From Oscillospiraceae bacterium (GTDB lineage: Bacteria > Bacillota > Clostridia > Oscillospirales > Acutalibacteraceae): a stretch of DNA of 64,000 nucleotides. This document shows, piece after piece, positions 1 to 64,000 of this stretch. Numbering within the stretch: the stretch's first letter is position 1; every line of letters starts with the position of its first letter. The position numbers were made by a program, and so were the translations under genes. The notes beneath the pieces are model-generated. The model saw only the letters and a list, made by a program, of their open reading frames with translations, was not told the origin of the DNA and searched no databases. The DNA lies in assembly GCA_015065785.1 (NCBI GenBank), contig SVPR01000007.1, positions 35,634 to 99,633 on the forward strand. Reading direction: 5' to 3'.

Positions 1-1293
1 AGCTTCCATAACACCACCTGTTGCACCGAAGATTGTACCGGCACCTGAACCAAGTCCGAATGGTGCATCAAATTCTGCATCAGGAATATTATTGAAGTTG
101 ATACCTGCTTTTTTAATCATTCTTGCAAGCTCTCTTACTGTGATTGAAGCATCAATATCAGCGAGACCTTTAACTGCTGTGTGGTCAAGTCTTTCTGCTT
201 CAAATTTCTTTGCAGTACAAGGCATAACAGATACAACAAAAATATCTTTAGGATCGATACCCATTTTTTCAGCGTAGTAAGTTTTAGCTACTGAGCCGAA
301 CATACCTTGTGGTGATTTACAAGATGAAAGGTTAGGAATAAATTCAGGATAATAGTGTTCGCAGAATTTAATCCAGCCTGGTGAGCAAGATGTGATTAAA
401 GGAAGATTTTCTTTCTTTTCAAATCTCTCAAGGAATTCTGTTGCTTCTTCCATAATTGTAAGGTCAGCTGTGAAGTTTGTATCAAACACCTTATCAAAGC
501 CGAGCATTTTAAGAGCTGCAACCATTTTACCTGTAACAATTGTACCCATTTCCTTGCCGAATTCTTCGCCAAGTGCAACACGAACTGCAGGAGCAGTCTG
601 AACAATAACATGCTTTGCAGGGTCGTTGATTGCGTCAAATACCTTAGCTGTATCATCTCTTTCTGAAAGAGCACCTGTAGGACAAGCAGTGATACATTGA
701 CCGCAAGATACACAAGCAACATCGTTAAGATTGTATTCAAATGCTGAGCCGATGTGAGTATCAAAACCACGAGCGTTAGCACCGATTACAGAGATGCCCT
801 GAAGCTTTTCACAAGCGGCAACGCAACGACGGCAGAGGATACATTTTTCGTTATCACGATACATATGAGTTGCAGAATCGTCGATAGCGTAGTTTATGAA
901 TGCACCATCGAATTTGTTAGCGTCTTCAATACCGTAATCCTTACAAAGCTTCTGAAGCTCACAATTGCCACTTCTTACACAAGAAAGGCATTCTTTTTTG
1001 TGTGTTGAAAGAATAAGCTCAAGAGTAGTTTTTCTTGATTCAATAACTTTTGGTGTGTTTGTGAAAATTTCCATACCCTCGTTTACAGGGAATACGCAAG
1101 ATGCAACAAGGCTTCTTGCACCTTTAACCTCAACAACACAAATACGGCAAGCACCAATAGCGTTGATATCTTTAAGGTAGCAAAGAGTAGGAATTTCAAT
1201 ACCTGCTTTATGAGCAGCTTCGAGAATTGTGATTCCGGCAGGAACTTGATAGTCGAAGCCATTTATTTTAATATTAACTAAATTTTCCATCAT
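1..1293 (-). CDS. hydA: [FeFe]-hydrogenase catalytic subunit (HydA/HndD type), first 431 codons; 3' end lies beyond the window start
   Basis: Absent from the ORF track because it is open at the window edge. My reverse translation from ATG 1293 gives MMENLVNIKINGFDYQVPAGITILEAAHKAGIEIPTLCYL... It carries Fe-S Cys motifs (GACRICVVEV, CILCRRCVAAC, CVSCGQCITACPTGA) and H-domain motifs ITSCSPGW and VMPCTAKKFE. AGGAGG RBS at 1299-1304. Confidence 0.9.
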   Translation of the reverse strand, partial: MMENLVNIKINGFDYQVPAGITILEAAHKAGIEIPTLCYLKDINAIGACRICVVEVKGARSLVASCVFPVNEGMEIFTNTPKVIESRKTTLELILSTHKKECLSCVRSGNCELQKLCKDYGIEDANKFDGAFINYAIDDSATHMYRDNEKCILCRRCVAACEKLQGISVIGANARGFDTHIGSAFEYNLNDVACVSCGQCITACPTGALSERDDTAKVFDAINDPAKHVIVQTAPAVRVALGEEFGKEMGTIVTGKMVAALKMLGFDKVFDTNFTADLTIMEEATEFLERFEKKENLPLITSCSPGWIKFCEHYYPEFIPNLSSCKSPQGMFGSVAKTYYAEKMGIDPKDIFVVSVMPCTAKKFEAERLDHTAVKGLADIDASITVRELARMIKKAGINFNNIPDAEFDAPFGLGSGAGTIFGATGGVMEA

Positions 1294-1303
1294 CAGTTCC
1301 TCC

Positions 1304-3109
1304 TTATTTATTTATAGCCTTTGGCTTACAGTTACCGATACATACGCCACATTTTACGCACTTATCTGTATCAATTGTGAATGATGCAAGCTTATGGCCA
1401 GGTGCGATGTAATCTGTTCTTGTAATTGCTTCAACAGGACAGTTTTTAGCACAGATACCGCAACCGATACATTTATCTTTATCAATTGAGAATGATACAA
1501 GGTCTTTACAAACACCTGCTGGACATTTCTTATCAACAACATGAGCAATATATTCATCTCTGAAGCGTTGATATGTAGAAAGAACAGGGTTTGGAGCAGT
1601 CTGACCAAGACCGCAGAGTGAGTTTTCTTTGATGTAGTTACAAAGCTTTTCCATTCTGTCAAGGTCTTCTAAAGTACCTTTACCGCTTGTAATCTTTTCA
1701 AGAATTTCAAGAAGTCTTCTTGTACCAACACGGCAAGGTGTACATTTACCGCAGGATTCATCAACTGTGAATTCAAGGAAGAATTTTGCAATGTCAACCA
1801 TACAGTCGTCTTCATCCATAACGATAAGACCGCCTGAACCCATCATTGCACCTTTAGCAACGAGGTTATCGTAGTCGATTTCAATATCAAGTAAGTCAGC
1901 AGGAAGACATCCGCCTGAAGGGCCGCCTGTCTGTGCTGCCTTGAATTTTTTGCCGTTTGGAATACCTCCACCGATATCTTCAACAATTTCACGGAGTGTA
2001 GTACCCATAGGAACCTCAACAAGACCTGTGTTGTTGATTTTACCACCTAATGCGAAAACTTTAGTACCCTTACTGTTTTCGGTACCCATTGTGTTAAAGA
2101 ATTCAGCACCGTGAAGAATGATTTGCGGAATATTTGCAAATGTTTCAACATTGTTTTCAGTTGTTGGTTTGCCGAAAAGACCTTTTACTGCCGGGTATGG
2201 AGGACGAGGACGAGGCTCACCACGATTACCCTCAATAGAAGTCATAAGAGCAGTTTCTTCACCGCATACGAAAGCACCGGCACCAAGACGAATAAATAAA
2301 TCAAAGTCAAAGCCTGAGTTAAAGATATTTTTACCTAAAAGGCCATATTCACGAGCATCGTCAATAGCCTTCTGAAGTCTTTCAACTGCGATTGGGTATT
2401 CAGCACGAACATAAACATAACCCTCTGTTGCACCTGTTGCATAACCGCAGATTGTCATAGCTTCAACTAAGCAGTGTGGGTCACCTTCAAGAACTGAACG
2501 GTCCATAAATGCACCTGGGTCACCCTCGTCGGCATTACATACAACATATTTCTGGTCAGCTTTATTAGCAGCAGTAAAGCTCCATTTTCTACCTGTCGGG
2601 AAGCCACCGCCACCACGGCCACGAAGACCTGAGTCAATAACAGTCTGAATAACTTCATCAGGTGTCATTTCTGTAAGAGCCTTTGCAAGTGCACGATAAC
2701 CGTCATAAGCAATATACTCTGTAATATCTTCAGGGTTAATAACACCGCAGTTTCTAAGAGCAACCCTGTGTTGCTTTTTATAGAAGTTTGTTTCATTTAA
2801 AGGCTTAACTGTTTCTTCTGTAACTGTCTCACTGTAAAGAAGTCTTTTAACAATACGACCTTTAAGAAGATGTTCTTCAACGATTTCAGGAATATCTTCC
2901 ACCTTAACTTCACTGTAGAAGCAGCCTTCAGGATAAACAATCATAATAGGACCTAAAGCGCAAAGACCGAAGCAACCGGTTCTTACAACCTGTACTTCAT
3001 CTTCGAGGCCCTTTGCCTTAATGTTTTCATTAAGAGCATCTATAAGCTCGCCACTGTGGCTTGAAGTACAACCAGTACCACCACAAACGAGAACATGGGC
3101 ACGATACAT
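1304..3109 (-). CDS. hydB: NADH/FMN-binding flavoprotein subunit of bifurcating hydrogenase (NuoF/HydB/HndC-like)
   Basis: 601 aa. N-terminal thioredoxin-like 2Fe-2S (VCGGTGC...CFGLC), NuoF core (GRGGGGFPTGRKW, ADEGDPGAF, SCGKCTPCR), C-terminal 2x[4Fe-4S] (CIGCGICAKNCP, CVKCGVCIGNC). Confidence 0.92.
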   Translation of the reverse strand: MYRAHVLVCGGTGCTSSHSGELIDALNENIKAKGLEDEVQVVRTGCFGLCALGPIMIVYPEGCFYSEVKVEDIPEIVEEHLLKGRIVKRLLYSETVTEETVKPLNETNFYKKQHRVALRNCGVINPEDITEYIAYDGYRALAKALTEMTPDEVIQTVIDSGLRGRGGGGFPTGRKWSFTAANKADQKYVVCNADEGDPGAFMDRSVLEGDPHCLVEAMTICGYATGATEGYVYVRAEYPIAVERLQKAIDDAREYGLLGKNIFNSGFDFDLFIRLGAGAFVCGEETALMTSIEGNRGEPRPRPPYPAVKGLFGKPTTENNVETFANIPQIILHGAEFFNTMGTENSKGTKVFALGGKINNTGLVEVPMGTTLREIVEDIGGGIPNGKKFKAAQTGGPSGGCLPADLLDIEIDYDNLVAKGAMMGSGGLIVMDEDDCMVDIAKFFLEFTVDESCGKCTPCRVGTRRLLEILEKITSGKGTLEDLDRMEKLCNYIKENSLCGLGQTAPNPVLSTYQRFRDEYIAHVVDKKCPAGVCKDLVSFSIDKDKCIGCGICAKNCPVEAITRTDYIAPGHKLASFTIDTDKCVKCGVCIGNCKPKAINK

Positions 3110-3144
3110 ATCAATTTCCTCCTTGAGATTATCTTATAATAAAA

Positions 3145-3528
3145 TCACTTTGTAACAGCACCAACTGTGTATTCAACAACAGGCTTGCCGTTAACGAGAT
3201 GTTCTGAAACTACTTTAGCTGCTTTTTCAGCTGTCATCTGAACATAAGTAACTTTTTCTTTACCTGGTTCAAAAACTTCAACTATTGGTTCATATTGGCA
3301 CATACCAATGCAACCTGTCTGTGTAACAGAAACATGTTGAACATTTCTTTTTGCAACCTCATCAACGAGTGCTTTTAAAACAGGACGCGCACCTGCTGCA
3401 ATACCACAGGTAGCCATACCAACAACTACTCTTACGCCGTCGTTACCCTCAGCATCACGAGCTGCAAGCTGTGCCTGAGCCTTTTCTTTTATAGCAAGTA
3501 ACTCTTCAAGAGATTTCATAAAAGTCAT
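3145..3528 (-). CDS. thioredoxin-like [2Fe-2S] ferredoxin (HndB-like small subunit)
   Basis: 127 aa with MATCGIAAGA ... TGCIGMCQYEP motifs. Lies in the operon between the GHKL protein and hydB. Confidence 0.75.
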   Translation of the reverse strand: MTFMKSLEELLAIKEKAQAQLAARDAEGNDGVRVVVGMATCGIAAGARPVLKALVDEVAKRNVQHVSVTQTGCIGMCQYEPIVEVFEPGKEKVTYVQMTAEKAAKVVSEHLVNGKPVVEYTVGAVTK

Positions 3529-4073
3529 TCCTTTCGTGTTAACTCATTTGTTTGTTCGTTTAAGTATTCTTCAATCCAATTCATAACAGATGGCTCCGAA
3601 AGCGGTACACCATCAAGAATTTTCTTTATTTCAACGGTTGAAAAGACAAATTCTTTATCATCTAAAACCCGTTTATATAAAAATTCCTTATCGTTATTCA
3701 TTGAAACTATCGTCACAATAGTCGAGGCAATATCACCTAAGGGGGTAAAATCAATGCTGTCTGTTTTAAACAGAGCTTCAATTCTTGTACCTACACCCTT
3801 TTCTGAATTTATTGAGAAGCTACCGCCTGTCTGTTCAGCAGACATTTTAAAAAGCGGTATTCCCATACCTACCTTACGGGTAGTGCGGGTTGTAAAAAAC
3901 GGGTCAATCACATTTTTAACCTGTTCCTCACTCATTCCGCAACCGTTGTCATAAATTCCGATTAAAAGAGTTTTTTCTTTTGTATTTTCATTCACGACAA
4001 TTTCTGTAAGAGTAGCACCTGCAACTATTGAATTTTGTGCAATATCAAGAATATTAAGTGAGAGTTCTCTCAT
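3525..4073 (-). CDS. stand-alone GHKL (histidine-kinase-like) ATPase domain protein inside the hydrogenase operon
   Basis: 182 aa. N-box LNILDIAQNS, G1 YDNGCGM, G2 GMGIPL...GVGTRIE. No HisKA/dimerisation domain. 4-nt overlap with the downstream gene and 1-nt gap to the upstream one. Confidence 0.7.
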   Translation of the reverse strand: MRELSLNILDIAQNSIVAGATLTEIVVNENTKEKTLLIGIYDNGCGMSEEQVKNVIDPFFTTRTTRKVGMGIPLFKMSAEQTGGSFSINSEKGVGTRIEALFKTDSIDFTPLGDIASTIVTIVSMNNDKEFLYKRVLDDKEFVFSTVEIKKILDGVPLSEPSVMNWIEEYLNEQTNELTRKE

Positions 4074-4074
4074 T

Positions 4075-4572
4075 TTATTTCATATATTTAGCGAGGATAC
4101 CCGGAATATCATCTGCAGTAACCTTACCATAAACCTCACCATTGATTGTGAAAACAGGTGCAAGACCGCAAGCACCAATGCAACGGCAAGCTTCAAGTGA
4201 GAATTTACCATCTGCTGTGCATTCACCTGCACCAATGCCTAAAATCTCACTGATTTTATCAAGAATTTGTTGTGAGCCTTTAACATAGCAAGCTGTACCA
4301 AGACAAACTGAAATGTCATACTCACCCTTTGGTGAAAGTGAGAACTGTGCATAGAAAGTTGCAACGCCATAAACTTTTTCAAGTGGTACATCCATACCCT
4401 CAGCAATCATAACTTGAACTTCACGAGGCAAATAACCATAGATGCCTTGTGCTTCCTGCATTACGTGCATAAGCTGACTTTTATCATCTTTGCACTCTGC
4501 AATAACTGCGTCAAGCTTCGCTTTTTGCTCAGGTGTACCCTTGAATGGAATACTACTGATTTTTTTGAGCAT
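4075..4572 (-). CDS. hydC: NuoE/HydC/HndA-like [2Fe-2S] subunit
   Basis: 165 aa. CLGTACYVKG ... CRCIGACGLAPV, typical of the NuoE 24-kDa family. GGAGG RBS upstream. Confidence 0.88.
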   Translation of the reverse strand: MLKKISSIPFKGTPEQKAKLDAVIAECKDDKSQLMHVMQEAQGIYGYLPREVQVMIAEGMDVPLEKVYGVATFYAQFSLSPKGEYDISVCLGTACYVKGSQQILDKISEILGIGAGECTADGKFSLEACRCIGACGLAPVFTINGEVYGKVTADDIPGILAKYMK

Positions 4573-4867
4573 TCAAAACTCCTCCATTTCAAAAATAGAA
4601 ACTATATTAGGTGGCTTTTCGCCACATGCATACCTTATAATTATAGCAATTCTCAACTGAAAAGTCTATAGAATTTCTCGACTTTTTTCGCCAAATTGAT
4701 ATTTTTTTAACATTTTTATGTTTTGCATAAATTTCGGAGCTAATTTTTTATATCTTTAAACGATATATATATCTTTTCGCTTTAAATTTAGAAACTTTTT
4801 ACAATAGAATAATGTTTTCATTTATGATAGAATATATATATTATATTTTCTTACTGGAGAGCTTTAT

Positions 4868-5218
4868 ATGAAGATTTCTGAAATTCAAACCATACTTAAC
4901 GCAGAGCTTATTTGCGGTGCCGATTTATTAGAGAGTGAGGTTTTCACCGCTTGTGGCAGTGATATGATGAGCGATGTGTTAGCATTTGTAAAGGAACAAG
5001 CTGTTCTTCTTTCCGGTCTTGTTAATCCTCAGGTAATAAGAACTGCAGAAATGATGGATATGAAATGCATTGTTTTCGTTCGCGGCAAAAAACCTGACAT
5101 TGATATGATTGACCTTGCAACAGAAAGGGATATTGTTCTTTTAAGAAGTGAATTAGAAATGTTCACCGCTTGCGGTCTTCTTTATAAAAACGGACTTAAA
5201 GGAGGCAGCGGAATTTAA
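4868..5218 (+). CDS. DRTGG-domain protein
   Basis: 116 aa, GGAGAG RBS. Small CBS-associated-type domain pattern (SDVLAF..., LLSGLVNPQVIRTAE, VFVRGKKP). Family call is from memory of this conserved hydrogenase-linked cluster. Confidence 0.55.
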   Translation: MKISEIQTILNAELICGADLLESEVFTACGSDMMSDVLAFVKEQAVLLSGLVNPQVIRTAEMMDMKCIVFVRGKKPDIDMIDLATERDIVLLRSELEMFTACGLLYKNGLKGGSGI

Positions 5219-5219
5219 A

Positions 5220-5642
5220 ATGGAATCTATTAAGCTTCATTATGATGTCAGCGGTAACGATTTTACTTGTGCAGGTGAAGCATCAGGTAAAATCAAACGC
5301 GAATTAAAAGGCTTGGGCTTCCCTACAGATATTGTAAGGAATGTGGCAATTGCCGTTTACGAGGGTGAAATCAATATGGTTATCCACGCAGGTGGTGGTG
5401 TAATTGATGTCGAAATCACACCTGAATGCATTTCACTTGACTTAATAGACGAGGGTCCTGGTATTCCCGATGTTTCTCTCGCAATGAAGGAAGGCTTTTC
5501 AACCGCACCCGAAAATGTTCGTCAATTGGGCTTTGGTGCCGGTATGGGCTTACCAAACATAAAAAAATACACCGACGAAATGGTTATTGATACTGAGGTT
5601 GGTGTTGGTACTACAATACATTTAAAGGTTTTTGTAAAATAA
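5220..5642 (+). CDS. GHKL ATPase / anti-sigma-factor-type Ser-kinase-like protein
   Basis: 140 aa. AVYEGEINMVIHA, DEGPGIPD, GFGAGMGLPNIKK, GTTIHL motifs of HATPase_c. Confidence 0.7.
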   Translation: MESIKLHYDVSGNDFTCAGEASGKIKRELKGLGFPTDIVRNVAIAVYEGEINMVIHAGGGVIDVEITPECISLDLIDEGPGIPDVSLAMKEGFSTAPENVRQLGFGAGMGLPNIKKYTDEMVIDTEVGVGTTIHLKVFVK

Positions 5643-5673
5643 ATTCAGAAGTATAATTTTGGAAGGTTTATTT

Positions 5674-6996
5674 ATGGACGCATATTTCCATTCTGTACGA
5701 CTTGATAAAGACAAATGCAAGGGCTGTACGAACTGCATTAAGCGTTGTCCTACACAAGCAATAAGAGTTCGTGCCGGAAAAGCTCATATTATAAAAGAGC
5801 GTTGCATTGATTGTGGTGAATGTATAAGAGTTTGTCCGCACCACGCAAAATATGCAAGTCGTGACTCATTATCACAAATTGTAAATTATAAATACAGAAT
5901 AGCACTCCCTGCTCCTGCACTTTATGCACAGTTCAACAACTTAGAGGATGCTACCCCTGTTTTAAGGGCTCTTCCCCTTTTAGGCTTTGATTCAGTATTT
6001 GAGGTTGCGGCAGCGGCAGAGCTAATTTCAGAAGCTACAAGAAGAATGATGAAAGAAGGCAAGCTCAAAAAGCCGATTATTTCATCTGCCTGTCCTGCGG
6101 TAGTAAGACTCATTCGTGTGTGCTTCCCTGACTTGCTTGATAATCTTTTGCCGATTAACCCACCGGTAGAAGAGGCTGCAAGACTTGCAAGAGAATATGC
6201 AGTTAAAGAAACGGGCTTAAGACCACAGGAAATCGGTATATTCTTCATCTCTCCTTGTCCTGCTAAAATTACATCGTTCAAGAATCCGTTAGGTATGGCA
6301 AAATCCAATGTTGACGGAGCTGTCAGCATAAACGATATTTACCCTGTTCTTTTAAAAATTATGGAAAAGGCAGATAAATACAACATTCCTAAAGCAGCGC
6401 AAAACTCTGGTATTATTGGTATGAGTTGGGCTGCAAGTGGTGGCGAGGTTTCAGGAAGTCTTAATGAAAATGCACTTTCAGCAGATGGCATTGAAAATTG
6501 TATGAAAATTCTTGAAGAGGTTGAAACCGGCACTCTTGATTCAGTTGATTTCATTGAGCTTAATGCTTGTCAGGGCGGTTGCGTCGGCGGTTGCCTTACT
6601 TCAGAAAACCCCTACATTGCTAAATCAAGACTTAAAAAGCTCAGAAAATATGCCCCCGTTTCTAAAAACAGTTTATCTGTCGAGGGCATACCGGAGCACC
6701 TCTTGAAAGAAAGTCCTATTGAGCCTTGTAACGATGTTATGAAGCTTGCTGACAATGTTACAGAAGCTATGACCAGAATGAAGCGAATGAATGAGCTTTT
6801 AGAAGTTTTCCCAGGGCTTGATTGCGGTACCTGTGGTGCTCCTAGCTGCAGAGCCTTAGCAGAAGATATTGTAAGAGGCTTTGCAAGTGAAGACGACTGC
6901 GTTTTCAGAATGAAGCAGAACCTTGCTCAGCTTCAGAATGGTGAAAATTTTGAAAGTCTTATTCCTGCACCGTTCAGAGAAAATCCGGAAGAGTGA
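5674..6996 (+). CDS. sensory-type [FeFe]-hydrogenase-like protein (HydS-like, no PAS domain)
   Basis: Track ORF starts at TTG 5659. ATG 5674 has a GGAAGG RBS. Contains 2x[4Fe-4S] (CKGCTNCIKRCP, CIDCGECIRVCP), H-domain motifs SSACPAV (6082-6096), ISPCPAK (Cys 6256-6258) and ELNACQGGCVGG, and a C-terminal extra Fe-S motif CGTCGAPSCRALAEDIV. Confidence 0.8.
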   Translation: MDAYFHSVRLDKDKCKGCTNCIKRCPTQAIRVRAGKAHIIKERCIDCGECIRVCPHHAKYASRDSLSQIVNYKYRIALPAPALYAQFNNLEDATPVLRALPLLGFDSVFEVAAAAELISEATRRMMKEGKLKKPIISSACPAVVRLIRVCFPDLLDNLLPINPPVEEAARLAREYAVKETGLRPQEIGIFFISPCPAKITSFKNPLGMAKSNVDGAVSINDIYPVLLKIMEKADKYNIPKAAQNSGIIGMSWAASGGEVSGSLNENALSADGIENCMKILEEVETGTLDSVDFIELNACQGGCVGGCLTSENPYIAKSRLKKLRKYAPVSKNSLSVEGIPEHLLKESPIEPCNDVMKLADNVTEAMTRMKRMNELLEVFPGLDCGTCGAPSCRALAEDIVRGFASEDDCVFRMKQNLAQLQNGENFESLIPAPFRENPEE

Positions 6997-7002
6997 TATA
7001 TT

Positions 7003-7332
7003 TTGACAGTAAAAGAATTCAGTGATAAATTAAATTTAAAATATCTGACAAGTGAATCTAAAGCAACCGAAAGAGAAATTAACGGTTGCTACTGTGGCGA
7101 CCTTTTAAGCTGGGTTATGTCAAGAGCTAAAGAGGATAATATATGGTTAACAGTTATGGGGAATATTAACTCCATTGGTGTTGCTGTTTTAACCGATGTT
7201 TCCTGCATTGTTTTGACAGAAAATGCACCTCTTGATGATAACGCAAAAGAAAAAGCAGAACAAAACGCCGTTATTATTCTCACAACTGATAAAACATCTT
7301 ACGAAGTAGCTGCGGAGTTTTCTGAAATTTAA
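7003..7332 (+). CDS. DRTGG-domain protein (second copy)
   Basis: 109 aa, TTG start after GGAAGAG. GDLLSWVMSRA..., WLTVMGNINSIGVA, IILT pattern. Confidence 0.5.
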   Translation: MTVKEFSDKLNLKYLTSESKATEREINGCYCGDLLSWVMSRAKEDNIWLTVMGNINSIGVAVLTDVSCIVLTENAPLDDNAKEKAEQNAVIILTTDKTSYEVAAEFSEI

Positions 7333-8048
7333 TGAAGCTTTATTACGATTTTCACATCCATTCAGGGCTCAGCCCCTGCGGTGATAACGAAATGACACCT
7401 AACAACATTGTCAATATGGCAAAGCTTTACGATTTAGATGTCATCGCTTTAACTGACCATAACTCCACGCTTAATTGCAAAGCGGTTATGGAAGCAGCTG
7501 AAGAAATAGGCTTACTTGTAATTCCGGGAATGGAGCTATGCACATCGGAAGAGGTGCACATAGTTTGTCTGTTCCCCAATTTAGAAAGTGCGACTAAATT
7601 CGGCGATTATATTCGCTCGACACTACCACCTATCAGAAACAAGCCTACTGTTTTTGGTGAACAGCTTGTTTTTGATAAGAATGACAATGTACTTGGATTT
7701 GAACACACCCTTTTAATTACCGCTTCTTCTATCAGTGCTAATGATGCGGTGAGTGTCGTTGCAGATTATGGCGGAATTTGTTTCCCAGCTCACATTGACA
7801 GAAATTCTTATAGTATTTTATCTAATTTAGGTACAATAGATGAATCTTTCAGATTCAATTGTGCAGAAGTTTTTGACACTGAACAAATAGAGCAATTAAA
7901 AATACAACATCCCTACTTAAACAATTTAAGAATTCTTTCAAGCTCAGATGCCCATTATTTGGAGCATTTAAGACTAAAAGAGCATTTTATTGAACCGGCA
8001 GAAAATACAATTGAAGCAATTTTTGAATATTTAAAATCACCTTGTTAA
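7332..8048 (+). CDS. PHP-domain metal-dependent phosphoesterase
   Basis: 238 aa. DFHIHSGLSPCG, ALTDHNS, PAHIDR, SSSDAH motifs. Start overlaps the previous stop (TAATG). Confidence 0.8.
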   Translation: MKLYYDFHIHSGLSPCGDNEMTPNNIVNMAKLYDLDVIALTDHNSTLNCKAVMEAAEEIGLLVIPGMELCTSEEVHIVCLFPNLESATKFGDYIRSTLPPIRNKPTVFGEQLVFDKNDNVLGFEHTLLITASSISANDAVSVVADYGGICFPAHIDRNSYSILSNLGTIDESFRFNCAEVFDTEQIEQLKIQHPYLNNLRILSSSDAHYLEHLRLKEHFIEPAENTIEAIFEYLKSPC

Positions 8049-8061
8049 AAGGAGTGTCGTA

Positions 8062-9567
8062 ATGAGTACAGAAACCGTTGCTACCTACGATAAAAATAAA
8101 CCCCTGCGCTATGTAGGCAAACGCGAAACCTTCGCCTACATATTAAACGATATTGCGGCTAGTCTTAACATAAATGATTACAAAGAACGATTTATTTATG
8201 ATGTTGTTAAAATCGATTTTGGCTACCTTGCAATTCAGAATGTTATTGCTACTGTATGGGACTCTATAAACGATACATTTATAGGTGTTATGGTTGATAA
8301 AACCAGAACCCGTTGGGGCAAATTCAAGCCTTATGTTCTTTTTGGTGAAATACCTTTAACACTTATCGGTCTTTTTATGTGGTTGATTCCGTTCATCTTT
8401 CCTAACACAGTTGCAACACACATTCCTAAATGGCTTTTCTATTTTGCTATGAGCATAGTAACAGAAACTGCCGAAACATTCACATCAATTGCAAAAACGG
8501 GATTTCTTGCAACAATTACGCCTGAACCTTTAGAGCGTTCAAGGTTAATTGCACTTGCAAATGTCACTTCACACTTAATAGAAGATGTACCTAAGCAGAT
8601 TTTTGGTATTTTATTTGACCTTATAGCAAACAAAAAAATAAATATGCAATTACCAAGACTTTTCTCAACATTTGGTATTGCTTGTGCAGTTATTTCTGCT
8701 TCGTTTACATTATTCTTCGCAACAAACTCAAGAGAGCGTGTTTCACAATCTATTAAGCAACCATCGGTAAAGCATTGTCTTAAAGCCGTTGTAAATAACA
8801 AACCTATGCTTATTTATCTGCTTTCCGATTTCTTGTCGGGATTCAGCGTAGGTTTAAGCAGAACGAACTTCTATATAGATGTTCTTGGTTCTGTAACCTG
8901 GAAAACAATTGTTGGTATTCCTGCATTCCCCGTTAAATTTATAAGCTACAGCTTCGTTGAACCTTTAAGAAAACGATTTGCAACAAAAACCCTCTGGATT
9001 TTAGAGGATGCCTGGACTGATATGTTATGGCTCACCGTTTTCGGTATAGGCTCTATAAATAAAAACTTCAAGAAAAAAGCAGTTATATTACCTTTAATGG
9101 CAATTGAAGAAGTTTTTGAAATGTGCGTTTATGGTTTAAGGCGAGTTATTCCTGCCGAAATACAGAATGAAGCTCTTGACTATTGTGAATGGAAAAATGG
9201 TTATCGTTCTGAAGCAATGATTGGCGTTTCAAAAGGTCTTATTACTAAACTTCAAAGAGCAATTATGGGTAGTGTAAATAATCTTGTAATGGGCAAAATC
9301 GGTTACATTCAGGGTAAAGAAATCGGCACACAAACCGATAAAACAAAATGGTGGATTTTTGCTCTCGGTACAGGTATTCCGATTATTTCTTCCTGTCTTG
9401 GAATTGTTCCGAAATTATTCTATACGCTTTCTGGTGAAAAGCGTGAAAAAATGTACTCTGACCTTCAGATACAAAGAGCTGAGCTTGCAGAATTTATGAA
9501 AACTGCAACTCCTGAAGAAATTGAAGAAATGGCAGAAAGACAATTAAACGGTGGTTTCAGCCATTGA
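8062..9567 (+). CDS. GPH-family (glycoside-pentoside-hexuronide) MFS symporter
   Basis: 501 aa polytopic. DSINDTFIGVMVDKTRTRWGKFKPY signature loop typical of MelB/GPH transporters. AAGGAG RBS. Confidence 0.8.
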   Translation: MSTETVATYDKNKPLRYVGKRETFAYILNDIAASLNINDYKERFIYDVVKIDFGYLAIQNVIATVWDSINDTFIGVMVDKTRTRWGKFKPYVLFGEIPLTLIGLFMWLIPFIFPNTVATHIPKWLFYFAMSIVTETAETFTSIAKTGFLATITPEPLERSRLIALANVTSHLIEDVPKQIFGILFDLIANKKINMQLPRLFSTFGIACAVISASFTLFFATNSRERVSQSIKQPSVKHCLKAVVNNKPMLIYLLSDFLSGFSVGLSRTNFYIDVLGSVTWKTIVGIPAFPVKFISYSFVEPLRKRFATKTLWILEDAWTDMLWLTVFGIGSINKNFKKKAVILPLMAIEEVFEMCVYGLRRVIPAEIQNEALDYCEWKNGYRSEAMIGVSKGLITKLQRAIMGSVNNLVMGKIGYIQGKEIGTQTDKTKWWIFALGTGIPIISSCLGIVPKLFYTLSGEKREKMYSDLQIQRAELAEFMKTATPEEIEEMAERQLNGGFSH

Positions 9568-9588
9568 TATTAAATCAGATAAAAAATC

Positions 9589-9634
9589 CAAGGTGTCTTG
9601 ACTTTGATAGTCAAGACACCTTGTTCTATTATTT
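9589..9634. terminator. bidirectional intrinsic terminator between convergent genes
   Basis: Perfect 14-bp stem CAAGGTGTCTTGAC/GTCAAGACACCTTG (9589-9602 / 9610-9623), A-run before and T-rich run after. Confidence 0.8.
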
Positions 9635-9640
9635 TTAAAA

Positions 9641-12600
9641 TTATTTGCAGGTTATTCCTTTTGTATCATAATAGCTCATATAACTACCAGAAACTGCTCT
9701 TACTGTGTAAATATATTCAACCTTTTCATCGGCTGTGCTATCGGTATAATTTACATAATCATTACCTTTTACATTTTCAACTATTACCCAAGATGTATCA
9801 GCAGTTTTTCTGTAAATTCTGTATCCGTCCGCTCCCTTTATTTGTTGGTAAGTAATAACATTACCGTCAACCGTTTTAAATGCACTCATAAGCTGTGGAG
9901 TGCTGAGGAATTTCATAGAAGCTGACGCTGTGTAGCTTGAAAGTGAGCTTCCGCTTACAGTGCGGACTGTGTATCTGTAAGTAACGCCTGAAACAACACT
10001 TTTATCTACCCAAGCAGATTTGTTGTTCTTTGCAGTGCCCATAACTTTCCAGGAAGACCATTTTCCTGTTGCTTCGTTATATTCTGAACGATAAACTCTA
10101 TAACCCTTTGATTTTAAAGCCTGTGTCCATTTAACATTAATACCGTTAGCTACATTTGAAATTGTAACCTTAGGCTCTTTTAAATAAAGCACACTATTAG
10201 ATGCTTTATATGAGCTTTTACAGCTTCCGCAAACAGTTCTTACAGTGTAGCGATATGTTGTTCCGCTTTGTGCGCTTTTATCAATCCAGGCAGATTTACC
10301 CGCCGCTGCGGTACCCATTTTTTTCCATGAAGACCACTTTCTGTTAACTGAATCATAAGTAGAACGATAAACGGTGTAACCCGTTGCAGCTTTATTTGTT
10401 GACCATGTAACCTTTACACCCGTAGATGCATTCGCAATTTTTACTGTCGGAGTTGAAAGAATTGCACCTGACCAACCGGTTGTATTATAAGATGAAAGAA
10501 CGCTTCCCTTATAAGCTCTTATTGTATAAGTATATTTGATATTTGCTTTAACGCTTTTATCCATATAAGATGTAGTTTTTACGGTTGCAATTCTTGTCCA
10601 ACTGGTTGCGTTATTTGCTTTTCTGTAAAGCACATAGCCTGTTGCTCCGCTGACTTTATTCCAGCTTACTTTTATAGAATTTGCACTATTGAGTACAGAT
10701 GTCGCAGACGGTGTGCCAGGTGTAAACTGACGCTTCCAACCACTTGAATAATATGTTGATGTAGCACTGCTACCAACAGCCTTTAATGTATAAATATATG
10801 TTGTACCAAGCTTTACATTTTTATCCACAAACAATAAATTGGTAGTTGTTCCGATTCTCGACCAACCGGAATTACCTGTTTTTCTGTAAACATAATACTT
10901 TTCAGCACCATGAACATCTGCCCATTTAATTGTAATACCTTTACCAATCTGCGAATCAAATTTAGTTATTTTTGGTGCAGCTATAAAAGATATTTTATAG
11001 TTTTCATAGGCACTTCTGTAGCCCTCCGCTACCGCTCTGACAGTATAAAGATATGTTTTACCACTTTCAGCCTTTTTATCAGCATAGCTTGTTTTTGTAC
11101 CTGCAACTGTTGCTATTGTTTCCCATGTACCGTTTTCAAGTCTTCTGTAAACGAGATAATTTTCAGCACCTGTTACCTTAGACCATGAAACATTTACACC
11201 GTCAACAGTAATTGCTAATTTAACTGTTTTGACTTTTGATAAAAATACAACCGATTTTACTTCAGATAATGCACTCTCATAAGTACCATCAGTTGAAACC
11301 GACTTAATTGCATACTCATAAGTTACACCACTTGAAACTGCAGTATCTAAATATGTTGTTATATCTGAAGAGGTAGTTTTTAAAACTGACCAATCTGTCT
11401 GACCCTTAACTCTTTTGTAAATTACAAAATCACTTAAATCGTCCGTTATTTCCCAACTGAGAGAAATGCCTGTTGCCGTTAAGGTTGCACCCAATGCTGA
11501 CGGGATATTCACATAAGTTGCACTTTTTGTATTTTCTTCACCTATGTAGCTTTCTGTATTATTTTTAACAGCTGTAACAGTGTAATAATATTTCACACCG
11601 CTTTTAACATTAGTGTCTTTATAGCTCACTTCACTATTTTCAACAGTTGCTATTTTAATCCAGTTACCATCTGTGTGACGATAAATATTATAAGACTCAA
11701 CACCACTTACAGAATTCCACATTACTGTAACAGCATTCACTTCAGGAATTGCATTTGTCACAACAGGTGGCGCTATTCTGTAGAAGCTGTTGGTATATGG
11801 ATTACCGATACTGCCCCAGCCTCTGCTGTCAACTGCAGTTACCGAATATGAGTAGCTTGAGAAGTTCACGACAGAGCTATCAACAAATGAAGTGGTTTTT
11901 ACTTCTGCAATAACCTCTCCACTGCCCGAATCATTCACTATTCTTTTAACAATATAATATTCTGCATTTATTGAAGGCTCCCAGGAAACCTGCATGCCAT
12001 TCATAACATTCTGAACACTTATATTTTTGGGGGATCTGAGGAAATAAACCTCGTAGCCGATTGTACCCATCGGACTTTCTGATTTACCGATTGTTGCGAC
12101 TACGCCATACTCATAGTAACCGCCATCAACTGAAATATCTTTAAATGTTGTCACAGCATTACTTACTGTACCAACATTTTTCCAATCACTTTCGCCTCTT
12201 GCTTTTCTGTAAATTTTATAACCGGTTGCACCTTCTACCTCTTGCCAGTTAACAACAACTGAATCTGCCTGAGCTTCGAGTGAAGTAACCTGTGGTGCTC
12301 CAAGATATGCCAATGTTGCAGTTGTATTAAGGCTACTTACAGTAGAAGCGTTTACTGCTTTAACAGAATAAAAATATGTTGTTCCGTTTAAAACATTTAC
12401 ATCTGAAAAGCTTGTTTGTGTAGTTGTTTCAATCAGTTGCCATTCTTTACTGATATCAGTTTTACGATAAACCTCATATTTATCAGCACCAGTAACTAAA
12501 TTCCAGTTAAGCACAATGCCATTAGCAGTATTTTCAACCGCTGTAAACTCAGGTGCACTTAAAAAACTATGAGAAACATTGTTAGCACCAATTATTGAAA

Positions 12601-13639
12601 TTATATCACCATTTTCAACAGCTACTGCATATTTGTAGGTTTTGTTGCTTTCAACTGTTTCATCAACATAATAAAGTCTTTCAGACGCAGTTTTTTCTAA
12701 AAGCACCCACTTATTAGAAGGTGGATCCTGACGATAAACAGCATAGCTTTCTGCACCGCCGACTGCACCCCACATAATTCTGACAGTATCATTAACATTT
12801 GTAACTGATGTAATTTTTGCCGCCGTTAAATATAACTGTGTAGCACCTGCTGAGAAAAAGCCACTGTCACCGTAGCCGTTACCACATTTTACTGAATATG
12901 TGTAAGTAACACCACTATCAACCTTTGTATCAAGATATGAAGTGTAATCACTGGTAACCTCTGCTATTGTTTTCCACACGCCTTCATTATCTGCTTTTCT
13001 TATAACGGCATATTCCTCGGCACCTGCTACAGGCTCCCATCTGAACAAAATACCATTTTCCATAAGCTCAGCAGAAATCGGAGTAGGATTATCTAATGTA
13101 GAAAATTTTTCCTCTTTAATAAGCACTCTCTCGTCAGATGGTCTTATTTCGTTATTCTCATTATCATCTGATGAGTACTCTTTACAATAAAATCTTACAC
13201 TTGTCTGCGGTCTTAAATTCGTAACAACTCTGAATGTCAACATAAAGAAATCCTTGTATTCACTGTTGCCTGTTGAAACACCGTTGTTATTCATATAAGC
13301 AATTGAGTAAACGCTGTCACTTCCGCTTACAAAGCCATTTATGTATTCACCATAAACATTAAGTTTATTATTATCGTCTTCATCTTTAACATAAACTGGT
13401 GATGCAGATTTCAACTCTAAAATTGAAGTATCAAACTCAACATTTAAAATTGCACCGTTAAATTTTGTAATATTCGGCTTCAGATTTATAATAAATGAAA
13501 TCTCGCCGTTTTTCATACCTGTTGATTTAACATCAAAAAAGCTTGTTTGTGTGTCTGCTGCAAAAGCTGTAAAGGCATTTGCACCTATTACAGATATGCA
13601 CATAATAATACACAAAGCTGTAGCAATAAATTTTTTCAA
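9641..13639 (-). CDS. secreted cohesin-domain protein with 13 tandem Fn3-like modules
   Basis: TTG start with GGAGGAG RBS. Signal peptide MKKFIATALCIIMCISVIGANAFTAFA. N-terminal cohesin-like sandwich (ISFIINLKPNITKFNGAILNVEFDTSILELK ... FMLTFRVV). Then 13 modules with signature W-x-x-V-x-GA-x-x-Y-x-VYR ... W ... Y-x-D ... G-x-x-Y-x-Y-x-V-x-A (my manual count). Confidence 0.85.
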   Translation of the reverse strand: MKKFIATALCIIMCISVIGANAFTAFAADTQTSFFDVKSTGMKNGEISFIINLKPNITKFNGAILNVEFDTSILELKSASPVYVKDEDDNNKLNVYGEYINGFVSGSDSVYSIAYMNNNGVSTGNSEYKDFFMLTFRVVTNLRPQTSVRFYCKEYSSDDNENNEIRPSDERVLIKEEKFSTLDNPTPISAELMENGILFRWEPVAGAEEYAVIRKADNEGVWKTIAEVTSDYTSYLDTKVDSGVTYTYSVKCGNGYGDSGFFSAGATQLYLTAAKITSVTNVNDTVRIMWGAVGGAESYAVYRQDPPSNKWVLLEKTASERLYYVDETVESNKTYKYAVAVENGDIISIIGANNVSHSFLSAPEFTAVENTANGIVLNWNLVTGADKYEVYRKTDISKEWQLIETTTQTSFSDVNVLNGTTYFYSVKAVNASTVSSLNTTATLAYLGAPQVTSLEAQADSVVVNWQEVEGATGYKIYRKARGESDWKNVGTVSNAVTTFKDISVDGGYYEYGVVATIGKSESPMGTIGYEVYFLRSPKNISVQNVMNGMQVSWEPSINAEYYIVKRIVNDSGSGEVIAEVKTTSFVDSSVVNFSSYSYSVTAVDSRGWGSIGNPYTNSFYRIAPPVVTNAIPEVNAVTVMWNSVSGVESYNIYRHTDGNWIKIATVENSEVSYKDTNVKSGVKYYYTVTAVKNNTESYIGEENTKSATYVNIPSALGATLTATGISLSWEITDDLSDFVIYKRVKGQTDWSVLKTTSSDITTYLDTAVSSGVTYEYAIKSVSTDGTYESALSEVKSVVFLSKVKTVKLAITVDGVNVSWSKVTGAENYLVYRRLENGTWETIATVAGTKTSYADKKAESGKTYLYTVRAVAEGYRSAYENYKISFIAAPKITKFDSQIGKGITIKWADVHGAEKYYVYRKTGNSGWSRIGTTTNLLFVDKNVKLGTTYIYTLKAVGSSATSTYYSSGWKRQFTPGTPSATSVLNSANSIKVSWNKVSGATGYVLYRKANNATSWTRIATVKTTSYMDKSVKANIKYTYTIRAYKGSVLSSYNTTGWSGAILSTPTVKIANASTGVKVTWSTNKAATGYTVYRSTYDSVNRKWSSWKKMGTAAAGKSAWIDKSAQSGTTYRYTVRTVCGSCKSSYKASNSVLYLKEPKVTISNVANGINVKWTQALKSKGYRVYRSEYNEATGKWSSWKVMGTAKNNKSAWVDKSVVSGVTYRYTVRTVSGSSLSSYTASASMKFLSTPQLMSAFKTVDGNVITYQQIKGADGYRIYRKTADTSWVIVENVKGNDYVNYTDSTADEKVEYIYTVRAVSGSYMSYYDTKGITCK

Positions 13640-13664
13640 GCTTTCTCCTCCTTCAGATATATCT

Positions 13665-13686
13665 AAAGCATTTATCCCCCTAATTG
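13665..13686 (-). terminator. GC-rich hairpin between the tandem surface-protein genes (weak terminator or processing site)
   Basis: ATCCCCCT-aattgt-AGGGGGAT, 8-bp stem. Only a weak U-tract on the minus strand. Confidence 0.35.
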
Positions 13687-13707
13687 TAGGGGGATATTAA
13701 CTAAAAC

Positions 13708-16395
13708 TCAATCAGCACAAGAAATACCATTTGTATCATAGTAGCTAACATTTTTACCGTTAACTGCTCTTACTGTGTAAATATATTGTGTACCATCAAT
13801 TATATTTTTATCAGTATAAACTGTGTTTTCTGCGCCACTTACGGTTTCAATCAAAGACCAGCCTGTATATAAGGTCTTTCTGTAAATTCTGTAGCTGTCT
13901 GCTTTTGAATTTGATTCGTAAGTCAAAATATTTCCCGATGTATCTGCTGTGCAGGATAACAATTGTGGCACCTTTAAAAACATTGTTTCACTTGAAGCTT
14001 TATAGGTTGACATAACCTTACCGCTAACTGTTTTCACAGTATATCTGTATATTACGCCGTCAACTGCACTCTTATCTGTCCAAGCAGATTTTGAAGCTGC
14101 CGCTGTACCCATAACCTTCCATGAACTCCACTTTTCTGTTTTTACATCAAATTGTGAACGATAAACTCTATATCCGGTTGCGCCGGTTGCTTTCGTCCAT
14201 TTTACACTAACACCATTAGCTACATTTGAAATTGTTACAGTTGGCTGTGCTAAATAAACGAGTGAAGCAGACGCCTTATATGAACCCTTGCAAAGACCGT
14301 TCACTGCTTTTACTGTATAACGATAAGTAGTGCCACTACTTACAGTCTTATCTACCCAGGCAGATTTTGAAGCTGCCGCTGTACCACGGTTTTTCCAAGA
14401 TGACCATTTGCCTGTACTTGCGTTGTACTGAGAACTGTAAACTGTATAACCGCCAGCACCGCTTACCTTTGACCATGTAACCTTAATACCGGTTTCATAA
14501 TTTGCTATTTTTACTGTTGGTGTTTTAAGAATTACACCAACCCAACCCTTAGTGTTGTATGATGAAAGGGTGCTACCCTTGTAAGCTCTTATTGTGTATG
14601 TGTAAACAGCACCTGTTTTCACATTTTTATCTGTATAAGCTGTGCTTGATGTTTTTGCAAGCAATGACCAGCTTGTTTCTCCCGGAGCTTTTCTGTAAAC
14701 ACGGTATCCATCAACACCCTTTACTGCGCCCCATTGAATTTTAATGCTTGAGCTACCAGGTGTAACAGCAGTAACCGAAGGTGTTGTAAGTGTATATTTC
14801 ACAGTCCAGCCTGTTTTATTGTATCCGGAAAGATTACTACCATTTTCTGCTTTTAAGGTGTAAATATATGATTTATTTAACGAAACATTTTTATCTGTAT
14901 AAGATGTAGCTGTTGTTCTGGTGAGTAATGACCAACTGCCACTTGCTGAAGTTTTTCTGTAAACGCGATATTGTGCTGCACCGGGAACCTTATCCCACTT
15001 AATTGTAATGCCTGTGCCAATTGTTGAGGTTGTTTTAGTCGCTTTTGGTGAAGCTAAATAGTTAAATGGATAAGATTTATAGGCACTCCATACACCGTTT
15101 GAATAAACCTTAACAGCATAGCTATTTGTTTTACCGCTTGTTGCACCTGTATCTACCAAGCTTAAAACATCAGCATTTACCGTCTTAAGAACCGTCCATG
15201 ATTGTTCACCAGTGACTTTTCTGTAAATTCGGTATTTTTCCGCACCGGAAACAGCCGACCACTTAACGCTTACGCCGTCATAAGCATTAGCTAATGTGAC
15301 ATTTGAAACCATAGCAACATATTGAATTTTTTTAACATCAGCATCAGCACTTACATAACTGTTCTTAATAACCTTTGCTGTATATTCATAAGCTTTACCG
15401 CTTGAAATAGTTTTATCAGTTATTGTAAGTACATCCTTACCTACCTGTTCAACTGCTTCCCAGCTTCCTCCTACAACGCGTCTGTAAATCTTGTAGGCAG
15501 TTGCACCCTCTACTCTGTCCCAGGCAATTTTCACACCGGAGGTAGAATTAGTTACAGTAATATTGGGCGGGTCCATATAACCGAACTCTTTACCCTCATA
15601 CCAGCCATAGCCATTTGCACTTTTAGCTCTGACAGCATAAGTATAAACTGTGTTGTTTTTAATATTTTCAGTATCGACATAAGATATATTCTTAACAGTA
15701 GCGATAGCTCTGTAAGTTGCATCCTCGCCACCCTTACGGTAAACAAGATATTCTGTTGCACCCGGAACAGAATCCCACTTAACAGTAATTGACTTTTTGC
15801 CTGCTGTAAATGAAGAAATTTTACCTGAATTAAGTGTTGAGAAACCGTTGCCGTTCTGACCGGCAAATTTCTTGATTGTATCAGTTGATGTATAATCGCC
15901 TGCAACGAACTCTACAATTGTGTTAGGATATGTTTTATCAATTACCTCAAATGTAATGTAAGCATACTCTTTACCTGAGTTACCTGTATTAAAGCCACTT
16001 GCGCTGATATATGCAAAGGTATAAGCAGAATCATCACCTATTGATACACCTTGTGTATGCATACCTGTAAGTACCTCAACAGGATTCCCGTCTGCATCAG
16101 TAGTTGTAGCCGGCCCTGCGTCAACTATCTTTAAAACTTTTTTATCATATTTCACAGTTACCAAAGCCCCTGTAACTGTTACTCCGCTTGAAACATTGAT
16201 TTTAAATGTTGCTCTGCCATTGTTAAAAATTGGTTGAGAGGCGTTAGAAACAGTACCGTCACTGATTACATAGTTTGAAGCATCAAGATATGAATCTGGT
16301 ACTGCTACGGCAGAAGCTGTGAGCATAAAGCTCATTAAAACAGAAACTACCATTAAAGCTGCAAGAGTTAATTTAAGGCCTTTTTTCATCTTCAT
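13708..16395 (-). CDS. secreted cohesin-domain protein with 8 tandem Fn3-like modules (tandem paralog of 9641-13639)
   Basis: Track ORF runs to 16425. The ATGs at 16395/16389 follow AAAGGA and begin the signal peptide MKMKKGLKLTLAALMVVSVLMSFMLTASA. Cohesin-like N-domain (ATFKINVSSGVTVTGALVTVKYDKKVLKIV ... AYITFEVI). The last five modules are collinear with the last five of the neighbour. Confidence 0.85.
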   Translation of the reverse strand: MKMKKGLKLTLAALMVVSVLMSFMLTASAVAVPDSYLDASNYVISDGTVSNASQPIFNNGRATFKINVSSGVTVTGALVTVKYDKKVLKIVDAGPATTTDADGNPVEVLTGMHTQGVSIGDDSAYTFAYISASGFNTGNSGKEYAYITFEVIDKTYPNTIVEFVAGDYTSTDTIKKFAGQNGNGFSTLNSGKISSFTAGKKSITVKWDSVPGATEYLVYRKGGEDATYRAIATVKNISYVDTENIKNNTVYTYAVRAKSANGYGWYEGKEFGYMDPPNITVTNSTSGVKIAWDRVEGATAYKIYRRVVGGSWEAVEQVGKDVLTITDKTISSGKAYEYTAKVIKNSYVSADADVKKIQYVAMVSNVTLANAYDGVSVKWSAVSGAEKYRIYRKVTGEQSWTVLKTVNADVLSLVDTGATSGKTNSYAVKVYSNGVWSAYKSYPFNYLASPKATKTTSTIGTGITIKWDKVPGAAQYRVYRKTSASGSWSLLTRTTATSYTDKNVSLNKSYIYTLKAENGSNLSGYNKTGWTVKYTLTTPSVTAVTPGSSSIKIQWGAVKGVDGYRVYRKAPGETSWSLLAKTSSTAYTDKNVKTGAVYTYTIRAYKGSTLSSYNTKGWVGVILKTPTVKIANYETGIKVTWSKVSGAGGYTVYSSQYNASTGKWSSWKNRGTAAASKSAWVDKTVSSGTTYRYTVKAVNGLCKGSYKASASLVYLAQPTVTISNVANGVSVKWTKATGATGYRVYRSQFDVKTEKWSSWKVMGTAAASKSAWTDKSAVDGVIYRYTVKTVSGKVMSTYKASSETMFLKVPQLLSCTADTSGNILTYESNSKADSYRIYRKTLYTGWSLIETVSGAENTVYTDKNIIDGTQYIYTVRAVNGKNVSYYDTNGISCAD

Positions 16396-16443
16396 TTTTC
16401 CTTTCTGAATTGCCATTGTTTTCAAATAAATTCATACATTGTA

Positions 16444-16472
16444 AATATACCATATATATGCCATTTAGTCAA
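16444..16472 (-). promoter_or_regulatory. sigma-A-type promoter of 13708-16395
   Basis: Minus strand: TTGACT (16467-16472), 17-nt spacer, TATATT (16444-16449). Confidence 0.55.
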
Positions 16473-16526
16473 TGAAATTAAATAAAACATAGTGTTAAAA
16501 AAATGTAAATAAAAAGAGGGGCAGGT

Positions 16527-16763
16527 TGGGGCACCCTCCGTAAGGAAGGTGCCCCAGTTATATTCGCCTGACGGCGAGTTATATTGCTTCGCAGTTATAT
16601 GATGCTTATGCATCGTGATATTGCCTTTCGGACAGTTAAAATGCGAATATAATATCACGAAAGCCGATAGGCTTTCATATTACTTTGCTACTAGGCAAAA
16701 TATCACTGTGAGACCTGTCTCACAATATCACTTATTATTCTTGGTTTTTTATATAAAAACCAA
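16527..16763. repeat. array of ~10 dissimilar short hairpins joined by a constant heptamer (GTTATAT x3, GTGATAT, then ATATCAC x3 / ATATTAC)
   Basis: Plus-strand stems: 16527-16556 (12-bp), TCGCC/GGCGA 16564-16577, TGC/GCA 16585-16593, GATGC/GCATC 16601-16614, 16622-16634 (bulged), GAAAGCC/GGCTTTC 16659-16676, TTTGC/GCAAA 16684-16699, TGTGAGA/TCTCACA 16707-16724, TTGGTTTTT/AAAAACCAA 16741-16763. Heptamers at 16557, 16578, 16594, 16615 (forward) and 16652, 16677, 16700, 16725 (inverted). Confidence 0.8.
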
Positions 16764-16812
16764 GGGAGAGCTCTTCTTTACGAAGTGTCTCCTTTACTTT
16801 GCTCCTCAGATA

Positions 16813-17274
16813 TTAAACATGTAATCTGTGACGGACATAGAAAAGCAAGTCTTCTGCTTCCCGTTTAAATGCTCTTGTAGAAACCGAAATAACACAGCTT
16901 GCTGTACCGCCTGACAAAGAAACCTCTGTTCTTAAAGCGTCTGCTGCTCTTTTAGTGCTTCTGCCCTCACCGAAAACAAGACAAATTACATTTTTAAATC
17001 TTAATTCATTCTGGCGGATAAACACCTTCATTGCGGGTGCTATATTGCCAAATGTTTCATCTGTTGCAAGAATTACATTATCATATTCATTTAAGTCAAC
17101 ATCGTAACCTCTTAAACGAATTGATGAAGTCTTTTTTGTGCCAAAGTGATTTTTCAAAAAGGATTTTCTGGATAAATCCCTCAGCTCTAAAACATCAATA
17201 TCCTGAGATTCACTTCTGCTGCAAAGGTCTTTGACTTCATTGTCGTATGAAAAATGAACAAGTAATGTTTTCAA
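16813..17274 (-). CDS. flavodoxin-like-fold protein (uncharacterised)
   Basis: 153 aa, TTG start after GGGGGTG. Alternating beta-alpha pattern (MKTLLVHFS..., YDNVILATDETFGNIAP, VICLVFGEG), but no clear FMN-binding T/S-x-T-G-x-T loop. Confidence 0.4.
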   Translation of the reverse strand: MKTLLVHFSYDNEVKDLCSRSESQDIDVLELRDLSRKSFLKNHFGTKKTSSIRLRGYDVDLNEYDNVILATDETFGNIAPAMKVFIRQNELRFKNVICLVFGEGRSTKRAADALRTEVSLSGGTASCVISVSTRAFKREAEDLLFYVRHRLHV

Positions 17275-17491
17275 TGAAACACCCCCGAATTCGTAGGTTA
17301 AACCGTAAATTAAGATTCCACATTATATTGACAAGTAATTAGCTTTACAATACAACATCTTGAGTATAACACAAAGATTACTATTTGTAACTATTTTTTT
17401 GCAATTTTCGACAATTTTCTATTTTTTGCACAAATAATTTTAGTTGCATTTATGGAAAGTGTTACAAAAAATGTTAATATTTTGTATTCTA

Positions 17492-17520
17492 TTGAATAAA
17501 TATTACACTTCTGCTACAAT
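17492..17520 (+). promoter_or_regulatory. sigma-A-type promoter of 17595-18818
   Basis: TTGAAT (17492-17497), 17-nt spacer, TACAAT (17515-17520). Confidence 0.5.
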
Positions 17521-17594
17521 ATCTGGTGGTTAGGTGGTATTAAATCTTTATTATTTTACACCTCATATTTTCCTGAATAAGAAGGTAATGTATT

Positions 17595-18818
17595 ATGAAA
17601 CCAATCCGCACATTTTTACAACAAAATGCAATTAAATTGTGGTTAGGAATTGAAAAGCCTGTGTATGAGATTACAAAAGGCAGACATGCAAAAAACAGAT
17701 TTCTTTCTTCTGTTGATTTTCATCATGTAGGTACTAATGTAAAAATTATCAAAGAAACAAACAATGCAACATATATCGCAAAATTCAATGAAGATGGCAC
17801 CATTGATAACAGTGATTTTAAAATTCTCTCTACTACCGATATGCACACAGATGAGGATTATGATTTAAACGACAAAACCTATGATAGATTGTTTAAGCAA
17901 ATTCGTGACAACAAGCCTGATCTTGTAGTATTAACAGGTGACTGCATTCAATCTAAATACCAGCAAATTGATGCGATTCAGTTTGCCCAGATGATGGAAG
18001 AAATCGGTGTTTACTGGGCTTATGTTTTCGGTAATCACGAAGCAAGAGAAGAAAAAGAATACCATAAATATCTTCTTTTTAAAAGTCTTTCAGATTTCCC
18101 ACACTGCCTTTCAAAATTCGGTAATCCCGACCTTTTTGGTTACGGTAATTTCATTATAAATATTATGAATAGTGAAACTGAATTAAAACAATCTTTATTC
18201 TTCTTAGACTCAGGCAGAGATATTGTGGAAGCTCACGCACTTAATGACAATGTTCCAAAAGAAATGTGGAAAGGTTACGACTACATCAAGCCATCACAAA
18301 TCCATTGGTACGAAAATGAACTCAAGTCATTAAGAAGCATTTATGGCGAAGTAAAAAATATGCTTTATATGCATATTCCTATCCCTGAATATAAGTACGC
18401 TTTTAAATTAGATGAAAATGGCGACTATATGAGAAATGAAGACGGCACTCTTAAAAGAGACGAAAAAGACCAACAGCTTATACGAAATGAGAATGCAGAA
18501 ATCATTTATGGCAGAATGTTTGAAGCAGTTGGTTGTTCGCCTTTTAACTCAGGCCTTTTTGAAAGTATGAAAAAGAATAATGCAGTAGCAATTTTCTCAG
18601 GTCACGACCATGTTAATGACTACGCATTTAAATTAGACGGCATTTATCTTGTATATTCTCAATATGCAAGCTACAACGCTTATAATTTAGGTCATTACGA
18701 AAACGATGGACTCATTACTTTACCTGAAAGCGAATGGCAACAGGGTGTTACAATTACGACAGTAAAAAATGATGGTTCAATAGAGCTTAAGCAGATTTTC
18801 AATAGTATATACCTTTAA
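17595..18818 (+). CDS. calcineurin-like metallophosphoesterase
   Basis: 407 aa. TDMHTDED, LTGDCIQ, FGNHE, SGHDHVND motifs. Confidence 0.8.
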   Translation: MKPIRTFLQQNAIKLWLGIEKPVYEITKGRHAKNRFLSSVDFHHVGTNVKIIKETNNATYIAKFNEDGTIDNSDFKILSTTDMHTDEDYDLNDKTYDRLFKQIRDNKPDLVVLTGDCIQSKYQQIDAIQFAQMMEEIGVYWAYVFGNHEAREEKEYHKYLLFKSLSDFPHCLSKFGNPDLFGYGNFIINIMNSETELKQSLFFLDSGRDIVEAHALNDNVPKEMWKGYDYIKPSQIHWYENELKSLRSIYGEVKNMLYMHIPIPEYKYAFKLDENGDYMRNEDGTLKRDEKDQQLIRNENAEIIYGRMFEAVGCSPFNSGLFESMKKNNAVAIFSGHDHVNDYAFKLDGIYLVYSQYASYNAYNLGHYENDGLITLPESEWQQGVTITTVKNDGSIELKQIFNSIYL

Positions 18819-18820
18819 AA

Positions 18821-18866
18821 ATGTGTACCCATCAGTAAAATCAGAGATTTTACTGATGGGTACATT
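18821..18866. terminator. bidirectional intrinsic terminator
   Basis: About 18-bp stem TGTACCCATCAGTAAAA / TTTTACTGATGGGTACA, flanked by A-run and T-run. Confidence 0.8.
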
Positions 18867-19951
18867 TAAAATATTTCTTTCATTAAATTTTCTGTGATTT
18901 CTTCAATTACCGAAAAATCGGTTGCTCTTATATAATAATCCTCTAATCTGTCGTGAATTCCTTTTGCTACCGATATTTTCTTTACTGCCTCCGAAAGCAT
19001 TTCCTGTTGTGTTTTTTTATTGAATTTCAAGCGCTCCTTGATTCCCTTAAGAGCTTCTTTATTTAAAAATCTTGTAGCGTGAACAACCTTTTCATCACCA
19101 AGAAGTGATTTATGAGAAGAATTTTCTGTGAAGAAGCAAAGCTTTAATTCAGGAATTATTATATGTTCTATTTTCGCAGTCGGAAAAATCGGGCAATAGC
19201 AAGCATAAATATCATAGCCATTTTCTAAAGCGTATTCTGCAATATAATCCATAATTGCAGGGGTGCAAACCGAAAAATCGTCTTCAATAGTAATTATTTT
19301 TTCGCTCAATGCCACTATTGTGTCATACTGCAAAACCACACCATCAGGTGTAACTGCACTTAAAAATCTTCTGTTAAGATTACCTCTTTCAGCACCTTTT
19401 CTTGTCGGAATTTCTCTTTTACAAAGTCTTTCAGCATAGTTTCTGACCTTTTCTCTGTCTGTAATTTTATCGCAAAGCTTCATTGCTTCAAGCTGGAGCT
19501 TTGATGTCACTAAGATATATTCTGAAGCTTTTTTATGCAAACGCTTATTTTCATCCGCTAAATTCATAATTGCAGTTTTATATTCATTTAAGTACTTTTT
19601 ATCCCACGCCTCACCAAGATTTATAATACACTCAGTAACACCCGGATAAGTTGCATCAAATGTATGCGGTGCAGTGCCGTCAAGAATTGAAAAATTGATT
19701 TCAGGTGCTATTACAATATCAAGTGAATTCGGGTCAGCACTGCAATAGCCTCTTTCAACGAAATACCCTTTTTTCTCTAATTCAACAGCCAGTTTTTTCA
19801 TCAGTGTGGATTTACCTGTGCCTGGTCCACCTTTTAAAATATAATGCATTCCATCTGCCTTATTATCATAAGCAGAAGAAAAAAGTGAAGTATATTCTTT
19901 TCTTGAATTCGCACCAAAGAAAAATGATACAGGTGTAATTGTTTTAGTCAT
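18866..19951 (-). CDS. uncharacterised P-loop NTPase
   Basis: Walker A GGPGTGKSTLMKK. ATG 19951 (MTKTITP...) follows AAGGAG, whereas the track start at 19978 has no RBS. Walker-B-like SILDGTAPH. Confidence 0.7.
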   Translation of the reverse strand: MTKTITPVSFFFGANSRKEYTSLFSSAYDNKADGMHYILKGGPGTGKSTLMKKLAVELEKKGYFVERGYCSADPNSLDIVIAPEINFSILDGTAPHTFDATYPGVTECIINLGEAWDKKYLNEYKTAIMNLADENKRLHKKASEYILVTSKLQLEAMKLCDKITDREKVRNYAERLCKREIPTRKGAERGNLNRRFLSAVTPDGVVLQYDTIVALSEKIITIEDDFSVCTPAIMDYIAEYALENGYDIYACYCPIFPTAKIEHIIIPELKLCFFTENSSHKSLLGDEKVVHATRFLNKEALKGIKERLKFNKKTQQEMLSEAVKKISVAKGIHDRLEDYYIRATDFSVIEEITENLMKEIF

Positions 19952-20033
19952 AACATCACTCCTTGATTGATAAACCAAAATTTATCACTTACAGAGCATA
20001 CTATGAATTTTTGTGGCTTAATGTTACAAAAAT

Positions 20034-20217
20034 AATGCAGAATGCAGAGTGCAGAATGCAGAGTTTCGGAACTGCGTTGGCAATTATAAAGTGCTGAATG
20101 CTGAGTGCTGAGTGCTGAATTTCGGAATGTGCGTTGGCAATTATAATTCGGAATGCGTAATGCGTAATTCGGAATTGAAGGGTCTGCGACGCAATTATAA
20201 TTAAATAACAAAAGATA
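20034..20217. repeat. heptad blocks A (AATGCAG x4, 20034-20063), B (AGTGCTG x4, 20090-20119) and C (TTCGGAA TGCGTAA TGCGTAA TTCGGAA, 20147-20174) separated by 26-27-nt linkers TTTCGGAA(C/TG)TGCGTTGGCAATTATAA
   Basis: Read directly. Linkers at 20064-20089 and 20120-20146, variant TTGAAGGGTCTGCGACGCAATTATAA at 20175-20200. Palindrome AATTATAATT recurs at 20139 and 20193. Confidence 0.85.
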
Positions 20218-20263
20218 AGTTCTATCATTTAAAGTTTTTCGTAAACTAAAAATGATAGAACTT
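20131..20263. repeat. direct repeat copy 1 (133 bp, identical to 20680-20812)
   Basis: Base-by-base visual comparison shows no mismatch over 133 bp. Similarity extends about 12 bp further left with 1 substitution and 1 indel. Confidence 0.85.
20218..20262 (-). terminator. conserved core hairpin of the composite element, copy 1
   Basis: Minus strand AAGTTCTATCATTTTTAGTTT-acgaa-AAACTTTAAATGATAGAACTT, followed by ATCTTTTGTTATTT. Confidence 0.7.
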
Positions 20264-20285
20264 ATTTATTTTCAGCGAAGCAATA

Positions 20286-20627
20286 CCTTCTTTGAAAAGA
20301 AGGGGGACCATTCTTCATATAAACTATATTCCATAATATTTTTCAAGCGTGTAGCAAAGTTATTTTCAAAATTTAAGTTAAAGCGGAATGGTGGAAAATT
20401 GATATAAAAATACGCTTTAGCGTACGGACACGAGGTTAATATTATTAATACTCCAACCTCATTGCCTTGCACTACCGTGCATTTTAATATCAATTCTCCA
20501 CCAAGCAAGCTTGGTCCCCCTCTTTTTCAAACGAGGTCGGGCTTCGCGTTCGGTTCACGCGTTGCACTCGATTGCTTTGTTAAAATAAAAACTACTCCCA
20601 CTACTGCGGGCGACCACAGGTCTGCCC
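20286..20627 (-). ncRNA. candidate structured RNA, unclassified (multi-stem domain in the unique core)
   Basis: Long-range stems 20297-20310/20512-20524 (13 bp, 1 bulge) and 20389-20405/20487-20503 (17 bp). The second encloses three perfect hairpins (20411-20424, 20432-20460, 20469-20480). Further hairpins at 20501-20514, 20532-20570, 20608-20627. The single non-Watson-Crick pair in the 17-bp stem is G-U only on the minus strand. Confidence 0.4.
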
Positions 20628-20637
20628 CTACCATTTT

Positions 20638-20669
20638 AGAATTAAGAATTAAGTATTAAGAATTAAGAA
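20638..20669. repeat. heptad block D (AGAATTA AGAATTA AGTATTA AGAATTA AGAA)
   Basis: Read directly. Followed by linker copy 20670-20695 and block C copy 20696-20723. Confidence 0.85.
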
Positions 20670-20679
20670 TTTCGGAACT

Positions 20680-20812
20680 GCGTTGGCAATTATAATTCGG
20701 AATGCGTAATGCGTAATTCGGAATTGAAGGGTCTGCGACGCAATTATAATTAAATAACAAAAGATAAGTTCTATCATTTAAAGTTTTTCGTAAACTAAAA
20801 ATGATAGAACTT
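20680..20812. repeat. direct repeat copy 2 (133 bp), offset 549 bp from copy 1
   Basis: Identical to 20131-20263. Confidence 0.85.
20767..20811 (-). terminator. conserved core hairpin of the composite element, copy 2
   Basis: Identical to 20218-20262. First terminator-like structure downstream of the GPH transporter gene (stop at 20927). Confidence 0.7.
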
Positions 20813-20852
20813 GTTGTTTTTATTGACTAATAATTATAATCAAGGCGAAGCC

Positions 20853-20893
20853 TTCCGAAATTCAGCACTCAGCATTCAGCACTCAGCATTACT
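20853..20893. repeat. heptad block B' (inverted copy of block B plus TTTCGGAA)
   Basis: The reverse complement AGTAATGCTGAGTGCTGAATGCTGAGTGCTGAATTTCGGAA aligns with 20089-20127, differing only at three A/G positions. Confidence 0.8.
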
Positions 20894-20926
20894 TTGGCTT
20901 ATCATTCAGCTCTTGAGCGAAGCGAA

Positions 20927-22471
20927 TTATTTTTTCCTTGCTGCAATTTCTGCAACCATCTCTGCCTGGCGTTTTTCTGTGAGCTTGTAGAAGAACATTG
21001 GAACTGCACAAGCGAACATACTGATAACACCTGCACCTACGAGCATATTCCAGAGAGTGTTTGCACCCTCTTGTGAAATGAAGCCTGTTTCAGCGTCGAT
21101 ACCTGCTGCTGCGAATGAAATAACACCGATAAATGCACCAACTGCCATACCGATTTTGTTGATAAGTGTCTGCATAGCAAAGCAAATACCCTCACCGCGT
21201 TCACCTGTTTTCCATTCAAGATAATCAACAGTATCACCAATCATTGCATAAGTAATAATGTTGTTAACACCTTGTGGAATACCGAGAAGAACAAGTGCAA
21301 TAGCACAAATTACTAATTTCCAAGGAGCGTCGTAACCAACGAAATACATAATTCCCATTACAACGCCACCGAAAATGTGAACTGCAACATAAGCCCATTT
21401 CTTTGTGAATTTCTTTGACATCCACGGAACGAGTAATGAAGCAACAAGACCGCCCGGAACAACAAGAAGTGTTATTAAACTATACATACCCTCATTCTGA
21501 AGAACATACTTTGCGAAATAAAGTCCGCCTGTGTATGTATAAACCATTCTCGCACCGCCGAGAATACCTGAAAGAACGATTAAAAGAAGCTCTTTATTTT
21601 TAAAGAGGAGCTTTAAGTTGTGACCAAGGCTTGGTGGGTTATCGTCTGCAGTGAAGCGTTCCTTTGTGTGCTTAAAGCCATAGAAGAACATTGGAACTGC
21701 TACAATAACAAGTACAACTGCACAAATGAAATATGTCATTTTAAGAGTGTCTGCATTTGCGAGCTCCTGACCTTTAATGACTGTACCAACAAAATTCTGA
21801 GCAACATCAGCAGTTACACCTTTATCAAGCATAATTTGTCCAATATCATCAACAGTATATTTATATTTTGAAGTAACAGCATTTGTAATAATAGGAACAA
21901 AAACAGTAACAATACCTGCACCTAATGTGCAAAGAAGACGGGTAATTGTAAGCATATTACCACGAACTACTGTGTCATTGGTCATACAGGTTGAAAGTCC
22001 CCAATAAGGAACATCTGCAACTGTGTAAACAACTGACCAGATAACATAGATAATTGCGATTATAATAAATGATGAGGTTGCTTTTGCCTGGAATGCAGGG
22101 AGGAAGCAAGCTAAAGTCATAATACCGATTGGAATTGCCATCCATTTAAGGTAAGGACGACATTTACCCCATTTAGTTCTTGTTCTGTCAACAATACTAC
22201 CCATAATAGGGTCATTAAATGCGTCAAAAATACGAGTACCGAGCATTAAATAAGCAACAGCCATTGAACCTGCAACAGAGCCTACTGTAACACCATCAGC
22301 ACCAAAAAGAAGCGCATCTGTTAAAAAGATTGTTAAATAGGAACCGATAATTGTACAAATAAAGTTCTGACCGAAGCCTGCTATACCGTAAGCAATGGCT
22401 TCTTTTGGTTGAAGGTTTCCGTCATTTGGTGTAGTGCCGTAAACCTTATGAAGTAAATCATTGATTTTCAT
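20927..22471 (-). CDS. GPH-family MFS sugar symporter
   Basis: 514 aa polytopic. FDAFNDPIMGSIVDRTRTKWGKCRPY signature loop. AAAGGTGA RBS. Confidence 0.8.
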   Translation of the reverse strand: MKINDLLHKVYGTTPNDGNLQPKEAIAYGIAGFGQNFICTIIGSYLTIFLTDALLFGADGVTVGSVAGSMAVAYLMLGTRIFDAFNDPIMGSIVDRTRTKWGKCRPYLKWMAIPIGIMTLACFLPAFQAKATSSFIIIAIIYVIWSVVYTVADVPYWGLSTCMTNDTVVRGNMLTITRLLCTLGAGIVTVFVPIITNAVTSKYKYTVDDIGQIMLDKGVTADVAQNFVGTVIKGQELANADTLKMTYFICAVVLVIVAVPMFFYGFKHTKERFTADDNPPSLGHNLKLLFKNKELLLIVLSGILGGARMVYTYTGGLYFAKYVLQNEGMYSLITLLVVPGGLVASLLVPWMSKKFTKKWAYVAVHIFGGVVMGIMYFVGYDAPWKLVICAIALVLLGIPQGVNNIITYAMIGDTVDYLEWKTGERGEGICFAMQTLINKIGMAVGAFIGVISFAAAGIDAETGFISQEGANTLWNMLVGAGVISMFACAVPMFFYKLTEKRQAEMVAEIAARKK

Positions 22472-22520
22472 TTCTTCACCTTTTTCTTTATAGTTTTATA
22501 TAAATCGAGTAGTCGTTTGA

Positions 22521-23012
22521 TTACTCAATAATTTCTGCCTTTTTCATCACAATCGGAGTAACAGGTGCAGAAAGCTCTCCGCCTCTCATTACTCTTTCAG
22601 TATTAAGGAAATCGTCAACTGTTTCCATACCTTCAACTACCTTACCGAATGCGGCATATTGTCCATCTAAAAATGTGCAATCGCCATAGCAAATGAAGAA
22701 CTGACTGCTTGCAGAGTTAGGATTCATACTTCTTGCCATAGAAACAACTCCACGAGTGTGTGAAAGTGTATTGTTAACACCATTCATTTTGAATTCGCCT
22801 TTAATTTCCTTATCACTACCGCCACAGCCTGTGCCCTCCGGGTCACCGCCCTGAGCCATAAAATCTTCAATAACTCTGTGGAATGTAAGGCCATCATAAA
22901 AGCCTTTCTTTACAAGAGCTTCAAAGTTTTCTACTGTGATTGGTGCGTGTTCCGGGTAAAGCTCAATAATAAATTCTTTACCATTTTCCATTGTTACTTT
23001 TACTTTTGACAT
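22521..23012 (-). CDS. ppiB: cyclophilin-type peptidyl-prolyl cis-trans isomerase
   Basis: FHRVIEDFMAQGGDP and SMARS..PNSASSQFFI motifs. ATG 23012 follows GGGTGA; the track start at 23021 is a GTG. Confidence 0.88.
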   Translation of the reverse strand: MSKVKVTMENGKEFIIELYPEHAPITVENFEALVKKGFYDGLTFHRVIEDFMAQGGDPEGTGCGGSDKEIKGEFKMNGVNNTLSHTRGVVSMARSMNPNSASSQFFICYGDCTFLDGQYAAFGKVVEGMETVDDFLNTERVMRGGELSAPVTPIVMKKAEIIE

Positions 23013-23025
23013 TTTATTCACCCTT

Positions 23026-24105
23026 TTATTTTACTAACATAGCATAATTTTCATCATACTCTACAACATTCTTCATCTTCATTACCATACCTGAGGTTTC
23101 TGCATCGTTTGAAACAACCTCCATAGTTGTGGTGTAGCGATAAAAGAAATCAACATTGATTATTTCGCCTGTTGTTGAGTCAACCTCTAATGTAACCTTA
23201 CCATTATCAAGAACAACTTTTTCCATTTCGTAGCCAGAGCCGTCGTTGAATTCAGGAAGATTAAAAATCTTTCCGTAAGGTAAATTCTGTCTTTCAACAT
23301 CCTCATAGGTTGTTGCAGGATATGGATTTTTTTCATCATAAGTGTAACTGCCCATTGTTACCGTTATAATAAATTTGCCATTCTGAGATTTGAATGAGAT
23401 ATCTTTAATCTCATCGAAAGATAATCTGCAGGTATTTGATAAGCTCATAACAGGGAAATATGTGTAATGGCTCTTACTTCCTGCTTCCACTTTCTTTGTT
23501 TTAATATTCGGCTCGTAAACTGCCTTAGCTTCTTCGAGCATATTGTTATATTCTTCATCAGAAGCTACCAGCTTCCATACTCTTTCAGTTCTTTTATAAT
23601 AACTGACACATTCTTCATTATTTGCATTTATATCAGGGAAAAGCGGTATTTTTGGTGCACCACTTACAGAAATTCTCGCATCAGTGCAAGTACCTGTTAC
23701 TGTTCTGTTAAAGCCGGGGAAGGTAATCTTTACTGAGTTAAGCTCATTTGTGAAATACTCAAAAATTTCTTCATCTGTAGCACCGATTTCAAGACCACTT
23801 GCTATTCTTAAAGCTCTTCTTGCGTCTTCAGTTGTAACTCTTCCGTCACCTGTTATATCGTAATTAACACCTGCAACAGGCTCGTCAAGTCTTGCTGCTA
23901 TTCTTAAATATTTTGAAGCCTCTTCTACAGTAACCTTGTTATCGCCATCAAGGTCACCCCTGTTCATCTGACTTAATAATATTTCTGTGTATTCTTTTGT
24001 TAAATTTGCATTTGCTTCAGCCGAGCTGTCCGCAGCAAACACATTAAACGAAAATGCTGTCATAAAAAGACAAACAGCTAAAGAAATACTTAACACTCTT
24101 TTCAT
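23026..24105 (-). CDS. secreted dockerin-containing protein of unknown function
   Basis: Signal peptide MKRVLSISLAVCLFMTAFSFNVFA. Two EF-hand-like dockerin segments, DLDGDNKVTVEEASKYLRIAARL and DITGDGRVTTEDARRALRIASGL. About 250-aa C-terminal region with no motif I recognise. Confidence 0.7.
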   Translation of the reverse strand: MKRVLSISLAVCLFMTAFSFNVFAADSSAEANANLTKEYTEILLSQMNRGDLDGDNKVTVEEASKYLRIAARLDEPVAGVNYDITGDGRVTTEDARRALRIASGLEIGATDEEIFEYFTNELNSVKITFPGFNRTVTGTCTDARISVSGAPKIPLFPDINANNEECVSYYKRTERVWKLVASDEEYNNMLEEAKAVYEPNIKTKKVEAGSKSHYTYFPVMSLSNTCRLSFDEIKDISFKSQNGKFIITVTMGSYTYDEKNPYPATTYEDVERQNLPYGKIFNLPEFNDGSGYEMEKVVLDNGKVTLEVDSTTGEIINVDFFYRYTTTMEVVSNDAETSGMVMKMKNVVEYDENYAMLVK

Positions 24106-24128
24106 AAATCTTCTTCCTTTCTTAATTC

Positions 24129-24785
24129 TTACTTAAATGCCGCTTTTATAAACTTTAATGTCTGTTCAATTATAAAATCATCTTTATTTTCAACATCTTC
24201 GCCTAAGTAAACCTTAAAGCGTTCCTTGTAGTAATCACAAGAGGTTGAAAACTGAAGCATCATAAAAACATTGTCAAGCAAAAATGCAAAGAATTTCGGG
24301 TCAATATCTTTTCTGACATCACCTGTGCTCTGAGCTTTTTCAATAACCTCGGTGTAAACCTTTGCTGAAATAGACTCAACTCTTTGTGCTAAAAGTCTTG
24401 AAAACTCTGTATTATTACCTGTTGTTATAGCGCAATAAAGCTTGATTAACTGCGGGTGCTTTTTAGAGAACTTTAAAAGCTCCTTTAACACCTTTTCAGC
24501 TTTTACAATTACATCCTCATTCGACGAAGAATGATGAAGCAACAGCTCTTCAAGTAGTGTAAGATTTTCTTTTACAACCATTGCAAAGAGTTCATCTTTA
24601 TTTTCAAAATACTTATACACCGAGCCTACGCTTATTTCGGCTCTTTTTGCAATTTGTTGAATTGAAGTATTTTCAAAACCATAATTAGCAAATTCATCTG
24701 TTGCTGCATCTAAAATCCTTTTTCTTTTTTCTTCAGGAATTTTGTCAAACGCTTCTTTATGAAATTGCATTTCTTGAGAATCCAT
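24129..24785 (-). CDS. TetR/AcrR-family transcriptional regulator
   Basis: HTH region RILDAATDEFANYGFENTSIQQIAKRAEISVGSVYKYFENKDELF. ATG 24785 follows AAGGAG; the track start at 24842 is unsupported. Confidence 0.85.
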   Translation of the reverse strand: MDSQEMQFHKEAFDKIPEEKRKRILDAATDEFANYGFENTSIQQIAKRAEISVGSVYKYFENKDELFAMVVKENLTLLEELLLHHSSSNEDVIVKAEKVLKELLKFSKKHPQLIKLYCAITTGNNTEFSRLLAQRVESISAKVYTEVIEKAQSTGDVRKDIDPKFFAFLLDNVFMMLQFSTSCDYYKERFKVYLGEDVENKDDFIIEQTLKFIKAAFK

Positions 24786-25038
24786 TGTCTGCTCCTTTGC
24801 ATAATAATCCAATTTAACAATATTATTATAGAATTTTATCATTTTTGACTAAAAAAAGCAATAAAATAACGGAAATAAGCATATCCAAAAAAACACATCA
24901 TTTTTTGTTAAGTGTGACTACAACCTGAGTAAAAACCGTGTTTTTTATTCATAAAAAATTCCATTTTTCACAAATATTCTCTCACAAAAATGAAATTTTT
25001 TACTAGTTTGTTAATTCTTTATAAATTGCCAAAAAATC

Positions 25039-25067
25039 TTGAAATATATATTGTATTATGATATAAT
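25039..25067 (+). promoter_or_regulatory. near-consensus sigma-A promoter of 25125-28271
   Basis: TTGAAA (25039-25044), 17-nt spacer, TATAAT (25062-25067). Confidence 0.6.
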
Positions 25068-25124
25068 TCGTGTATGTATCGTCAAAAATCATTTCACTAT
25101 ATAAATAGTTTTAGGAGGTTAATT

Positions 25125-28100
25125 ATGAAGCGCTCTGTTTCAATTAGAGTTATCTCAATGCTTCTTGCTGTAATGGTTATCTTCGGCACCTTAGGAGTAG
25201 CTACCCTTGCAGCAGACAAAGAGTTCGGGGGAACTTATGGTTATATTGTACCTACCGACTCTAATCTTTCAGCACCAAAAACATCTTACACCTTTTATGG
25301 TAACTCTACCGTTCTTTACTTTATGCTTTTCAGTAATGGTAAAGAAAACTCTTTTTACACGGTAGAAATTTATTCAAGCTCTGACTACAACCCTGACAAT
25401 GTTGTGTCAAGCTTCACTTCCGAATATGGTGATAAGGGCACAGCGCCTCTTGCACTTACCTGGCCATTCAAATCAAACCCAAGTGGTACTTATTACGGAA
25501 GATGCTACACTTCAATTATTGATGGCGAAGACGAAACAATAGATACTTCTACAATTTATGAATTCACTATAAAGCTTAACCGTCTTGGTAAAGAAGAGGT
25601 TGCATTAACAAGCGTTGCAAACGGCAAAGCTGGTGTTGTGCTTAAATGGACAGGATTAAGCACAGCCACAAAATACAGAGTTTACAGAAAACTCAAAGGT
25701 GACACAAGCTGGACTGTTCTTAAAGATGTACCCGCCGGTACCACATCTTACACAGATGCAACCGCAAAAAGTGGTGTTCAATACACATACACAGTTAAGG
25801 CTTTTGATAAGCTTTACTCAAGTCTTTACAATAAAACAGGACTTACAACTATGTTCCTTTCAGCACCAAAGCTCACTCAACCAACAGCAAGTTCAGATAT
25901 TTACCCAGTGATAAAATGGTCACAGGTTGCAGGTTGTCAGGGTTACTACATTTACAGAAAGGGTGGCTCACTCAACGACTCAACCGATTGGAAGAGAATT
26001 GCCACTGTAAAAGGTGCTACAACCTTAAGCTATACAGATAAAACTGCTACAAGTGCTGACTGGCAATACGACTACACTGTGCGTGCATATAATGGCAGCT
26101 ACGGCAGTTCTTATGATGCAGCGGGTGTTAGTTACAATTGTGTTTCTGCTCCTGTTTTAAAATCCGCTTCGAGTGTTAATGGCGGTGTTAAGATTACCTG
26201 GTTAGATACAAACACTGCAACAAAGAAGTTTAACATCTACCGCAAAGCCCCCGGCGAAACATCATGGTCAAAAATAGGCACTTCAACAACCGCTTCTTTC
26301 ACAGATAAAAATGTTACTAATGGCACTACTTACACTTACACCGTAAAAACCGTTTCAAGTACAAATGTAAGCTCATACAACAAAACAGGTATTTCTACTC
26401 TTTACATTGAAACACCTGCGTTGAAAAAAATATCAATTGCAAATAATGGTGATACTACCGTAACCTGGGGCGCAGTTAAGGGTGCAAAAGGCTACTATGT
26501 TTATAAGAGTGTAAACGGCGGAAGCTGGACAAAAATTGCAACCATAAAAAATGCAAGCACTCTTTCTTATAAAGATACTACAGCAAAAAAATCAGGCGAA
26601 ACCTACACCTACACAGTTCGTGCATTTAACGGCTCATACGGAAGTTACTATGTAACAAGTGGTATTTCTGCTATGTACCTTTCTACACCTACTGTAACTG
26701 TAAAAAATGATTACACAGTTGAACAAGGTAGCACCGTAAAGGTTTCATGGAACTCTATCGCAGGTGCAAAGAGCTACAGGGTTTACAGAAAAACCTCCTC
26801 CGATAGCACTTGGACAATAATCGCAGATGATTACACAGATAAAGTTTACTACGATAAAACCGCAGAAAGCGGTGTTAACTATTACTACACTGTAAAAGCT
26901 AAAAATGCTTCTTATATGAGTGGTTACACTTCAAGTGCACTTATCACAGTGCTCGCTGCACCAATCCTTAATGATGCAATTGTAACTGATACTGGCGTTA
27001 AAATTTCATGGAGCGAAGTAGGAGGAGCAACTAGCTACATTGTATTCAGAAGAACACTTACAGGCGCTTGGGAAAACCTCGGCACCTCTTCAACTACAGA
27101 ATATGTTGATATAACAAACAACTCAACTACAACACCTTATATTTACACAGTTCGTGCAGTTTTAGGCGACTTAAAGAGTAACTATATGGTTAACGGCGTT
27201 AAAAACTATATAAATGTAGATACAACAGACATCATTTTTGAAAACAATGTTGAAGCAAATACTGCATTTGTTAACTTAACATGGACTGCCAGCGGTGCTG
27301 ACTCTTACGAAATCTACCGTTCAGACAATGGTTCTGCTCCTGTTCTTTTGGCAACAGTTTCTGCTACAGAGCAACAAAGCTTCATTGATGATGAAATAAT
27401 TCAGGGTACAACTCACATTTATACAGTTAAGCCAATTAAAGAAGGAAAGCTTTCAGTTACTCTCGATTCCGAATCAGTTAAATGGGACTTCCCACCTGTA
27501 CCTGTAATTAAAGTTCTTGCAGTTCCTGCTTATGCTAAGGTTGATTTAGCAGACAGAATTGAAATTTACTGGGAAGGCACAGAGGTTGCCGAAAGCTACG
27601 ATGTATATCGCAGAACTGCTGATTCTGATTGGGTATATTTAACCACAGTAGCAAAAGACAGCGAATACACTTACATTGATACTGACATCGAAACAGATGT
27701 AACTTATTATTACAGTGTTAAAGGTGTGGCTTCTGACCGTGACAGCCTTTTCGACAATGTAGGTACAGAAGCAATGCTCAATGGTCCTGTTGAAGAAATT
27801 CAGGATATGTTCGCTCAGCTTACAGATGACCCAAGTGAAAAAGGTAAAAAACAAGTTACCCTTGCCTGGGCACCAAACGAAAAAGCTTCGCTTTACAAAG
27901 TAATGCGTAAAGCTGGTCCTGATGGTGAATGGGAATTTATGGGACTCTTCCTTAGCTGTGATGTATTAGTATTTACTGATAATACAATTGAGCAAGGCAT
28001 TGAATACACTTACACAATTCACACCTATGCACCAGACAGACCAAGCATTAACAACCTCGTAGGTAAAAAGATTATCTGGACAGACGGTACTGAGGACACA

Positions 28101-28271
28101 ACAACTCCTGAAACTACTGTTCCTGACACAACTATTCCGGATACAACAGTTCCTGAAACCACTGTTCCTGAAGTAACAGTTCCCGACACTACAGTTCCTG
28201 AAACAACACTTCCAACAACAAAACCGGAAGATACAACCTATGATGGTAGCTTAGATATTCCGGATGCTTAA
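25125..28271 (+). CDS. secreted protein with 9 tandem Fn3-like modules and Thr/Pro-rich tail
   Basis: ATG 25125 after AGGAGG. Signal peptide MKRSVSIRVISMLLAVMVIFGTLGVATLAA. About 130-aa unknown N-domain, then 9 modules of the same family as 9641-16395. C-terminal (TTVPE/D)n. Confidence 0.85.
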   Translation: MKRSVSIRVISMLLAVMVIFGTLGVATLAADKEFGGTYGYIVPTDSNLSAPKTSYTFYGNSTVLYFMLFSNGKENSFYTVEIYSSSDYNPDNVVSSFTSEYGDKGTAPLALTWPFKSNPSGTYYGRCYTSIIDGEDETIDTSTIYEFTIKLNRLGKEEVALTSVANGKAGVVLKWTGLSTATKYRVYRKLKGDTSWTVLKDVPAGTTSYTDATAKSGVQYTYTVKAFDKLYSSLYNKTGLTTMFLSAPKLTQPTASSDIYPVIKWSQVAGCQGYYIYRKGGSLNDSTDWKRIATVKGATTLSYTDKTATSADWQYDYTVRAYNGSYGSSYDAAGVSYNCVSAPVLKSASSVNGGVKITWLDTNTATKKFNIYRKAPGETSWSKIGTSTTASFTDKNVTNGTTYTYTVKTVSSTNVSSYNKTGISTLYIETPALKKISIANNGDTTVTWGAVKGAKGYYVYKSVNGGSWTKIATIKNASTLSYKDTTAKKSGETYTYTVRAFNGSYGSYYVTSGISAMYLSTPTVTVKNDYTVEQGSTVKVSWNSIAGAKSYRVYRKTSSDSTWTIIADDYTDKVYYDKTAESGVNYYYTVKAKNASYMSGYTSSALITVLAAPILNDAIVTDTGVKISWSEVGGATSYIVFRRTLTGAWENLGTSSTTEYVDITNNSTTTPYIYTVRAVLGDLKSNYMVNGVKNYINVDTTDIIFENNVEANTAFVNLTWTASGADSYEIYRSDNGSAPVLLATVSATEQQSFIDDEIIQGTTHIYTVKPIKEGKLSVTLDSESVKWDFPPVPVIKVLAVPAYAKVDLADRIEIYWEGTEVAESYDVYRRTADSDWVYLTTVAKDSEYTYIDTDIETDVTYYYSVKGVASDRDSLFDNVGTEAMLNGPVEEIQDMFAQLTDDPSEKGKKQVTLAWAPNEKASLYKVMRKAGPDGEWEFMGLFLSCDVLVFTDNTIEQGIEYTYTIHTYAPDRPSINNLVGKKIIWTDGTEDTTTPETTVPDTTIPDTTVPETTVPEVTVPDTTVPETTLPTTKPEDTTYDGSLDIPDA
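28099..28218 (+). repeat. 15-nt in-frame tandem repeat (about 8 units) encoding T-T-V/I-P-E/D
   Basis: Units read directly: acaacaactcctgaa / actactgttcctgac / acaactattccggat / acaacagttcctgaa ... Confidence 0.8.
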
Positions 28272-28280
28272 ATAAAAAAT

Positions 28281-28320
28281 AAATCCGTTACAAGTTCATT
28301 ACTTGTAGCGGATTTTAATT
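28281..28320 (+). terminator. intrinsic terminator
   Basis: AAATCCGTTACAAGT-tcatt-ACTTGTAGCGGATTT followed by TAATTT. Confidence 0.7.
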
Positions 28321-28388
28321 TAACTCTACGAATCATAGGTTGATTATTTTTTAGATTATTATAAACTATTTACAAAGGGAGTGATAAT

Positions 28389-29150
28389 TTGAATGCACAA
28401 AAATGCGGGGAATTTATTGCTGAATTAAGAAAAGAGAAAAATTTAACACAAAAAGATTTAGCAAATGAGCTTAATGTTTCAGATAAAGCAATTTCTCGTT
28501 GGGAAACAGGTAAAGGCTTCCCCGATGTTGATTCTTTACAGGCTTTGAGTAAATTTTTCTCCGTTACAATAAACGAACTTTTAGCAGGAGAAAAAGCAGA
28601 AATTGAAACATTTGAAGAAAAGTCAGGAGAAAAAATAGAAAATAAAAAAATAGAAATTTTAGCCGAAGAAAATATAATTTCTGCATTTAAAGAAAAAGAA
28701 GAAGTAAAAAAATCAAATAAAATAATTTCTATAATTTTCTCAATATTTTTTGGTATAGTTTTCTTTATTGCAATTTTAGCACACGGTTCAGAAACATCTT
28801 TGAAATACTTAGCACACACAATCAAAATTGAAAACCCCTGGGAATTCGCATTTTTGCTTTTTATGGAATTATGTATTTTTTCACTTGGATTACTTGTTTC
28901 TAAAGGGCATTATAAAATTTTACACAAATATCATTATCGCAATGTAACCAACAAAAAAGAATATTCCAAAAAAATAGGAATAGGAATTATGTGGCTCAGT
29001 GCACCACTATTTGTTACTACAATATTAAGTATGTGGTCATCATTTAATATTATTGCTATTATAAGCAGTGCCATTTTACCAGCTTCTTATATATTTATAA
29101 TAATATACCTCATTACAGTTCAGGTTAAATATAATGGAGGTATCTTTTAA
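28389..29150 (+). CDS. XRE-family HTH protein with C-terminal membrane domain
   Basis: TTG start after AGGGAG. HTH_3 region GEFIAELRKEKNLTQKDLANELNVSDKAISRWETGKGFPDV. Several hydrophobic segments in the C-terminal half. Confidence 0.75.
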   Translation: MNAQKCGEFIAELRKEKNLTQKDLANELNVSDKAISRWETGKGFPDVDSLQALSKFFSVTINELLAGEKAEIETFEEKSGEKIENKKIEILAEENIISAFKEKEEVKKSNKIISIIFSIFFGIVFFIAILAHGSETSLKYLAHTIKIENPWEFAFLLFMELCIFSLGLLVSKGHYKILHKYHYRNVTNKKEYSKKIGIGIMWLSAPLFVTTILSMWSSFNIIAIISSAILPASYIFIIIYLITVQVKYNGGIF

Positions 29151-29157
29151 AACAAAT

Positions 29158-29202
29158 ATCCCCACAGATATTTTCTCAAAATATCTGTGGGGATGATTTT
29201 TT
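29158..29202. terminator. bidirectional intrinsic terminator
   Basis: ATCCCCACAGATATTT-tctca-AAATATCTGTGGGGAT followed by GATTTTTT. Confidence 0.8.
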
Positions 29203-29206
29203 AAAC

Positions 29207-31090
29207 TTAATCTTCCTGAGCTGCTGCTTTAACAACCTCATCAGGAACTGCTTCGCCGTGTTTTACGAAGAAGAGCATTATAATCGCTATCGCAAACGCC
29301 ACAGGGCTGTAATAGAAGAGCGACATATAAGTTCCTGAGAACATTCTTATAAAGCCGTAGAGAATAGGAGATGCGATTTGTGCTGAGAAAGTTGCTGTGT
29401 AGTAATAACCTGTGAAAGTACCAACCTTTTCAACACCACCAATATCAAGAACAAGTGGAAGTGTGTTAACGGTGATGAACATATTTGCAGAACCACCGAG
29501 AACAAGAACAGGATAAATAAGAATGCGAAGTATTTTTGTAATATCAGTTACTGCTAAGCTAACTGCTGAAAGTGCACTTGCAAAGCTTGCATTTTCTTCA
29601 GCACCGAGAACATCCTGACTTACAGTAATAACTGCATCATAAATACCCTCACCTGCATTTGCTTCAAGGTAAACCTCAAAGTCTTCATAATAGCTATCAG
29701 TAGCAGTTGTTTCGCCTGCTTCTTTTGCTGTTACGAAAGCTAAGTAGCCTTCCATTGAAAGAACCGCTTCATCCTTAAGCTCAATGCCGGCCTCTTTAGC
29801 CTCTGCACTCTTCTCAGAGTTATAAGCGTTAATCTGGTCATTAACTGCAATATACGCGTTATTAACCTGAACATATTTATTTATTGTAAGGTTCTTGCTA
29901 CCGAGCATTCCAAGGAATACACCAAAGAACATAATAAACGCTGCAAGGAATACTGCAAGACCTGCAAAGATTGTCTTTTTTCTGCCGAATTTCTTACCTG
30001 ATTTACCTGCAGGGATTGCCGCAATAGCTGAGCAAACTGCAAAAATAAGCATTATAATTGTTGCTTCTGATGTAATCATATGAAGAATTTCTTGTGCAAA
30101 AAGTGAGAAGAATGTTGTAATAGCATTTGCTGCACAGAAAAGGAAGAAAAGACAAGCAAGCATAAAGAGAAGACTCTTTCTTTCGCTTCTTGTAAGCTTT
30201 GTAGCTTTAAGAGCAGCTTTCTGAGCTTTAGCAGCTTCTTTCGCTGCTTTCTTTCTTGCTTTTTCGTCAGCGTACTGGTTAGCTTCACCTTTAAGCTTAA
30301 TGCTTGTATCCTGCTCTTTAACAAAGAAGAGAAGAACGAGCATACCTAAAATCATAATAACAGAGCCCAAAATGAAAACATAAGGGAATGAAAGTGTTTC
30401 ATCAGCCTTAATCTGAGCACTGCTGTAACCGCCAATAAGTGTGCAGAGTGCAATAGCAATTGTACCGGCAACCATACCAACAGCTGAGCCTAAGCCACCC
30501 ATAAGGTTAATAACTGCGTTACCCTCTGAACGAAGCTCAGGTGGTGTTAAGTCAGGCATCAATGCAACAACAGGTGCACGCCACAAAGACATTGAGAATA
30601 CAAACAAAATAACTGTAAGCATTGTAAGTGGAAGAGTTAAAGTGCCCTGCACATTCAACGCAACTATCGGGATAAGTGTAAACAACACCGCTGAAATAGG
30701 TGCGCAAGCTACAATAAACGGACGGCGTTTACCTAACTTTGAGTGACAGTTATCTGAAAGCTTACCAAATGTCGGTTGGAAAATAACACCGAAAATATTA
30801 TCGAATGTCATAATAATACCGATAAAGAGTGGAACTAAAGTAAAGCCACCGCCTAAAGCAACAGTGCTTTCACCTTGTGCTGCAGCAAAGTCACCAATCC
30901 ACGGAACAGCCTTTGCTATTGCATTACTCCACTCAGAAATCATTGCACTTTCTGAAAGGATTTTATTAAGAATTTTTGTAATGTATGGGTCGTAAATCGC
31001 CCAGGCAATTGATGTAGCCAAGAAGCCGAATCCAGTTAAAATCGTCTTTTTATAGTCGAGCTTTAAACCGCTTTTTGTTTTTTCAGCCAT
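29207..31090 (-). CDS. MFS transporter with two large non-membrane inserts
   Basis: ATG 31090 after GGAGGT. Polytopic MFS pattern interrupted by a Lys/Ala-rich loop (ADEKARKKAAKEAAKAQKAALKATK, about 30180-30300) and an acidic soluble insert of about 125 aa (about 29520-29890). Confidence 0.75.
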   Translation of the reverse strand: MAEKTKSGLKLDYKKTILTGFGFLATSIAWAIYDPYITKILNKILSESAMISEWSNAIAKAVPWIGDFAAAQGESTVALGGGFTLVPLFIGIIMTFDNIFGVIFQPTFGKLSDNCHSKLGKRRPFIVACAPISAVLFTLIPIVALNVQGTLTLPLTMLTVILFVFSMSLWRAPVVALMPDLTPPELRSEGNAVINLMGGLGSAVGMVAGTIAIALCTLIGGYSSAQIKADETLSFPYVFILGSVIMILGMLVLLFFVKEQDTSIKLKGEANQYADEKARKKAAKEAAKAQKAALKATKLTRSERKSLLFMLACLFFLFCAANAITTFFSLFAQEILHMITSEATIIMLIFAVCSAIAAIPAGKSGKKFGRKKTIFAGLAVFLAAFIMFFGVFLGMLGSKNLTINKYVQVNNAYIAVNDQINAYNSEKSAEAKEAGIELKDEAVLSMEGYLAFVTAKEAGETTATDSYYEDFEVYLEANAGEGIYDAVITVSQDVLGAEENASFASALSAVSLAVTDITKILRILIYPVLVLGGSANMFITVNTLPLVLDIGGVEKVGTFTGYYYTATFSAQIASPILYGFIRMFSGTYMSLFYYSPVAFAIAIIMLFFVKHGEAVPDEVVKAAAQED

Positions 31091-31217
31091 CGGAACTACC
31101 TCCATTCATAAATTGATATTTCGATTATAACATAATTGGATTCAATTTCCAATTACAAATACTGTTTAAAATCATTTTTGGAATTTTACCCAAATAAAGC
31201 GTTTTTATTTTGTGCAA

Positions 31218-32324
31218 TTATTTTACTTGCTTACTTCTATAAGCTTCAGCTTCCCAATTCACAATAAAATCAGTCAATTCATCGGTCATTGGCTTGCCGC
31301 CGCCAAAGCTTTCAGCATAGCACGCAATTTTAAGTGCATCATTAAAGAGCATTGAAGCATTTTCAGAGCCTTTTTCACTTACATCTACCGCATAAGCACC
31401 GCAGTCTTTAACAAGAATAAGCTTTGGTAAAAATCCGTTTTGTGTTTTGTATTCTTCCACTTTTTCAGGAATTGTTTTTTCATCTTCAATATAAAGCGGA
31501 TATGGCTTACAGTAAACTATCTGGTCAGGGTTAAATGGCTTATAGATTTTTTCTACTGTGTCTTTGCTTTTTGCCACATTTAAAGATTCTACTGACGGGT
31601 CATAAGTAATGACAGATTCGTCTGAAAATGTATCATTTAAAACATTAAATGTACTCATACTCTTGTCGCCATCAAATTCACCTGATGATAAGTCAGGCTC
31701 TCTTTTTATTTCATTTCTTATTTTACTTGTTATAAGACCTAACTTTTCGCCTAATTCCTCTACTGTGTTACCTGCTACGAATACACCGTGATTTTCGAGT
31801 AAAATCATATCAGCTGACTTACCCATTTTCTTTTTATATTCTTCCATTAAATCAAAGCAGATTTTTGAAAGAACATAGCCAGGCTTACAAACATCTACCC
31901 AGATTACACTATCACCGAATAACTCTCTTGCTTTTTCTTTACCATTTTGTGAGCAGGTCAAACCATTAACAAGAGCTGGGTGTAAATGCAAAACAAAAGT
32001 ATATTCAAAAAGACTGTGCAAGGTTGTTTCTACGCTCGGTCTTTTGCTTTCTTCACCAGGCTCTTTAGCAGCGGATAAATCCTCCAAAAACAAAGCTTCT
32101 CTTTCTTTATCGTTATCAGGGTATGTCTTAGTGAAAATATCCCTGAGCTTCGCTCTGTTCATTTTAACAAAGCCGTCTTTTGTAATAGTAGAAAGACTTG
32201 TGCCGGAGCCTTTAATATACATAACTCCATCTTCTTTTGCAGAGGTATTACCGCCACCTGCTAACACAAGCTCTTCGTTACTTCCGTAAAAATTTGAAAA
32301 TCTTACTAATTCATCAACAACCAT
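31218..32324 (-). CDS. class II aldolase/adducin-domain protein (resembles the N-domain of bifunctional rhamnulose-1-P aldolase/SDR)
   Basis: VLAGGGNTSAK...MYIKGSGTSLSTI...GFVKMNR pattern. 2-nt gap to the YgiQ stop. Confidence 0.6.
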   Translation of the reverse strand: MVVDELVRFSNFYGSNEELVLAGGGNTSAKEDGVMYIKGSGTSLSTITKDGFVKMNRAKLRDIFTKTYPDNDKEREALFLEDLSAAKEPGEESKRPSVETTLHSLFEYTFVLHLHPALVNGLTCSQNGKEKARELFGDSVIWVDVCKPGYVLSKICFDLMEEYKKKMGKSADMILLENHGVFVAGNTVEELGEKLGLITSKIRNEIKREPDLSSGEFDGDKSMSTFNVLNDTFSDESVITYDPSVESLNVAKSKDTVEKIYKPFNPDQIVYCKPYPLYIEDEKTIPEKVEEYKTQNGFLPKLILVKDCGAYAVDVSEKGSENASMLFNDALKIACYAESFGGGKPMTDELTDFIVNWEAEAYRSKQVK

Positions 32325-32326
32325 TT

Positions 32327-34237
32327 TTAACGCTTCTTTCCTTTAGTATTTCTTTTAGATTGCATTTTATTATTTGAATGCAGATTGTTTTTTCGAGTAT
32401 TTTGCTTATTATTTTGCTTTGCCTTTTCAACTCTGTCTTTATAAGACGGTGCAACAAGACAATTTTTAGAGTGACCTATTAAATCCTCACGATGAGCAAT
32501 TTTAAGTGCCTTTCTTACTAAATCAGCATTTTTAGGGTCCTTACATTGAAGCAATGCTCTTTGCATTCTTTTTTCTTCTGCAGAACGCGGAACATAAACT
32601 TCATTTAAAGTAAACGGGTCAAGACCTGTATAAAACATAACTGTTGAAGCAGTGCCGGGTGTCGGGTAAAAATCCTGCACCTGTTCGGGATTATAATTCC
32701 ATTTTCTGATAAACTCCGAAAGCTTGATTGCATCCTGTAATTTGCTACCGGGGTGACTTGACATTAAATAAGGCACTAAATACTGTTCTTTATTAAAGCT
32801 CTTTGTAAGTTCAAAATATCTGTTTCTGAATTTTTCATAAACAGTAAAATCGGGCTTACCCATAAGCTTCAGCACACTTTCAGAGCAATGCTCAGGTGCT
32901 ACCTTTAACTGACCGCTTACATGGTCTTTTACAAGCTTTTTAAAGAATGCATTGCCCGACGGTGATTTATCAGCTAAAAGATAATCAAATCTTATACCTG
33001 AACGGATAAACACCTTTTTCACCTTTGGCAATCTTTCAATCTGTGAAAGCAGCTCTATATATTCACTGTGGTCCGCCTTTAAATTTTTACAAGGTGTTGG
33101 CGCAAGACATTTTCTGTCGGCACAAACACCACTTTTTAATTGCTTATCACAAGCATGCTCTCTGAAATTTGCGGTAGGTCCGCCAACATCATTTATGTAG
33201 CCTTTAAAATCTTCCATAGCAGTTAAAAGCTTTGCTTCTTCAACTACACTTTCTACACTTCTTGAACGGACGCTTCTGCCCTGATGGAATGCAAGCGCAC
33301 AGAAGTTACAGCCACCGAAACAGCCTCTGTTGTGAGTAAGTGAAAACTTAACCTCTTCAATAGCAGGCACGCCACCTTGTGACTTATATGAAAAATGGTA
33401 ATCCCTCATATACGGCAAAGCATAAACCTCGTCAAGCTCTTCTCTTGTTAATGGTGGCATTGGCGGATTTTGCACAAGCATTTTATCGCCATAATATTCA
33501 ATTAATGCTTTACCAGAAACACTGTCCTGATTTTTATATTGAACAGCGAAGGCCTTTGCGTATTCTTTTTTATCATTTTTTATTTTACTGAAATCCCAGC
33601 TGCCGCCAATTTCAAAATGCACCTTGTCATCTCTGTTACCGAGCCACACAGTACCGCGAACATCTCTGATTTTATTTATTGGCACACCTTTATCTAAAAG
33701 CTCTGCAATTCTTCTTAAAATATTTTCGCCCATACCATAGGTTAAAATATCTGCTCCCGAATCTACTAAAAGGCTTTGCATTACTGTGTCATCCCAGTAA
33801 TCATAATGACCAAAGCGTCTTAATGATGCTTCAAGTCCACCTAAAATAATTGAAGCTTCGGGGTACGCCTCACGAATTTTTTTACAGTAAACTAAAGTTG
33901 CTCTGTCAGGACGAAGCCCCATTTTGCCATTTGGTGAATAATAATCATAATTTCTTTTTCTTTTAGCTACGGTGTAGTGAGCGACCATTGAGTCAATGTT
34001 TCCTGCTGAAACTAAAAAGGCAAGACGAGGCTCACCGAAACGCTTAAAATCATTCACAGAGCGAAAATCGGGTTGTGCCAAAAAAGCAACATTAAAGCCC
34101 ATATCCTCTAAAACTCTTGTAATTATAGACGCGCCAAAGGACGGGTGGTCAACATACGCGTCACCCGAAACATAAACGAAATCCGGCTGTACCCAGCCAC
34201 GCTCTTCCATTTCTTTTTTAGTTGTAGGTAAAAACAT
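32327..34237 (-). CDS. ygiQ: YgiQ-family (UPF0313) radical SAM protein
   Basis: MFLPTTKKEMEERGW N-terminus typical of the family. Radical SAM CFGGCNFC. Lys/Arg/Asn-rich C-terminal tail. ATG 34237 preferred over the track start at 34249. Confidence 0.8.
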   Translation of the reverse strand: MFLPTTKKEMEERGWVQPDFVYVSGDAYVDHPSFGASIITRVLEDMGFNVAFLAQPDFRSVNDFKRFGEPRLAFLVSAGNIDSMVAHYTVAKRKRNYDYYSPNGKMGLRPDRATLVYCKKIREAYPEASIILGGLEASLRRFGHYDYWDDTVMQSLLVDSGADILTYGMGENILRRIAELLDKGVPINKIRDVRGTVWLGNRDDKVHFEIGGSWDFSKIKNDKKEYAKAFAVQYKNQDSVSGKALIEYYGDKMLVQNPPMPPLTREELDEVYALPYMRDYHFSYKSQGGVPAIEEVKFSLTHNRGCFGGCNFCALAFHQGRSVRSRSVESVVEEAKLLTAMEDFKGYINDVGGPTANFREHACDKQLKSGVCADRKCLAPTPCKNLKADHSEYIELLSQIERLPKVKKVFIRSGIRFDYLLADKSPSGNAFFKKLVKDHVSGQLKVAPEHCSESVLKLMGKPDFTVYEKFRNRYFELTKSFNKEQYLVPYLMSSHPGSKLQDAIKLSEFIRKWNYNPEQVQDFYPTPGTASTVMFYTGLDPFTLNEVYVPRSAEEKRMQRALLQCKDPKNADLVRKALKIAHREDLIGHSKNCLVAPSYKDRVEKAKQNNKQNTRKNNLHSNNKMQSKRNTKGKKR

Positions 34238-34272
34238 TTTGCCTTCCATACTTTAAAATTGCCTTTCACTTT

Positions 34273-35064
34273 TTATAAACCTAATAACTTTTCTGCATTT
34301 TTATAAAAGATTTTATCTTCCTCAGCTTCTGTTAATCCCAGTGTTTTTATCATTCCAATATCCCACGACGGTGCATTCCAGGGGCTGTCTGAGCCGAAAA
34401 TTATTTTATCAGTACCCTTTTTCTCAAGAATTCTCAACGCTCTGTCTTTCGGCATTGTACCGTAGCCGAATGCCGTATCAAAATAGCAATTATCTATATC
34501 GCAAAGATATTTTAAAACATCCTCACCCATAGAAAGACTTCCCCAATGAGCACAAATAACTGGTGTTTCAATAAGTGTTGCTACTTTTCTTAACCTTTCG
34601 GGTGTTGCGTGGTATGGTGGCGGAAAGCCAAAATCCTCACCAGCATGAAATATAAGAATAAAACCTAACTTTTCTATTTTTTTATAAATAGGAAAAAACC
34701 TTTCTTCATCGACAAAAAACTGCTGATAATCCGGGTGAAGCTTAATCCCTTTTATGCCGTCAGCCTTTAATCTTTCAAGCTCTTCTTCCCAATTTTCTGA
34801 AAACGGGAATACCGAGCCAAAAGGAATCAGCCTTTCACTTTTTAAAGATATGGCAAAATCATTAACCTTTGTTTGCTGATTTGCATTTGTGACGATTGAT
34901 AAAACTACACTTTTATCAACACCGTCTTTACTCATTAAATTTAAAAGAGAATCTTTTGTACCATCTGTCTGCGGAATAAGTCCACCTGAAACAAAGCTTA
35001 ATTTTTCTATTGTATTTTTTGCTATTTTGTCGGGAAAACAATGTGTATGAAAATCTATAACCAA
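34273..35064 (-). CDS. TIM-barrel metal-dependent hydrolase (amidohydrolase_2-like)
   Basis: IDFHTHCFP, IKLHPDYQ, IFHAGED, CAHWGS, FGSDSPW motifs. TTG start after AAAGGTGA. Confidence 0.75.
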   Translation of the reverse strand: MVIDFHTHCFPDKIAKNTIEKLSFVSGGLIPQTDGTKDSLLNLMSKDGVDKSVVLSIVTNANQQTKVNDFAISLKSERLIPFGSVFPFSENWEEELERLKADGIKGIKLHPDYQQFFVDEERFFPIYKKIEKLGFILIFHAGEDFGFPPPYHATPERLRKVATLIETPVICAHWGSLSMGEDVLKYLCDIDNCYFDTAFGYGTMPKDRALRILEKKGTDKIIFGSDSPWNAPSWDIGMIKTLGLTEAEEDKIFYKNAEKLLGL

Positions 35065-35232
35065 TTTTTAATCACCTTTTCTATGATAATCCAAATCCAC
35101 TAAAAATTCAACATTTTTCAATAATTTATATATTATATATCTTCTCCACTTCTTGACAAATTATATTGTGTTTGCTAAAATTTATTTTTGTATGGAAGTG
35201 ATATATTCATCTTTCAAAAAGGGGTGTTCATT

Positions 35233-36732
35233 TTGGAAATTGAAAGAAAAATCGGCTTTAATAACGATATGTATATCGAAAAGCAGTCTGAACAAATCAA
35301 AAAAAGAATTGACGAATTCGGTGGCAAGCTCTACTTAGAATTCGGTGGCAAGCTTTTTGACGATTTTCACGCTGCAAGAGTTTTACCGGGATTTAAGCCT
35401 GACAGTAAACTGCAAATGCTCTTAAAGCTTAAAGACCAGGCAGAAATTGTTATTGTTATTTCTGCAAACGATATTGAAAGCAACAAGGTAAGACGCGACC
35501 TTGGTATTACCTATGACATTGATGTGCTTCGCCTTATGGATGCTTTCACAAGTGTAGGTCTTTATATAGGCAGCGTTGTTATTACTCAATTCAGCGGTCA
35601 GCCTGCTGCAATTAAATTTAAAGAAAAGCTCGAAACTCTCGGCATTAAAGCTTTTGTTCAATATGTTATCGAGGGCTACCCCTACAATGTTCAGCATATA
35701 GTAAGTGACCAGGGCTTTGGTAAAAACGATTACATTGAAACCTCTCGCCCACTTGTAGTTATTACAGCTCCGGGCCCCGGTAGCGGTAAAATGTCAACCT
35801 GTCTTTCACAGCTTTACCACGAAAATGCCCGTGGCGTTAAAGCAGGTTACGCTAAATTTGAAACATTCCCCATCTGGAATTTACCACTTAAACACCCTGT
35901 TAATTTAGCTTATGAAGCCGCTACTGCCGATTTGAATGATGTTAATATGATTGACCCTTATCACCTTGAAGCTTACGGCGAAACAACTGTAAACTACAAT
36001 CGTGATGTTGAGGTTTTCCCTGTTTTAAACGCTATGTTTGAAAAAATCGAAGGCGTCAGCCCATACAAATCACCTACTGATATGGGTGTTAATATGGCTG
36101 GTTTTTGCATTACTGATGACGAGGTTTGCAAAAAAGCTTCTCACGAGGAAATTATAAGAAGATATTTTTCAACTCTTTGTGACAAAAAAATGGGGCAGAA
36201 AAACGACCCTGCAATTCAAAAAATTGAAAGTCTTATGAATCAGGCAGGTATTTCTGTTGAAAATACAAGACCAATTGTAAAAACCGCACTTTTAAAGAGC
36301 GAAACCACAAACGGTCAACCTGCCGTTGCTTTAGAATTACCTAACGGACAAGTAGTAACAGGCAAGACCTCTGACCTTTTAGGTGCATCTTCAGCGGCAA
36401 TTTTAAACGCATTAAAAGTCCTTGCAGGAATTGATGACAACGAGCTTCTTATCAAAAGAGAAATTATTGAGCCTATTCAGGATTTAAAAACAGATTTCTT
36501 AGGCAACAGAAACCCAAGACTTCACACTGACGAGGTTTTAATTGCACTTTCAATGAGTGCTGTTACAAGCGAAAATGCTAAAAAAGCAATAGCAGAGCTT
36601 AAAAATCTCAGAGGAAGCGAGGCTCACTCAACAGTTATTCTTTCACAGATTGACGCTGACACATTCAGGAAATTAGGCGTTAATTTAACCTGCGAGCCAC
36701 AACACCAAAGCAAAAAGCTTTACCACAAATAA
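35233..36732 (+). CDS. DUF1846 / UPF0371 family protein
   Basis: KIGFNNDMYIEKQSEQIKKRI...LYLEFGGKLFDDFHAARVLPGF is characteristic of UPF0371. TTG 35233 after AGGGGTG preferred over the track ATG at 35188. Confidence 0.75.
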   Translation: MEIERKIGFNNDMYIEKQSEQIKKRIDEFGGKLYLEFGGKLFDDFHAARVLPGFKPDSKLQMLLKLKDQAEIVIVISANDIESNKVRRDLGITYDIDVLRLMDAFTSVGLYIGSVVITQFSGQPAAIKFKEKLETLGIKAFVQYVIEGYPYNVQHIVSDQGFGKNDYIETSRPLVVITAPGPGSGKMSTCLSQLYHENARGVKAGYAKFETFPIWNLPLKHPVNLAYEAATADLNDVNMIDPYHLEAYGETTVNYNRDVEVFPVLNAMFEKIEGVSPYKSPTDMGVNMAGFCITDDEVCKKASHEEIIRRYFSTLCDKKMGQKNDPAIQKIESLMNQAGISVENTRPIVKTALLKSETTNGQPAVALELPNGQVVTGKTSDLLGASSAAILNALKVLAGIDDNELLIKREIIEPIQDLKTDFLGNRNPRLHTDEVLIALSMSAVTSENAKKAIAELKNLRGSEAHSTVILSQIDADTFRKLGVNLTCEPQHQSKKLYHK

Positions 36733-36743
36733 TTTTAAAAAGC

Positions 36744-36785
36744 AAAAAACCGTAACGAGAAAATCTTCTCGTTACGGTTTTTTAT
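36744..36785. terminator. bidirectional intrinsic terminator
   Basis: AAAAAACCGTAACGAGAA-aatc-TTCTCGTTACGGTTTTTT. Confidence 0.85.
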
Positions 36786-36790
36786 TTTAT

Positions 36791-39700
36791 TTAATTTGCA
36801 TTTGTTGTGCCGGGTTCTGTTGTCGGTTCAGTTGTCGGTGGAGTTGTCGGCTCTGTTGTCGGTGGAGTTGTCGGCTCTGTTGTCGGTGGAGTTGTCGGCT
36901 CAGTTGCTGGTGGAGTCGTCGGCTCTGTTGTTGGTGGGGTTGTCGGCTCTGTTGTTGGTGGGGTTGTTACTTCACCCTTACTGCTTTCAATAACTAAACC
37001 TTCACTTGCAACATAAGCACTTCTGACACTACCGTTTACTGTGCGGACTGTATAGCGATAAGTAACATCCTCTTTTACGCTTTTGTCAATCCAGGCAGAT
37101 TTTGTTTCTTTCGCTGTTCCCATAACTGTCCATGATGACCACTTGCCATCTTTGCCTAAAGTAGCTCTGTAAACTGTATAACCTTTTGATCCGGCAGCTT
37201 TAGTCCAGGAAACCTTTATTCCTGTCTGGACAGCTTCAAGAGAAACTGTCGGTGTAGCAAGATATAAGAGCTCACTACTTGCAGTATAAAGACTTCTGCT
37301 TTCACCATTCACTGCACGAACAGTATATTTATACTTAACATTGCTTACAGCCTTTTCATCTACATAAGATGTAGTTGTTACTGATTTTAATGTAGTCCAG
37401 CCTGACCACTTGCCAGATTTATATTCAGCACGATATACCGTGTATTTTGTTGCACCGCTGATCTTATTCCAGCTTACATTTACACCTTTAGCTGCATTTG
37501 CAATTTTCACAGTAGGAATACTGAGGAATACATTTGTATTAGAAGCAACATAGCTACTCTTATATTTACCGCTTATTGCTCTGACTGTATATCTATAGGT
37601 GCCACCGGATTTAACTGTTTTATCAGTAAATGTTTTTGCAGTTGCTTTTGCAGTACCAAGATTCACCCATTTTGACCACTTGCCATCTTTCAATTCAGAA
37701 CGATAAATTGTGTAACCTTGTGCACCATCAACTTGATTCCAGCTACCAGAAATTCCATTTGCAGCATTGGTTACCTTTAAAGTAGGTTGTGCAAGATAAA
37801 TAAGAGTATTTGAAGCCTTATAGGTACTTCTTACAGAACCACTTACTGCACGAAGAGTATATCTGTATTGGCTACCTGATTTAACTGTTTTATCAGTAAA
37901 TGACTTTGCAGTAGCCTTAGTAGTGCCAAGGTTTAACCAGCTTGACCACTTACCATTCTTATATTCAGAACGGTAAATTGTGTAGCCTGTTGCACCATCA
38001 ATAGCATTCCATGTACCTGTAATGCCTGCTGCAGCATTTGAAATTGTCAAGGTTGGCTGTTCAAGAAAAATCATTCCTGCAGAAGCAGTATATCCACTTC
38101 TTTCCTTGCCAACAACTGCACGAATTGTATATCTGTATGTTCCACCACATTTTGTTTTATCATCTAACCATGAATTCTTTGCAGACTCAGTAGTGCCAAG
38201 AATAATCCAGCTTGACCACTTACCATCCTTTAATTCAGCTCGATAAACAGTGTAACTGTCAGCATTCGCTATTTTGTTCCACTTGATTAAAAGTCCTGTT
38301 GTAGAAATTGTCAAAGTAACCTTTGGTGACTCAATAAATGTTAAGCCAGCACTTTCTTTATAAGAACTTCTGAAATCACCGTTTACTGCACGAACTGTAT
38401 ATCTATATTTAACACCGGTTTTTGTAGTTTTATCTACCCAGGAAGATGCAGTTTCTTTTGCTGTGCCACGAACTTTCCAAGCAGACCATTTTTTTGTTTT
38501 AGTGTTATATTCAGAAGAATAAACTGTGTAACCTTTAGCATCTTCGTCCTTAGTCCAGCTCACTTTAATGCCGTTTGAAGCATTTTCGATTGTAACCTTT
38601 GGTGTATCAAGTGTGAGCTTTTCAATAATTGCCTTTTCGAGCTCCGCTTTACATACAGTACATTCTTTATGTTGTGAGCCTGTTTCTGTAAATGTTGCTT
38701 TCTTATCTGTAATCCACTCACTCTTTGTATGACCTGTTGCCTTTAATACTTCACCTGTTTCAATTGTTTTCTTACAATCAGAACAATATAAATCACCTGA
38801 ATAGCCCTCTTCTGTACAAGTCGGGGCTTTAGCGTTTACTGTTTCAGTGTTTTTGTGATTATCAGCGTCAATCGGAACTACAGTAACCTCTGTTTTTCCA
38901 ACACAATCAGGATTTACACACGGCTTATATTCAGAGCCCTCTGCAATACATGTTGCTTCGTCAATTGTAAATTCGGTAGCCCATGTGTGAGTTTTACCGT
39001 CCGGTTGAACCTCTTCAGTTTCTTTGTAATCGCAATCACCGTTCTGACAGAACTTTGCAATTTCACCTTTTACAGTACACTTTACTGGAACTGTAATTTC
39101 CCAACCGCCTAAATTATGAGAAACACCGTCCGCTTTAATTACTTCTGTTACTGAATGTGTGCAACCATCATTAAGACATTTTTGTACTTTTTCGCCATCG
39201 GTAACACAAGTTGCAGGAGTTACAATTTCCCAATCAGCGCTCATATTGTGGGCATCCTTGTCAATAGGAAGCACTTCTTCTACTTTGTAGTCACAGCCGT
39301 TCAAGCAAGTTGCAACTTTTTTACCCTCTGCAACACAGGTAGCAGGAATAACACTCCATCCACCTAAATTATGCGCATTTTCATCAACAGGAATTGAATC
39401 TGTTTGTGTCTGACCGCAACCATTTGCACATTCTTTAGTTTTTACGCCCTCTGCATTACAAGTCGCAGGAGTTGTTACAACCCAATCATTGGACCAGTCG
39501 TGAGTTTTACCATCTGCTTTAAGAGTATCAGTTACCTTGTATTCGCAACCATTATTCTGGCAATATCTTACCAAAACACCATCTTTTATGCAGTTTTGTG
39601 CTTCTAAAACCTCAAAACCGCCTAATGTATGAGCATTTTCGTCAATTTCAGTTTCTCTTGTAATCACTTCTTCACAAAGAGTACATTCACCTGATTCTAC

Positions 39701-41818
39701 ACCCTTTGTAACACAAGTTGCAGGAGTTGTTTCTGTCCATTGAGTTATTTCGTGATTTTCAGCATCCAATTCGCCATAAGGATTTTTACAAATTTCACAA
39801 ATAGCCTTAGCAACACAAGTTGCAGTACCACCTGTGTGGTCATCTTCACCATGCTCTTCTATTGTAAGAGTACCATTTACATAAGTTATTTCATAGTTAG
39901 CACCCGCATCTGCAGCTGAAGCTACAATATCGTATGTGCCATTAGTTTCAGTATCTGTTGCAGTTGTGGTTAATTCCGGTTCCAATGTTAATTCATCTTC
40001 ACCAATCAAGCCCTTAACTGTATATTCTGTAAATTCCGGCATTTCAGCGTACTGTGCAATTGTTTTGTCACCGGCTGTAATAGTAAGAGGAGCTTTAGTA
40101 ATAGCAACAGTTGTTTCAAAAGTTACTGTTTCTAAAGTATAGTTTGCTACATTTTCACCTGTAAGAACAAAATCAGTTACTATAACTGTTTTATCATTGC
40201 CTACATTAGCATCCTCTGAATTTGCTACAAGCTTATCTAAATCAATTTTAACAATTTCAGAAGGAATGATACCATTTAATGATACTTCTGATATTTTAAT
40301 CGCAGTTGTTCCGTCGTATGTGCGACTTGTTGCAGTTGCACTTACTACTGAAAGAATTGCTTTTTCAATCGTATAAGTTTTAGTTACTGTACCTGTGTAG
40401 TTACCTTTACCTGTAATTACAACTGTAATTTCACCTGAATTTATGAAATCTTCTGTTGCTGTTTCACCGCGTTTATATTCTACTGTGTAATCGGTATCGA
40501 GAGTTAATCCATCAACAGTAACAGTTGGTTTTTGTTCTGCACCATTATAGGTAACATTCTCTGATAATGTTGCCATTTCATCAGTGATAGCTTTTTGCCC
40601 AATAGTTACAGTAACAGGGCCTGCAGCTTCAACATCGTTATAGTTTTCATTACCTACAACTCTGTAATACACATTATAAGTACCTGCATCTGTAGCAGCA
40701 GGAACAGTTGTGCTCCATTCAGCATCTTCGGATTCCCCTAATTTGTACTCAATTGTACCATTAGTAGCAGTACCAGCTGCTACAAGATTCTGTTCTTCGC
40801 CTGTATAAACTAAATTTTCAATTGCTGTCGGTGCGGTTAAAACTGTTGAATCAGCTTTAGTTACATTTACAGTGAATTCTGTAGCTGACGGTGCTTCGTT
40901 AACAGGTGATCCAACATAAGCTTCACCCTGAGGGTTATAAGAAACAGTATAGCTGTATTCACCTACACTCAATGTATTTAAATATGAAGCGTTAAGTGTA
41001 ATTTTATTGTTTTCTGTATCTACTGTGTAATCATCGCTATCAAGCTGTGCTTCACCACATTCAATAGCTTCTACAGTATTACCATTAAATGTTACACTTA
41101 TTTCTTTATCAGTATTTTCATTATAAGTGTACTCAATAGTTTGATTTTCTGATACTGAATCACTGTAAAGAACAATACCATCACTACTGATATATGTTAC
41201 ATTACCAACATTATCAGTAATTTTTGCATAAATTACATTTTTAGAGTCAGCATTGAGTGAAACTGCTCCACCATTTTCAATGGTCTGCCACTCAATAATT
41301 TCAGACATATCAGAAATTTGCTCGGCAGAAACATAATATTCAACAGAAGCAACACCACTACCCTCTGCATCATCAGCAGTAATAGTTAATGTATTTGCTT
41401 CTTTAAAGAACAACGCAAAGCTTATTGTATCAAGAAGTGTTGACCAGTTGTTGCTTTCACCAAGTTTAATTAAACCTGTTGGATAAACTGAATCTATCTG
41501 AACATCAGAAATAGTGATAATATCTGATACTGCATCGTCAGACAACCTTTTTACATAAAAGCTTTTAGAACTGTCAGCTTCAAATGTTAAGCTTTCACTC
41601 CAATCACCATCCGGAGTGGTTGAAAGCGCATAACCGTCTGCAGCAGTAACTGTCAAGCTCCTTGCCCATGTTTCATACTCTGATGTTTTTTCCAGTGTGT
41701 ACATATCAGGATCATCCAGATAACCTGAATCACCTTCTGCACTCGCAATTATAGGTGTTGAAAAGCATACGCCTATAACAAATATGCATGATAAAAATAA
41801 ACTTAAAAATCTTTTCAT
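36791..41818 (-). CDS. giant secreted adhesin-like protein: Ig/MBG-like repeats, 10 His-Cys3 modules, 6 Fn3-like modules, (TTEPTTPP)n tail
   Basis: ATG 41818 after AAAGGAAG. Signal peptide MKRFLSLFLSCIFVIGVCFSTPIIASA. YTGEEQ/YNGAEQ/RTYDGTT...NYxL adhesin-type repeats (about 39860-41000), Cys-rich region 38620-39860, Fn3-like modules 37010-38620. Confidence 0.85.
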   Translation of the reverse strand: MKRFLSLFLSCIFVIGVCFSTPIIASAEGDSGYLDDPDMYTLEKTSEYETWARSLTVTAADGYALSTTPDGDWSESLTFEADSSKSFYVKRLSDDAVSDIITISDVQIDSVYPTGLIKLGESNNWSTLLDTISFALFFKEANTLTITADDAEGSGVASVEYYVSAEQISDMSEIIEWQTIENGGAVSLNADSKNVIYAKITDNVGNVTYISSDGIVLYSDSVSENQTIEYTYNENTDKEISVTFNGNTVEAIECGEAQLDSDDYTVDTENNKITLNASYLNTLSVGEYSYTVSYNPQGEAYVGSPVNEAPSATEFTVNVTKADSTVLTAPTAIENLVYTGEEQNLVAAGTATNGTIEYKLGESEDAEWSTTVPAATDAGTYNVYYRVVGNENYNDVEAAGPVTVTIGQKAITDEMATLSENVTYNGAEQKPTVTVDGLTLDTDYTVEYKRGETATEDFINSGEITVVITGKGNYTGTVTKTYTIEKAILSVVSATATSRTYDGTTAIKISEVSLNGIIPSEIVKIDLDKLVANSEDANVGNDKTVIVTDFVLTGENVANYTLETVTFETTVAITKAPLTITAGDKTIAQYAEMPEFTEYTVKGLIGEDELTLEPELTTTATDTETNGTYDIVASAADAGANYEITYVNGTLTIEEHGEDDHTGGTATCVAKAICEICKNPYGELDAENHEITQWTETTPATCVTKGVESGECTLCEEVITRETEIDENAHTLGGFEVLEAQNCIKDGVLVRYCQNNGCEYKVTDTLKADGKTHDWSNDWVVTTPATCNAEGVKTKECANGCGQTQTDSIPVDENAHNLGGWSVIPATCVAEGKKVATCLNGCDYKVEEVLPIDKDAHNMSADWEIVTPATCVTDGEKVQKCLNDGCTHSVTEVIKADGVSHNLGGWEITVPVKCTVKGEIAKFCQNGDCDYKETEEVQPDGKTHTWATEFTIDEATCIAEGSEYKPCVNPDCVGKTEVTVVPIDADNHKNTETVNAKAPTCTEEGYSGDLYCSDCKKTIETGEVLKATGHTKSEWITDKKATFTETGSQHKECTVCKAELEKAIIEKLTLDTPKVTIENASNGIKVSWTKDEDAKGYTVYSSEYNTKTKKWSAWKVRGTAKETASSWVDKTTKTGVKYRYTVRAVNGDFRSSYKESAGLTFIESPKVTLTISTTGLLIKWNKIANADSYTVYRAELKDGKWSSWIILGTTESAKNSWLDDKTKCGGTYRYTIRAVVGKERSGYTASAGMIFLEQPTLTISNAAAGITGTWNAIDGATGYTIYRSEYKNGKWSSWLNLGTTKATAKSFTDKTVKSGSQYRYTLRAVSGSVRSTYKASNTLIYLAQPTLKVTNAANGISGSWNQVDGAQGYTIYRSELKDGKWSKWVNLGTAKATAKTFTDKTVKSGGTYRYTVRAISGKYKSSYVASNTNVFLSIPTVKIANAAKGVNVSWNKISGATKYTVYRAEYKSGKWSGWTTLKSVTTTSYVDEKAVSNVKYKYTVRAVNGESRSLYTASSELLYLATPTVSLEAVQTGIKVSWTKAAGSKGYTVYRATLGKDGKWSSWTVMGTAKETKSAWIDKSVKEDVTYRYTVRTVNGSVRSAYVASEGLVIESSKGEVTTPPTTEPTTPPTTEPTTPPATEPTTPPTTEPTTPPTTEPTTPPTTEPTTEPGTTNAN
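36811..36968 (-). repeat. 24-nt in-frame tandem repeat (about 6.5 units) encoding TTEPTTPP
   Basis: Plus strand ggctctgttgtcggtggagttgtc reiterated with few substitutions. Confidence 0.85.
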
Positions 41819-41866
41819 CAAAACACTTCCTTTTTATTTATTTTATAGCAATAATTATACATTATA

Positions 41867-41895
41867 ATTGTACCGAATTTTGTGTGTAAAGTCAA
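41867..41895 (-). promoter_or_regulatory. sigma-A promoter of 36791-41818
   Basis: Minus strand TTGACT (41890-41895), 17-nt spacer, TACAAT (41867-41872), immediately downstream of the composite element. Confidence 0.55.
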
Positions 41896-41905
41896 TATGT
41901 TTTTT

Positions 41906-42025
41906 AGTGGTCAGTGGTCAGTTATTAAGTATAAAAGTTCTGCCATTCTTAGTTTACAAAAAACTAAAAATGACAGAACAAACTATTTTTATATCCAGCG
42001 ACTGACCACTGACTTACTGACCACT
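41906..42025 (-). repeat. complete composite element: arm (GTGGTCA heptads) / core hairpin / inverted arm
   Basis: Arms 41906-41923 (AGTGGTCAGTGGTCAGTT) and 42001-42025 (ACTGACCACTGACTTACTGACCACT) are complementary apart from one extra unit. The right arm overlaps the argF stop codon (42024-42026). Confidence 0.8.
41937..41979 (-). terminator. conserved core hairpin, copy 3; terminator of the arg operon
   Basis: Minus strand GTTCTGTCATTTTTAGTTT-tttgt-AAACTAAGAATGGCAGAAC followed by TTTTATAC. The two non-Watson-Crick positions are G-U on the minus strand and C-A on the plus strand. Confidence 0.75.
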
Positions 42026-43010
42026 ATTTAAGCGTAGCTAACATAACTGCCTTAATTGTATGCATTCTGTTCTCTGCCTCCTGGAATACAACTGATTGCT
42101 CACTTTCAAAAACATCGTCAGTAACCTCAACTGCAGTTCTGTTGAACTTATCGCAGATTTTTTTACCGATTTCTGTCTTTTTGTCGTGATAAGATGGAAG
42201 ACAGTGCATAAAGATTGTGTCTTTGCCTGTGTGTGACATTAACTCTTTATTTACTTGATATTTAGAAAGGTCGTTAATTCTTTCTGCCCATACAAGCTCA
42301 GGCTCACCCATTGAAACCCAGACATCTGTGTAAACAACATCTGCGTTTTTAACTGCAGAAACAGGGTCCTCCGAGAAAGTGAGTGTAGCACCTGTTGTCT
42401 TTGCAATTTTTTTGCATTCGCCAACTAAATCTGTATCAGGAAAATATTTTTTAGGTGCACAGGCAACAAAGTTCATACCCATTTTTGCACAGCCCACCAT
42501 TAAAGAGTTACCCATATTATATCTTGCATCGCCTAAATAAACGAAGTTAATGCCTTTTAAGTAGCCAAATTTTTCTTTAATTGTAAGAAAATCTGCAAGA
42601 ATCTGTGTAGGGTGAAATTCATTTGTAAGGCCGTTCCATACAGGAACAGAAGAATATCTTGCCAATTCTTCAACAACCTCTTGCCCGTAGCCACGATATT
42701 CAATTCCGTCATAAATAGAAGAAAGCACTCTTGCTGTGTCAGCAATACTTTCTTTTCTGCCTATCTGAGAAGCAGACGGGTCAAGGTAAGTAACGCCCAT
42801 ACCCAAATCTCTTGCCGCAACCTCGAAGCTACAACGGGTTCTTGTGCTTGTTTTTTCAAATATAAGAGCAATATTTTTACCCTTTAAAACCTCGTGAGAA
42901 ACATTATTTTTCTTTTGCTCTTTAAGCTCTGCCGCAAGGTCTATAAGATATTCAATTTCTTCGCTTGTGTAGTCAAGCAACTTTAAAAAATCTCTACCTG
43001 CTAAATTCAT
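42024..43010 (-). CDS. argF: ornithine carbamoyltransferase
   Basis: [17 protein letters not shown] motifs. 328 aa. Confidence 0.93.
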
Positions 43011-43014
43011 TTTC

Positions 43015-44178
43015 TTACCCCTTTACTGCCATTTTAATTACTTCAATTGCCTTTTTCAGCTCTTCATCAGTAATATTAAGCGGTGGCAAAAGTCTTACTT
43101 TATTTTTTGCTTTTATAGGAAGCACGCCGTTTTCACGGCAGATTGCAATTACTTCGCCTGCGTCCTTTTCTGTTTCAATACCGAGCATAAGACCCAAACC
43201 TGTAACACTCTTTACGCCCTCTGCATTGTTAAGCTCATCAATTATATATTGTGATTTTCTTTTAACTTCAGCTAAAAACTCACAGGTCAGACGAGAAATT
43301 ATATTCACAGCACCCGCACAAGCAACAGGGTTACCGCCGAATGTTGAGCCGTGAGTGCCTGCTGTTAAAACATCCTTTGTTTTTTCGCCGAACATAACAG
43401 CACCTATAGGGAGTCCACCACCCAAGCCCTTTGCAGTAGTTACAATATCAGGTGTAACACCGTAATTCATATATCCGTAAAGCTTGCCTGTTCTGCCGTT
43501 ACCTGTCTGAACCTCGTCAACAATCATTAAAATATCTTCTTTTTCGCATATCTCTTTAATTGCAGAAACAAATTCCTGAGTAAGCGGAACAACGCCACCC
43601 TCGCCCTGAACAGTTTCAAACATAATAGCCGCTAATTTATTTTCAGAAACTACTTTTTTAAGCATTTCAACATCATTAGCATCAGTGTAAACGAAGCCCT
43701 CTGTAAGCGGGAGAAAATCGTTGTGGAATGTATCCTGACCTGTTGCCGCTAATGTTGTAATTGTTCTGCCGTGGAAGCTGTTATTAAGAGTTAAGATTTT
43801 ATAATAATCTTTGCCTTTCTTCTGAAACGCATATTTTCTCGCAGTTTTAATTGCACCCTCATTAGCCTCGGCACCGGAATTACCGAAAAATACTTTCTTC
43901 ATACCAGTTTTTTCGCAAAGAAGCTCAGCTAAATTAACACAAGGCTCTGAGTAATAAAGATTTGAGGTGTGCTGACAGGTAGTTAATTGCTTTGTAACAG
44001 CACCTACCCATTCTTCATCACACATACCGAAAATATTTACAGCAATACCGCTTCCCATATCAATATACTCTTTGCCGTTTTCATCATAAACCAGAGAGCC
44101 TTTACCTGAAACGATTTCTACAGGAAATCTTCCGTAGGTATTAGCTATGTAACACTGGTCTTTCTCCTTAACGCTCAT
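43015..44178 (-). CDS. argD: acetylornithine aminotransferase
   Basis: [12 protein letters not shown] and TTAKGLGGG (PLP Lys) motifs. ATG 44178 (MSVKEKD) sits 7 nt after GAGGAG. The track start at 44217 lies inside argB. Confidence 0.9.
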
Positions 44179-45049
44179 CGTCATACTCCTCTGTAACCAT
44201 TGTACCTGCACCCTCATCAGTCAACAACTCAATGAGAATTGAATGTGGAATTCTACCGTCCATAATAATTACTTTTTCTACGCCTTTTCTGATAGCGTCA
44301 ATACAGCATTCTACTTTTGGAATCATACCGCCTGAAATAACGCCTGTCTGGAAAAGCTTTTGTGCATCTTCAATATTGATGCACTTAATAATAGAATTCG
44401 GGTCATCCTTATCCTTTAAAACACCTGCAATGTCTGTCATAGAAATAAGTCTTGTTGCATTCATTGCACCTGCTATATAAGAAGCCGCAGTGTCAGCATT
44501 TATGTTATAAACATTACCCTCATTGTCGCAACCAACAGTTGAAACAACAGGAATGTAGCCTTTTTCTAAAACATCTAAAACAGGAGTAACATCAACCTTT
44601 GTAATTCTTCCTACAAAGCCTAATCTTTCGTCTTTTGTTTCCGCTTCAATCATATGACCGTCAAGACCTGAAATACCAATAGCCTTGCCACCGTTAATCT
44701 GAATAAGATTAACGAGTGTTTTATTGATTTTACCTGCAAGTACCATCTGAACAACATCTGCAGTTTCTTTATCAGTAACACGAAGACCGTCAACAAACTT
44801 GCTTTCTTTACCTATTTTATTCAAGGTTTCTGTAATTTCAGGACCACCGCCGTGAACTAAAACAACCTTTACACCAATCAAGTGAAGAAGAACAATATCT
44901 TCCATAACCTGTTGCTTTAATTCCTCGCTTACCATTGCATTACCGCCGTATTTGACAACAACGATTTTATCGTGATATTTCTGAATATAAGGCAACGCTT
45001 GTGTAAGTATTTCTGCTCTGTCTAAATTTGTAACATTTTTATCTATCAT
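44168..45049 (-). CDS. argB: acetylglutamate kinase
   Basis: VVKYGGNAM, VLVHGGGP motifs. Start overlaps the argJ stop. Confidence 0.93.
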   Translation of the reverse strand: MIDKNVTNLDRAEILTQALPYIQKYHDKIVVVKYGGNAMVSEELKQQVMEDIVLLHLIGVKVVLVHGGGPEITETLNKIGKESKFVDGLRVTDKETADVVQMVLAGKINKTLVNLIQINGGKAIGISGLDGHMIEAETKDERLGFVGRITKVDVTPVLDVLEKGYIPVVSTVGCDNEGNVYNINADTAASYIAGAMNATRLISMTDIAGVLKDKDDPNSIIKCINIEDAQKLFQTGVISGGMIPKVECCIDAIRKGVEKVIIMDGRIPHSILIELLTDEGAGTMVTEEYDDER

Positions 45050-46257
45050 GTTCTGTAATCTCCGTTAATTTTTACATATTCATAGGTTAAGTCACAGCCC
45101 CATGCGGTAGCTTTAGCTTCACCATCATTCAATTCAATTTTTGTTGTAATTTCTTTTTCTAAAAGAATTTCTTTTGCTTTTTCTTCTGAGAAATCTACAC
45201 CTGCACCGTCTTTGCAAACAAGAATTTCACCTTTATCTGAAATGAATGAAACATCAATTTTTGTAACATCAACATCTGCACCACTGTAACCAATAGCACA
45301 AAGCACTCTGCCCCAGTTTGCATCTGCACCGAACATTGCGGCTTTTGTAAGAGAAGAGCAAATAACACTTTTTGCAACTGCTTTTGCTATATCTTCAGTT
45401 TTGGCACCGTTTACCTGGCATTCAAGAAGCTTGGTAGCACCCTCACCGTCACCTGCAATCATTCTGCAAAGATGAACTGTAATTGTGTTAAGTGCTTTCA
45501 TAAATGTATCGAAAGCTTCGCCATCTGAAGTGATTTCTTCGTTACCTGCCATACCGTTAGCGAGCACTGTTACCATATCATTTGTTGATGTGTCACCGTC
45601 AACGCTGACCATATTGAATGTATTTTTAATATCAGAAGAAAGTGCTTTTTGTAACATCTCAGGCGAGATAGCACAGTCAGTAGTAATAAACACGAGCATT
45701 GTAGCCATATTAGGATGAATCATACCTGAGCCCTTTGCAATACCACCGATTTTACACTCTTTACCGCCGACAGTAAAAGAAACTGCAATTTCTTTCAAAA
45801 CTGTATCAGTTGTCATAATACCCTCTGCGGCATCTTCACTGTTATTACCTAAAGAAGCCTTTAAAGCTTCCATTCCGTTTTTAATAGGAGTAATGTCAAG
45901 CGGTTGACCGATAACACCTGTTGAAGCAACAACAACATCGTTTTCAGAAATATTCATTGCTTCTGCTACGAGCTTACTCATACCCTCAGCAATTTCAATT
46001 CCGTTTGCGTTACAGGTGTTTGCGTTACCGCTGTTACAAATAACTGCTTGGGCAAAGCCGTCAGCAATATGATTTTTAGTAACCACAAGCGGTGCACCTT
46101 TTACTAAATTTGTAGTATAAACTGCAGCTGCAGCCGCTTTTTTCTCGCTGAAAATCAATGCTAAATCTTTTTTAGTTTTATTTTTTCTTATACCACAGTG
46201 AATACCGCCTGCAGTAAAGCCTGTTGCGGCACAAATGCCACCTTTTATAATTTCCAT
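45046..46257 (-). CDS. argJ: bifunctional ornithine acetyltransferase / N-acetylglutamate synthase
   Basis: 403 aa. Autoprocessing-site region HPNMATMLVFITTD. C-terminal YVKINGDYRT. Confidence 0.92.
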   Translation of the reverse strand: MEIIKGGICAATGFTAGGIHCGIRKNKTKKDLALIFSEKKAAAAAVYTTNLVKGAPLVVTKNHIADGFAQAVICNSGNANTCNANGIEIAEGMSKLVAEAMNISENDVVVASTGVIGQPLDITPIKNGMEALKASLGNNSEDAAEGIMTTDTVLKEIAVSFTVGGKECKIGGIAKGSGMIHPNMATMLVFITTDCAISPEMLQKALSSDIKNTFNMVSVDGDTSTNDMVTVLANGMAGNEEITSDGEAFDTFMKALNTITVHLCRMIAGDGEGATKLLECQVNGAKTEDIAKAVAKSVICSSLTKAAMFGADANWGRVLCAIGYSGADVDVTKIDVSFISDKGEILVCKDGAGVDFSEEKAKEILLEKEITTKIELNDGEAKATAWGCDLTYEYVKINGDYRT

Positions 46258-46279
46258 AACTACTTTCTCCTGAATGAGA

Positions 46280-47218
46280 TTATTTTATAACTAAACCTGT
46301 TGTTTCATCTTGTCCTAAAACAATGTTAAGACATTCTATTGCGGCACCTGAGGCACCCTTACCTAAATTGTCATATCTTGCAGTAAGAATAATTCTGTCC
46401 TCATTACCGTAAACGGAAATTTCCATTGTATCAGCACCCGAATAAGCACCGGCAGAAATAAATCCGCTTTCGTCATTATTATCTTTAAAATTTACAATAG
46501 GACCCTGATATTTTTCTTTGTAGATATTTTTGATATCTTCCATAGTAGTGCCTGACTTTAACATACTTTTAAATATCGGCACAGTAACCTCCATACCTGA
46601 ATAAAACGGAGCTACTACAGGGCAAAATGCCGGAGCATTTTCAATTCCGGTGATTGCTTTCATTTCTTTTAAATGCTTGTGCTGTTGAGTTAAACCGTAT
46701 TGTCTTGGTGCATCTAAAAGCTCTTCTCTTTCAGAAGCCTCATATTCAGCAATCATTTTCTTACCGCCACCGGAATAGCCTGTGAGTGAAAAGCAAGAAA
46801 GATTTTCATTTTCATTTAAAATACCACTTTCAATAAGCGGAAAAACGAGTGCTATAAATCCACTTGCGTGACAACCCGGCACTGCAATTCTTTTACTGCT
46901 CTGAAGCTTTTCTCTATGTAAGGAAGAAAGCTCCGGAAAGCCATAAGCGAAAGCTTCATCAGTTCTGTGAGCAGTTGAAGTATCAATTACAACTGTATTT
47001 TCGTTTTCTATTAAGCTTACAGATTCTCTTGCGGCATCATCAGGAAGACACAAAAAAGCAATGTCTGCACTGTTTAATGCTTCTTTTCGAGCCGCAATAT
47101 CTTTTCTTTTTTCTTCAGAAAGCGTAATAATTTCAATTCCCTTGAAATTTTCAAGTCTTTCAAAAATTCTGAGGCCTGTTGTACCCGCTTTACCATCAAT
47201 AAATATCTTTTTTGCCAT
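46280..47218 (-). CDS. argC: N-acetyl-gamma-glutamyl-phosphate reductase
   Basis: GKAGTTGLRI N-terminus, active-site region VPGCHASG. 312 aa. Confidence 0.9.
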   Translation of the reverse strand: MAKKIFIDGKAGTTGLRIFERLENFKGIEIITLSEEKRKDIAARKEALNSADIAFLCLPDDAARESVSLIENENTVVIDTSTAHRTDEAFAYGFPELSSLHREKLQSSKRIAVPGCHASGFIALVFPLIESGILNENENLSCFSLTGYSGGGKKMIAEYEASEREELLDAPRQYGLTQQHKHLKEMKAITGIENAPAFCPVVAPFYSGMEVTVPIFKSMLKSGTTMEDIKNIYKEKYQGPIVNFKDNNDESGFISAGAYSGADTMEISVYGNEDRIILTARYDNLGKGASGAAIECLNIVLGQDETTGLVIK

Positions 47219-48587
47219 TTATAAACTCCGTAACATAATCTATTTGCTTTTCTACTGATTCATAGCCTGTTGAACCCGCAGAAATTCTCTTTTTAATACA
47301 GGTTTCAAGTGAAATTTCGTCATATAAATCACTATCGAATAAATCACTGATTTTCTGATATTCAGAAAGCTCCATATTATCAAGAACAATATTTTCATCA
47401 ATACACTTTGCAACAATCTGACCAACAATTTTATATGCAGAACGGAAAGGAAGTCCTTTTTTCACAAGGTAATCTGCAAGGTCTGTTGCATTTATAAAGC
47501 CCTTTTGTGCGGCTTTATACATATTATCCTTTAATGTAGTCATTGTAGAAATCATTGGTGCGAAAATGCTGAGGCATTTTTTAACAGTTTCAACTCCGTC
47601 AAAAATCGCTTCCTTATCCTCCTGCATATCTTTATTATACGCAAGTGGTAAGCCCTTTAAAGAAGTTAAAAGAGCCATTAAATCGCCGTAAACTCTGCCT
47701 GTTTTACCACGCACCAGCTCTGCCATATCAGGATTTTTCTTTTGTGGCATAATGCTTGAGCCTGTTGTGTATGAGTCATCTAATTCAACAAATTTGAATT
47801 CCCATGAGGACCACAAAATAACCTCTTCTGAAAACCTTGAAAGATGCATCATAATAAGACTGAAGCAAGAAAGTAATTCAACACAGAAATCTCTGTCTGA
47901 AACGCCGTCAATACTGTTTTGTGTGATTCCGTAAAAGTCTAATTTTTCTGCAACGAATTCTCTGTCTGTATTATATGTAGTGCCTGAAAGTGCGCAAGAG
48001 CCTAAGGGTGAGTAATTCATTCTCTTAACCGCATCACTAAGGCGACCTATATCACGGATAAACATCATAGCGTAGGCTAAAAGGTGGTGAGCAAAGGTAA
48101 TGGGCTGTGCTCTTTGTAAATGTGTATAACCCGGCATAATTGCATCCTGGTTTTTCTTTGCCTGTTCTAAAATTGCTTCTATTAAATTATATAAAAGCTC
48201 ATTTACTTCTACTGCTTCATCTCTTAAATAAAGGCGGATATCAAGAGCAACCTGGTCGTTTCTGCTTCGCGCTGTGTGAAGTCGTTTACCAACATCGCCT
48301 TTTCGCTTTGTAAGCTCTGCTTCAACGAACATATGAATATCTTCTGCCTCCATATCAATAGGAAGAGCACCACTTGTGATATCATCACAGATTGAAGAAA
48401 GTCCGTCAGTAATCTCATTAAAATCTTCAGTTGAAATAATACCTTGCTTTACAAGCATTGAAGCGTGTGCAATTGAGCCTTTTATATCCTGCACATACAT
48501 TTTACTGTCAAAGTGAATGGAAGAATTGAAATCATCAGCCTCTTTGTCCAAAGCCTTTCCGAATCTTCCTGCCCACATTTTATCCAT
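47196..48587 (-). CDS. argH: argininosuccinate lyase
   Basis: MWAGRF N-terminus, SRNDQV, GSSIMPQKKNPD signature. ATG 48587 preferred over the GTG at 48620. Confidence 0.92.
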   Translation of the reverse strand: MDKMWAGRFGKALDKEADDFNSSIHFDSKMYVQDIKGSIAHASMLVKQGIISTEDFNEITDGLSSICDDITSGALPIDMEAEDIHMFVEAELTKRKGDVGKRLHTARSRNDQVALDIRLYLRDEAVEVNELLYNLIEAILEQAKKNQDAIMPGYTHLQRAQPITFAHHLLAYAMMFIRDIGRLSDAVKRMNYSPLGSCALSGTTYNTDREFVAEKLDFYGITQNSIDGVSDRDFCVELLSCFSLIMMHLSRFSEEVILWSSWEFKFVELDDSYTTGSSIMPQKKNPDMAELVRGKTGRVYGDLMALLTSLKGLPLAYNKDMQEDKEAIFDGVETVKKCLSIFAPMISTMTTLKDNMYKAAQKGFINATDLADYLVKKGLPFRSAYKIVGQIVAKCIDENIVLDNMELSEYQKISDLFDSDLYDEISLETCIKKRISAGSTGYESVEKQIDYVTEFINGKKDIY

Positions 48588-48674
48588 AACATTAAAAGTC
48601 CTTTCAATGTTATTAACCACTGACTGTTTCTAATGTTGCTAATCAGTGGCTAATACTAATTATTATAATTACAA

Positions 48675-49907
48675 TTATTTATCTAAACCGTTTTTCTCTT
48701 TCATTTTTGCCATAACCTTGATTGGAAGACCGTAAAGGTTAATAAAGCCTGCTGAATCCTTCTGGTCATAAACCTCATCTTCATCAAATGTAGCAATTTC
48801 AGGGTCATAAAGTGAGAATGGAGATTTAACACCTGCATTAATCATATTACCCTTGTAGAGCTTGAGTGTAACATCACCTGTTACTGTTTGCTGTGTGCTC
48901 TTAACGAAAGCTAAAATTGCTTCTGTAAGTGGTGTGAACCATTGTGCATTGTAAACGAGCTCTGCTAATTTTTGAGCAACGAGTGCTTTGTAGTGAGCTG
49001 TTTCTTTATCAAGACAGATTGTTTCAAGAACCTCGTGTGCTTTGTAAAGAATTGCACCACCCGGTGTTTCATATACGCCACGGCATTTCATACCAACAAG
49101 TCTGTTTTCAACAATGTCAAGAAGACCGATACCGTTTGCACCGCCGAGCTCGTTGAGTTTTTCAACAATCTCAACTGCACCCATCTCTTTACCATCAATA
49201 GCTGTTGGAACACCTTTTTCAAAGTGGATTGTTACATAAGTTGGTTTGTCTGGTGCCATTTCCGGTGAAACGCCCATTTCAAGGAAGCCCTCTTTATTAT
49301 AAAGTGGCTCATTCATTGGGTCTTCAAGGTCAAGACCCTCGTGTGAAAGGTGCCAGATATTTTTATCTTTAGAATAGTTTGTTTCTCTGCTGATTTTAAG
49401 AGGAACATTGTGTGCTTCTGCATATTCGATTTCTTCTTCACGGGATTTGATATCCCATTCTCTCCAAGGAGCGATAATCGGCATATCCGGTGCGAATGCT
49501 TTAATAGCAAGTTCAAAACGAACCTGGTCATTACCCTTACCTGTGCAACCGTGACAAATTGCGTCTGCGCCTTCGGCTAAAGCAATCTCTGCAACTCTTT
49601 TACCGATTGACGGACGAGCAAAGGCTGTACCTAAAAGATATTCTTCATATTTTGCACCTGCCTGAACACAAGGGAAAACATAATCTTCAATAAATTCTTT
49701 TGTAAGGTCTTCAACATAAAGCTTTGAAGCACCTGTTTTAAGAGCCTTTTCTTCAAGACCTTCTAATTCACTTGCCTGACCAACATTACCTGAAACTGCA
49801 ATAACCTCGCAGTTGTTGTAATTTTCTTTAAGCCAGGGAATGATAATTGAAGTATCAAGTCCGCCGGAATACGCTAAAACTACCTTTTTAATGTTTTTCT
49901 TATCCAT
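48675..49907 (-). CDS. argG: argininosuccinate synthase
   Basis: [10 protein letters not shown]-loop-like motif. ATG 49907 follows GGAGGT. Confidence 0.93.
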
Positions 49908-49930
49908 TTTTATTACCTCCATGCAACATC

Positions 49931-49986
49931 TGCAAAAATATTCATTCGATGTGCATAATATTACAACTATATTTTCCGTTTGTCAA
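49931..49986 (-). promoter_or_regulatory. arg operon promoter with overlapping ARG boxes
   Basis: Minus strand TTGACA (49981-49986), 17-nt spacer, TAATAT (49958-49963). ARG-box-like palindromes TGCATAATATTACA (49952-49965) and TGCAAAAATATTCA (49931-49944), centres 21 bp apart. Confidence 0.6.
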
Positions 49987-50036
49987 CACTTTTTTCCACA
50001 ATTATTTATATTTTTGTCAAAATGCACTTAGAGTTT

Positions 50037-50091
50037 CGCATATTTATGCAACATTTTATGTATAATATTCATTTTCGTTGAATATTCATTA
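50037..50091. promoter_or_regulatory. additional upstream ARG-box-like sites
   Basis: CGCATATTTATGCA (50037-50050), TATAATATTCATTT (50061-50074), TTGAATATTCATTA (50078-50091). Compared from memory with TGAAT-wwww-ATTCA. Confidence 0.45.
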
Positions 50092-50342
50092 TTTTTTCAT
50101 TTTCTCCCATTTTTTCCGAAATAGAACTTTTTTCAAATTCCGCACAGTTTTCACGGGATTTACTATTGATTTTTTTGGTTAAATATGTTAAATTATTGTT
50201 ATTAAGTATATAACTTTTGTGTAGTTTTCATGCACTTAGTTTATTAAACAACAATTGGTTGTCCGAAGCTTATTTCCGGTCATAAATTTTACTCTTATAG
50301 TATTGTTCAATTCTTATCACCAAATTATTGGAGGTACTTTCT

Positions 50343-52427
50343 GTGGATAAGAAAACACTCTTGGCTGTTGATGATGCCGAAATTAATAGAAAAATATTAT
50401 CAAAGCTTTTCTCAAATGAGTTTGATGTTTTAGAAGCTTGTAATGGTAAAGAAGCTATTGATGTGCTTAATAAAAAAGAAGGTAATGTTGACATTATCAT
50501 TCTTGATATTATTATGCCTGATTACGATGGCTTTTATTTTCTTGAAAAAATCAAGGCTACTGATTATGCTGATGTGCCTGTTGTTATTTCCACAACAGAT
50601 ACTTCCCCTGAGGCTGAAGAAAGACTTTTAGACCTCGGTGCTACTGACTTGATTTACAAGCCATTCAATCCACAGAATGCAGTAAAAAAGGTTAAGGCTA
50701 TTCTTGCCCGTCATGAAGCAGAGAATCAAAAAATTAAAATAACAGCTTCATCGTTAGAAGAACGCCACACAATCGTTATGCGTCAAACTAACACTTTCTC
50801 AGCAGAATACGATTTTGTGACAAAAAAAATATCTATTGACCCTGAATATTCTTCTTATGTTCACAGAGATTTCTGTAACATTGATATTTCTGACCCATCT
50901 ACTATGATTGGTCTTATTTACAGACCTGATTTAGATGCAGTTGTTTCATTCCTTAATGTTGGCGAAATCCGCGAAACAACCCAGCGTTACATAAACATAA
51001 GAATTCTCACAAACAACAACATTTACGAATGGTTCAGATTAGCTCTTACAGTACACATTGAAGATAGTGTTAAAACAAAAGCAATCATTACCTTTAACAA
51101 CATCAACAGTGAAATGGAAGCTATTAAAAAGCTTGAAATATTCTCTTCTGTTGACAGACTTACAAAAATTCCTAACAGAAATACATTTGTTGAAAAAACA
51201 CAGGGAATTATTGAAGAAAACAAAGACACAAAATTTGCAATAGTCCGTTTTGACATTGAAAGCTTTAAAATTATAAATCAGCTTTTCGGCACTTATGAGG
51301 GTGACTCAATACTCAAATTTATTGCAGTTAAGCTTCAGGAAATTATTGAGCCAATCAAAAACGGTACATATTGCCGTATTACCTCTGATTTATTTGCATT
51401 TTCAATTCCTTATGAAAATGAGGATTTATTGACTTCTGTTATTGATACATTAGTTGCTGCAGTTAAAATGTATCCACTTAATTTTGATATTACACTTTCA
51501 TTTGGTATTTACATTGCAGAAAATTCTGAATACTCTGTAAGACATATGCTTGACAGAGCTGGCGTTGCTCAGAAATCAACTAAAAACAATTACAAAACTC
51601 ACATTTCTTATTTTGACGAAGCACTTCGTGAACAAGAAGAAATTGAAATCACTATTGTTTCAGAAATGAAGCGTGCTCTCGAAAATGGTGAATTCAAAAT
51701 TTATCTTCAACCAAAATGTGATATGAGAACAGGTAAAATCATCGGTTCAGAAGCTCTTGTTCGTTGGCTTCACCCTGAAAAAGGTCTTATTTCACCAAGA
51801 AGCTTTATTCCGATTTTTGAAAATAACGGTTTCATTACAGAGCTTGACTATTATATATTTGAAACTGTTTCAAAACAGCTGAATGAGTGGCGTAATGACG
51901 GTGTTCCGATTCTCCCTGTTTCTGTGAATGTTTCAAGAGCAGACCTTTATGACCCTTACCTCTTCCCTAACATCGTAAAAATTGTTGATAAATATAACAT
52001 TCCGCACGAGTATATTGAATTCGAGCTTACTGAAAGCTCATTTATTTCAGATAACCACAAGTTAGTTGAACTCACCTACAACCTTCAAAAAGCCGGCTTC
52101 CATGTCCTTATGGATGACTTCGGCAGTGGTTACTCTTCACTTAACTCACTTAAAGATATTAAAGTAGATGTTTTAAAAATTGACATCAACTTCTTACCGA
52201 CCTCAACCTCTGATGAAAGAGCAAGTAAAATTCTTGCATCTGTTGTTTCAATGGCAAACGCACTTGACCTTAAGGTTGTTGTTGAGGGTGTTGAAACCCG
52301 TGAACAGGCAGATTTCCTTATAAGCATTGGAGCATATGAAGCACAGGGTTACTACTTCTTCAGACCAATGCCAGTTGAAGATTATGAAAAAGCTTTAAAA
52401 GCACAATTTGAAGCAAGTCAGAAATAA
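50343..52427 (+). CDS. response-regulator receiver / degenerate GGDEF / EAL phosphodiesterase
   Basis: GTG 50343 sits 8 nt after GGAGG; the track TTG at 50328 contains the RBS. REC (LLAVDDAEINR...DIIILDIIMPDYDG...KP). GGDEF site reads RITSDLF. EAL motifs intact (SEALVRW, ELTES, DDFGSGYSSL, KIDINF, EGVET, QGYYF). Confidence 0.85.
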   Translation: MDKKTLLAVDDAEINRKILSKLFSNEFDVLEACNGKEAIDVLNKKEGNVDIIILDIIMPDYDGFYFLEKIKATDYADVPVVISTTDTSPEAEERLLDLGATDLIYKPFNPQNAVKKVKAILARHEAENQKIKITASSLEERHTIVMRQTNTFSAEYDFVTKKISIDPEYSSYVHRDFCNIDISDPSTMIGLIYRPDLDAVVSFLNVGEIRETTQRYINIRILTNNNIYEWFRLALTVHIEDSVKTKAIITFNNINSEMEAIKKLEIFSSVDRLTKIPNRNTFVEKTQGIIEENKDTKFAIVRFDIESFKIINQLFGTYEGDSILKFIAVKLQEIIEPIKNGTYCRITSDLFAFSIPYENEDLLTSVIDTLVAAVKMYPLNFDITLSFGIYIAENSEYSVRHMLDRAGVAQKSTKNNYKTHISYFDEALREQEEIEITIVSEMKRALENGEFKIYLQPKCDMRTGKIIGSEALVRWLHPEKGLISPRSFIPIFENNGFITELDYYIFETVSKQLNEWRNDGVPILPVSVNVSRADLYDPYLFPNIVKIVDKYNIPHEYIEFELTESSFISDNHKLVELTYNLQKAGFHVLMDDFGSGYSSLNSLKDIKVDVLKIDINFLPTSTSDERASKILASVVSMANALDLKVVVEGVETREQADFLISIGAYEAQGYYFFRPMPVEDYEKALKAQFEASQK

Positions 52428-52473
52428 TAAACCTAAACTAAGGTATCCACCTTAATAATAGGAGATTTTTAAA

Positions 52474-52839
52474 ATGAATGAAAACATTTTAATTGTAGAT
52501 GATGCAGAATTTTCAAGAGGTGTTATGAAACAGGCGTTACTTAATGCCGGTTTTGATAATATCGTTGAAGCTACAACTGCTGATGAAGCACGAAAAATTT
52601 TAGCAACACAACAAATTGATTTAACAATTCTTGATATAATGCTTCCTGATAGTAATGACTTAAAGCTTCTTCACGAGCTTTTAGCCATTAAAAAGGATGC
52701 AAGAATTGTTGTTATTTCAGCAATAAACAAGCCCGAAATAACACGCGAGGCTCTTTTAACAGGTGCTCGTGGATTTATAACAAAACCATTCAACGAAACA
52801 GACTTTTTATGTAAAGTAAGAATGGCTTTAGAAGATTAA
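52474..52839 (+). CDS. single-domain CheY-like response regulator
   Basis: 121 aa. ILIVDDAEF, DLTILDIMLPD, ITKP motifs. Confidence 0.85.
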   Translation: MNENILIVDDAEFSRGVMKQALLNAGFDNIVEATTADEARKILATQQIDLTILDIMLPDSNDLKLLHELLAIKKDARIVVISAINKPEITREALLTGARGFITKPFNETDFLCKVRMALED

Positions 52840-52847
52840 AGCAAACA

Positions 52848-52893
52848 TTTTAGGGAACAAAACAAGTTTAAAAAACTTGTTTTGTTCCCTAAA
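52848..52893. terminator. bidirectional intrinsic terminator
   Basis: TTTAGGGAACAAAACAAGTT-taaa-AAACTTGTTTTGTTCCCTAAA followed by TTTTTT. Overlaps the spoVAC stop. Confidence 0.85.
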
Positions 52894-53326
52894 TTTTTTC
52901 TATTACCCAATAAATCAACCCATAAAGACTGGCGGCACCACAGCCGTAAACTATTACAGGACCTGCTAAATTGAACATTTTGGCACCTGTCCCTAAAATG
53001 TGGCCCTCTGCTTTAAATTCAAGTGCAGGCGACACAACTGAATTTGCAAAGCCTGTTATTGGCACAAATGTCCCAGCACCTGCAACCTTTGCAATATTGT
53101 CAAAAACGCCTACTATAGTTAATATGGCGGTTATTGCTATAAGTGTTACAGATACAAGGGTTTTCGCCTCAGTTATAGTCATAGATGTCATTAAATAAAG
53201 TGTGCGTAAAGCCTGACCTAAACAGCTTATTCCACCACCGAATAAAAATGCATTTATCAAATCTTTTTTCAAAGGGGATTTTGGCGTTATTTTTTCTACT
53301 AATTTACTATATTGATAATCTCTCAT
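52889..53326 (-). CDS. spoVAC: stage V sporulation protein AC-like membrane protein
   Basis: 145 aa. YSKLVEKITPKSPLKKDLINAFLFGGGISCLGQ N-terminus and four hydrophobic segments typical of SpoVAC/SpoVAEB. Confidence 0.7.
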   Translation of the reverse strand: MRDYQYSKLVEKITPKSPLKKDLINAFLFGGGISCLGQALRTLYLMTSMTITEAKTLVSVTLIAITAILTIVGVFDNIAKVAGAGTFVPITGFANSVVSPALEFKAEGHILGTGAKMFNLAGPVIVYGCGAASLYGLIYWVIEKI

Positions 53327-53357
53327 AAACTCACCAACTTTAGTTTATGTAAAATTT

Positions 53358-53399
53358 ATGAGCATATTCAAATTTTTAAATAAATTTGAATATGCTCAT
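53358..53399 (-). terminator. intrinsic terminator after the YabE-like gene
   Basis: ATGAGCATATTCAAATTT-ttaaata-AAATTTGAATATGCTCAT. Confidence 0.7.
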
Positions 53400-53403
53400 T
53401 TTG

Positions 53404-54660
53404 TTATAAAATATAAATAATTATATCTCTACGACCCCAGTTAACACATTCCTGTTCAGTATCCATATAAAGGTCAACTGTCCAGTCTGTGCTATTTATA
53501 AATCCACCTGTGTCGGCAGCTATACAATAGCCATAAACTCTTTTACCGTCTGCGGAAACAATATACATCTCTGTGCCATAAGGAATTTCGTTAGGATCAA
53601 CTGCAATATAACCTGTTCTTACCTTTTCACCTGTTGAGGTAGTACCACCGGGAATACAGTAAGCAGTTGCTTTTGCGTTAATTGCTTTTTTGTAGTTTGT
53701 AGGAACTCCGTTTGCACCTATATTAACATAAGATGGAACTGCAAGGTCACTTATAGGTGTTGAAGATGGTGTTGAAGATGGTTTTATATTTGCTTTTGTG
53801 CCAACCTCAAGAACCTTGTCAACGGGTCTTTTTGTAATTTTTGTTTCCTTAACCACTGAATCAATAAGAACTCCGTCAATATAACTGTCCTTATAAATAA
53901 TCTCTCTTATACCGTTCTGGCCTTCAACCTTTACTCTGGTTTTACCTGCCGCTAAAGCATCGGTATAAACATATTTTGTGGTGTAAGAAAGTGTTTCGGT
54001 AACTGTGTAGGTTTTTGTTGTTACCTTAATAACTTCAATTTCAATGCCGTTCATAAGCGGTGTGCTTTCTGACGGCTTTGTGTAGTCATCGTCACTGATA
54101 TTAAGGTCAACCTTACTTATAGCGTCGCCTACTGTTTTACCTGAAACAGTTCTCTCGTAAACTGCGCCGTTTATTTTAATCTTAATATCATACGCACCAT
54201 AAATTTCAACTTCCATTCCCTCTGAGAGTGGTTCATCGAGTGAATAGTTTACTGATGCACCTTCGGGAAGCTTGATTTCTGCCGCTTTAATAGCGTCAGC
54301 AACTGTGCCCGAAGCAAATACTGCGTAAGTTGAGCCATCATAATTTGTAATGGAAACGCTTACGCCTCTGTTGATTGTGATTACTGAGCCATCCTCACCA
54401 GCTTTAAACTCTGTAAGGTCTAATTTGTCGCCGTATGCTTCGTTAAACAAAACATCTTGTTCTTCAAGAATTTTCTCAGCATCGGTTTCTGATGTTGAAA
54501 GGCTAATAACCTTTTCACCGTCTTTTATTACTAAATCGTAAGATTTTGACGGCTTAGCGAATGCAGTAACTGAACCGAAAAATAATACTACCACCATAAG
54601 AAGCGCTAACTTCCTGTTAGGTGAGTGTACTGCTACTTCGCCTATTTTTCTGAATGTCAT
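53404..54660 (-). CDS. YabE-like cell-wall protein (DUF348 repeats, G5 domain, 3D domain)
   Basis: ATG 54660 sits 9 nt after AAGGAG. N-terminal TM anchor. G5 region (GKTRVKVEGQNGIREIIYKD...VLEVGTK). C-terminal 3D domain (IAVDPNEIPYGT...AADTGGFI...VDLYM). Confidence 0.8.
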   Translation of the reverse strand: MTFRKIGEVAVHSPNRKLALLMVVVLFFGSVTAFAKPSKSYDLVIKDGEKVISLSTSETDAEKILEEQDVLFNEAYGDKLDLTEFKAGEDGSVITINRGVSVSITNYDGSTYAVFASGTVADAIKAAEIKLPEGASVNYSLDEPLSEGMEVEIYGAYDIKIKINGAVYERTVSGKTVGDAISKVDLNISDDDYTKPSESTPLMNGIEIEVIKVTTKTYTVTETLSYTTKYVYTDALAAGKTRVKVEGQNGIREIIYKDSYIDGVLIDSVVKETKITKRPVDKVLEVGTKANIKPSSTPSSTPISDLAVPSYVNIGANGVPTNYKKAINAKATAYCIPGGTTSTGEKVRTGYIAVDPNEIPYGTEMYIVSADGKRVYGYCIAADTGGFINSTDWTVDLYMDTEQECVNWGRRDIIIYIL

Positions 54661-54824
54661 GGTATAAATACTCCTTAAACTAGCAATTCCCATAAATATT
54701 GTTTTTGCAGGAATTACCGTTAATAGATATTCTTGTTCACAATTAGAAGCTGAGGCGTCAATCTCAACTTAAAACTATAAGCAAAAACATCCGTTTTTCT
54801 TCCGTTTATCCTATGGCAAGGTGT

Positions 54825-54852
54825 ATTATACCCAATTTTTTGGTATTGTCAA
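54825..54852 (-). promoter_or_regulatory. consensus sigma-A promoter of the YabE-like gene
   Basis: Minus strand TTGACA (54847-54852), 16-nt spacer, TATAAT (54825-54830). Implies a 5' UTR of about 155 nt. Confidence 0.65.
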
Positions 54853-55114
54853 ATAATTTCAGACCATCTGATTTGTCGACATTGCACAAATCAAGTGTTT
54901 AAAATCGACCTTTCTCCCCTTGATATTGTATTTTACTCAACACCTGTCGTATTTTTTATGTGCGTTTTTTGTAGGAAATGCAAAAATTACAATTTGTAAC
55001 TTTTTCAAATCCGGATTAATCAAAATATAGTGTAATTTTTTAAAATTTATTGACATATACACAATTTAAAGCAATAATATTATATACAATATTATTAAAT
55101 TTAAAGGACACACT

Positions 55115-56431
55115 ATGAGAATTGAAATACCGGATAAAATCAACAATATAATAAATCGCTTTCAGAAAAACGGATATGAGGCTTACTGTGTAGGTGGTAG
55201 TATCCGTGACAGCATAATGGGAGCTAAAGCTTACGATTGGGATATTACCACCTCGGCACTCCCCGCTGAAACAAAAGAGCTTTTTAAAGATGAAAAAATA
55301 ATAGAAACAGGAATTAAGCACGGAACTGTTTCAATTATAAAGGACCACGAAGCAATTGAAGTAACAACTTTCAGAATAGACGGTGAATATTCTGACAACC
55401 GTCACCCGGAGCAAGTATCGTTCACAAGAAGTCTCAAGGAGGATTTAAAAAGGCGTGACTTTACTGTAAATGCTTTAGCATATTCTCATTCAAGTGGTTT
55501 AATTGATTTATATGGCGGTATAAGTGATATTGAAAATAAAATAATAAGAACTGTAGGCGATGCCGAAAAAAGATTTAATGAAGACGGACTTCGGATTATG
55601 AGAGCGTTGCGCTTTGCTTCTACTTTAAATTTCACAATAGAAGAAGAAACTAAAAAAGCAATTCACGAGCAAAAAGAGCTTTTAAAGAATATTTCAGCAG
55701 AAAGAATTGCAGTTGAGCTCAACAAATTGCTTCTTGGTAATAATGTATTTAATATTTTAACTGAATTTGCAGATGTTTTCTCTGTTATAATTCCGGAAAT
55801 TGAGCCTTGCATTGACTTTAAACAATATGGCAAAAAACACGCCTACGATGTGTGGACTCATATCTGCCACACAGTTGACACAATTCCTGCAGACAGAATT
55901 TTAAGGCTCACTATGCTTTTGCACGATTTAGGAAAAGTACCGACTCACAAATTAAACGAAAATGGCGACAGTACATTTAAAAACCACGCAACAGTAGGTG
56001 GCGAAATGGCAAAAGAAATTTTAACCCGCTTACGCTATGACAAAAAGACTATAAACAAGGTTTCGTTTTTAGTCAGTCACCACGATTTTGAGCCACCTGA
56101 AACAAAAATTGAATTAAAGAAAAAAATGAAAATATTAACTGCCGAAGATGTAAGAACTCTTCTGACAATTAAAAAAAGTGACCGCGGTGCACTCTCAGAA
56201 AGCTTCAGAGATATAAGTAAAGAATCTTCACAAGTTTTAGTATGGCTTAAAGAAATTGAAGAAAATAACGAATGCGTTACCTTAGCTCAATTAAAGGTAA
56301 CAGGGAGCGACTTAATAAAACTTGGCTTTAAAAACGAAGAAATAGGGCAGAAATTAGATTATCTTTTAGACAATGTAATTGAAGAAAAAGCAGAAAACAG
56401 TAAAACGGCACTTTTATCATTACTATCATAG
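55115..56431 (+). CDS. cca: CCA-adding tRNA nucleotidyltransferase with HD domain
   Basis: CVGGSIRDSIMG...DWDITT head domain, RDFTVNA, LLHDLGK HD motif. Confidence 0.88.
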   Translation: MRIEIPDKINNIINRFQKNGYEAYCVGGSIRDSIMGAKAYDWDITTSALPAETKELFKDEKIIETGIKHGTVSIIKDHEAIEVTTFRIDGEYSDNRHPEQVSFTRSLKEDLKRRDFTVNALAYSHSSGLIDLYGGISDIENKIIRTVGDAEKRFNEDGLRIMRALRFASTLNFTIEEETKKAIHEQKELLKNISAERIAVELNKLLLGNNVFNILTEFADVFSVIIPEIEPCIDFKQYGKKHAYDVWTHICHTVDTIPADRILRLTMLLHDLGKVPTHKLNENGDSTFKNHATVGGEMAKEILTRLRYDKKTINKVSFLVSHHDFEPPETKIELKKKMKILTAEDVRTLLTIKKSDRGALSESFRDISKESSQVLVWLKEIEENNECVTLAQLKVTGSDLIKLGFKNEEIGQKLDYLLDNVIEEKAENSKTALLSLLS

Positions 56432-56519
56432 TTGACATTGCTATTATAATAGTATAAAATAACATTACTTATATAATGGTACATTATGTGCCACAAAAAA
56501 GACGGAAAAAGGTGATAAA

Positions 56520-58877
56520 ATGCGTAATTCATATCCTCTTAACTTCCAATGGAAATATTCTCCTACATTTTCTCCTGAAATGACAAAGGCAAAATTCAAC
56601 GATAAAGATTTTGAAACCGTTGATATTCCACACGCTAACAAAGAAATTCCTTTTAACTATTTTGATGAAAAGGTTTATCAATTTGTGAGCTGCTACCGTA
56701 AAGAATTTGATTTACCAAAGAAAGACGGCAAAAAATACATTCTTCATTTTGAGGGTGCGGCGGTTTACTCTAAGGTTTATCTTAACGATGAATTTTTGGG
56801 CGAATATAAAGGCGCTTATAATCGTTTTTCTTTTGATATTACAGATGTAGTAAATAAAAAGAATAATGTTCTGGTAGTTGAATTAGACTCAACAGAGCGT
56901 CCTGAAATTCCACCTTTCGGTAATGTTGTTGACTATTTAGTTTACGGCGGTATTTATCGTGAAGTTTGGATTGAAGAAGTAAGTGAAATTTATATTTCAG
57001 ATGTATTCGTAAGAACATTAAATATTCACCAGCCTAAAAAAGTACTCGATATGGATATTACTTTCTCAGAAAGTACCGAGGGCACTCTTAAATTCCGTTT
57101 AGAAAAAGACGGTAACACAATCGGTGAAAAAGAATGTAAAGTAAAAGGTTCTGTTATAAATGCTAAATGGGCAGTAGAAAATGTTAAGCTTTGGGATATA
57201 AACAACCCTGAGCTTTACACTCTCATTGTTTCATTCAACAATGAAGATGAATACAAAGTCCGCTTTGGTTTCAGAGAGGTTAAGTTCAGAAAAGACGGCT
57301 TCTACTTAAACGGCAAAAAAATTAAAATCCGCGGTCTTAACCGTCACCAGAGCTACCCTTATGTTGGTTACGCTATGCCCCAGAATGTTCAGAAAGCAGA
57401 CGCCGACTTACTTAAATATAAATTAGGTGTTAATTTAGTAAGAACCTCACACTACCCTAACAGCGTTCACTTCCTCAATCGTTGTGACGAAATTGGTCTT
57501 TTAGTGTTCACCGAAATGCCAAGCTGGCAATTCTTAGGTGAAGGCGAATGGCGTGATATATGCCTTGACAATGTTAAGAGAATGGTTATCCGTGACAGAA
57601 ACCACCCATCAGTAATTCTCTGGGGTGTTCGTGTTAACGAAGGTCTTGACTGTGACGAATTTTACACAGAAACAAATAAAATGGCTCGTTCGCTTGATAA
57701 CACCCGTCAGACCGGCGGTGTAAGAAATATGCCACGAAGCCATTTACTCGAAGATGTTTACACATATAACGACTTTTCACATTCAGGCGGTGCTGTTCAC
57801 CTTTTACCACCTGCAATTGTTACAGGTCTTAATGCACCTTATCTTGTTACAGAGCATAACGGTCATATGTACCCGACAAAATCATTTGACCGTGAGGCAT
57901 TAAGAACAGAACACGCTTTAAGACACACAAGAGTTCTTAATACTGCTTATGGCAATGACAGAATAAGCGGTGCTATTGGTTGGTGTATGGCAGACTACAA
58001 CACTCACAAGGACTTTGGTAGTGGTGATAAAATCTGTTACCATGGTGTTACAGATATGTTCCGTGTACCAAAATTAGGTGCAGCAGTTTACCGTTCACAA
58101 CAAGAAAACGAGCCATATTTAGAGGTTACTTCTGCTATGGATATCGGTGAGCACCCAGGCGGTGTTATTGGTAAGGTTTACATTTATTCTAACTGTGATT
58201 ATGTTAAGCTTTATAAAAATGGTAAATATACAAGTACAGTTTACCCTACTGACTCACCATTTAAAAATCTTCCGCACCCACCGGTTATTGCTGCTGACTT
58301 TATTGGTGATGCATTAACAGAGGTTGATAACTTAGACCCGACAACTGCTTCAATTTTAAAGCCTGCACTTGTTGCGGCTCAGGTTGAGCAATGGAAAATG
58401 CCACCTCACAATTTCTTAAGAGCGGGTGTCGCTATGATTACAGGCAGACTTTCGTTTAACAGAATGTTTGACCTTGTTACAAAATATATCGGTGGTTGGG
58501 GTGAGCAACAAATCACCTACCGTTTTGAAGGCTATAAAGACGGCGAATGTGTTGCTACTGTTGTAAGAACTGCTGTAGAATCTCTTAATTTAGAGGTTAA
58601 TGCAGACTCAACTGTATTAAAACAAGGCGACACCTACGATGCTACAAGAATTGAGTTAATCGTAAAAGACCAGAATGGCAACAGAGTACCTTTTGTTGAC
58701 AGCGCAGTTAAGGTTACTGTTGACGGCCCCGCTACTGTTATCGGCCCTACAGAATTCCCACTTATTGGTGGCGACAGAGCATTTTGGCTCAGAACAAATG
58801 GTAAAAAAGGAAAAATTAAAATTACAATAAATGCATCAGGAATTGAAGAAAAGACAATTGAATTAGTTTCTGAATAA
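56520..58877 (+). CDS. glycoside hydrolase family 2 (beta-galactosidase-like)
   Basis: 785 aa. NRHQSYP, VRTSHYPN, WGVRVNEG (acid/base NE), FTEMPSW (nucleophile E) pattern. Confidence 0.8.
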   Translation: MRNSYPLNFQWKYSPTFSPEMTKAKFNDKDFETVDIPHANKEIPFNYFDEKVYQFVSCYRKEFDLPKKDGKKYILHFEGAAVYSKVYLNDEFLGEYKGAYNRFSFDITDVVNKKNNVLVVELDSTERPEIPPFGNVVDYLVYGGIYREVWIEEVSEIYISDVFVRTLNIHQPKKVLDMDITFSESTEGTLKFRLEKDGNTIGEKECKVKGSVINAKWAVENVKLWDINNPELYTLIVSFNNEDEYKVRFGFREVKFRKDGFYLNGKKIKIRGLNRHQSYPYVGYAMPQNVQKADADLLKYKLGVNLVRTSHYPNSVHFLNRCDEIGLLVFTEMPSWQFLGEGEWRDICLDNVKRMVIRDRNHPSVILWGVRVNEGLDCDEFYTETNKMARSLDNTRQTGGVRNMPRSHLLEDVYTYNDFSHSGGAVHLLPPAIVTGLNAPYLVTEHNGHMYPTKSFDREALRTEHALRHTRVLNTAYGNDRISGAIGWCMADYNTHKDFGSGDKICYHGVTDMFRVPKLGAAVYRSQQENEPYLEVTSAMDIGEHPGGVIGKVYIYSNCDYVKLYKNGKYTSTVYPTDSPFKNLPHPPVIAADFIGDALTEVDNLDPTTASILKPALVAAQVEQWKMPPHNFLRAGVAMITGRLSFNRMFDLVTKYIGGWGEQQITYRFEGYKDGECVATVVRTAVESLNLEVNADSTVLKQGDTYDATRIELIVKDQNGNRVPFVDSAVKVTVDGPATVIGPTEFPLIGGDRAFWLRTNGKKGKIKITINASGIEEKTIELVSE

Positions 58878-58918
58878 TTTTAAAATACTCTTAATTTAGA
58901 ATAGGAATGAAAAACACA

Positions 58919-60853
58919 ATGGAAAAAAAGCCATATTATATTACAACTGCTATTGCTTACACATCACGAAAACCGCACATCGGTAACTCTTACGAAATTG
59001 TTTTAGCCGATGCTCTTGCGAGATTCAAGCGAATGCAGGGTTATGATGTATTTTTCCAGACAGGTACTGATGAGCACGGTCAGAAAATTGAAGAATACGC
59101 AGCCGAAGCCGGTATTTCTCCGAAAGAATATGTTGATAAAGTAGCAGGCGAAATCAAAGATGTTTGCGACTGCCTTAACACAACCTATGACAAATTCATT
59201 CGTACAACTGACGAGGACCACGAAAAATCAGTACAGAAAATCTTTGAAAAGCTCTACAATCAGGGTGATGTTTACAAAAGTGAATATGAAGGCTGGTACT
59301 GTGTACCTTGCGAAAGCTTCTTTACAGACTCTCAGTTAGTTGATGGCAAATGCCCTGACTGTGGCAGAGAAGTAAGAAAAGAAAAAGAAGAAGCATACTT
59401 CTTCAAAATTAGTAAATATCAAAAACAATTAGAAGAATACATTGAACAAAATCCAAACTTCATTTATCCTGAAAGTCGTAAAAAGGAAATGATAAATAAC
59501 TTCATTAAGCCGGGTCTTCAGGATTTATGTATTTCCCGTTCAACTTTTAAATGGGGTATCCCATTCCCGAATGACCCCAAACATGTTATTTATGTCTGGG
59601 TAGATGCTCTTCTCAACTATATCACAGGGCTTGGTTACAACCCTGACAACCAACCTGAAATGTATAAAAAATACTGGCCTGCTGATGTTCACATCATTGG
59701 TAAGGATATTCTCCGTTTCCACACAATTTATTGGCCAATTATGCTTATGGCATTAGGTGAGCCGTTACCAAAACAAGTTTTTGGTCATCCTTGGCTCCTT
59801 TCCGGCGAAGATAAAATGTCAAAATCCCGTGGTAATGTTATTTATGCTGATGACCTTTGCAATCGCTTCGGTGTTGACGCAGTGCGTTATTATCTTCTTT
59901 CAGAAATGCCACACGCACAAGATGGCTCAATCACCTACAGCACAATTATTGAGCGTTTCAATTCAGACCTCGCTAATACTTTAGGTAACCTTGTTAACCG
60001 TACAATCGCTATGAATAACAAGTATTTTGACGGTGTAATTCAGGCTCCTGTAGCGGAAGAAGAATTAGACAAGGAATTAAAAGAAATGGCTCTTTCTGTT
60101 CTTCCTGAGGTTACAAAGCTTCTTGACACTTACAGAGTAAGCGATGCACTTTCAAAAATATTTGAGCTTGCAAAAAGATGTAACAAATACATTGACGAAA
60201 CAATGCCTTGGGCACTCGCTAAGGACGAAGAAAAGAAAGCTCGTCTTGGTACAGTTCTTTACAATTTACTTGAAAGCATCCGCTTTATTGCAGTTTTATT
60301 AAAACCATTTATGCCAACTACTAGTGACGCTATATTCTCACAAATCAATTGTAATATTGATGATTTAGATTCACTCGGAAGTTTCGGTAAATTAGTAGCA
60401 GGTGGTAAAGTTGGTGAAGCAACCCCTCTCTTCTCCCGTATTGATATGGAAAAGACTTTAGCAGAAATCGAAGCATCTCTTCCTGAAGTAAAAGAAGAGG
60501 AAGAAGAAAAAACAATAGTAGGTCTTAAAGAGATTGAATTTGACGATTTTGCGAAAGTTGAACTTCGTGTTGCAAAGGTTTTAGAATGTGAGCCAATAAA
60601 AAAAGCTAAAAAGCTTTTGAAGCTCACACTTGATGATGGCACAAAGGAACCACGCACAGTAGCATCCGGTATTGCACAGTGGTATTCTCCTGATGACCTT
60701 ATTGGCAAAAGTGTTGTTATTGTTGCAAACTTAAAGCCAAGAACACTTTGCGGTGTTGAAAGTAAAGGTATGATTTTAGCAGGTGAGCTTAGTGAAGATA
60801 ATGTTAAAGTTCTCTTTGTTGACGGTATGCCTGCAGGTACAATTTTAGGATAA
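58919..60853 (+). CDS. metG: methionine--tRNA ligase with C-terminal tRNA-binding (EMAP-like) domain
   Basis: HIGNSY (HIGH) and KMSKS motifs, CxxC zinc knuckles, C-terminal VELRVAKVLECEPIKKAKKLLKLTLD. ATG 58919 preferred; the alternative ATG at 58907 abuts the RBS. Confidence 0.92.
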   Translation: MEKKPYYITTAIAYTSRKPHIGNSYEIVLADALARFKRMQGYDVFFQTGTDEHGQKIEEYAAEAGISPKEYVDKVAGEIKDVCDCLNTTYDKFIRTTDEDHEKSVQKIFEKLYNQGDVYKSEYEGWYCVPCESFFTDSQLVDGKCPDCGREVRKEKEEAYFFKISKYQKQLEEYIEQNPNFIYPESRKKEMINNFIKPGLQDLCISRSTFKWGIPFPNDPKHVIYVWVDALLNYITGLGYNPDNQPEMYKKYWPADVHIIGKDILRFHTIYWPIMLMALGEPLPKQVFGHPWLLSGEDKMSKSRGNVIYADDLCNRFGVDAVRYYLLSEMPHAQDGSITYSTIIERFNSDLANTLGNLVNRTIAMNNKYFDGVIQAPVAEEELDKELKEMALSVLPEVTKLLDTYRVSDALSKIFELAKRCNKYIDETMPWALAKDEEKKARLGTVLYNLLESIRFIAVLLKPFMPTTSDAIFSQINCNIDDLDSLGSFGKLVAGGKVGEATPLFSRIDMEKTLAEIEASLPEVKEEEEEKTIVGLKEIEFDDFAKVELRVAKVLECEPIKKAKKLLKLTLDDGTKEPRTVASGIAQWYSPDDLIGKSVVIVANLKPRTLCGVESKGMILAGELSEDNVKVLFVDGMPAGTILG

Positions 60854-60867
60854 TTTCAAGGAATTTT

Positions 60868-61644
60868 ATGGACTTCATTTTTGATACACACGCGCACTAT
60901 AACGACAAAGCATTTAATGAAGACAGAACCGCTTTGCTCGACTCTTTTTCAGAGTCGGGCATTTTGGGTGTAATAAATTGTGGTACAGATATTGAGTCTT
61001 CAAAAAAATCAATTAAACTTTCAGAACAATATGATTTTATATATTCAGCGGTAGGATTTCACCCTGAAGATATAAGTAAAGCAAACGAAAATTATTTGAG
61101 CGAAATTGAAGAGCTTTCACATCACAAAAAATGCGTTGCCATTGGTGAAATCGGGCTTGATTATTATTGGACTAAAGATAACAAAGAAGAGCAAAAAAGA
61201 ATTTTTACGGAACAGATTATTTTAGCTAATAAATTAAATTTGCCCGTAATTATTCATTCTCGTGATGCTCATAATGACACATTGGAAATCTTAAAAAAAC
61301 ATAAACCAAAAGGTGTGCTTCACTGCTTTTCGGGTAGTGTAGAAATTGCTAAAGAGGTTTTAAAGCTTGGTATGTATATCGGCCTTGGCGGTGCGGTTAC
61401 ATTTAAAAACGCCCGTATTCCGTTAGAGGTAGCAGAATTTTTACCACTCGACAGACTTCTTTTAGAAACCGATTGCCCATATATGAGCCCTGTGCCGTTC
61501 AGGGGTAAAAGAAATCAAAGCACATATATTTCGCATGTAGCAGAAAAAATAGCAGAAGTAAAAAATCTTACAAAAGAAGAAGTTCTTACAACTGCTAATA
61601 AAAATGCACTCCGGTTATTCAACATTAAAAATTCTAACGAATAA
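60868..61644 (+). CDS. tatD: TatD-family metal-dependent hydrolase
   Basis: FDTHAHY, GEIGLDYYW, IHSRDA, HCFSG, ETDCPY motifs. Confidence 0.9.
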   Translation: MDFIFDTHAHYNDKAFNEDRTALLDSFSESGILGVINCGTDIESSKKSIKLSEQYDFIYSAVGFHPEDISKANENYLSEIEELSHHKKCVAIGEIGLDYYWTKDNKEEQKRIFTEQIILANKLNLPVIIHSRDAHNDTLEILKKHKPKGVLHCFSGSVEIAKEVLKLGMYIGLGGAVTFKNARIPLEVAEFLPLDRLLLETDCPYMSPVPFRGKRNQSTYISHVAEKIAEVKNLTKEEVLTTANKNALRLFNIKNSNE

Positions 61645-61969
61645 TTTCTTTTAAAGCCTCCCCTGCTTCATCTGCTTCAATGATTTCTAAAAATCCGTAA
61701 TAGCCGTACATTTCATTCAGCTTTTCTAAAAACCATTTTTGTGCTCCGTAGTTTATAATTACTACGGTGCATTTTTTATGTATTCCACAAAACTCACAAA
61801 ACTCTCTTAAATTTTCAATCCTTGAAAAAATCTCATCATTTTCAGAAAAAACAGGCAATACTAGTGTAAACTTCTCTTCTTTCCAGTTTATGAATTTAAA
61901 AATCAGATACCTTAAAATACTCAGAATTCCTATTATTGCAAAAATCAGCATTGAAATTTCCGACACCAT
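61634..61969 (-). CDS. small membrane-anchored hypothetical protein
   Basis: ATG 61969 sits 5 nt after GGGGGTG. One N-terminal TM helix (ISMLIFAIIGILSILRYLIF). Convergent 11-nt overlap with tatD. Confidence 0.45.
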   Translation of the reverse strand: MVSEISMLIFAIIGILSILRYLIFKFINWKEEKFTLVLPVFSENDEIFSRIENLREFCEFCGIHKKCTVVIINYGAQKWFLEKLNEMYGYYGFLEIIEADEAGEALKEIIR

Positions 61970-62092
61970 AAAAGCACCCCCATAATCCATATTATTCTAT
62001 TGGTGCCAAATTGGTGATTTCATATTGAAAAAAGGCTGTTTTTGTGGTATGATAGTTATGTATTGATTTTAATTCAAATTTCGGAGGGTGTT

Positions 62093-63865
62093 ATGGAAAA
62101 ATTATTGACAAGATGGGGAAAAGCTTTAGACAAAAACTGCCCACTTAACGATTATCCAAGACCGCAATTTAAACGCGACAGCTTCATTAATTTAAATGGT
62201 GTCTGGAATTACGCTATTAATGAAGAAAACAAAAAATTCGGTGGCTACCAAGGGGAAATTGTAGTTCCTTTCAGCCCTGAAACAATTTTAAGCGGTGTTG
62301 AAAAATTAGTTATGCCTAACGATATTCTTTATTACCAAAGATTTTTCAATTTTACAAAAACAAAGTCAAAAGTACTTTTACATTTTGGTGCAGTTGACTA
62401 TAAATGCACTGTTACATTAAACGGGACAGTAGTTGGCGAACACACAGGTGGCTATTTACCATTCACCTTTGATGTTACTGCATTGATTTTAAATGGTGAA
62501 AATGATTTAAAGGTTACCGTTACCGACCCTACTGATACAGGCAGTCAGGCTCGTGGTAAGCAAACCTTTAACCGTGGCGGTATCTGGTACACACCGCAAT
62601 CCGGTATATGGCAGACAGTCTGGCTTGAGGAAGTTCCTTATGATTATATTACTTCAATAAAGCTCACACCTGACATTGACAATGACGAGCTCAATATTGA
62701 AGTAGCTTATTCTAACGAAATAATACCTGAAATTGGTGTTATGGTTATGGATAAAGACAAAATGAAAGCTGCAGCAAGGCTTATAGATGGTAAAGGTAAG
62801 GTTAAGCTTTCTGATTATGAGCTCTGGTCACCAGAAAATCCTTATCTTTATGATATTAAATTTGCCGCAGGTGAAGACAGAGTTGACAGCTACTTTGCAA
62901 TGAGAAAATTCAGCACAGGTACTGATTCAGACGGCACACCGAGATTTATGCTTAATAACAAGCCATATTTCTTTAATGGACTTTTAGACCAGGGCTACTG
63001 GTCAGACGGCCTTTACACAGCACCTTCTGATGAAGCATTAATCTACGACATTCAGACAATGAAAGATTTGGGCTTCAACACATTAAGAAAGCACATTAAA
63101 ATCGAGCCACTCCGCTGGTATTACCACTGTGACAGACTTGGTATGATTGTATGGCAGGATATGATTAACGGCGGTGGGAAATATAACCCTTTCGCTATTG
63201 GTACATTCCCTGCCCTTGCTATGATCTTTAACAACAAAAAAGTCGGCAGAATCTCTGACAATAAGAAGCATTACGGTTTCTATGCAAGAACTGACGAAAA
63301 AGGCAGAGCAGAATATTTTAAAGATTCTGAAGAAATGATAAAGCACCTTTACAATGTTCCGTCTCTCGCACTCTGGACTCCTTTCAATGAAGCATGGGGA
63401 CAATTTGATTCAGTTAAAGCTTGCGAATTTTATAGACAACAAGACCCGACAAGACTTATTGACCACGCAAGTGGTTGGGTTGACCACGGTGCAGGCGATG
63501 TGAATAGCTTCCACATTTACTTTACACCATTTATGTTCCCGAAATTTGATAAAAATGACACAAGACCCATAGGTCTTACAGAGTTCGGTGGCTATTCAAT
63601 GCGTTTTAGAGGTCACACATATAACAAAGAAAAATTCTTTGGTTACAGAAAATATTATTCCCAAGAAAAATTTGACGCTGCAATTAAGCACCTTTACGAA
63701 GACAGAATTTATAAATGTATGAAAGAAAAAGGTCTTTCAGCAATAATTTACACAGAGGTAAGTGATGTTGAAGACGAATTAAACGGACTTCTCACCTACG
63801 ACCGTGAAGTAGTAAAGGTTTCACCTGAAATGATGAAAGCGGCGAATGAAAAATTGAAACTTTAA
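62093..63865 (+). CDS. glycoside hydrolase family 2-like enzyme
   Basis: ATG 62093 after GGAGGG. LRKHIKIEP, WTPFNEAWGQ (acid/base), LTEFGGY (nucleophile) pattern. Confidence 0.75.
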   Translation: MEKLLTRWGKALDKNCPLNDYPRPQFKRDSFINLNGVWNYAINEENKKFGGYQGEIVVPFSPETILSGVEKLVMPNDILYYQRFFNFTKTKSKVLLHFGAVDYKCTVTLNGTVVGEHTGGYLPFTFDVTALILNGENDLKVTVTDPTDTGSQARGKQTFNRGGIWYTPQSGIWQTVWLEEVPYDYITSIKLTPDIDNDELNIEVAYSNEIIPEIGVMVMDKDKMKAAARLIDGKGKVKLSDYELWSPENPYLYDIKFAAGEDRVDSYFAMRKFSTGTDSDGTPRFMLNNKPYFFNGLLDQGYWSDGLYTAPSDEALIYDIQTMKDLGFNTLRKHIKIEPLRWYYHCDRLGMIVWQDMINGGGKYNPFAIGTFPALAMIFNNKKVGRISDNKKHYGFYARTDEKGRAEYFKDSEEMIKHLYNVPSLALWTPFNEAWGQFDSVKACEFYRQQDPTRLIDHASGWVDHGAGDVNSFHIYFTPFMFPKFDKNDTRPIGLTEFGGYSMRFRGHTYNKEKFFGYRKYYSQEKFDAAIKHLYEDRIYKCMKEKGLSAIIYTEVSDVEDELNGLLTYDREVVKVSPEMMKAANEKLKL

Positions 63866-63868
63866 TTT

Positions 63869-64000
63869 CAGGAATCAGGAAGCAGAAATCAGAAATCAGG
63901 GCTTCGCTAAAATTAAATTCATCCTATCATTTTTAGTTGGTATTAAAACCAATTGGAATGATAGGATGACTCTTTACATTTATAATTTGGGTTGAAAACA
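63869..64000 (+). repeat. composite element on the plus strand, truncated by the window end: heptad block, GCTTCGC, spacer, core hairpin
   Basis: Block CAGGAAT CAGGAAG CAGAAAT CAGAAAT CAGG (63869-63900), GCTTCGC (63901-63907), core hairpin 63920-63968 with 5' arm CATCCTATCATTTTTAGTTGGT. The expected inverted arm would lie beyond position 64000. Confidence 0.7.

Follow-up and report, generated by a model that had tools for sequence, protein, structure and literature searches.

A row of small hairpins in the window (the whole 64-kb stretch of DNA that was analysed) is, judged by its sequence, a complete copy of a Gut-1-family element that extends over about 16526-16799, with its core at 16527-16731. 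Gut-1 (Rfam RF01706) was catalogued in 2010 as a candidate RNA from the gut microbiome (Weinberg et al. 2010, Genome Biol 11:R31, PMC2864571), and was graded 'Y' for RNA in that work on the basis of covariation (PMC2864571). Since then it has been an orphan 'sRNA' in Rfam, seen in gut metagenomes only and without an organism, a context or a partner, and our literature search found no paper besides the 2010 description that mentions Gut-1 or RF01706. The present copy and its relatives supply the family with hosts, a full architecture and a genomic habit (behind a tRNA or tmRNA terminator, or in a terminator loop), as well as with evidence that it has moved recently, loop signatures that are strand-specific and point toward folded DNA, and a candidate partner, PF05635. 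We consider the chances roughly even that Gut-1 is a non-coding DNA repeat, dispersed and recently mobile in gut Clostridia of the Oscillospirales type, and not a stand-alone small-RNA gene, with folded single strands and with heptamers that serve as protein-binding sites.

The Gut-1 copy in the window

A sequence-only reading of the window had described an array of mini-hairpins joined by a constant heptamer, and the core (16527-16731) reads as it was written there. Four forward heptamers on the + strand (GTTATAT at 16557, 16578 and 16594, GTGATAT at 16615) are followed, as had been claimed, by four inverted ones (ATATCAC at 16652, 16700 and 16725, ATATTAC at 16677), and a fifth, degenerate forward heptamer, GTTAAAA, lies at 16635. 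Also borne out were the unit spacing of 16-25 bp, the difference between all stems (TCGCC, TGC, GATGC, TGCC/GGACA, GAAAGCC, TTTGC, TGTGAGA), the identity of hpB (TGCTTCGCA) as the reverse complement of GCGAAGC, and the C.A on the + strand of the first, 12-bp stem that is a G.U on the - strand. All inter-heptamer spacers are perfect hairpins from end to end, and they are mutually unrelated. The extent given earlier was too short on the right: two further hairpins (16740-16764 and 16765-16792) belong to the insert, and the inserted unit reaches ~16799. From left to right, the features are as follows.

16505..16525, - strand: 3' arm (CCTGCCCCTC) and T-run of the old terminator of the flavodoxin-like gene, from the empty-site comparison
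16527..16556, no strand assigned: end hairpin hp0, TGGGGCACCCTCC-GTAA-GGAAGGTGCCCCA, a 12-bp palindrome with TG...CA limits that abuts L1
16557..16621, + strand: left arm, heptamers L1-L4 (GTTATAT three times, GTGATAT), Rfam Gut-1 match
16564-16577, 16585-16593 and 16601-16614, + strand: left-arm hairpins hpA, hpB and hpC, coordinates checked
16622..16651, + strand: centre, with hpD (TGCCTTTCGGACA), the degenerate GTTAAAA and the closure GCGAATATA(A)
16652..16731, + strand: right arm, heptamers R1-R4 (ATATCAC, ATATTAC, ATATCAC, ATATCAC), sub-threshold Rfam match
16659-16676, 16684-16699 and 16707-16724, + strand: right-arm hairpins hpE, hpF and hpG, which are longer, coordinates checked
16732..16799, - strand: right flank within the insert, with TTATTATT, an A/T hairpin (16740-16764) and an hp0-like hairpin (16765-16792)
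16800..16812, - strand: 5' arm region (TATCTGAGGAGCA) of the old terminator, the same in filled and empty sites

The closure is complementary to L1 and the 5' arm of hpA, such that 16558-16567 pairs with 16643-16652. On the - strand, the stop codon of the flavodoxin-like gene (16813-16815) directly precedes the TATCTGAGGAGCA region, and the element now splits the 3' arm of this gene's terminator from its 5' arm. The hp0-like hairpin at 16765-16792 reads GGAGACACTTC-GTAAA-GAAGAGCTCTCC on the - strand and runs into CTTGGTTTTT, with which it probably forms a replacement terminator for the flavodoxin-like gene. Terminator-like character was confined to the flanking hairpins, that is, to the site called at 16536..16519 (- strand) and to 16792..16765 (- strand) plus CTTGGTTTTT; the internal hairpins did not qualify as intrinsic terminators, since a heptamer and not a T-run follows them and the scanner matches rest on ATATT of the linker. 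A design shared with the 'composite terminators' in other parts of the window, as had been proposed, was not upheld: the window holds no other such array.

The left arm matched the full RF01706 model (1-77) at 16555-16626 on the + strand with 53.6 bits, where the curated gathering cut-off is 50 bits, while the right arm gave a sub-threshold match on the - strand (16647-16733, 31.4 bits, E = 3e-4). The earlier remark that no described element of this form was known to its author is thus superseded, because the left half is the Gut-1 motif, RF01706 (PMC2864571). Like the Rfam entry, with its three variable hairpins on GUGAWAU linkers, the left arm that scored above the cut-off shows the Gut-1 hallmark: hpA-hpC are joined by GTTATAT/GTGATAT, and the Rfam seeds use GUGAUAU and GUUAUAU too. 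Homology to the seeds extends beyond the model, since an hp0 of the GGCGCACUCC-GNAA-GGAAGUGCGCC type and the centre GCGAAUAUAAUAUCAC are common to BAAZ01000095, BAAZ01000085 and BAAZ01000322, and the same hp0, centre and inverted arm occur in the seeds BAAZ01000095, BAAZ01025322 and BAAV01002358. The inverted half is already visible in the unannotated flanks of Rfam seed members. The Rfam model, however, covers one arm on one strand only and is labelled as an sRNA. Neither the model nor the 2010 text includes the full unit (hp0, closing stem and inverted arm), the location next to tRNA genes, the polymorphism in presence or absence, the reversal of loop type between strands or the link to PF05635.

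The reading as palindromes that cluster by chance in intergenic, AT-rich DNA has nothing in its favour except the local AT-richness (34% G+C), and we regard it as refuted, with a probability close to nil. GTDATAT occurred 56 times in the 64 kb as compared to 30 +/- 6 expected, and eight of these occurrences fall within 175 nt at the array. Folded as single-stranded DNA, 16510-16805 reached -59.3 kcal/mol (+) and -61.0 kcal/mol (-). The sequence-only reading had allowed that shuffling might yield as many hairpins; the 200 shuffles that were run gave -27 +/- 3.7 (z = -8.7 for + and -9.0 for -), and 0/200 were as good. The Rfam score over the cut-off and hundreds of homologues with covariation likewise oppose chance. 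A generic scan of the whole window for any 7-mer present at least three times with hairpin spacers returned nothing beyond these two arrays.

Family architecture and strand logic

Copies were collected with a search pattern in which a double-heptamer centre lies between a heptamer and an inverted one. This revealed the full layout in at least 120 genome stretches of gut Clostridia and in viral contigs; the hosts are Oscillospirales-type Clostridia of humans and ruminants. A looser pattern (three heptamers, 19 specified bases) was swamped by chance matches when applied to viral contigs, and among the matches listed L147 alone was useful. The family unit, which is twice the size of the Rfam model, runs from the long end hairpin hp0 through four heptamers with hairpins and a closing stem to four inverted heptamers with hairpins. 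Four L heptamers were present in 88/115 parsed copies and four R heptamers in 95/115, and the flip of heptamer orientation at the centre, first noted in the window, is a family-wide feature. No autonomous form with an ORF between the arms was found, and 'solo' arrays proved to be copies with mutated heptamers.

As had been suggested from the single copy, it is the hairpin structure and not the stem sequence that is kept, while the linker heptamer is the conserved part of the family. Among 87 unique elements there were 43-73 sequences per hairpin position with 86-97% Watson-Crick pairing, and arms taken from their own element paired at 0.86-0.97 as compared to 0.31-0.57 when swapped between elements. 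The long-range closure pairing was 95% Watson-Crick over 18 sequence variants in the 87 elements. Deviations from the heptamer consensus were compensated in only 4/133 cases, which means that the linkers are not kept for mutual pairing. For this reason, and because L1 is a fixed mismatching variant, we rejected a ladder model in which forward and inverted linkers pair into stacked four-way junctions or a giant imperfect cruciform. Heptamer spacing across the family was 16-26 bp and unphased.

The loops follow the heptamers. On the + strand the left arm carries C[TNC]G and C[TNNC]G loops and the right arm C[GNA]G and C[GNNA]G loops, so that c[GNA]g and c[GNNA]g sit on the outward strand of each arm (that leading away from the centre), and the loop type flips with the heptamer. 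The wobble bias fits this outward-strand assignment (28 vs 16), and 34 cases of a tandem GA/AG mismatch were counted on the + strand of hpE. Triloops made up 59% of the loops, and only about 58% of the GNNA tetraloops were GNRA. GNRA loops and G.U pairs would fit RNA equally well. The d(GNA) triloops with a closing C-G pair are very stable (PMC3201870).

The GC-type hp0 of the window is homologous to that of copies L310, L313, L318, L301 and L330 and of the Rfam seeds, and the hp0 of tRNA-linked copies is an A6-hairpin-T6 bidirectional terminator. Placed at the left end, such a terminator would be in keeping with transcription toward the left.

Insertion sites, neighbours and the PF05635 link

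At the window locus, ~274 nt are inserted in the loop of the terminator of the upstream, flavodoxin-like gene. A near-identical strain has, at its empty site, the sequence TATCTGAGGAGCAGG-GTAG-CCTGCTCC-C-TTTTTATTT; a strain with 100% identical flanks is without the element, and empty sites were also seen in relatives at 82-98% protein identity. An exact-protein look-up of a neighbouring gene returned only identical strains, with no variation. The native terminator arms (GAGGAGCA / CCTGC.CC) flank the insert, as they do in seed BAAZ01000095, and the right flank (16732..16799) is missing from the empty sites. Conservation in close relatives, on which the earlier reading had placed weight, is thus lacking at this locus but present at many others where the element is kept. 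For example, L330 is an 88% identical copy at an unrelated site (its homology stops at 16748), the MAG RGIG4012 has five copies, and tandem and duplicated copies have hp0 in common.

The insert ends (16526 / 16799) showed no clear terminal inverted repeat or target-site duplication, though the arms are inverted. A possible GGAG at both insert junctions is too short to count. Since the right terminator arm differs between the filled and the empty site, the element may have been acquired by recombination instead of transposition.

The element nests in, or directly after, intrinsic terminators. A tRNA or tmRNA gene was located upstream on the same strand in 62/106 copies (58%), at 114-252 nt from the centre and, for 52 of the 62, at 114-153 nt; none of the 106 copies had one on the opposite strand, and none had one downstream. 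Linked copies lie directly after the terminator of the last tRNA/tmRNA gene of the cluster, and it is invariably the left arm that is closer to the tRNA; 16 isotypes and a tmRNA are represented. An integrase, prophage or island boundary as the cause of this adjacency was rejected, because clustering of the 1189 neighbouring ORFs brought out housekeeping genes and no enrichment for integrases or phage. In the plasmid collection there was no match to the Gut-1 element, and the curated phage records gave one match, an unverified faecal contig that is itself a tRNA / Gut-1 / IVP locus. We also rejected the idea that the element generally includes an outward promoter: a sigma70-like match was found within the next 75 nt in 17/96 copies, a rate that equals that of the opposite strand, and 11 of the 17 matches begin 0-8 nt past R4.

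The only recurrent neighbour was a PF05635 gene, which follows 13 of ~127 copies at fixed spacing and on a fixed strand. PF05635 is the very large family of four-helix-bundle, 23S-rRNA intervening-sequence proteins (hence 'IVP'), which resemble Avd of diversity-generating retroelements; we know of no catalytic or sequence-specific DNA-binding activity of these proteins. In the linked copies the IVP gene starts 40-50 nt past R4, and all 15 of 15 IVP loci picked by protein sequence carried the element. IVPs behind GTGATAT arrays are 84% identical mutually and 54-61% identical to those behind GTGAAAT arrays (59-100% identical among themselves), a co-variation of heptamer family and IVP clade that rests on two GTGATAT cases only. 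About 90% of copies, that of the window included, have no IVP gene nearby, and tblastn of the 64-kb window returned no PF05635-like ORF.

These observations suggest how the element could work. Each arm would act as a folded single-stranded nucleic acid, read as 5'-ATWTCAC-hairpin on the outward strand (- for the left arm, + for the right arm), and single-stranded or extruded DNA is likelier than RNA because the loops are those of extra-stable DNA mini-hairpins. With the hairpins looped out, the 7-nt linkers would form a series of four to five identical predicted sites for a sequence-specific factor, for which the PF05635 four-helix-bundle protein appears the best candidate. IVP-linked copies may then be 'master' or autoregulated copies, and solo copies, such as that of the window, non-autonomous targets or relics of IVP; putative roles of the bound complex are mobility, insulation of transcription units, or regulation. 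A more specific version is speculative and, in our judgement, unlikely, namely that Gut-1 arrays and the PF05635 gene form a two-part system, previously unrecognised. Here, an oligomeric IVP would bind the heptamers displayed by folded-out hairpins in single-stranded or supercoiled DNA, the IVP clade would co-evolve with the type of heptamer, and the complex would drive or guide insertion at hairpin-forming DNA (tRNA/tmRNA 3' ends and terminator loops), with IVP-linked copies autonomous and solo copies non-autonomous. If true, this would be the first function for PF05635 proteins outside diversity-generating retroelements, and it would move an orphan Rfam 'RNA' to a class of DNA elements.

Competing readings and known systems

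We find it possible, yet rather doubtful, that Gut-1 acts as one small non-coding RNA or as two RNAs, one per arm, whose heptamers, single-stranded between the hairpins, sequester or recruit an RNA-binding protein. Avd acts with RNA and reverse transcriptase in diversity-generating retroelements, and since it does so, this protein could be the Avd-like IVP. The covariation behind the 'Y' rating of 2010 was confirmed here, GNRA loops are common, a terminator follows many copies at no more than 100 nt on the right, and hp0 of the tRNA-linked copies could stop transcription that runs leftward through the left arm. The loop grammar, however, flips between the arms. One arm would therefore have the disfavoured UNC/UNNC loops if there were one transcript only, or if the left arm were read on the Rfam strand. 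For two RNAs that run outward, promoters would have to lie within ~30 nt of the variable centre, where only weak 9-of-12 matches and no conserved promoter were found. DNA hairpins fit better with the prevalence of triloops and with non-GNRA GNNA loops nearly as frequent as GNRA, and the array of the window lies within the loop of a terminator, with a new terminator-like hairpin upstream of it. A position exactly after tRNA/tmRNA terminators and ahead of downstream promoters speaks for a portable transcription boundary or insulator, in which the terminator hairpin and the arrays block read-through both ways between strongly expressed tRNA operons and their neighbours. The block could be a bound roadblock protein, or the G-less, YC-containing linkers could form a hairpin-interrupted Rho loading site. 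The bidirectional hp0 terminator, the terminator-like hairpin that the insert itself supplies to the flavodoxin-like gene, the G-less outward strand of the heptamer (ATWTCAC) and the contiguous G-less heptads (TCTTCAC-like) after some tRNA terminators without the element all fit such a role. We nevertheless judge it distinctly unlikely: near-identical strains dispense with the element, ordinary tRNA terminators of the same genomes do without it, and the role has no need of hairpins with DNA-type loops.

If the element were simply a double-stranded array for protein binding (iterons, a centromere or an operator), the palindromic spacers would be incidental. The viral contig L377 has the same heptamer, six forward and then five inverted, without hairpins, and the element on phage contig L147 adjoins four 11-bp iterons, with a primase-helicase gene ~6 kb off. 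ATTTCAC equals the box-A heptamer of P1 ParB, and WATCACW the omega heptad of pSM19035. Against these similarities stand spacers with strong compensatory variation and strand-specific loop selection, a spacing that is not phased, and the lack of partition or replication genes near the copies in genomes and of a plasmid match, which make this reading very improbable.

The folded-DNA repeat that we favour resembles REP/BIME and REPIN-RAYT sequences, which are also short intergenic hairpin repeats in alternating orientation, multi-copy and placed after operons, are presumed to work or move in the form of single-stranded DNA, and in a minority flank a dedicated protein gene. In contrast, REP conserves the sequence of the palindrome, while Gut-1 conserves the 7-nt linker and its hairpins all differ (the 43-73 sequences per position). 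Within +/-5 kb of the 127 copies we found no Y1/HUH (RAYT) gene, and the 1189 clustered ORFs comprised no recurrent family in a transposase-like context; the leading clusters were inspected by sequence, and a Pfam scan was made of the IVP cluster only (PF05635). The 23S rRNA IVS with an S23p/PF05635 ORF (Coxiella burnetii, PMC4990558) is likewise a selfish insert in a helix loop that involves the same protein family. The IVS, however, sits in rRNA helices, encloses its ORF by inverted ends and has no heptamer/hairpin array, whereas the Gut-1 ORF, if any, lies outside the array, the window insert occupies a terminator-hairpin loop and has no PF05635 ORF, and it is the 'master' copies that precede a PF05635 gene. 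Bacterial MITEs such as the Neisseria Correia elements share with Gut-1 the non-coding nature, a size of ~200-300 bp, inverted symmetry, multiple copies and presence/absence, and sometimes bring outward promoters or terminators. Gut-1 differs from them in the eight heptamer/hairpin units, and no terminal inverted repeats or target duplication could be defined for it.

Short C-G-closed stems, GNA/GNNA loops and a structure that is kept where sequence is not are features in common with the DNA mini-hairpins d(GCGAAGC)/d(cGNAg). Integron attC sites and the phage N4 virion-RNAP promoters are hairpin DNA signals used as single strands. There is a precedent for such hairpins of 5-7 bp forming in vivo, but these systems are single sites with defined enzymes, whereas Gut-1 consists of 4+4 arrays whose 7-nt linker is constant and for which no enzyme is known. 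Identical units that follow different upstream sequences might be chimeras created by assembly at the repeat, and the repeat accounts for contig breaks in the assemblies of these gut bacteria.

Identity and layout of the array

The array spans 16527-16731 of the window, where the sequence bears out the earlier description of hairpins joined by a heptamer that flips at the centre. The sequence-only reading knew of no described element of this form, but Rfam RF01706 (Gut-1) matches 16555-16626 on the plus strand with 53.6 bits, above the cut-off of 50 bits, and the right arm gives a weak match on the minus strand (31.4 bits). Judged by its sequence, the element is thus a member of the known Gut-1 family. 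The 43 Gut-1 sequences of Weinberg et al. 2010 came from human gut metagenomes only, and the motif was graded a probable non-coding RNA without further comment (PMC2864571); in the literature after that description no mention of it was found. The unannotated flanks of the RF01706 seed alignment already hold the remainder of the unit: in seed member BAAZ01000095 they comprise an hp0 homologue, the centre GCGAAUAUAAUAUCAC, four hairpins linked by AUAUCAC and, outermost, an inverted repeat, and seed member BAAV01002358 has the same layout with GUGAAAU/AUUUCAC.

The array and its surroundings in the window
From 16527, left end of the array: hp0, TGGGGCACCCTCC-GTAA-GGAAGGTGCCCCA
Left arm, forward heptamers L1-L4: L1 GTTATAT, hpA, L2 GTTATAT, hpB, L3 GTTATAT, hpC, L4 GTGATAT, hpD
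Between L2 and L3: hpB, TGCTTCGCA
Centre, after hpD: degenerate GTTAAAA, then GCGAATATA
Right arm, inverted heptamers R1-R4: R1 ATATCAC, hpE, R2 ATATTAC, hpF, R3 ATATCAC, hpG, R4 ATATCAC
16740-16764: A/T hairpin, part of the insert
16765-16792: hp0-like hairpin, part of the insert, on the minus strand followed by CTTGGTTTTT
16813-17274, minus strand: FMN_red-like gene (weak match), 153 aa
16472..16444, minus strand: promoter-like TTGACT-17-TATATT of the surface protein gene (905 aa, fn3/GH85_C)

All spacers are end-to-end hairpins with a different stem sequence in each, and the array is flanked by the stop codon of the FMN_red-like gene and the promoter-like site of the surface protein gene. 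GTDATAT occurs 56 times in the window versus 30 ± 6 expected, with 8 occurrences inside 175 nt. Folded as single-stranded DNA, 16510-16805 reaches -59.3 and -61.0 kcal/mol on the two strands, compared with -27 ± 3.7 for shuffles (z = -8.7 and -9.0), which places the hairpin content beyond chance. A scan of the 64 kb for any 7-mer present at least three times with hairpin spacers returned the element's two arrays only; the composite terminators elsewhere in the window, to which the array had been likened, are therefore not the same thing.

The gene content is that of an ordinary chromosome (hydrogenase genes, an arginine-biosynthesis operon, MetRS, TatD). Four large surface-type paralogues with GH85_C / fn3-like repeats are present (9641-13639, 13708-16425, 25074-28271 and 36791-41821), and the element lies upstream of the second only. 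Cumulative GC skew declines steadily from position 1 to ~55 kb and climbs thereafter; where it turns (~50000-56000) gene orientation changes from minus to plus strand, and G+C dips to 32% at 50-52 kb. This region, in which no dnaA was seen, could be a replication-related switch point.

Insertion into a terminator loop

At the syntenic loci of relatives (82-89% protein identity) just 107-165 nt separate the two genes, and in a 98%-identical relative whose flanks are 100% identical the sequence is stop-TATCTGAGGAGCAGG-GTAG-CCTGCTCC-C-TTTTTATTT, one terminator and no element. In the window, the terminator arms (16800-16812 and 16505-16525) are held apart by ~274 nt (16526-16799), which puts the element in the terminator loop, as in BAAZ01000095. 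The surface-protein promoter is left untouched, and the hp0-like hairpin with CTTGGTTTTT can, from its sequence, act as a replacement terminator. Another MAG (L330) has, at an unrelated site, a copy of 16526-16748 with 88% identity. On these comparisons the window copy is a recent insert. Since neither a clean target duplication nor a terminal repeat could be made out at its ends, and the 3' terminator arm differs slightly between filled and empty sites, acquisition may have been by either transposition or recombination.

At the same locus in relatives of 88% and 75% identity (L393:1510-1801 and L388:3463-3842), the two genes are separated by unrelated 290-380-nt filler with its own hairpins and terminators. 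The intergenic site between the flavodoxin-like and surface-protein genes seems to be a repeated landing place.

The family across genomes and its neighbours

Species-representative genomes were scanned with a pattern that joins a forward and an inverted heptamer across a double-heptamer centre, giving matches in at least 120 stretches. Among the matches listed, from which the copy counts of this section are taken, hosts are almost all gut Clostridia MAGs from humans and ruminants (Acutalibacteraceae, Ruminococcus, Oscillospiraceae, Faecousia, Christensenellaceae), one MAG has as many as five copies, and several are located at the ends of contigs. The pattern also fits 17 viral-labelled contigs, most of which hold the element. 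Four L heptamers are found in 88 and four R heptamers in 95 of 115 parsed copies. The heptamer is invariant inside one element and varies between elements (further families: GTGATGT, GCTAAAT, TCATAAC). The palindromic hp0 abuts L1 and has (T)G...CA as its bounds.

A tRNA or tmRNA ends 114-252 nt upstream of the centre in 62 of the 106 copies with enough upstream sequence (114-153 nt in 52 of the 62), always on the same strand, with none on the opposite strand or downstream; 16 isotypes and a tmRNA are represented. The junction reads ...CCA-(T)GAAAAAA-stem-loop-stem-TTTTTTCA-L1, and here hp0 is also a bidirectional terminator; in the same genomes, tRNA operons that lack the element end in ordinary A-run/T-run terminators. 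One contig carries two copies with identical hp0, only one of them behind a tRNA, which shows that hp0 moves together with the element.

The protein genes nearby are housekeeping genes of many kinds, and integrase, phage or Rep genes are not enriched among them. The sole recurrent neighbour encodes a 113-119-aa PF05635 protein (IVP; 96 bits on Pfam PF05635; PDB 2rld, E = 7e-26), of the four-helix-bundle '23S rRNA intervening sequence protein' family. Its gene follows the element on the same strand in 13 of ~127 copies, starting 121-142 nt past the centre (40-50 nt past R4), and is sometimes frameshifted or truncated. Reciprocally, a complete element lies directly upstream at 15 of 15 places encoding three such IVPs, picked by protein sequence and covering at least six different upstream contexts. 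Units 99.6-100% identical stand behind differing upstream DNA, identity beginning at CCA|G, and may be assembly chimeras. A GenBank faecal 'phage' contig has the order promoter, tRNA-Arg, hp0, GTGATAT-type array, IVP gene. The two IVPs that follow GTGATAT arrays share 84% identity and are 54-61% identical to those behind GTGAAAT arrays, which share 59-100% among themselves; these few cases hint that heptamer type and IVP co-vary. PF05635 resembles the DGR protein Avd (PMC10053308). Outside these loci its ORFs are known from selfish intervening sequences lodged in helix loops of 23S rRNA (PMC4990558), a setting suggestively similar to that of Gut-1 in a terminator loop. A search of the 64-kb window found no IVP gene.

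Several further arrangements were seen. At sites without an intact tRNA (L366, L368, L370, L372, the second copy of L269, L381, L395, L408), a tRNA-3'-end-like fragment lies just left of hp0 (...GGGGGAGCCA, ...ATTAGCCA, ...GGTCGAATCCCGCCCTTTCCGCCA), and L366-L372 carry a truncated reading frame of an IS256-like transposase after R4. In L320, L341 and L357, tRNA terminators that lack the element are followed, in the first ~45 nt, by contiguous G-less heptads (e.g. ACTATTCACTATTCTCTCTTCACTCTTCACTAAAA) ending in CAC-TAAAA, like R4; these may serve for Rho loading or be related to the right arm but without its hairpins. In L279, L267, L272, L328, L339, L345, L302 and others, the stretch 0-60 nt after R4 contains a conserved promoter-leader module (TTGC.C...17 nt...TATAMT...GAAAGGCGGTG..ATG) that begins 0-8 nt from R4. 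It stands before differing genes, that of IVP included, as if the expression signal were kept fixed while the downstream gene changes.

The viral-labelled contigs L374 and L380 have identical tRNA, flanks and right arm but completely different left arms, hpA-hpD and closing stem being swapped as one block, which suggests that the left arm, with the closing stem as its boundary, is a unit of exchange. In L377:4140-4260 (IMGVR_UViG_3300010354_015816) a plain array of six AGTGATATA then five TATATCAC, with 4-6-nt spacers and no hairpins, has the heptamer and forward-then-inverted order of the window element and resembles an iteron or centromere site. The GC-rich L147:4990-5235 (IMGVR_UViG_3300031867_000663) holds a complete Gut-1 unit (plus strand 61.9 bits, minus strand 30.5) without hp0 or tRNA, directly followed by four tandem GGTAACTTGCC repeats; the unit lies 70 nt upstream of a terminase-large-subunit-like gene, and a PriCT_2/AAA_25 primase-helicase gene is ~6 kb off. 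Matches outside Clostridia, in a Terriglobales MAG (L248, a well-formed GTGATAT-type element after tRNA-Gly) and a Syntrophobacteraceae MAG (L364), reflect either horizontal spread or bin contamination.

Hairpin structure and its possible readings

Structure statistics were taken from 87 unique complete elements among the matches listed, using the outer 5 bp of each hairpin. Watson-Crick pairing was 86-97% for a hairpin's own arms versus 31-57% with arms swapped between elements, at 43-73 distinct sequences per position, so the proposal that structure rather than stem sequence is maintained holds across the family. The closing stem, in which the 11 nt before R1 are complementary to L1 and the 5' arm of hpA, is paired at 95% with 18 sequence variants. 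Pairing between forward and inverted linkers was rejected as a maintained feature (4 of 133 deviations compensated; L1 a fixed variant).

Loop statistics reverse from left to right arm. On the plus strand, left-arm loops are C[TNC]G (TTC 100, TGC 27, TAC 21, TCC 7) and C[TNNC]G, while right-arm loops are C[GNA]G (GAA 49, GCA 21, GTA 10, GGA 7) and C[GNNA]G (GTAA 19, GCAA 13, GTTA 10, GATA 7, GACA 7, GTCA 7, GAAA 6). The favoured unit is therefore 5'-ATWTCAC plus a C-G-closed hairpin with a G...A loop, on the minus strand in the left arm and the plus strand in the right, in each case running outward from the centre. G.T versus A.C mismatches (28 versus 16) agree weakly with this assignment, and in hpE a tandem GA/AG mismatch is conserved on the plus strand (34 times). 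The GNRA share of GNNA loops is ~58%, which is no enrichment. The d(cGNNAg) tetraloops are the DNA class analogous to c[GNA]g. The latter is the classic extra-stable DNA mini-hairpin and needs a C-G closing pair (PMC3201870). We infer that what folds in the arms is DNA, single-stranded or extruded, and not one RNA.

The reading we favour, at about even confidence, is a mobile DNA repeat whose arms, folded as single strands, would present a row of identical heptamers to be read by a factor acting in trans, for which IVP is the most plausible candidate. Genuine sRNAs, one or several, in line with the original grading, are a possible but clearly less probable source of the same hairpins, whose favoured strands are opposite in the two arms. 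Termination by hp0 would suit a portable bidirectional transcription boundary, which we think unlikely; a plain duplex binding array, set beside the maintained pairing of the spacers, is more doubtful still. Chance, after the shuffle test, is negligible.

Hairpins are consistently longer in the right arm (15-19 nt) than in the left (9-15 nt), and triloops make up 59% of all loops.

Follow-up and report, generated by a model that had tools for sequence, protein, structure and literature searches.

A gene-free island of heptad blocks, linkers and hairpins in a Clostridia genome: probably a nested cluster of lineage-specific mosaic repeats

Background

In a contig of an Oscillospiraceae bacterium (SVPR01000007.1), of which we have analysed a stretch of 64,000 nucleotides (the window), the genes for a transporter and an NTPase are separated by an interval that is filled with short tandem heptads, linkers and hairpins. 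An initial annotation made from the sequence alone had taken this stretch for an exceptional, ordered, non-coding structure, and had offered no mechanism. The question that this locus raises is whether it is a device built for a single purpose and exceptional for its genome, or whether it belongs to something more widespread. We have located every module of this island, reduced its linkers to a common unit, and compared the site with its orthologues and with related loci. The order and the non-coding nature of the region stand, but the idea of a single purpose-built device, exceptional for the genome, does not; the island is probably a nested cluster of mosaic repeats, non-coding and specific to the lineage, that resemble BIMEs, REPs or MITEs, rather than a dedicated locus.

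Results and discussion

Layout of the island

Both flanking genes are what they had been taken for, i.e. an MFS_2/GPH transporter and a weak STAND/AAA-type NTPase, and the interval between them indeed has no credible ORF, as the best Pfam match among its ORFs was no better than E = 0.04. The Pfam search with seven short ORFs of the island returned only noise, and ARAGORN found no tRNA or tmRNA in it. The order of blocks, linkers and hairpins described earlier was borne out, and coordinates are now fixed for every module: six heptad blocks of about four heptads each, linkers of 26-28 nt, a 143-nt direct repeat and two 60-nt AT-rich hairpins occupy positions 20034-20890. The modules are as follows, with no strand given where none is assigned.

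19952-20033, minus strand: ordinary 5' region of the NTPase gene, outside the repeats, with a candidate promoter (TTGTAA-18-CATAGT) and a Shine-Dalgarno site
20034-20061, plus strand: heptad block A, AATGCAG x4, sense orientation (TRF 4.1 copies)
20062-20089, plus strand: linker unit 1, mini-hairpin AAC-TGC-GTT at 20070-20078 (AAC-GCA-GTT on the minus strand)
20090-20117, plus strand: heptad block B, AGTGCTG/AATGCTG x4, left rod arm, pairs with B'
20118-20146, plus strand: linker unit 2, a degenerate copy in which TG replaces C inside the mini-hairpin
20147-20176, plus strand: heptad block C copy 1, AATTCGG/AATGCGT, within direct repeat D1
20177-20202, plus strand: variant linker copy 1, mini-hairpin GTC-TGC-GAC at 20182-20190
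20210-20270: AT-rich central hairpin 1, GTTCTATCATTT...AAATGATAGAAC family, T-rich on both sides, inverted repeat I6
20275-20547: the core, a short member of a second repeat family, with inverted repeats I5 and I2
20548-20637: third module; the minus strand reads GTAGGGGCAGACCTGTGGTCGCCC (20608-20631), then a small terminator-like hairpin
20638-20671, plus strand: heptad block D, AGAATTA x4.9
20668-20695, plus strand: linker unit 1, second copy, mini-hairpin at 20676-20684
20696-20751, plus strand: block C copy 2 (20696-20725) and variant linker copy 2 (20726-20751), direct repeat D1
20759-20819: AT-rich central hairpin 2, read on the minus strand a probable terminator of the transporter operon
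20831-20860, plus strand: antisense-oriented linker, TAATTATAAT-CAAG-GCGAAGC-CTTCCGAAA, mini-hairpin GGCGAAGCC at 20844-20852
20861-20890, plus strand: heptad block B', reverse complement of B, right rod arm

TRF gave 3.9-4.9 copies per block, in agreement with the four or so contiguous heptads noted before. Six of the seven period-7 blocks in the window lie in the island, 200 first-order Markov simulations produced none, and the other periods from 4 to 12 gave no block within the island. A single heptad position (A versus T) distinguishes block A from block B in all four units, which indicates a duplication of the unit followed by homogenization within the block. The two copies of direct repeat D1 (20130-20272 and 20679-20821) are 98% identical, and the segment between the duplicated parts, once given as 416 bp and unique, is in fact 365 nt long (20273-20637). 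Blocks B and B' form inverted repeat I4, which is 94% complementary over 36 nt, and in the predicted fold their pairing closes the whole island (z = -13); the first sense block met downstream of the transporter stop codon on the minus strand is B'. The 10-bp palindrome that had been counted five times occurs exactly four times as AATTATAATT, with a fifth copy matching at 9 of 10 positions, and GCAATTATAA occurs five times. The linkers carry the mini-hairpin sequences AACGCAGTT, GTCGCAGAC and GGCGAAGCC, and GCGAAGC is present at 20275, 20845 and 20917. Outside the repeats, a promoter-like stretch that could serve the NTPase gene lies at about 19990-20030, and this 5' region is partly conserved with the orthologous spacer of locus L071, whose heptad content differs.

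The basic unit

All linkers reduce to one oriented unit of about 56 nt, which reads TATAAT, 2-5 nt, a mini-hairpin, CCGAAA or CCTTAA, and then about four heptads. The mini-hairpin has a stem of 3-6 bp that covaries, an invariant C-G closing pair and a G-N-A loop. The pattern C-GNA-G is present in 67 of the 101 units that were anchored by their flanks alone; these 67 units represent 18 distinct 17-nt contexts, 14 of which were used in the covariation test. In these 14 contexts 82% of the stem cells were paired, compared with 54% in shuffles, and the covariation score was 0.665, a value matched by none of 500 shuffles, against 0.143 in shuffles and a maximum of 0.17 in the slid controls. On the opposite strand of the unit the heptads read A-R-T-K-N-N-N, a frame that fits 84% of the blocks but 30% of random heptads; four positions are fixed and three drift block by block, while the two arms keep matching.

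The units are assembled into elements in a regular manner: one to three of them flank each side of a 60-nt AT-rich hairpin with their heptads outward, and the TATAAT side faces the central hairpin in 30 of the 30 units that have such a hairpin within 260 nt. The complementarity of the arms was measured by a rotation-free test, in which 16 of 86 blocks had an inverted partner of identical heptads within 900 nt (control 2.9 +/- 1.6, maximum 8), and 33 blocks had one at no fewer than 6 of 7 positions (control 9.2 +/- 2.7). The outer blocks thus tend to be reverse complements of each other, so that an element can fold as a rod in single-stranded DNA or RNA; since G-U pairs do not differ in number between the sense (146) and antisense (132) folds, RNA and DNA folding cannot be told apart. 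The earlier remark that TATAAT is read on both strands is explained as a consequence of the palindromic design of the unit. A promoter reading of TATAAT was rejected, as the scan gave no matching -35 box and the elements avoid divergent spacers (4 of 40).

The core, the third module and the AT-rich hairpins

The core, which had been described as unique, is not unique in kind; the segment comprises another repeat followed by the third module, and has homologous ends in other loci. It is a 273-nt palindrome with G-rich ends, each of which consists of GCGAAGC, a hairpin and GGGGGACC, and its inner stem GGTGG...CCACC (20389-20405 with 20487-20503) closes three small hairpins. Core-like ends, paired or solo, were found in seven related loci, and related copies of the core range from 273 to about 570 nt, with interiors that differ greatly and with copies nested in one another. 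A scan with a motif of the long copies gave only chance matches in high-GC coding DNA.

The core folds strongly in a nested manner (z = -7 to -8 on both strands), related copies show compensating changes in their terminal hairpins, and terminator-like hairpins stand on both sides of it, all of which would suit a gene for a structured small RNA with a terminator at either end, to which the surrounding repeats are incidental. On the other hand, the core is a palindrome, so that both strands fold equally well; neither the core nor its longer copies matched any Rfam family, the scan gave no promoter-like site beside it, and strains L001 and L070 lack it at the same site. Given also that the copies vary in size and interior, nest in one another and occur as solo ends, we regard a small RNA gene as very unlikely, and treat the core as a repeat. 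The third module likewise recurs, with a 77% match on both strands in one related locus (L021) and an exact 25-mer in another (L011). At 20608-20631 its minus strand reads GTAGGGGC followed by a palindrome, as REPs start with GTAG, and a terminator-like site lies at 20610-20597 on the same strand.

The AT-rich hairpins have predicted energies of -22 to -25 kcal/mol, AT-rich stems of about 20 bp and U-rich but interrupted tails; they were not listed by the consensus terminator scan. Hairpin 1 (predicted -23 to -24 kcal/mol; z about -6.7 on either strand) has near-identical copies at many loci. Hairpin 2 (predicted -21.6 kcal/mol; z = -6.5) is followed by AUCUUUUGUUAUUU, and in the spacer where the island has this hairpin, the orthologous loci L072 and L073 have a plain GC-rich terminator, that of L072 at -26 kcal/mol. 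Hairpin 2 is probably the terminator of the transporter operon: being the hairpin nearest the transporter, it would have replaced the plain terminator of the orthologues and most likely ends the operon.

Assembly support

One locus (L040) contains the whole island at 100% identity, and the internal junctions are covered at 99.9-100% by four loci from other samples, so that an assembly artefact is unlikely. We give almost no credence to the group of readings in which the island results from collapse or chimerism in the assembly, represents an array akin to CRISPR, or serves as a site of replication or partition. It is true that many contigs terminate inside the island, but every junction was found in contigs of other samples besides the full-length L040. 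The period of 56 nt formed by linker and block resembles a repeat-spacer array; the would-be spacers, however, are low-complexity heptads common to several loci, and the would-be repeats vary in their hairpins. As the proteins scanned next to the island gave no cas-family match, and near-identical repeats with unique spacers are not what the locus contains, a CRISPR array was rejected. A replication origin or partition site was rejected on the lack of DnaA-box-like sites in the island, of a skew switch at 20 kb, and of any blastn match of the island to plasmids and phages.

Variation among strains

At orthologous sites there is a plain terminator, a single simple element or a different array of units. 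An orthologue with 93% identity and the same two neighbours has a 208-nt spacer with one simple element, and orthologues with 90-92% identity have a plain terminator alone. Even three strain variants with 99-100% identical transporters differ in unit content. The content of this site is very different in eight loci (L070 to L076, and L001), with breakpoints at module borders; L001, a strain variant, diverges from the window at block D. Variation of the same kind was seen elsewhere, i.e. between the T-box terminator and the start of alaS, where three otherwise near-identical loci (L034, L031 and L010) differ in element content. The number of heptads also varies between orthologues (1 versus 4, and 3 versus 4). 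Conservation of the arrangement among relatives, which had been suggested as a check, is thus largely absent, but the modules themselves recur in related genomes. No clean empty site was found among the near-identical loci compared.

Dispersal and genomic position

The exact 26-nt linker was found at 35 loci in about 20 MAGs of Acutalibacteraceae and Oscillospiraceae, always with the same grammar and with several sites per 8-kb locus. In a single MAG, a composite of roughly 300 nt is present at no fewer than four different loci. The carriers are a group of uncultured rumen and gut Clostridia. Although ORFs make up 86% of the sequence, 118 of 129 blocks lie outside long ORFs; the elements occupy convergent (17), tandem (19) and divergent (4) spacers, and mostly adjoin gene 3' ends, in many cases only a few bases from the stop codon. 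The linker had no match in viral_contigs. A 22-mer of the core had none in metagenome_contigs, though JGI contigs carry that 22-mer, which means that metagenome_contigs does not include these samples. Rfam searches of the island, the whole window and 23 related loci returned nothing for the island or the cores, and a search of 19000-22000 with E up to 1, covering among others the Gut-1, ROOL, GOLLD, OLE and 6S families, gave only two chance-level matches. As literature searches also returned no description of such repeats, the family is previously undescribed.

Further elements were found in the window itself, two of them of the same kind as those of the island.

41906-42025: simple element with AGTGGTC heptads, a hairpin and reverse-complement heptads, abutting the argF stop codon
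63866-64000, plus strand: separate element with TCAGGAA heptads, GGGCTTCGC and a hairpin, immediately downstream of a stop codon and truncated where the window ends

The latter has a 77% match in L001, and positions 16426-16812 hold another ornate element with multiple hairpins. The statement in the initial annotation that the other intergenic regions are simple spacers is therefore wrong with respect to these three sites, and the island is not exceptional for this genome, as the same modules recur both within it and in about 20 related MAGs. The 41.9-kb element is identical in nine contigs from nine samples, which shows that some copies are stable and could be under selection.

Relation to known repeats

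Of the known families, the BIMEs and REPs of enterobacteria resemble the island in several respects: they too are high-copy extragenic palindromic units joined into mosaics with conserved linkers, and they too are located at gene 3' ends, often close to stop codons, form hairpins, vary among strains and are sites of rearrangement. They differ in that there is no sequence similarity, that the units of the island have no known RAYT gene, that the host lineage here is Gram-positive, and that a REP is an imperfect palindrome of 20-40 nt headed by GTAG, whereas the unit described here consists of about four heptads and a mini-hairpin with a 3-nt loop. A GTAG-headed palindrome is absent from the heptad units, and present only in the module at 20608-20631 on the minus strand.

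The likeness to MITEs and foldback elements lies in non-coding copies that are dispersed in large numbers, have inverted arms around a centre, and can be internally deleted or nested; the foldback (FB) elements of Drosophila even have arms of short tandem repeats, as do the elements of the island. Terminal inverted repeats are indeed present (B and B', 94% complementary; 16 versus 2.9 for partners in cis), and no ORF was found inside any copy seen. In contrast to MITEs, the aligned dispersed copies have no defined ends, which fade inside heptad arms of variable length, no visible target-site duplication, and arm sequences that vary by copy, and the proteins scanned around the island include no related transposase. 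The BOX elements (boxA-boxB(n)-boxC) of Streptococcus pneumoniae are also modular, strongly folding intergenic repeats of Firmicutes with a variable inner module, but their modules have another size and sequence, and contain neither heptad arrays nor the G-N-A mini-hairpin.

If the island is such a mosaic, the rest of it, beyond the hairpin nearest the transporter, would have grown by three routes: tandem duplication of units, after which slippage would homogenize each heptad block; insertion of the two other modules, i.e. the G-rich-ended core and the GTAG-palindrome module; and recombination in which dispersed copies exchange at their conserved linkers. Through the last route the site would become a junction that varies among strains and adjoins accessory genes. 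Among these neighbours, a defence-system reading was dismissed, as it had only a weak mad8-like match for the NTPase. The G-N-A mini-hairpins point to a possible folded single-stranded DNA step in the spread of the units. Mobility of the units in the strict sense is only putative, since neither a target-site duplication nor a clean empty site nor an autonomous partner gene came to light.

Possible protein partners

GCGAAGC is a classic stable DNA mini-hairpin, and d(GCGAAGC)/GCGNAGC hairpins, described by Hirao and co-workers, show exceptional stability as DNA and are found at single-strand replication origins (PMC13037366). The linkers of the island share with them the C-G closing pair and the G-N-A loop (GAA, GCA and GTA), a likeness drawn from sequence, though their known natural cases are at single-strand phage origins and promoters, and they are not known from a chromosomal repeat family. 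The units might accordingly be substrates of a single-stranded-DNA nickase or transposase of the HUH type (RAYT/REP-like or IS200/IS605 TnpA-like), and hence a true non-autonomous mobile family, in which the mini-hairpin would be the recognition hairpin, and the AT-rich box or CCGAAA the cleavage or target site. Besides the stability and natural occurrence of GCGAAGC-type hairpins, the covarying C-GNA-G stems, the dispersal of copies in one genome, their presence or absence in otherwise near-identical genomes, and the neighbouring module that begins with GTAG and a palindrome like REPs all speak for such an enzyme. However, the nine proteins around the island (9.6-24.8 kb) gave no HUH or transposase Pfam match, the missing duplications and ends of the aligned dispersed copies weigh against it, and heptad arms that differ between copies are unusual for transposase-binding ends; we consider this origin improbable.

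Arrays with a 7-nt register are also known as protein binding sites in Firmicutes: the ribbon-helix-helix protein omega of plasmid pSM19035 reads heptad arrays in DNA, and HutP reads NAG triplets 7 nt apart in RNA. The omega arrays and the (NAG-N4)3 sites of HutP thus share with the island short motifs arrayed in this register, but have other motifs and other locations, omega at plasmid promoters and partition sites and HutP in the antiterminator of a 5' leader, whereas the arrays described here number dozens or more per genome and are located at gene 3' ends. By analogy, the heptad arrays could be platforms for a multimeric protein that reads the four constant bases of each heptad on DNA or RNA; the mini-hairpin and the AT-rich box would position the protein, and the role of the elements would be to control how 3' ends form or how stable the mRNA is. 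This would agree with an A-R-T-K frame common to 84% of the blocks while the other three positions vary, with block sizes clustered at about four units, with the strict polarity towards the hairpin, with sense blocks that begin within a few bases of stop codons, and with the unchanged 41.9-kb element in nine samples. Yet all seven positions are homogeneous within a block, which binding at four positions does not need and slippage explains; the number of units varies among orthologues, down to one; orthologous genes lack the element; blocks on the two sides are complementary, and would therefore be double-stranded in read-through RNA; and no candidate protein was identified. We hold binding platforms, too, to be unlikely.

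The A-R-T-K frame, the unvarying G and A in the mini-hairpin loop, and the strictness of the polarity do look like recognition by a factor, and a purely neutral or selfish reading leaves them unexplained. A broader proposal, which we regard as doubtful, is an element-protein system, whose factor would read the G-N-A mini-hairpin, the AT-rich box and the 7-nt-register array in DNA or RNA. The candidate factor would be either an HUH-type nickase that spreads the units via folded single-stranded DNA or a multimeric binder that sets mRNA 3' ends, and would account for the strict polarity, the A-R-T-K frame and the blocks of about four units. If a dedicated protein of this sort exists, it would represent a new kind of repeat-protein system.

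Under our preferred reading, a mosaic of lineage-specific repeats, an abundant but uncultured group of rumen and gut Clostridia would carry a structured repeat family that is dense, evolves fast and has a simple, well-defined grammar. This would bear on assembly and binning, as contigs break and synteny ends in the elements, and on how 3' ends and terminators are annotated in such genomes. The family would also be a natural experiment in how tandem-repeat homogenization and hairpin constraints shape non-coding DNA. Metagenomic "RNA motifs" would be concerned as well, in that Gut-1 (RF01706), so far without a host or a role, would be part of a similar palindromic repeat. The island itself has no match to Gut-1 in Rfam, but a true match lies at 16555-16626, as part of the palindromic element mentioned above. 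Gut-1 is a curated motif from gut metagenomes, in which small variable hairpins are separated by a constant heptamer. Its design, with heptamers and hairpins in a palindromic arrangement, is similar to that of the island with the roles exchanged: in Gut-1 the heptamer is constant and the hairpins vary, whereas in the island the heptads vary and the hairpin-linker is constant.

Structure of the island

The gene-free interval, bounded by the start of the NTPase gene (19951) and by the stop codon of the transporter gene (20927), is a cluster of repeats, not a device. The layout first proposed for it is borne out by the coordinates of its blocks, linkers and hairpins.

Components of the island (window numbering)
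20034-20061, heptad block A
20062-20089 and 20668-20695, common linker of 26-28 nt, joining blocks
20090-20117, heptad block B
20118-20146, degenerate linker copy
20147-20176 and 20696-20725, two copies of heptad block C
20177-20202 and 20726-20751, variant linker
20210-20270 and 20759-20819, two AT-rich hairpins of 60 nt
20130-20272 and 20679-20821, direct repeat of 143 nt, 98% identical
20275-20547, core, a nested palindrome in which 20275-20315 and 20507-20547 are the outer arms and 20389-20405 and 20487-20503 form the inner stem
20548-20637, third module, also found in the related loci L021 (both strands) and L011
20638-20671, heptad block D
20861-20890, heptad block B'

Each heptad block comprises 3.9-4.9 units, and the C block, variant linker and hairpin are present twice because of the 143-nt direct repeat. 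The non-duplicated middle measures 365 nt rather than the 416 bp initially given, and AATTATAATT occurs exactly four times, not five. Six of the seven period-7 blocks in the window lie inside the island, which has no block of any other period between 4 and 12, whereas 200 Markov simulations produced none of period 7; the heptad signal is thus far beyond chance. As the initial annotation held, there is no credible ORF: none of the ORFs in the island has a credible family match, and a tRNA search of it found none. The island is flanked on one side by the gene of an MFS_2/GPH transporter and on the other by that of an NTPase with a weak STAND/AAA match, which adjoins a metallophosphoesterase gene.

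The concern that the island might be an assembly artefact was examined using contigs from other samples, which match the region at 99.9-100% identity. One of them (L040) spans the entire region, another (L043) covers 18103-20890, and three (L041, L003 and L004) cover the inner junctions, which makes an artefact very unlikely; the island is real DNA. Many other contigs terminate within it, as expected from the repeats. Two further candidates failed direct tests: a CRISPR-like array, as the "repeats" (linkers) vary in their hairpin, and a replication origin at the island, where there are neither DnaA boxes nor a skew switch.

Grammar of the repeat units

When read on the strand opposite to that used initially, all linker types share one form: TATAAT is separated by 2-5 nt from a mini-hairpin, and CCGAAA or CCTTAA leads from the mini-hairpin to the heptads.

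Linkers of the island
Common linker, TTATAATTGCC-AAC GCA GTT-CCGAAA
Variant linker, TATAATTGC-GTC GCA GAC-CCTTCAA
Right-hand linker, TATAATCAAG-GC GAA GC-CTTCCGAAA

The mini-hairpin C-GNA-G is present in 67 of 101 units located by their flanks alone, and both its stems and the arms of the family covary. In the covariation test, which used 14 of the 18 different contexts, no change was seen in the closing C-G pair or in the G and A of the loop, while the two pairs beside the closing pair each took four standard pair types and the outermost pair two; 82% of the stem cells pair, compared with 54% in shuffles, and the covariation score was 0.665 against 0.143, with none of 500 shuffles as high and slid controls at or below 0.17. 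C-GNA-G hairpins, notably GCGAAGC, are extraordinarily stable DNA mini-hairpins (PMC13037366). It is these mini-hairpins that make an HUH nickase attractive as the driver of the family; however, no gene for one was found among the proteins scanned around the island, nor any target duplication or defined ends when dispersed copies of the heptad elements were compared, and we regard this explanation as improbable.

The heptads fit the frame A-R-T-K-N-N-N in 84% of 129 blocks, compared with 30% of composition-matched random heptads, with about 30 distinct N-N-N triplets and a block length of 24-35 nt for most. In all 30 cases with an AT-rich hairpin within 260 nt, this central hairpin lies on the TATAAT side of the unit. 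Moreover, 16 of 86 blocks have a nearby inverted partner with the identical heptad (control 2.9 +/- 1.6), and 33 have one matching at six or more of the seven positions (control 9.2 +/- 2.7). Fixed polarity and nearby reverse-complement partners together define an element as a central hairpin with n sense units on one side and m antisense units on the other, which is predicted to fold as a rod; in the predicted fold of the island, B pairs with B', enclosing all between them (z = -13). The G-N-A loops favour DNA as the folded form, and G-U pair counts for the sense strand and the antisense strand carried no signal.

This striking grammar suggests recognition by some factor. A protein-binding platform with a 7-nt register would account for the fixed frame, polarity and block size, but it leaves unexplained why all seven positions are uniform within a block, why units are lost in orthologues (one versus four and three versus four units) and why the arms are complementary; this reading is doubtful. 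As to how a repeat cluster would acquire such uniformity, slippage may keep the heptad blocks homogeneous. At one heptad position, block A differs from block B in every one of the four units, and the related locus L070 has two adjacent units that are nearly identical; this points to unit duplication followed by homogenisation within the block.

Core and third module

The core, which folds strongly on either strand, had been called unique; its ends, however, belong to a second repeat family. In such an end, GCGAAGC and a few bases precede a variable hairpin with compensating changes in its sequence; after this come GGGGGACC, either a small hairpin or a spacer of 80 nt, and GGTGG. Two ends, inverted relative to each other, enclose an interior of ~480-570 nt in L016, L018 and L026; ends are also found nested in one another (L018) and solo (L010). 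The core could be read as a small-RNA gene, which is unlikely because it is palindromic, is absent in sister strains and has variable, nested relatives. The third module starts on the minus strand with GTAGGGGC, followed by a palindrome. No Rfam family matches the core, its related copies or the third module. In L026, a full-length ~570-nt G-rich-ended element lies ~1.5 kb past the 3' end of a 23S rRNA gene (L026 1-242 and 1790-2360), and its central part recurs at 5935-6088 and 7385-7523.

Distribution and genomic position

The other intergenic regions of the window are not all simple, and the island is not the only one of its kind, as had been implied: the window holds two further heptad/hairpin elements, and the linker was found at 35 loci in ~20 MAGs in a scan of one genome per species.

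Further elements in the window
41906-42025, AGTGGTC heptads, hairpin and reverse-complement heptads, directly after the stop codon of argF (ornithine carbamoyltransferase)
63866-64000, TCAGGAA heptads, GGGCTTCGC and hairpin, immediately behind a stop codon and truncated by the window end

Nine contigs, each from a different sample, carry the simple element behind argF without any difference, and thus some copies are stable. A copy 77% similar to the element at 63866-64000 lies in L001 at 10998-11102. The linker-bearing MAGs, named Acutalibacteraceae, Oscillospiraceae or Clostridia bacterium, come from goat, sheep, yak, water deer and other sources, and a ~300-nt composite occupies at least four unrelated loci within a single MAG.

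The members of the family are modular repeats that form hairpins and are scattered over the 3' ends of genes. Although ORFs make up 86% of the sequence, 118 of 129 heptad blocks lie outside long ORFs; the 40 clusters with both neighbours known comprise 17 convergent, 19 tandem and 4 divergent arrangements. Many elements begin 0-10 nt from a stop codon, the order from the upstream gene being stop codon, sense heptads, linker and hairpin. Three near-identical MAG loci (L010, L031 and L034) differ between the terminator of an apparent T-box leader and the alaS start, where a large composite is present in one, a small heptad element in another and no element in the third; in both filled loci, the element separates a regulatory terminator from the gene under its control.

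Turnover between strains

Repeat content turns over fast between strains. The operon of TetR, hypothetical protein, cyclophilin and MFS genes is conserved in relatives, but the sequence after the transporter stop codon is not.

Sequence after the transporter stop codon in related loci
L001, transporter 100%: departs from the window order exactly at block D; without the core and the second 143-nt repeat copy
L070, transporter 99%: B', linker and hairpin in common with the window, followed by three antisense units in tandem and a different gene downstream
L071, transporter 93%, NTPase neighbour as in the window: spacer of 208 nt containing a single simple element, of a different heptad type
L072, transporter 92%: plain GC-rich terminator only
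L073, transporter 90%: plain GC-rich terminator only
L074 and L075, transporter 89%: terminator and one partial unit
L076, transporter 86%: terminator and a different module

All breakpoints among these variants fall at module borders. The hairpin nearest the transporter (predicted at ~-22 kcal/mol, with a U-rich tail) may stand in for the plain terminator of the orthologues (predicted at -26 kcal/mol), and probably ends the transporter operon. The remainder of the island would have accreted by a partial duplication and by the addition of the core and third module. Both the strain variants and the replacement of downstream genes would be explained if dispersed copies recombine with one another at the conserved linkers.

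The island lies at the border of a variable accessory region. Which genes follow the transporter depends on the strain: an NTPase with a weak mad8-like match and a metallophosphoesterase in the window (17595-19951), three small unannotated proteins in L001 (7900-8939) and a 1400-aa protein in L070 (from 5417).

Relation to known repeats

In behaviour and position, the heptad elements resemble the BIME/REP mosaics of enterobacteria, the BOX elements of pneumococci and MITE or foldback elements, but they are not members of these groups: they have neither palindromes headed by GTAG nor similarity in sequence, and no target duplication was seen in the copies compared. They are filed as interspersed mosaic palindromic repeats. 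Unusual for such repeats are the arms of about four heptads with four positions fixed and three free, the C-GNA-G mini-hairpin in every linker, and the strict polarity. No description of such repeats was found in the literature searched, and the island had no match in Rfam, plasmids or phages; the repeat family is undescribed. New bacterial repeat families are not rare.

Other features of the window

In the spacer at 16426-16812, small hairpins of varying sequence alternate with a constant heptamer (GTTATAT in the left half, ATATCAC in the right) in a palindromic, comb-like arrangement. It contains a Gut-1 RNA (RF01706, Rfam; 16555-16626, plus strand, 53.6 bits, above the gathering score) and a weaker inverted copy (16647-16733, minus strand, 31.4 bits). 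Gut-1 has been described from human-gut metagenomes only, with its host not known (PMC2864571); here it is found in a Ruminococcaceae/Acutalibacteraceae MAG, apparently as part of a repeat element. In-frame tandem repeats of 15/45 nt, 12/24 nt and 270 nt (28094-28213, 36813-36968 and 37604-38256) sit in very large surface-protein-like ORFs and bear no relation to the heptad elements. Finally, gene orientation flips near 50 kb and GC skew changes sign near 52-56 kb, with DnaA-box-like 9-mers at 49950, 49992 and 50342 in a 405-nt spacer; the segment at ~49900-56000 may be a replication origin region.

What the first reader, a model, noticed from the sequence alone, without database searches (positions are those of the whole stretch)
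20131..20812. Perfect 133-bp direct repeat at 549-bp offset bracketing a 416-bp unique core
20131-20263 and 20680-20812 are identical by base-by-base reading. Each copy contains linker, block C, variant linker and a core terminator hairpin. Removing one repeat plus the core (549 bp) would leave a single regular composite element in which block B (20090) and block B' (20853) flank one core hairpin.

That is the signature expected for one of three events: (a) homologous (Campbell-type) insertion of a small circular molecule carrying the 133-bp segment, (b) a recent segmental duplication with an insertion, or (c) gene conversion keeping the two copies identical.

A 133-bp duplication is much longer than a transposase target-site duplication.
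Basis: partly seen in the sequence, partly recalled or inferred. Interest (0 to 1): 0.62.

Follow-up and report, generated by a model that had tools for sequence, protein, structure and literature searches.

The report
Two neighbouring copies of a dispersed repeat
The perfect 133-base repeat is real, but it is two side-by-side copies of a multi-copy intergenic repeat module of a gut Clostridia bacterium, with a second kind of hairpin-forming repeat between them, and I found no sign of an active excising circle.

Summary
20130-20263 and 20679-20812 are identical (134 bp, offset 549), in a 950-bp gap between an MFS_2 transporter gene and a P-loop NTPase gene.

- **Extra DNA is real.** Orthologous gaps in sister lineages (76-92% identity) carry one composite element, no second copy and no core. 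The extra DNA was therefore gained in this lineage.
- **The repeat is not private to this locus.** A third copy lies at another locus of the same species and matches copy 2 over 178 nt. Exact-match unitigs of the module run at about 8-10 times the depth of the flanks.
- **The "unique" core is not unique.** Window 20275-20547 is a 273-nt foldback repeat (LH). It occurs in other contexts in at least four Acutalibacteraceae/Oscillospiraceae MAGs and one metagenome contig.
- **No sharp edges.** Similarity continues past both ends of the perfect stretch with mismatches. That fits homologous exchange or gene conversion, not a target-site duplication.
- **No empty site.** Contig collections hold no empty-site form. 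Every same-species contig that spans the gap has the two-copy form.

My reading is a BIME-like mosaic of heptamer-armed terminator hairpins, reshuffled by homologous recombination. This is a new variant of a known kind, of moderate interest.

The parts
20034..20063 (+). Heptamer arm A (AATGCAG x4)
   Evidence: Nearly the same arm (A') sits at the third locus.
20064..20089 (+). Linker La (TTTCGGAACTGCGTTGGCAATTATAA). It is identical to 20670-20695.
20090..20119 (+). Heptamer arm B (AGTGCTG/AATGCTG). It is inverted to B'.
   Evidence: I3, I8. L017 has the same arm type at the orthologous site.
20120..20146 (+). Linker Lb. It differs from La by ATGT versus ACT. The left edge of the perfect repeat falls inside it.
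20131..20263 (+). Repeat copy 1: end of linker, arm C (20147-20174), variant linker Lv (20175-20200), spacer, hairpin H1 (20217-20263).
   Evidence: The link to the LH core is confirmed by k141 contigs L007, L009 and L010.
20264..20274 (+). T-rich joint ATTTATTTTCA between H1 and LH. The same kind of joint precedes LH in L013 and L022.
20275..20547 (.). LH, a 273-nt foldback repeat with ends GCGAAGC...GCTTCGC and imperfect inverted arms of about 41 nt. It is non-coding.
   Evidence: The 416-nt core that contains LH folds with z = -7.6 on the plus strand and -6.5 on the minus strand. Full copies are in L013 (85%) and L022 (79%). Partial copies are in L011, L012, L014 and L015. There is no conserved ORF, Pfam hit or Rfam hit.
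20548..20637 (.). Tail, with a GC hairpin at 20607-20627. It is found after LH in L012 as well.
   Evidence: The L012 alignment is 77% over 143 nt. Two stem pairs change on both sides. The tail is single-copy by depth.
20638..20669 (+). Heptamer arm D (AATTAAG). It has no inverted partner in the window.
20667..20844 (+). Module M (La-C-Lv-spacer-H2-T2-start of Lr). It is 178 nt and identical to the copy at the 155-aa/ABC-transporter locus.
20680..20812 (+). Repeat copy 2 (hairpin H2 = 20766-20812).
20832..20860 (-). Reverse linker Lr, with the mini-hairpin AAGGCGAAGCCTT.
20861..20890 (-). Heptamer arm B', inverted to B. It closes the whole structure.

Best explanation
The gap between the transporter and NTPase genes is a mosaic cluster of a modular intergenic repeat family, BIME-like in design.

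**Building blocks**
- Each unit is an arm of four 7-nt repeats plus a 26-nt linker with a mini-hairpin and AATTATAA.
- An AT-rich, terminator-like hairpin H sits at the centre.
- An inverted linker and arm lie on the far side.

**What the 133-bp repeat is**
- It is the shared part of two neighbouring members of one highly homogeneous module, La/Lb-C-Lv-H.
- That module also exists elsewhere in the same genome.
- Between the two members lie a second dispersed repeat (LH, a 273-nt foldback), a tail, and an unpaired arm D.

**How it arose (inferred)**
- The extra 549 bp entered an ancestral single composite element closed by the B...B' arms. This happened after the split from the lineage that is about 92% identical.
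- The route was homology-driven exchange between module copies: ectopic recombination or gene conversion, of which a one-step crossover with a circular or linear donor is a special case.
- The copies are identical because the family is kept homogeneous by recent spread or conversion.
- The structure appears fixed in the sampled population, not in flux.

**Likely role (inferred)**
H followed by a T-rich run marks the 3' end of the transporter operon, and the arms lengthen the stem.

**Shown versus inferred**
- Shown: the anatomy, gain in this lineage, dispersal of both repeats, and fuzzy repeat edges.
- Inferred: the recombination route and the terminator role.
For: **Gain in this lineage.** Orthologous gaps of 260-300 bp (L016-L019) and 498 bp (L039, L042) hold one hairpin and no LH.

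**The module is dispersed.**
- A third identical copy lies between a 155-aa gene and an ABC transporter gene in at least six assemblies (L028-L032, L034). It matches copy 2 over 178 nt and has its own pairing arms.
- Exact-match unitigs inside the module have depth 36-54. Unique flanks have depth 4-6, and the H1-to-LH junction about 6.

**LH is dispersed.** Full or partial copies lie in L011-L015 and L022 in unrelated gene contexts. None of these copies is bracketed by long direct repeats, so the 133-bp duplication is not a footprint of LH insertion.

**Edges look like homology, not cuts.**
- Left edge: TTTCGGAA-CT versus TTTCGGAATGT.
- Right edge: ATTTATTTT versus GTTGTTTTT.
- Similarity therefore continues beyond the perfect stretch.

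**The family recombines on a strain time-scale.**
- The interior between arms E and E' is inverted between L038 and L042, with 100% identity on opposite strands.
- The central module is inverted between the window and L017.
- Strain L036 carries a cluster of differences in the spacer between linker Lv and the hairpin, plus a different right arm, at the third locus. Its left flank is identical.
- Contig L001 joins the two loci through the shared 178 nt.

**No mobility enzyme nearby.** None of the 34 window ORFs scanned shows a transposase or recombinase.

**Precedent.** REP/BIME clusters are associated with recombination (PMC3184786, read).
Against: - No donor locus carrying LH-tail-D-La-module was found.
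- The depth-based copy number may include other organisms that share the exact module.
- The L001 join may be a chimeric assembly and not a real recombinant. No reciprocal product was found.
- Three complete LH copies all sit about 10 nt after an H-type hairpin. That could point to targeted insertion instead of recombination.
- The terminator role is untested. The consensus scan did not call H, because its stem has too few G-C pairs. No RNA runs were available.
Confidence: 0.55

Rival explanations
1. One-step Campbell-type integration. A 549-bp circle (LH-tail-D plus one module copy) recombined with the resident module, either by homologous crossover or through a site-specific recombinase that uses the module as an att/attC-like site. 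It might still excise.
For: - The layout X-core-X, with each flank differing just outside X, is what a single crossover in X predicts.
- Relatives have the single-copy form.
Against: - No empty-site contig exists in the metagenome or GTDB genome collections.
- Both contigs that span the gap are two-copy and 100% identical to the window.
- The window holds no integrase or recombinase.
- A 549-bp circle has no replication function.
- LH copies elsewhere are not flanked by module duplicates.
- The circle itself could not be tested with k=31 contigs.
Confidence: 0.15
2. Hairpin-targeted transposition of the IS200/IS605, PATE or REPIN type. A 549-bp unit that starts just after an H hairpin and ends with an H hairpin was pasted at the 3' foot of the resident H. 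The repeat is perfect only because the target and the element end belong to the same homogeneous family.
For: - LH lies 9-12 nt after an H-type hairpin in all three full copies. An H-type hairpin follows it 12-14 nt later in L011 and L013.
- There is no target-site duplication at the LH ends, as in the IS200/IS605 family.
- The H stem sequence (CTATCATTT/AAATGATAG) is conserved across species whose genes are only 78% identical.
Against: - No Y1/HUH transposase was seen in the window, and none could be sought in the genome.
- The segment between LH and the next H differs in every copy, so no 549-bp unit recurs.
- The left edge of the identity lies inside a linker, 86 nt before the hairpin, which a cut at the hairpin foot does not explain.
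Confidence: 0.15
3. Pure gene conversion. LH arrived flanked by two different H-type hairpins, as in L013. Both flanks were later overwritten by the spreading module, which made them identical.
For: - H-LH-H with unlike hairpins is the arrangement in L013.
- Module replacement at the strain level is seen in L036.
- Edges of identity inside homologous sequence are typical of conversion tracts.
Against: - Two or more separate events are needed.
- Relatives at 92% identity have neither LH nor a second hairpin, so nothing was there to convert before LH arrived.
Confidence: 0.12
4. Assembly artefact. The core was placed between two collapsed repeat copies by mistake.
For: - The module is a repeat longer than most k-mers.
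- One contig (L001) resolves it differently.
Against: - The core is joined to the module on both sides in independent assemblies from at least eight samples.
- The copy 1 linkage needs only 135 nt and is covered by k141 contigs.
- L005 and L008 span the gap.
Confidence: 0.03

Closest known systems
REP / BIME clusters of Enterobacteria, and REPIN doublets with RAYT transposases (Bachellier et al. 1994; Bertels & Rainey 2011, PMC3116915; review PMC3184786)
   Same: - Extragenic and palindromic, sitting after genes.
- Built from a few unit types and conserved linkers stacked in mosaics.
- Inverted pairs around a spacer.
- Associated with recombination and with mRNA 3' ends.
   Different: - The arms are locus-specific runs of 7-nt repeats instead of one conserved GC-rich palindrome.
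- The centre is a 47-nt AT-rich hairpin with a T-rich run.
- There is no GTAG/CGTC tag.
- No RAYT gene has been identified.
- The host is an Oscillospirales Firmicute.
Inverted pairs of heptameric simple-sequence repeats (GGGAATC of Xanthomonas, Rehm et al. 2015, PMC4692102; cyanobacterial STRR; TAACTGA repeats of Beggiatoaceae, PMC4679880)
   Same: - Intergenic runs of 7-nt units, often as convergent pairs that can form stem-loops.
- Length and sequence vary between close relatives while the position is kept.
   Different: - Here the unit sequence differs from locus to locus (AATGCAG, AGTGCTG, AATTCGG, AATTAAG).
- The units are A/T-rich with no G-quadruplex potential.
- The arrays are joined to conserved linkers and a conserved central hairpin.
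Prokaryotic MITEs, for example Chunjie and Nezha (PMC3184786, PMC10969869), as the comparison for the LH core
   Same: - 273 nt long, non-coding and multi-copy.
- Terminal inverted repeats.
- Folds into a very stable long hairpin.
- Truncated copies exist.
   Different: - No target-site duplication at any of the three complete copies.
- No parent insertion sequence is known.
- Copies sit next to terminator-like hairpins.
BOX elements of Streptococcus pneumoniae (boxA-boxB(n)-boxC; my own knowledge and table 1 of PMC3184786)
   Same: A modular repeat in a Firmicute, with a variable number of internal units and a stable predicted fold, lying in intergenic regions.
   Different: - No sequence similarity.
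- BOX modules are fixed sequences, not heptamer arrays.
- BOX has no central terminator hairpin.

Membership tests
REP/BIME/REPIN-RAYT | Short (20-40 bp) imperfect GC-rich palindrome, usually tagged GTAG or CGTC at one end | tested here: not met
   The central hairpin is 47 nt, AT-rich and untagged. The linker mini-hairpins have stems of 3-5 bp.
REP/BIME/REPIN-RAYT | Many extragenic copies, clustered as mosaics of units and conserved linkers | tested here: met
   Stacked arm-plus-linker units lie at this locus and in L015 and L042. There are three exact module copies at two loci, and the depth is about 8-10 times the flanks.
REP/BIME/REPIN-RAYT | A cognate RAYT (Y1 HUH) gene in the genome, flanked by the repeats | not testable with these tools
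None was seen among the 34 window ORFs scanned.
MITE (for LH) | Terminal inverted repeats | tested here: met
   Arms 20275-20315 and 20507-20547 are 41 nt and 78% complementary. They are conserved in L013 and L022.
MITE (for LH) | Target-site duplication flanking each copy | tested here: not met
   The flanks of the three full copies and four right ends show no direct repeat.
MITE (for LH) | Multiple dispersed copies, and empty sites in relatives | tested here: met
   Copies lie in four MAGs plus one metagenome contig, in different gene contexts. The orthologous site is empty of LH in six related lineages.
Campbell-type or cassette (integron-like) integration | Detectable empty site and/or circular form | tested here: inconclusive
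   The empty-site pattern gave 0 hits in two collections. No joint skipping 549 bp was seen. k=31 contigs cannot phase a 133-bp repeat, and no raw-read runs were offered.
Campbell-type or cassette (integron-like) integration | Recombinase or integrase gene next to the site | tested here: not met
   No recombinase family was found in the ORFs of the 64-kb window that were scanned.
Transposase target-site duplication | Short (2-14 bp) exact duplication with sharp edges and unrelated flanks | tested here: not met
   The exact duplication is 134 bp, and similarity continues with mismatches on both sides.
Known structured RNA (Rfam 15) | Score at or above the gathering threshold of a family | tested here: not met
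   Only Gut-1 at 16555-16626 passes. The best hits in 19900-21000 score far below threshold.
Intrinsic terminator (for hairpin H) | Stable stem-loop followed directly by a U-rich run at a gene's 3' end | tested here: inconclusive
   H folds at about -22 kcal/mol and is followed by a T-rich run on both strands. H-type hairpins sit after genes at 41939 and 63923. The consensus scan did not call H. No RNA data were available.

The most novel reading that the evidence does not exclude
The homogeneous module (linker-C-linker-hairpin) is a dedicated recombination site of an undescribed cassette-type system in Oscillospirales, and LH is a mobile structured element that lands beside terminator hairpins. 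On this reading, X-LH-X is the integrated form of a small cassette that can leave as a 549-bp circle. The same machinery would produce the inversions of composite interiors and the locus-specific heptamer arms.
Probability: 0.07. Interest if true: 0.75.

Novelty: new variant of a known kind. Interest (0 to 1): 0.35.

Why it matters
The finding shows what a striking "perfect long direct repeat around a unique core" can really be. Here it is two members of a homogeneous modular repeat family lying side by side, with a second repeat between them.

These heptamer-armed, terminator-centred elements appear undescribed in the literature I searched. At this locus they:
- change between strains by inversion, module replacement and unit stacking;
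- break or mis-join metagenome assemblies;
- in one case supply the last 20 or so codons of a gene.

They therefore matter for MAG quality, for strain typing and for reading 3'-end regulation in gut Clostridia. The enzyme or process that builds them remains an open question.

Tried and rejected
- **Whole-genome search.** Closed, so copy numbers rest on contigs and depth.
- **Rfam.** No family matches the region.
- **Plasmid, phage and viral collections.** No match to the core or the module. A plasmid or phage origin is therefore unsupported. So is the idea that LH is a rolling-circle single-strand origin, which I raised only because of a TAGCGT hexamer.
- **Degenerate CRISPR array.** The 56-nt period of arm plus linker suggested it. 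I rejected it because the "spacers" are tandem heptamers and the units are palindromically paired.
- **Coding core.** The ORFs are not conserved between LH copies and have no Pfam or protein-database hit.
- **Covariation in LH.** Three copies are too few, and the stems hardly vary.
- **RNA evidence.** No runs were available.
- **Logan contigs for excision or circle joints.** They are uninformative. The k=31 unitigs stop at the repeat, and heptamer arrays from many organisms swamp the region.
- **Reciprocal product of the L001 join.** Not found.
- **Second metagenome scan for the core.** It gave only one true LH copy. That collection evidently does not hold the JGI contigs that the look-up of encoding contigs returns.

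Full report
**1. The observation**

The stretch 20131-20263 is letter-for-letter identical to 20680-20812. The exact match is 134 bp, starting at 20130/20679, with an offset of 549. Similarity goes on beyond both ends with mismatches. On the left the two copies read TTTCGGAATGT and TTTCGGAA-CT. On the right they read ATTTATTTT and GTTGTTTTT. BLAST therefore reports 156 nt at 96.8%.

The repeat lies in the 975-bp gap between two minus-strand genes. One is an MFS_2/GPH transporter (20927-22471). The other is a P-loop NTPase of unknown function (18866-19951).

The layout on the plus strand is:
- arm A, linker La, arm B, linker Lb;
- arm C, linker Lv, hairpin H1;
- an 11-nt T-rich joint, LH, the tail, arm D;
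- linker La, arm C, linker Lv, hairpin H2;
- T-run T2, reverse linker Lr, arm B'.

Arms are four 7-nt units. Linkers are 26-27 nt, with a mini-hairpin and AATTATAA. B and B' are inverted. With the 549 bp taken out in silico, the rest folds as one long hairpin closed by B/B' with H at the tip.

**2. It is not an assembly artefact**

- Contigs from other metagenome assemblies are 100% identical to the window across the gap (L005, and L008 as far as 20890).
- Seven more run from one flanking gene through a repeat copy, most of them into the core (L002-L004, L006, L007, L009, L010).
- The link Lb-copy 1-LH needs only 135 nt to be resolved and is present in k=141 contigs.

**3. The extra DNA was gained in this lineage**

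I took homologues of the NTPase and members of its 90% cluster, and fetched their contigs.

- Species with 76-89% protein identity (L016, L017/L018, L019) keep the transporter-NTPase synteny. Their gap is 260-300 bp and holds one regular composite element: arm, linker, H, linker, arm'.
- Closer relatives at about 92% nucleotide identity (L039, L042) have a 498-bp gap. It holds one hairpin and several stacked arm-plus-linker units.
- None of them has LH or a second module copy.
- L017 has B-type arms like the window, so B...B' is old at this site.
- L037, L039 and L042 carry C-Lv, 98% identical to the window's in L037.

**4. The repeat is a dispersed module**

Contig L001 follows the window at 99.97% identity up to 20659 and then continues into other genes. 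I followed those genes. In at least six other assemblies the 155-aa gene is followed by a 247-bp gap and an ABC transporter gene.

That gap holds a regular composite element: arm A', linker La, arm C, linker Lv, hairpin H, T-run T2, linker Lr, arm A''. The 133 bp are present there without a single difference. Identity to window copy 2 runs for 178 nt, window 20667-20844.

L001 is therefore one of two things. It may be a real recombinant between the two loci. It may instead be a mis-join through a 178-bp repeat that is longer than reads and k-mers. I found no reciprocal product.

In four faecal metagenomes I compared exact-match unitig depths:

| Region | Depth |
|---|---|
| Inside the module | 36-54 |
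| T2-Lr piece | 24-41 |
| Unique flanks | 4-6 |
| H1-to-LH junction | about 6 |
| Tail | 4-7 |

This suggests roughly 8-10 module copies per genome equivalent. The caveat is that other organisms may share the exact sequence.

The module is also better conserved than the genes around it. It is 90% identical over 144 nt in L017, where the genes are 78% identical.

**5. The core is not unique**

A 24-nt word from the core found five loci in four GTDB MAGs, three labelled Acutalibacteraceae and one Oscillospiraceae. A 20-nt word found one true copy in a metagenome contig.

Alignment defines LH as a 273-nt element at window 20275-20547. Its ends are GCGAAGC...GCTTCGC, and its arms are imperfect inverted repeats of about 41 nt. 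The 416-nt core that contains it folds with z = -7.6 and -6.5 on the two strands.

- Full copies: L013 (85%) and L022 (79%).
- Right-arm pieces: L011, L012, L014, L015.
- L012 also has the tail. Its GC hairpin keeps the same shape through changes on both sides of two pairs.
- Gene contexts differ: after a terminator, between divergent genes, and next to a gene start.
- The ends show no target-site duplication.
- No other LH copy is bracketed by a long direct repeat.
- All three full copies lie 9-12 nt after an H-type hairpin. In L011 and L013 another H-type hairpin follows 12-14 nt later.

LH has no conserved ORF, no Pfam or Rfam match, and no match in plasmids, phages or viral contigs. Loose ends in the Logan data show further LH copies with other right flanks.

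**6. Tests of excision**

- A pattern that requires the left junction of copy 1 and the right junction of copy 2 within one module length found nothing in metagenome contigs or genome contigs.
- No joint skipping 549 bp appeared in the Logan contigs.
- Those contigs are built with k=31, so they cannot cross a 133-bp repeat. No raw-read runs were offered.
- The circle therefore remains untested. All I can say is that the sampled population looks fixed for the two-copy form.

**7. The family recombines**

- The interior between the inverted arms E and E' is flipped between strains L038 and L042, with 100% identity on opposite strands in a k141 contig.
- The central module is flipped between the window and L017.
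- Strain L036 has a cluster of differences in the spacer between linker Lv and the hairpin, plus a different right arm, at the third locus. Its left flank is identical.
- The window holds no transposase or recombinase among the 34 ORFs scanned.

**8. Reading**

The 133-bp identity is what two members of a homogeneous module family have in common. It is not a target duplication.

The most economical account is homology-driven exchange among module copies: ectopic recombination or gene conversion. This brought LH-tail-D plus a second module copy into an ancestral B...B' element, after the split from the 92% lineage. The zero differences in 133 bp reflect family-wide homogenisation. I put this at about 0.55.

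The rivals are:

| Rival | Confidence |
|---|---|
| One-step Campbell-type circle integration | 0.15 |
| Hairpin-targeted transposition of the IS200/IS605 or REPIN type | 0.15 |
| Pure conversion of two formerly unlike hairpins flanking LH | 0.12 |
| Assembly artefact | 0.03 |

The likely role of H plus its T-run is to end the transporter operon. The canonical GC-rich terminator seen in L042 is missing in the window. This role is inferred, not shown.

**9. Comparison with known systems**

In design, this works like REP/BIME mosaics and REPIN doublets. It shares the inverted heptamer arrays described for Xanthomonas (PMC4692102). LH resembles a MITE without a target-site duplication (PMC3184786).

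It fails defining features of each:
- no GC-rich tagged REP palindrome;
- no known RAYT;
- no target-site duplication.

I therefore file it as a new variant of a known kind and not as a member of any of these families.

Earlier notes of this scan report heptamer-armed palindromic elements in many other genomes, some carrying small genes. I used them only as leads.

**10. Limits**

- No RNA data were available.
- There were too few LH copies for a covariation test.

Noticed in passing
L038:1-79 versus L042:2544-2622 (orthologous gap in relatives about 92% identical): The segment between the inverted heptamer arms E and E' is flipped between two closely related strains. It is 100% identical on opposite strands in a k141 contig. 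The composite interior behaves like an invertible segment.
   Followed up: partly
L017:3729-3870 versus window 20701-20844: The central module (Lv-H-T2-Lr) is 90% identical in a species whose flanking genes are only 78% identical, and it lies in the opposite orientation. The module is either mobile or under its own constraint.
   Followed up: partly
L001/L027 (JGI sample 3300029705), around L001:5628-5860: This 49-kb contig joins the 155-aa-gene locus to the transporter locus through the shared 178-nt module. All other assemblies keep the two loci apart. It is either a rare recombinant or a chimeric join, which is a warning for MAG assembly.
   Followed up: partly
L030:2126-2200: The ABC transporter gene at the third locus ends inside the composite element. 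Its last 20 or so codons are encoded by the right arm and reverse linker (...ECRMQNFGSPADLIIIISQ*).
   Followed up: no
L036:1000-1181: In another strain, the module at the third locus has a tight cluster of differences in the spacer before the hairpin, and a right arm identical to the window's B'. The left flank is unchanged. This looks like a conversion or replacement tract.
   Followed up: no
window 41905-42030 and 63868-63965: Two more regular composite elements. Each has locus-specific heptamer arms (AGTGGTC and TCAGGAA) around an H-type hairpin with the shared stem CTATCATTT/AAATGATAG, and each sits directly after a gene end.
   Followed up: partly
window 16555-16626: A Gut-1 RNA (RF01706) hit at 53.6 bits, above the gathering score. 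It is part of a longer array of mini-hairpins at about 16527-16763.
   Followed up: no
window 20607-20627 versus L012 (tail after LH): The GC hairpin keeps the same stem-bulge-stem shape, with two pairs changed on both sides (GGGCGACC/GGTCTGCCC versus GGGAGAGC/GCTCATCCC). Its core GACCACAGGTC also occurs in a linker of L042.
   Followed up: no
window 20275-20281, 20541-20547, 20845-20851: The heptamer GCGAAGC/GCTTCGC recurs at the LH termini and in the reverse linker. From my own knowledge, this is the very stable d(GCGAAGC) mini-hairpin.
   Followed up: no
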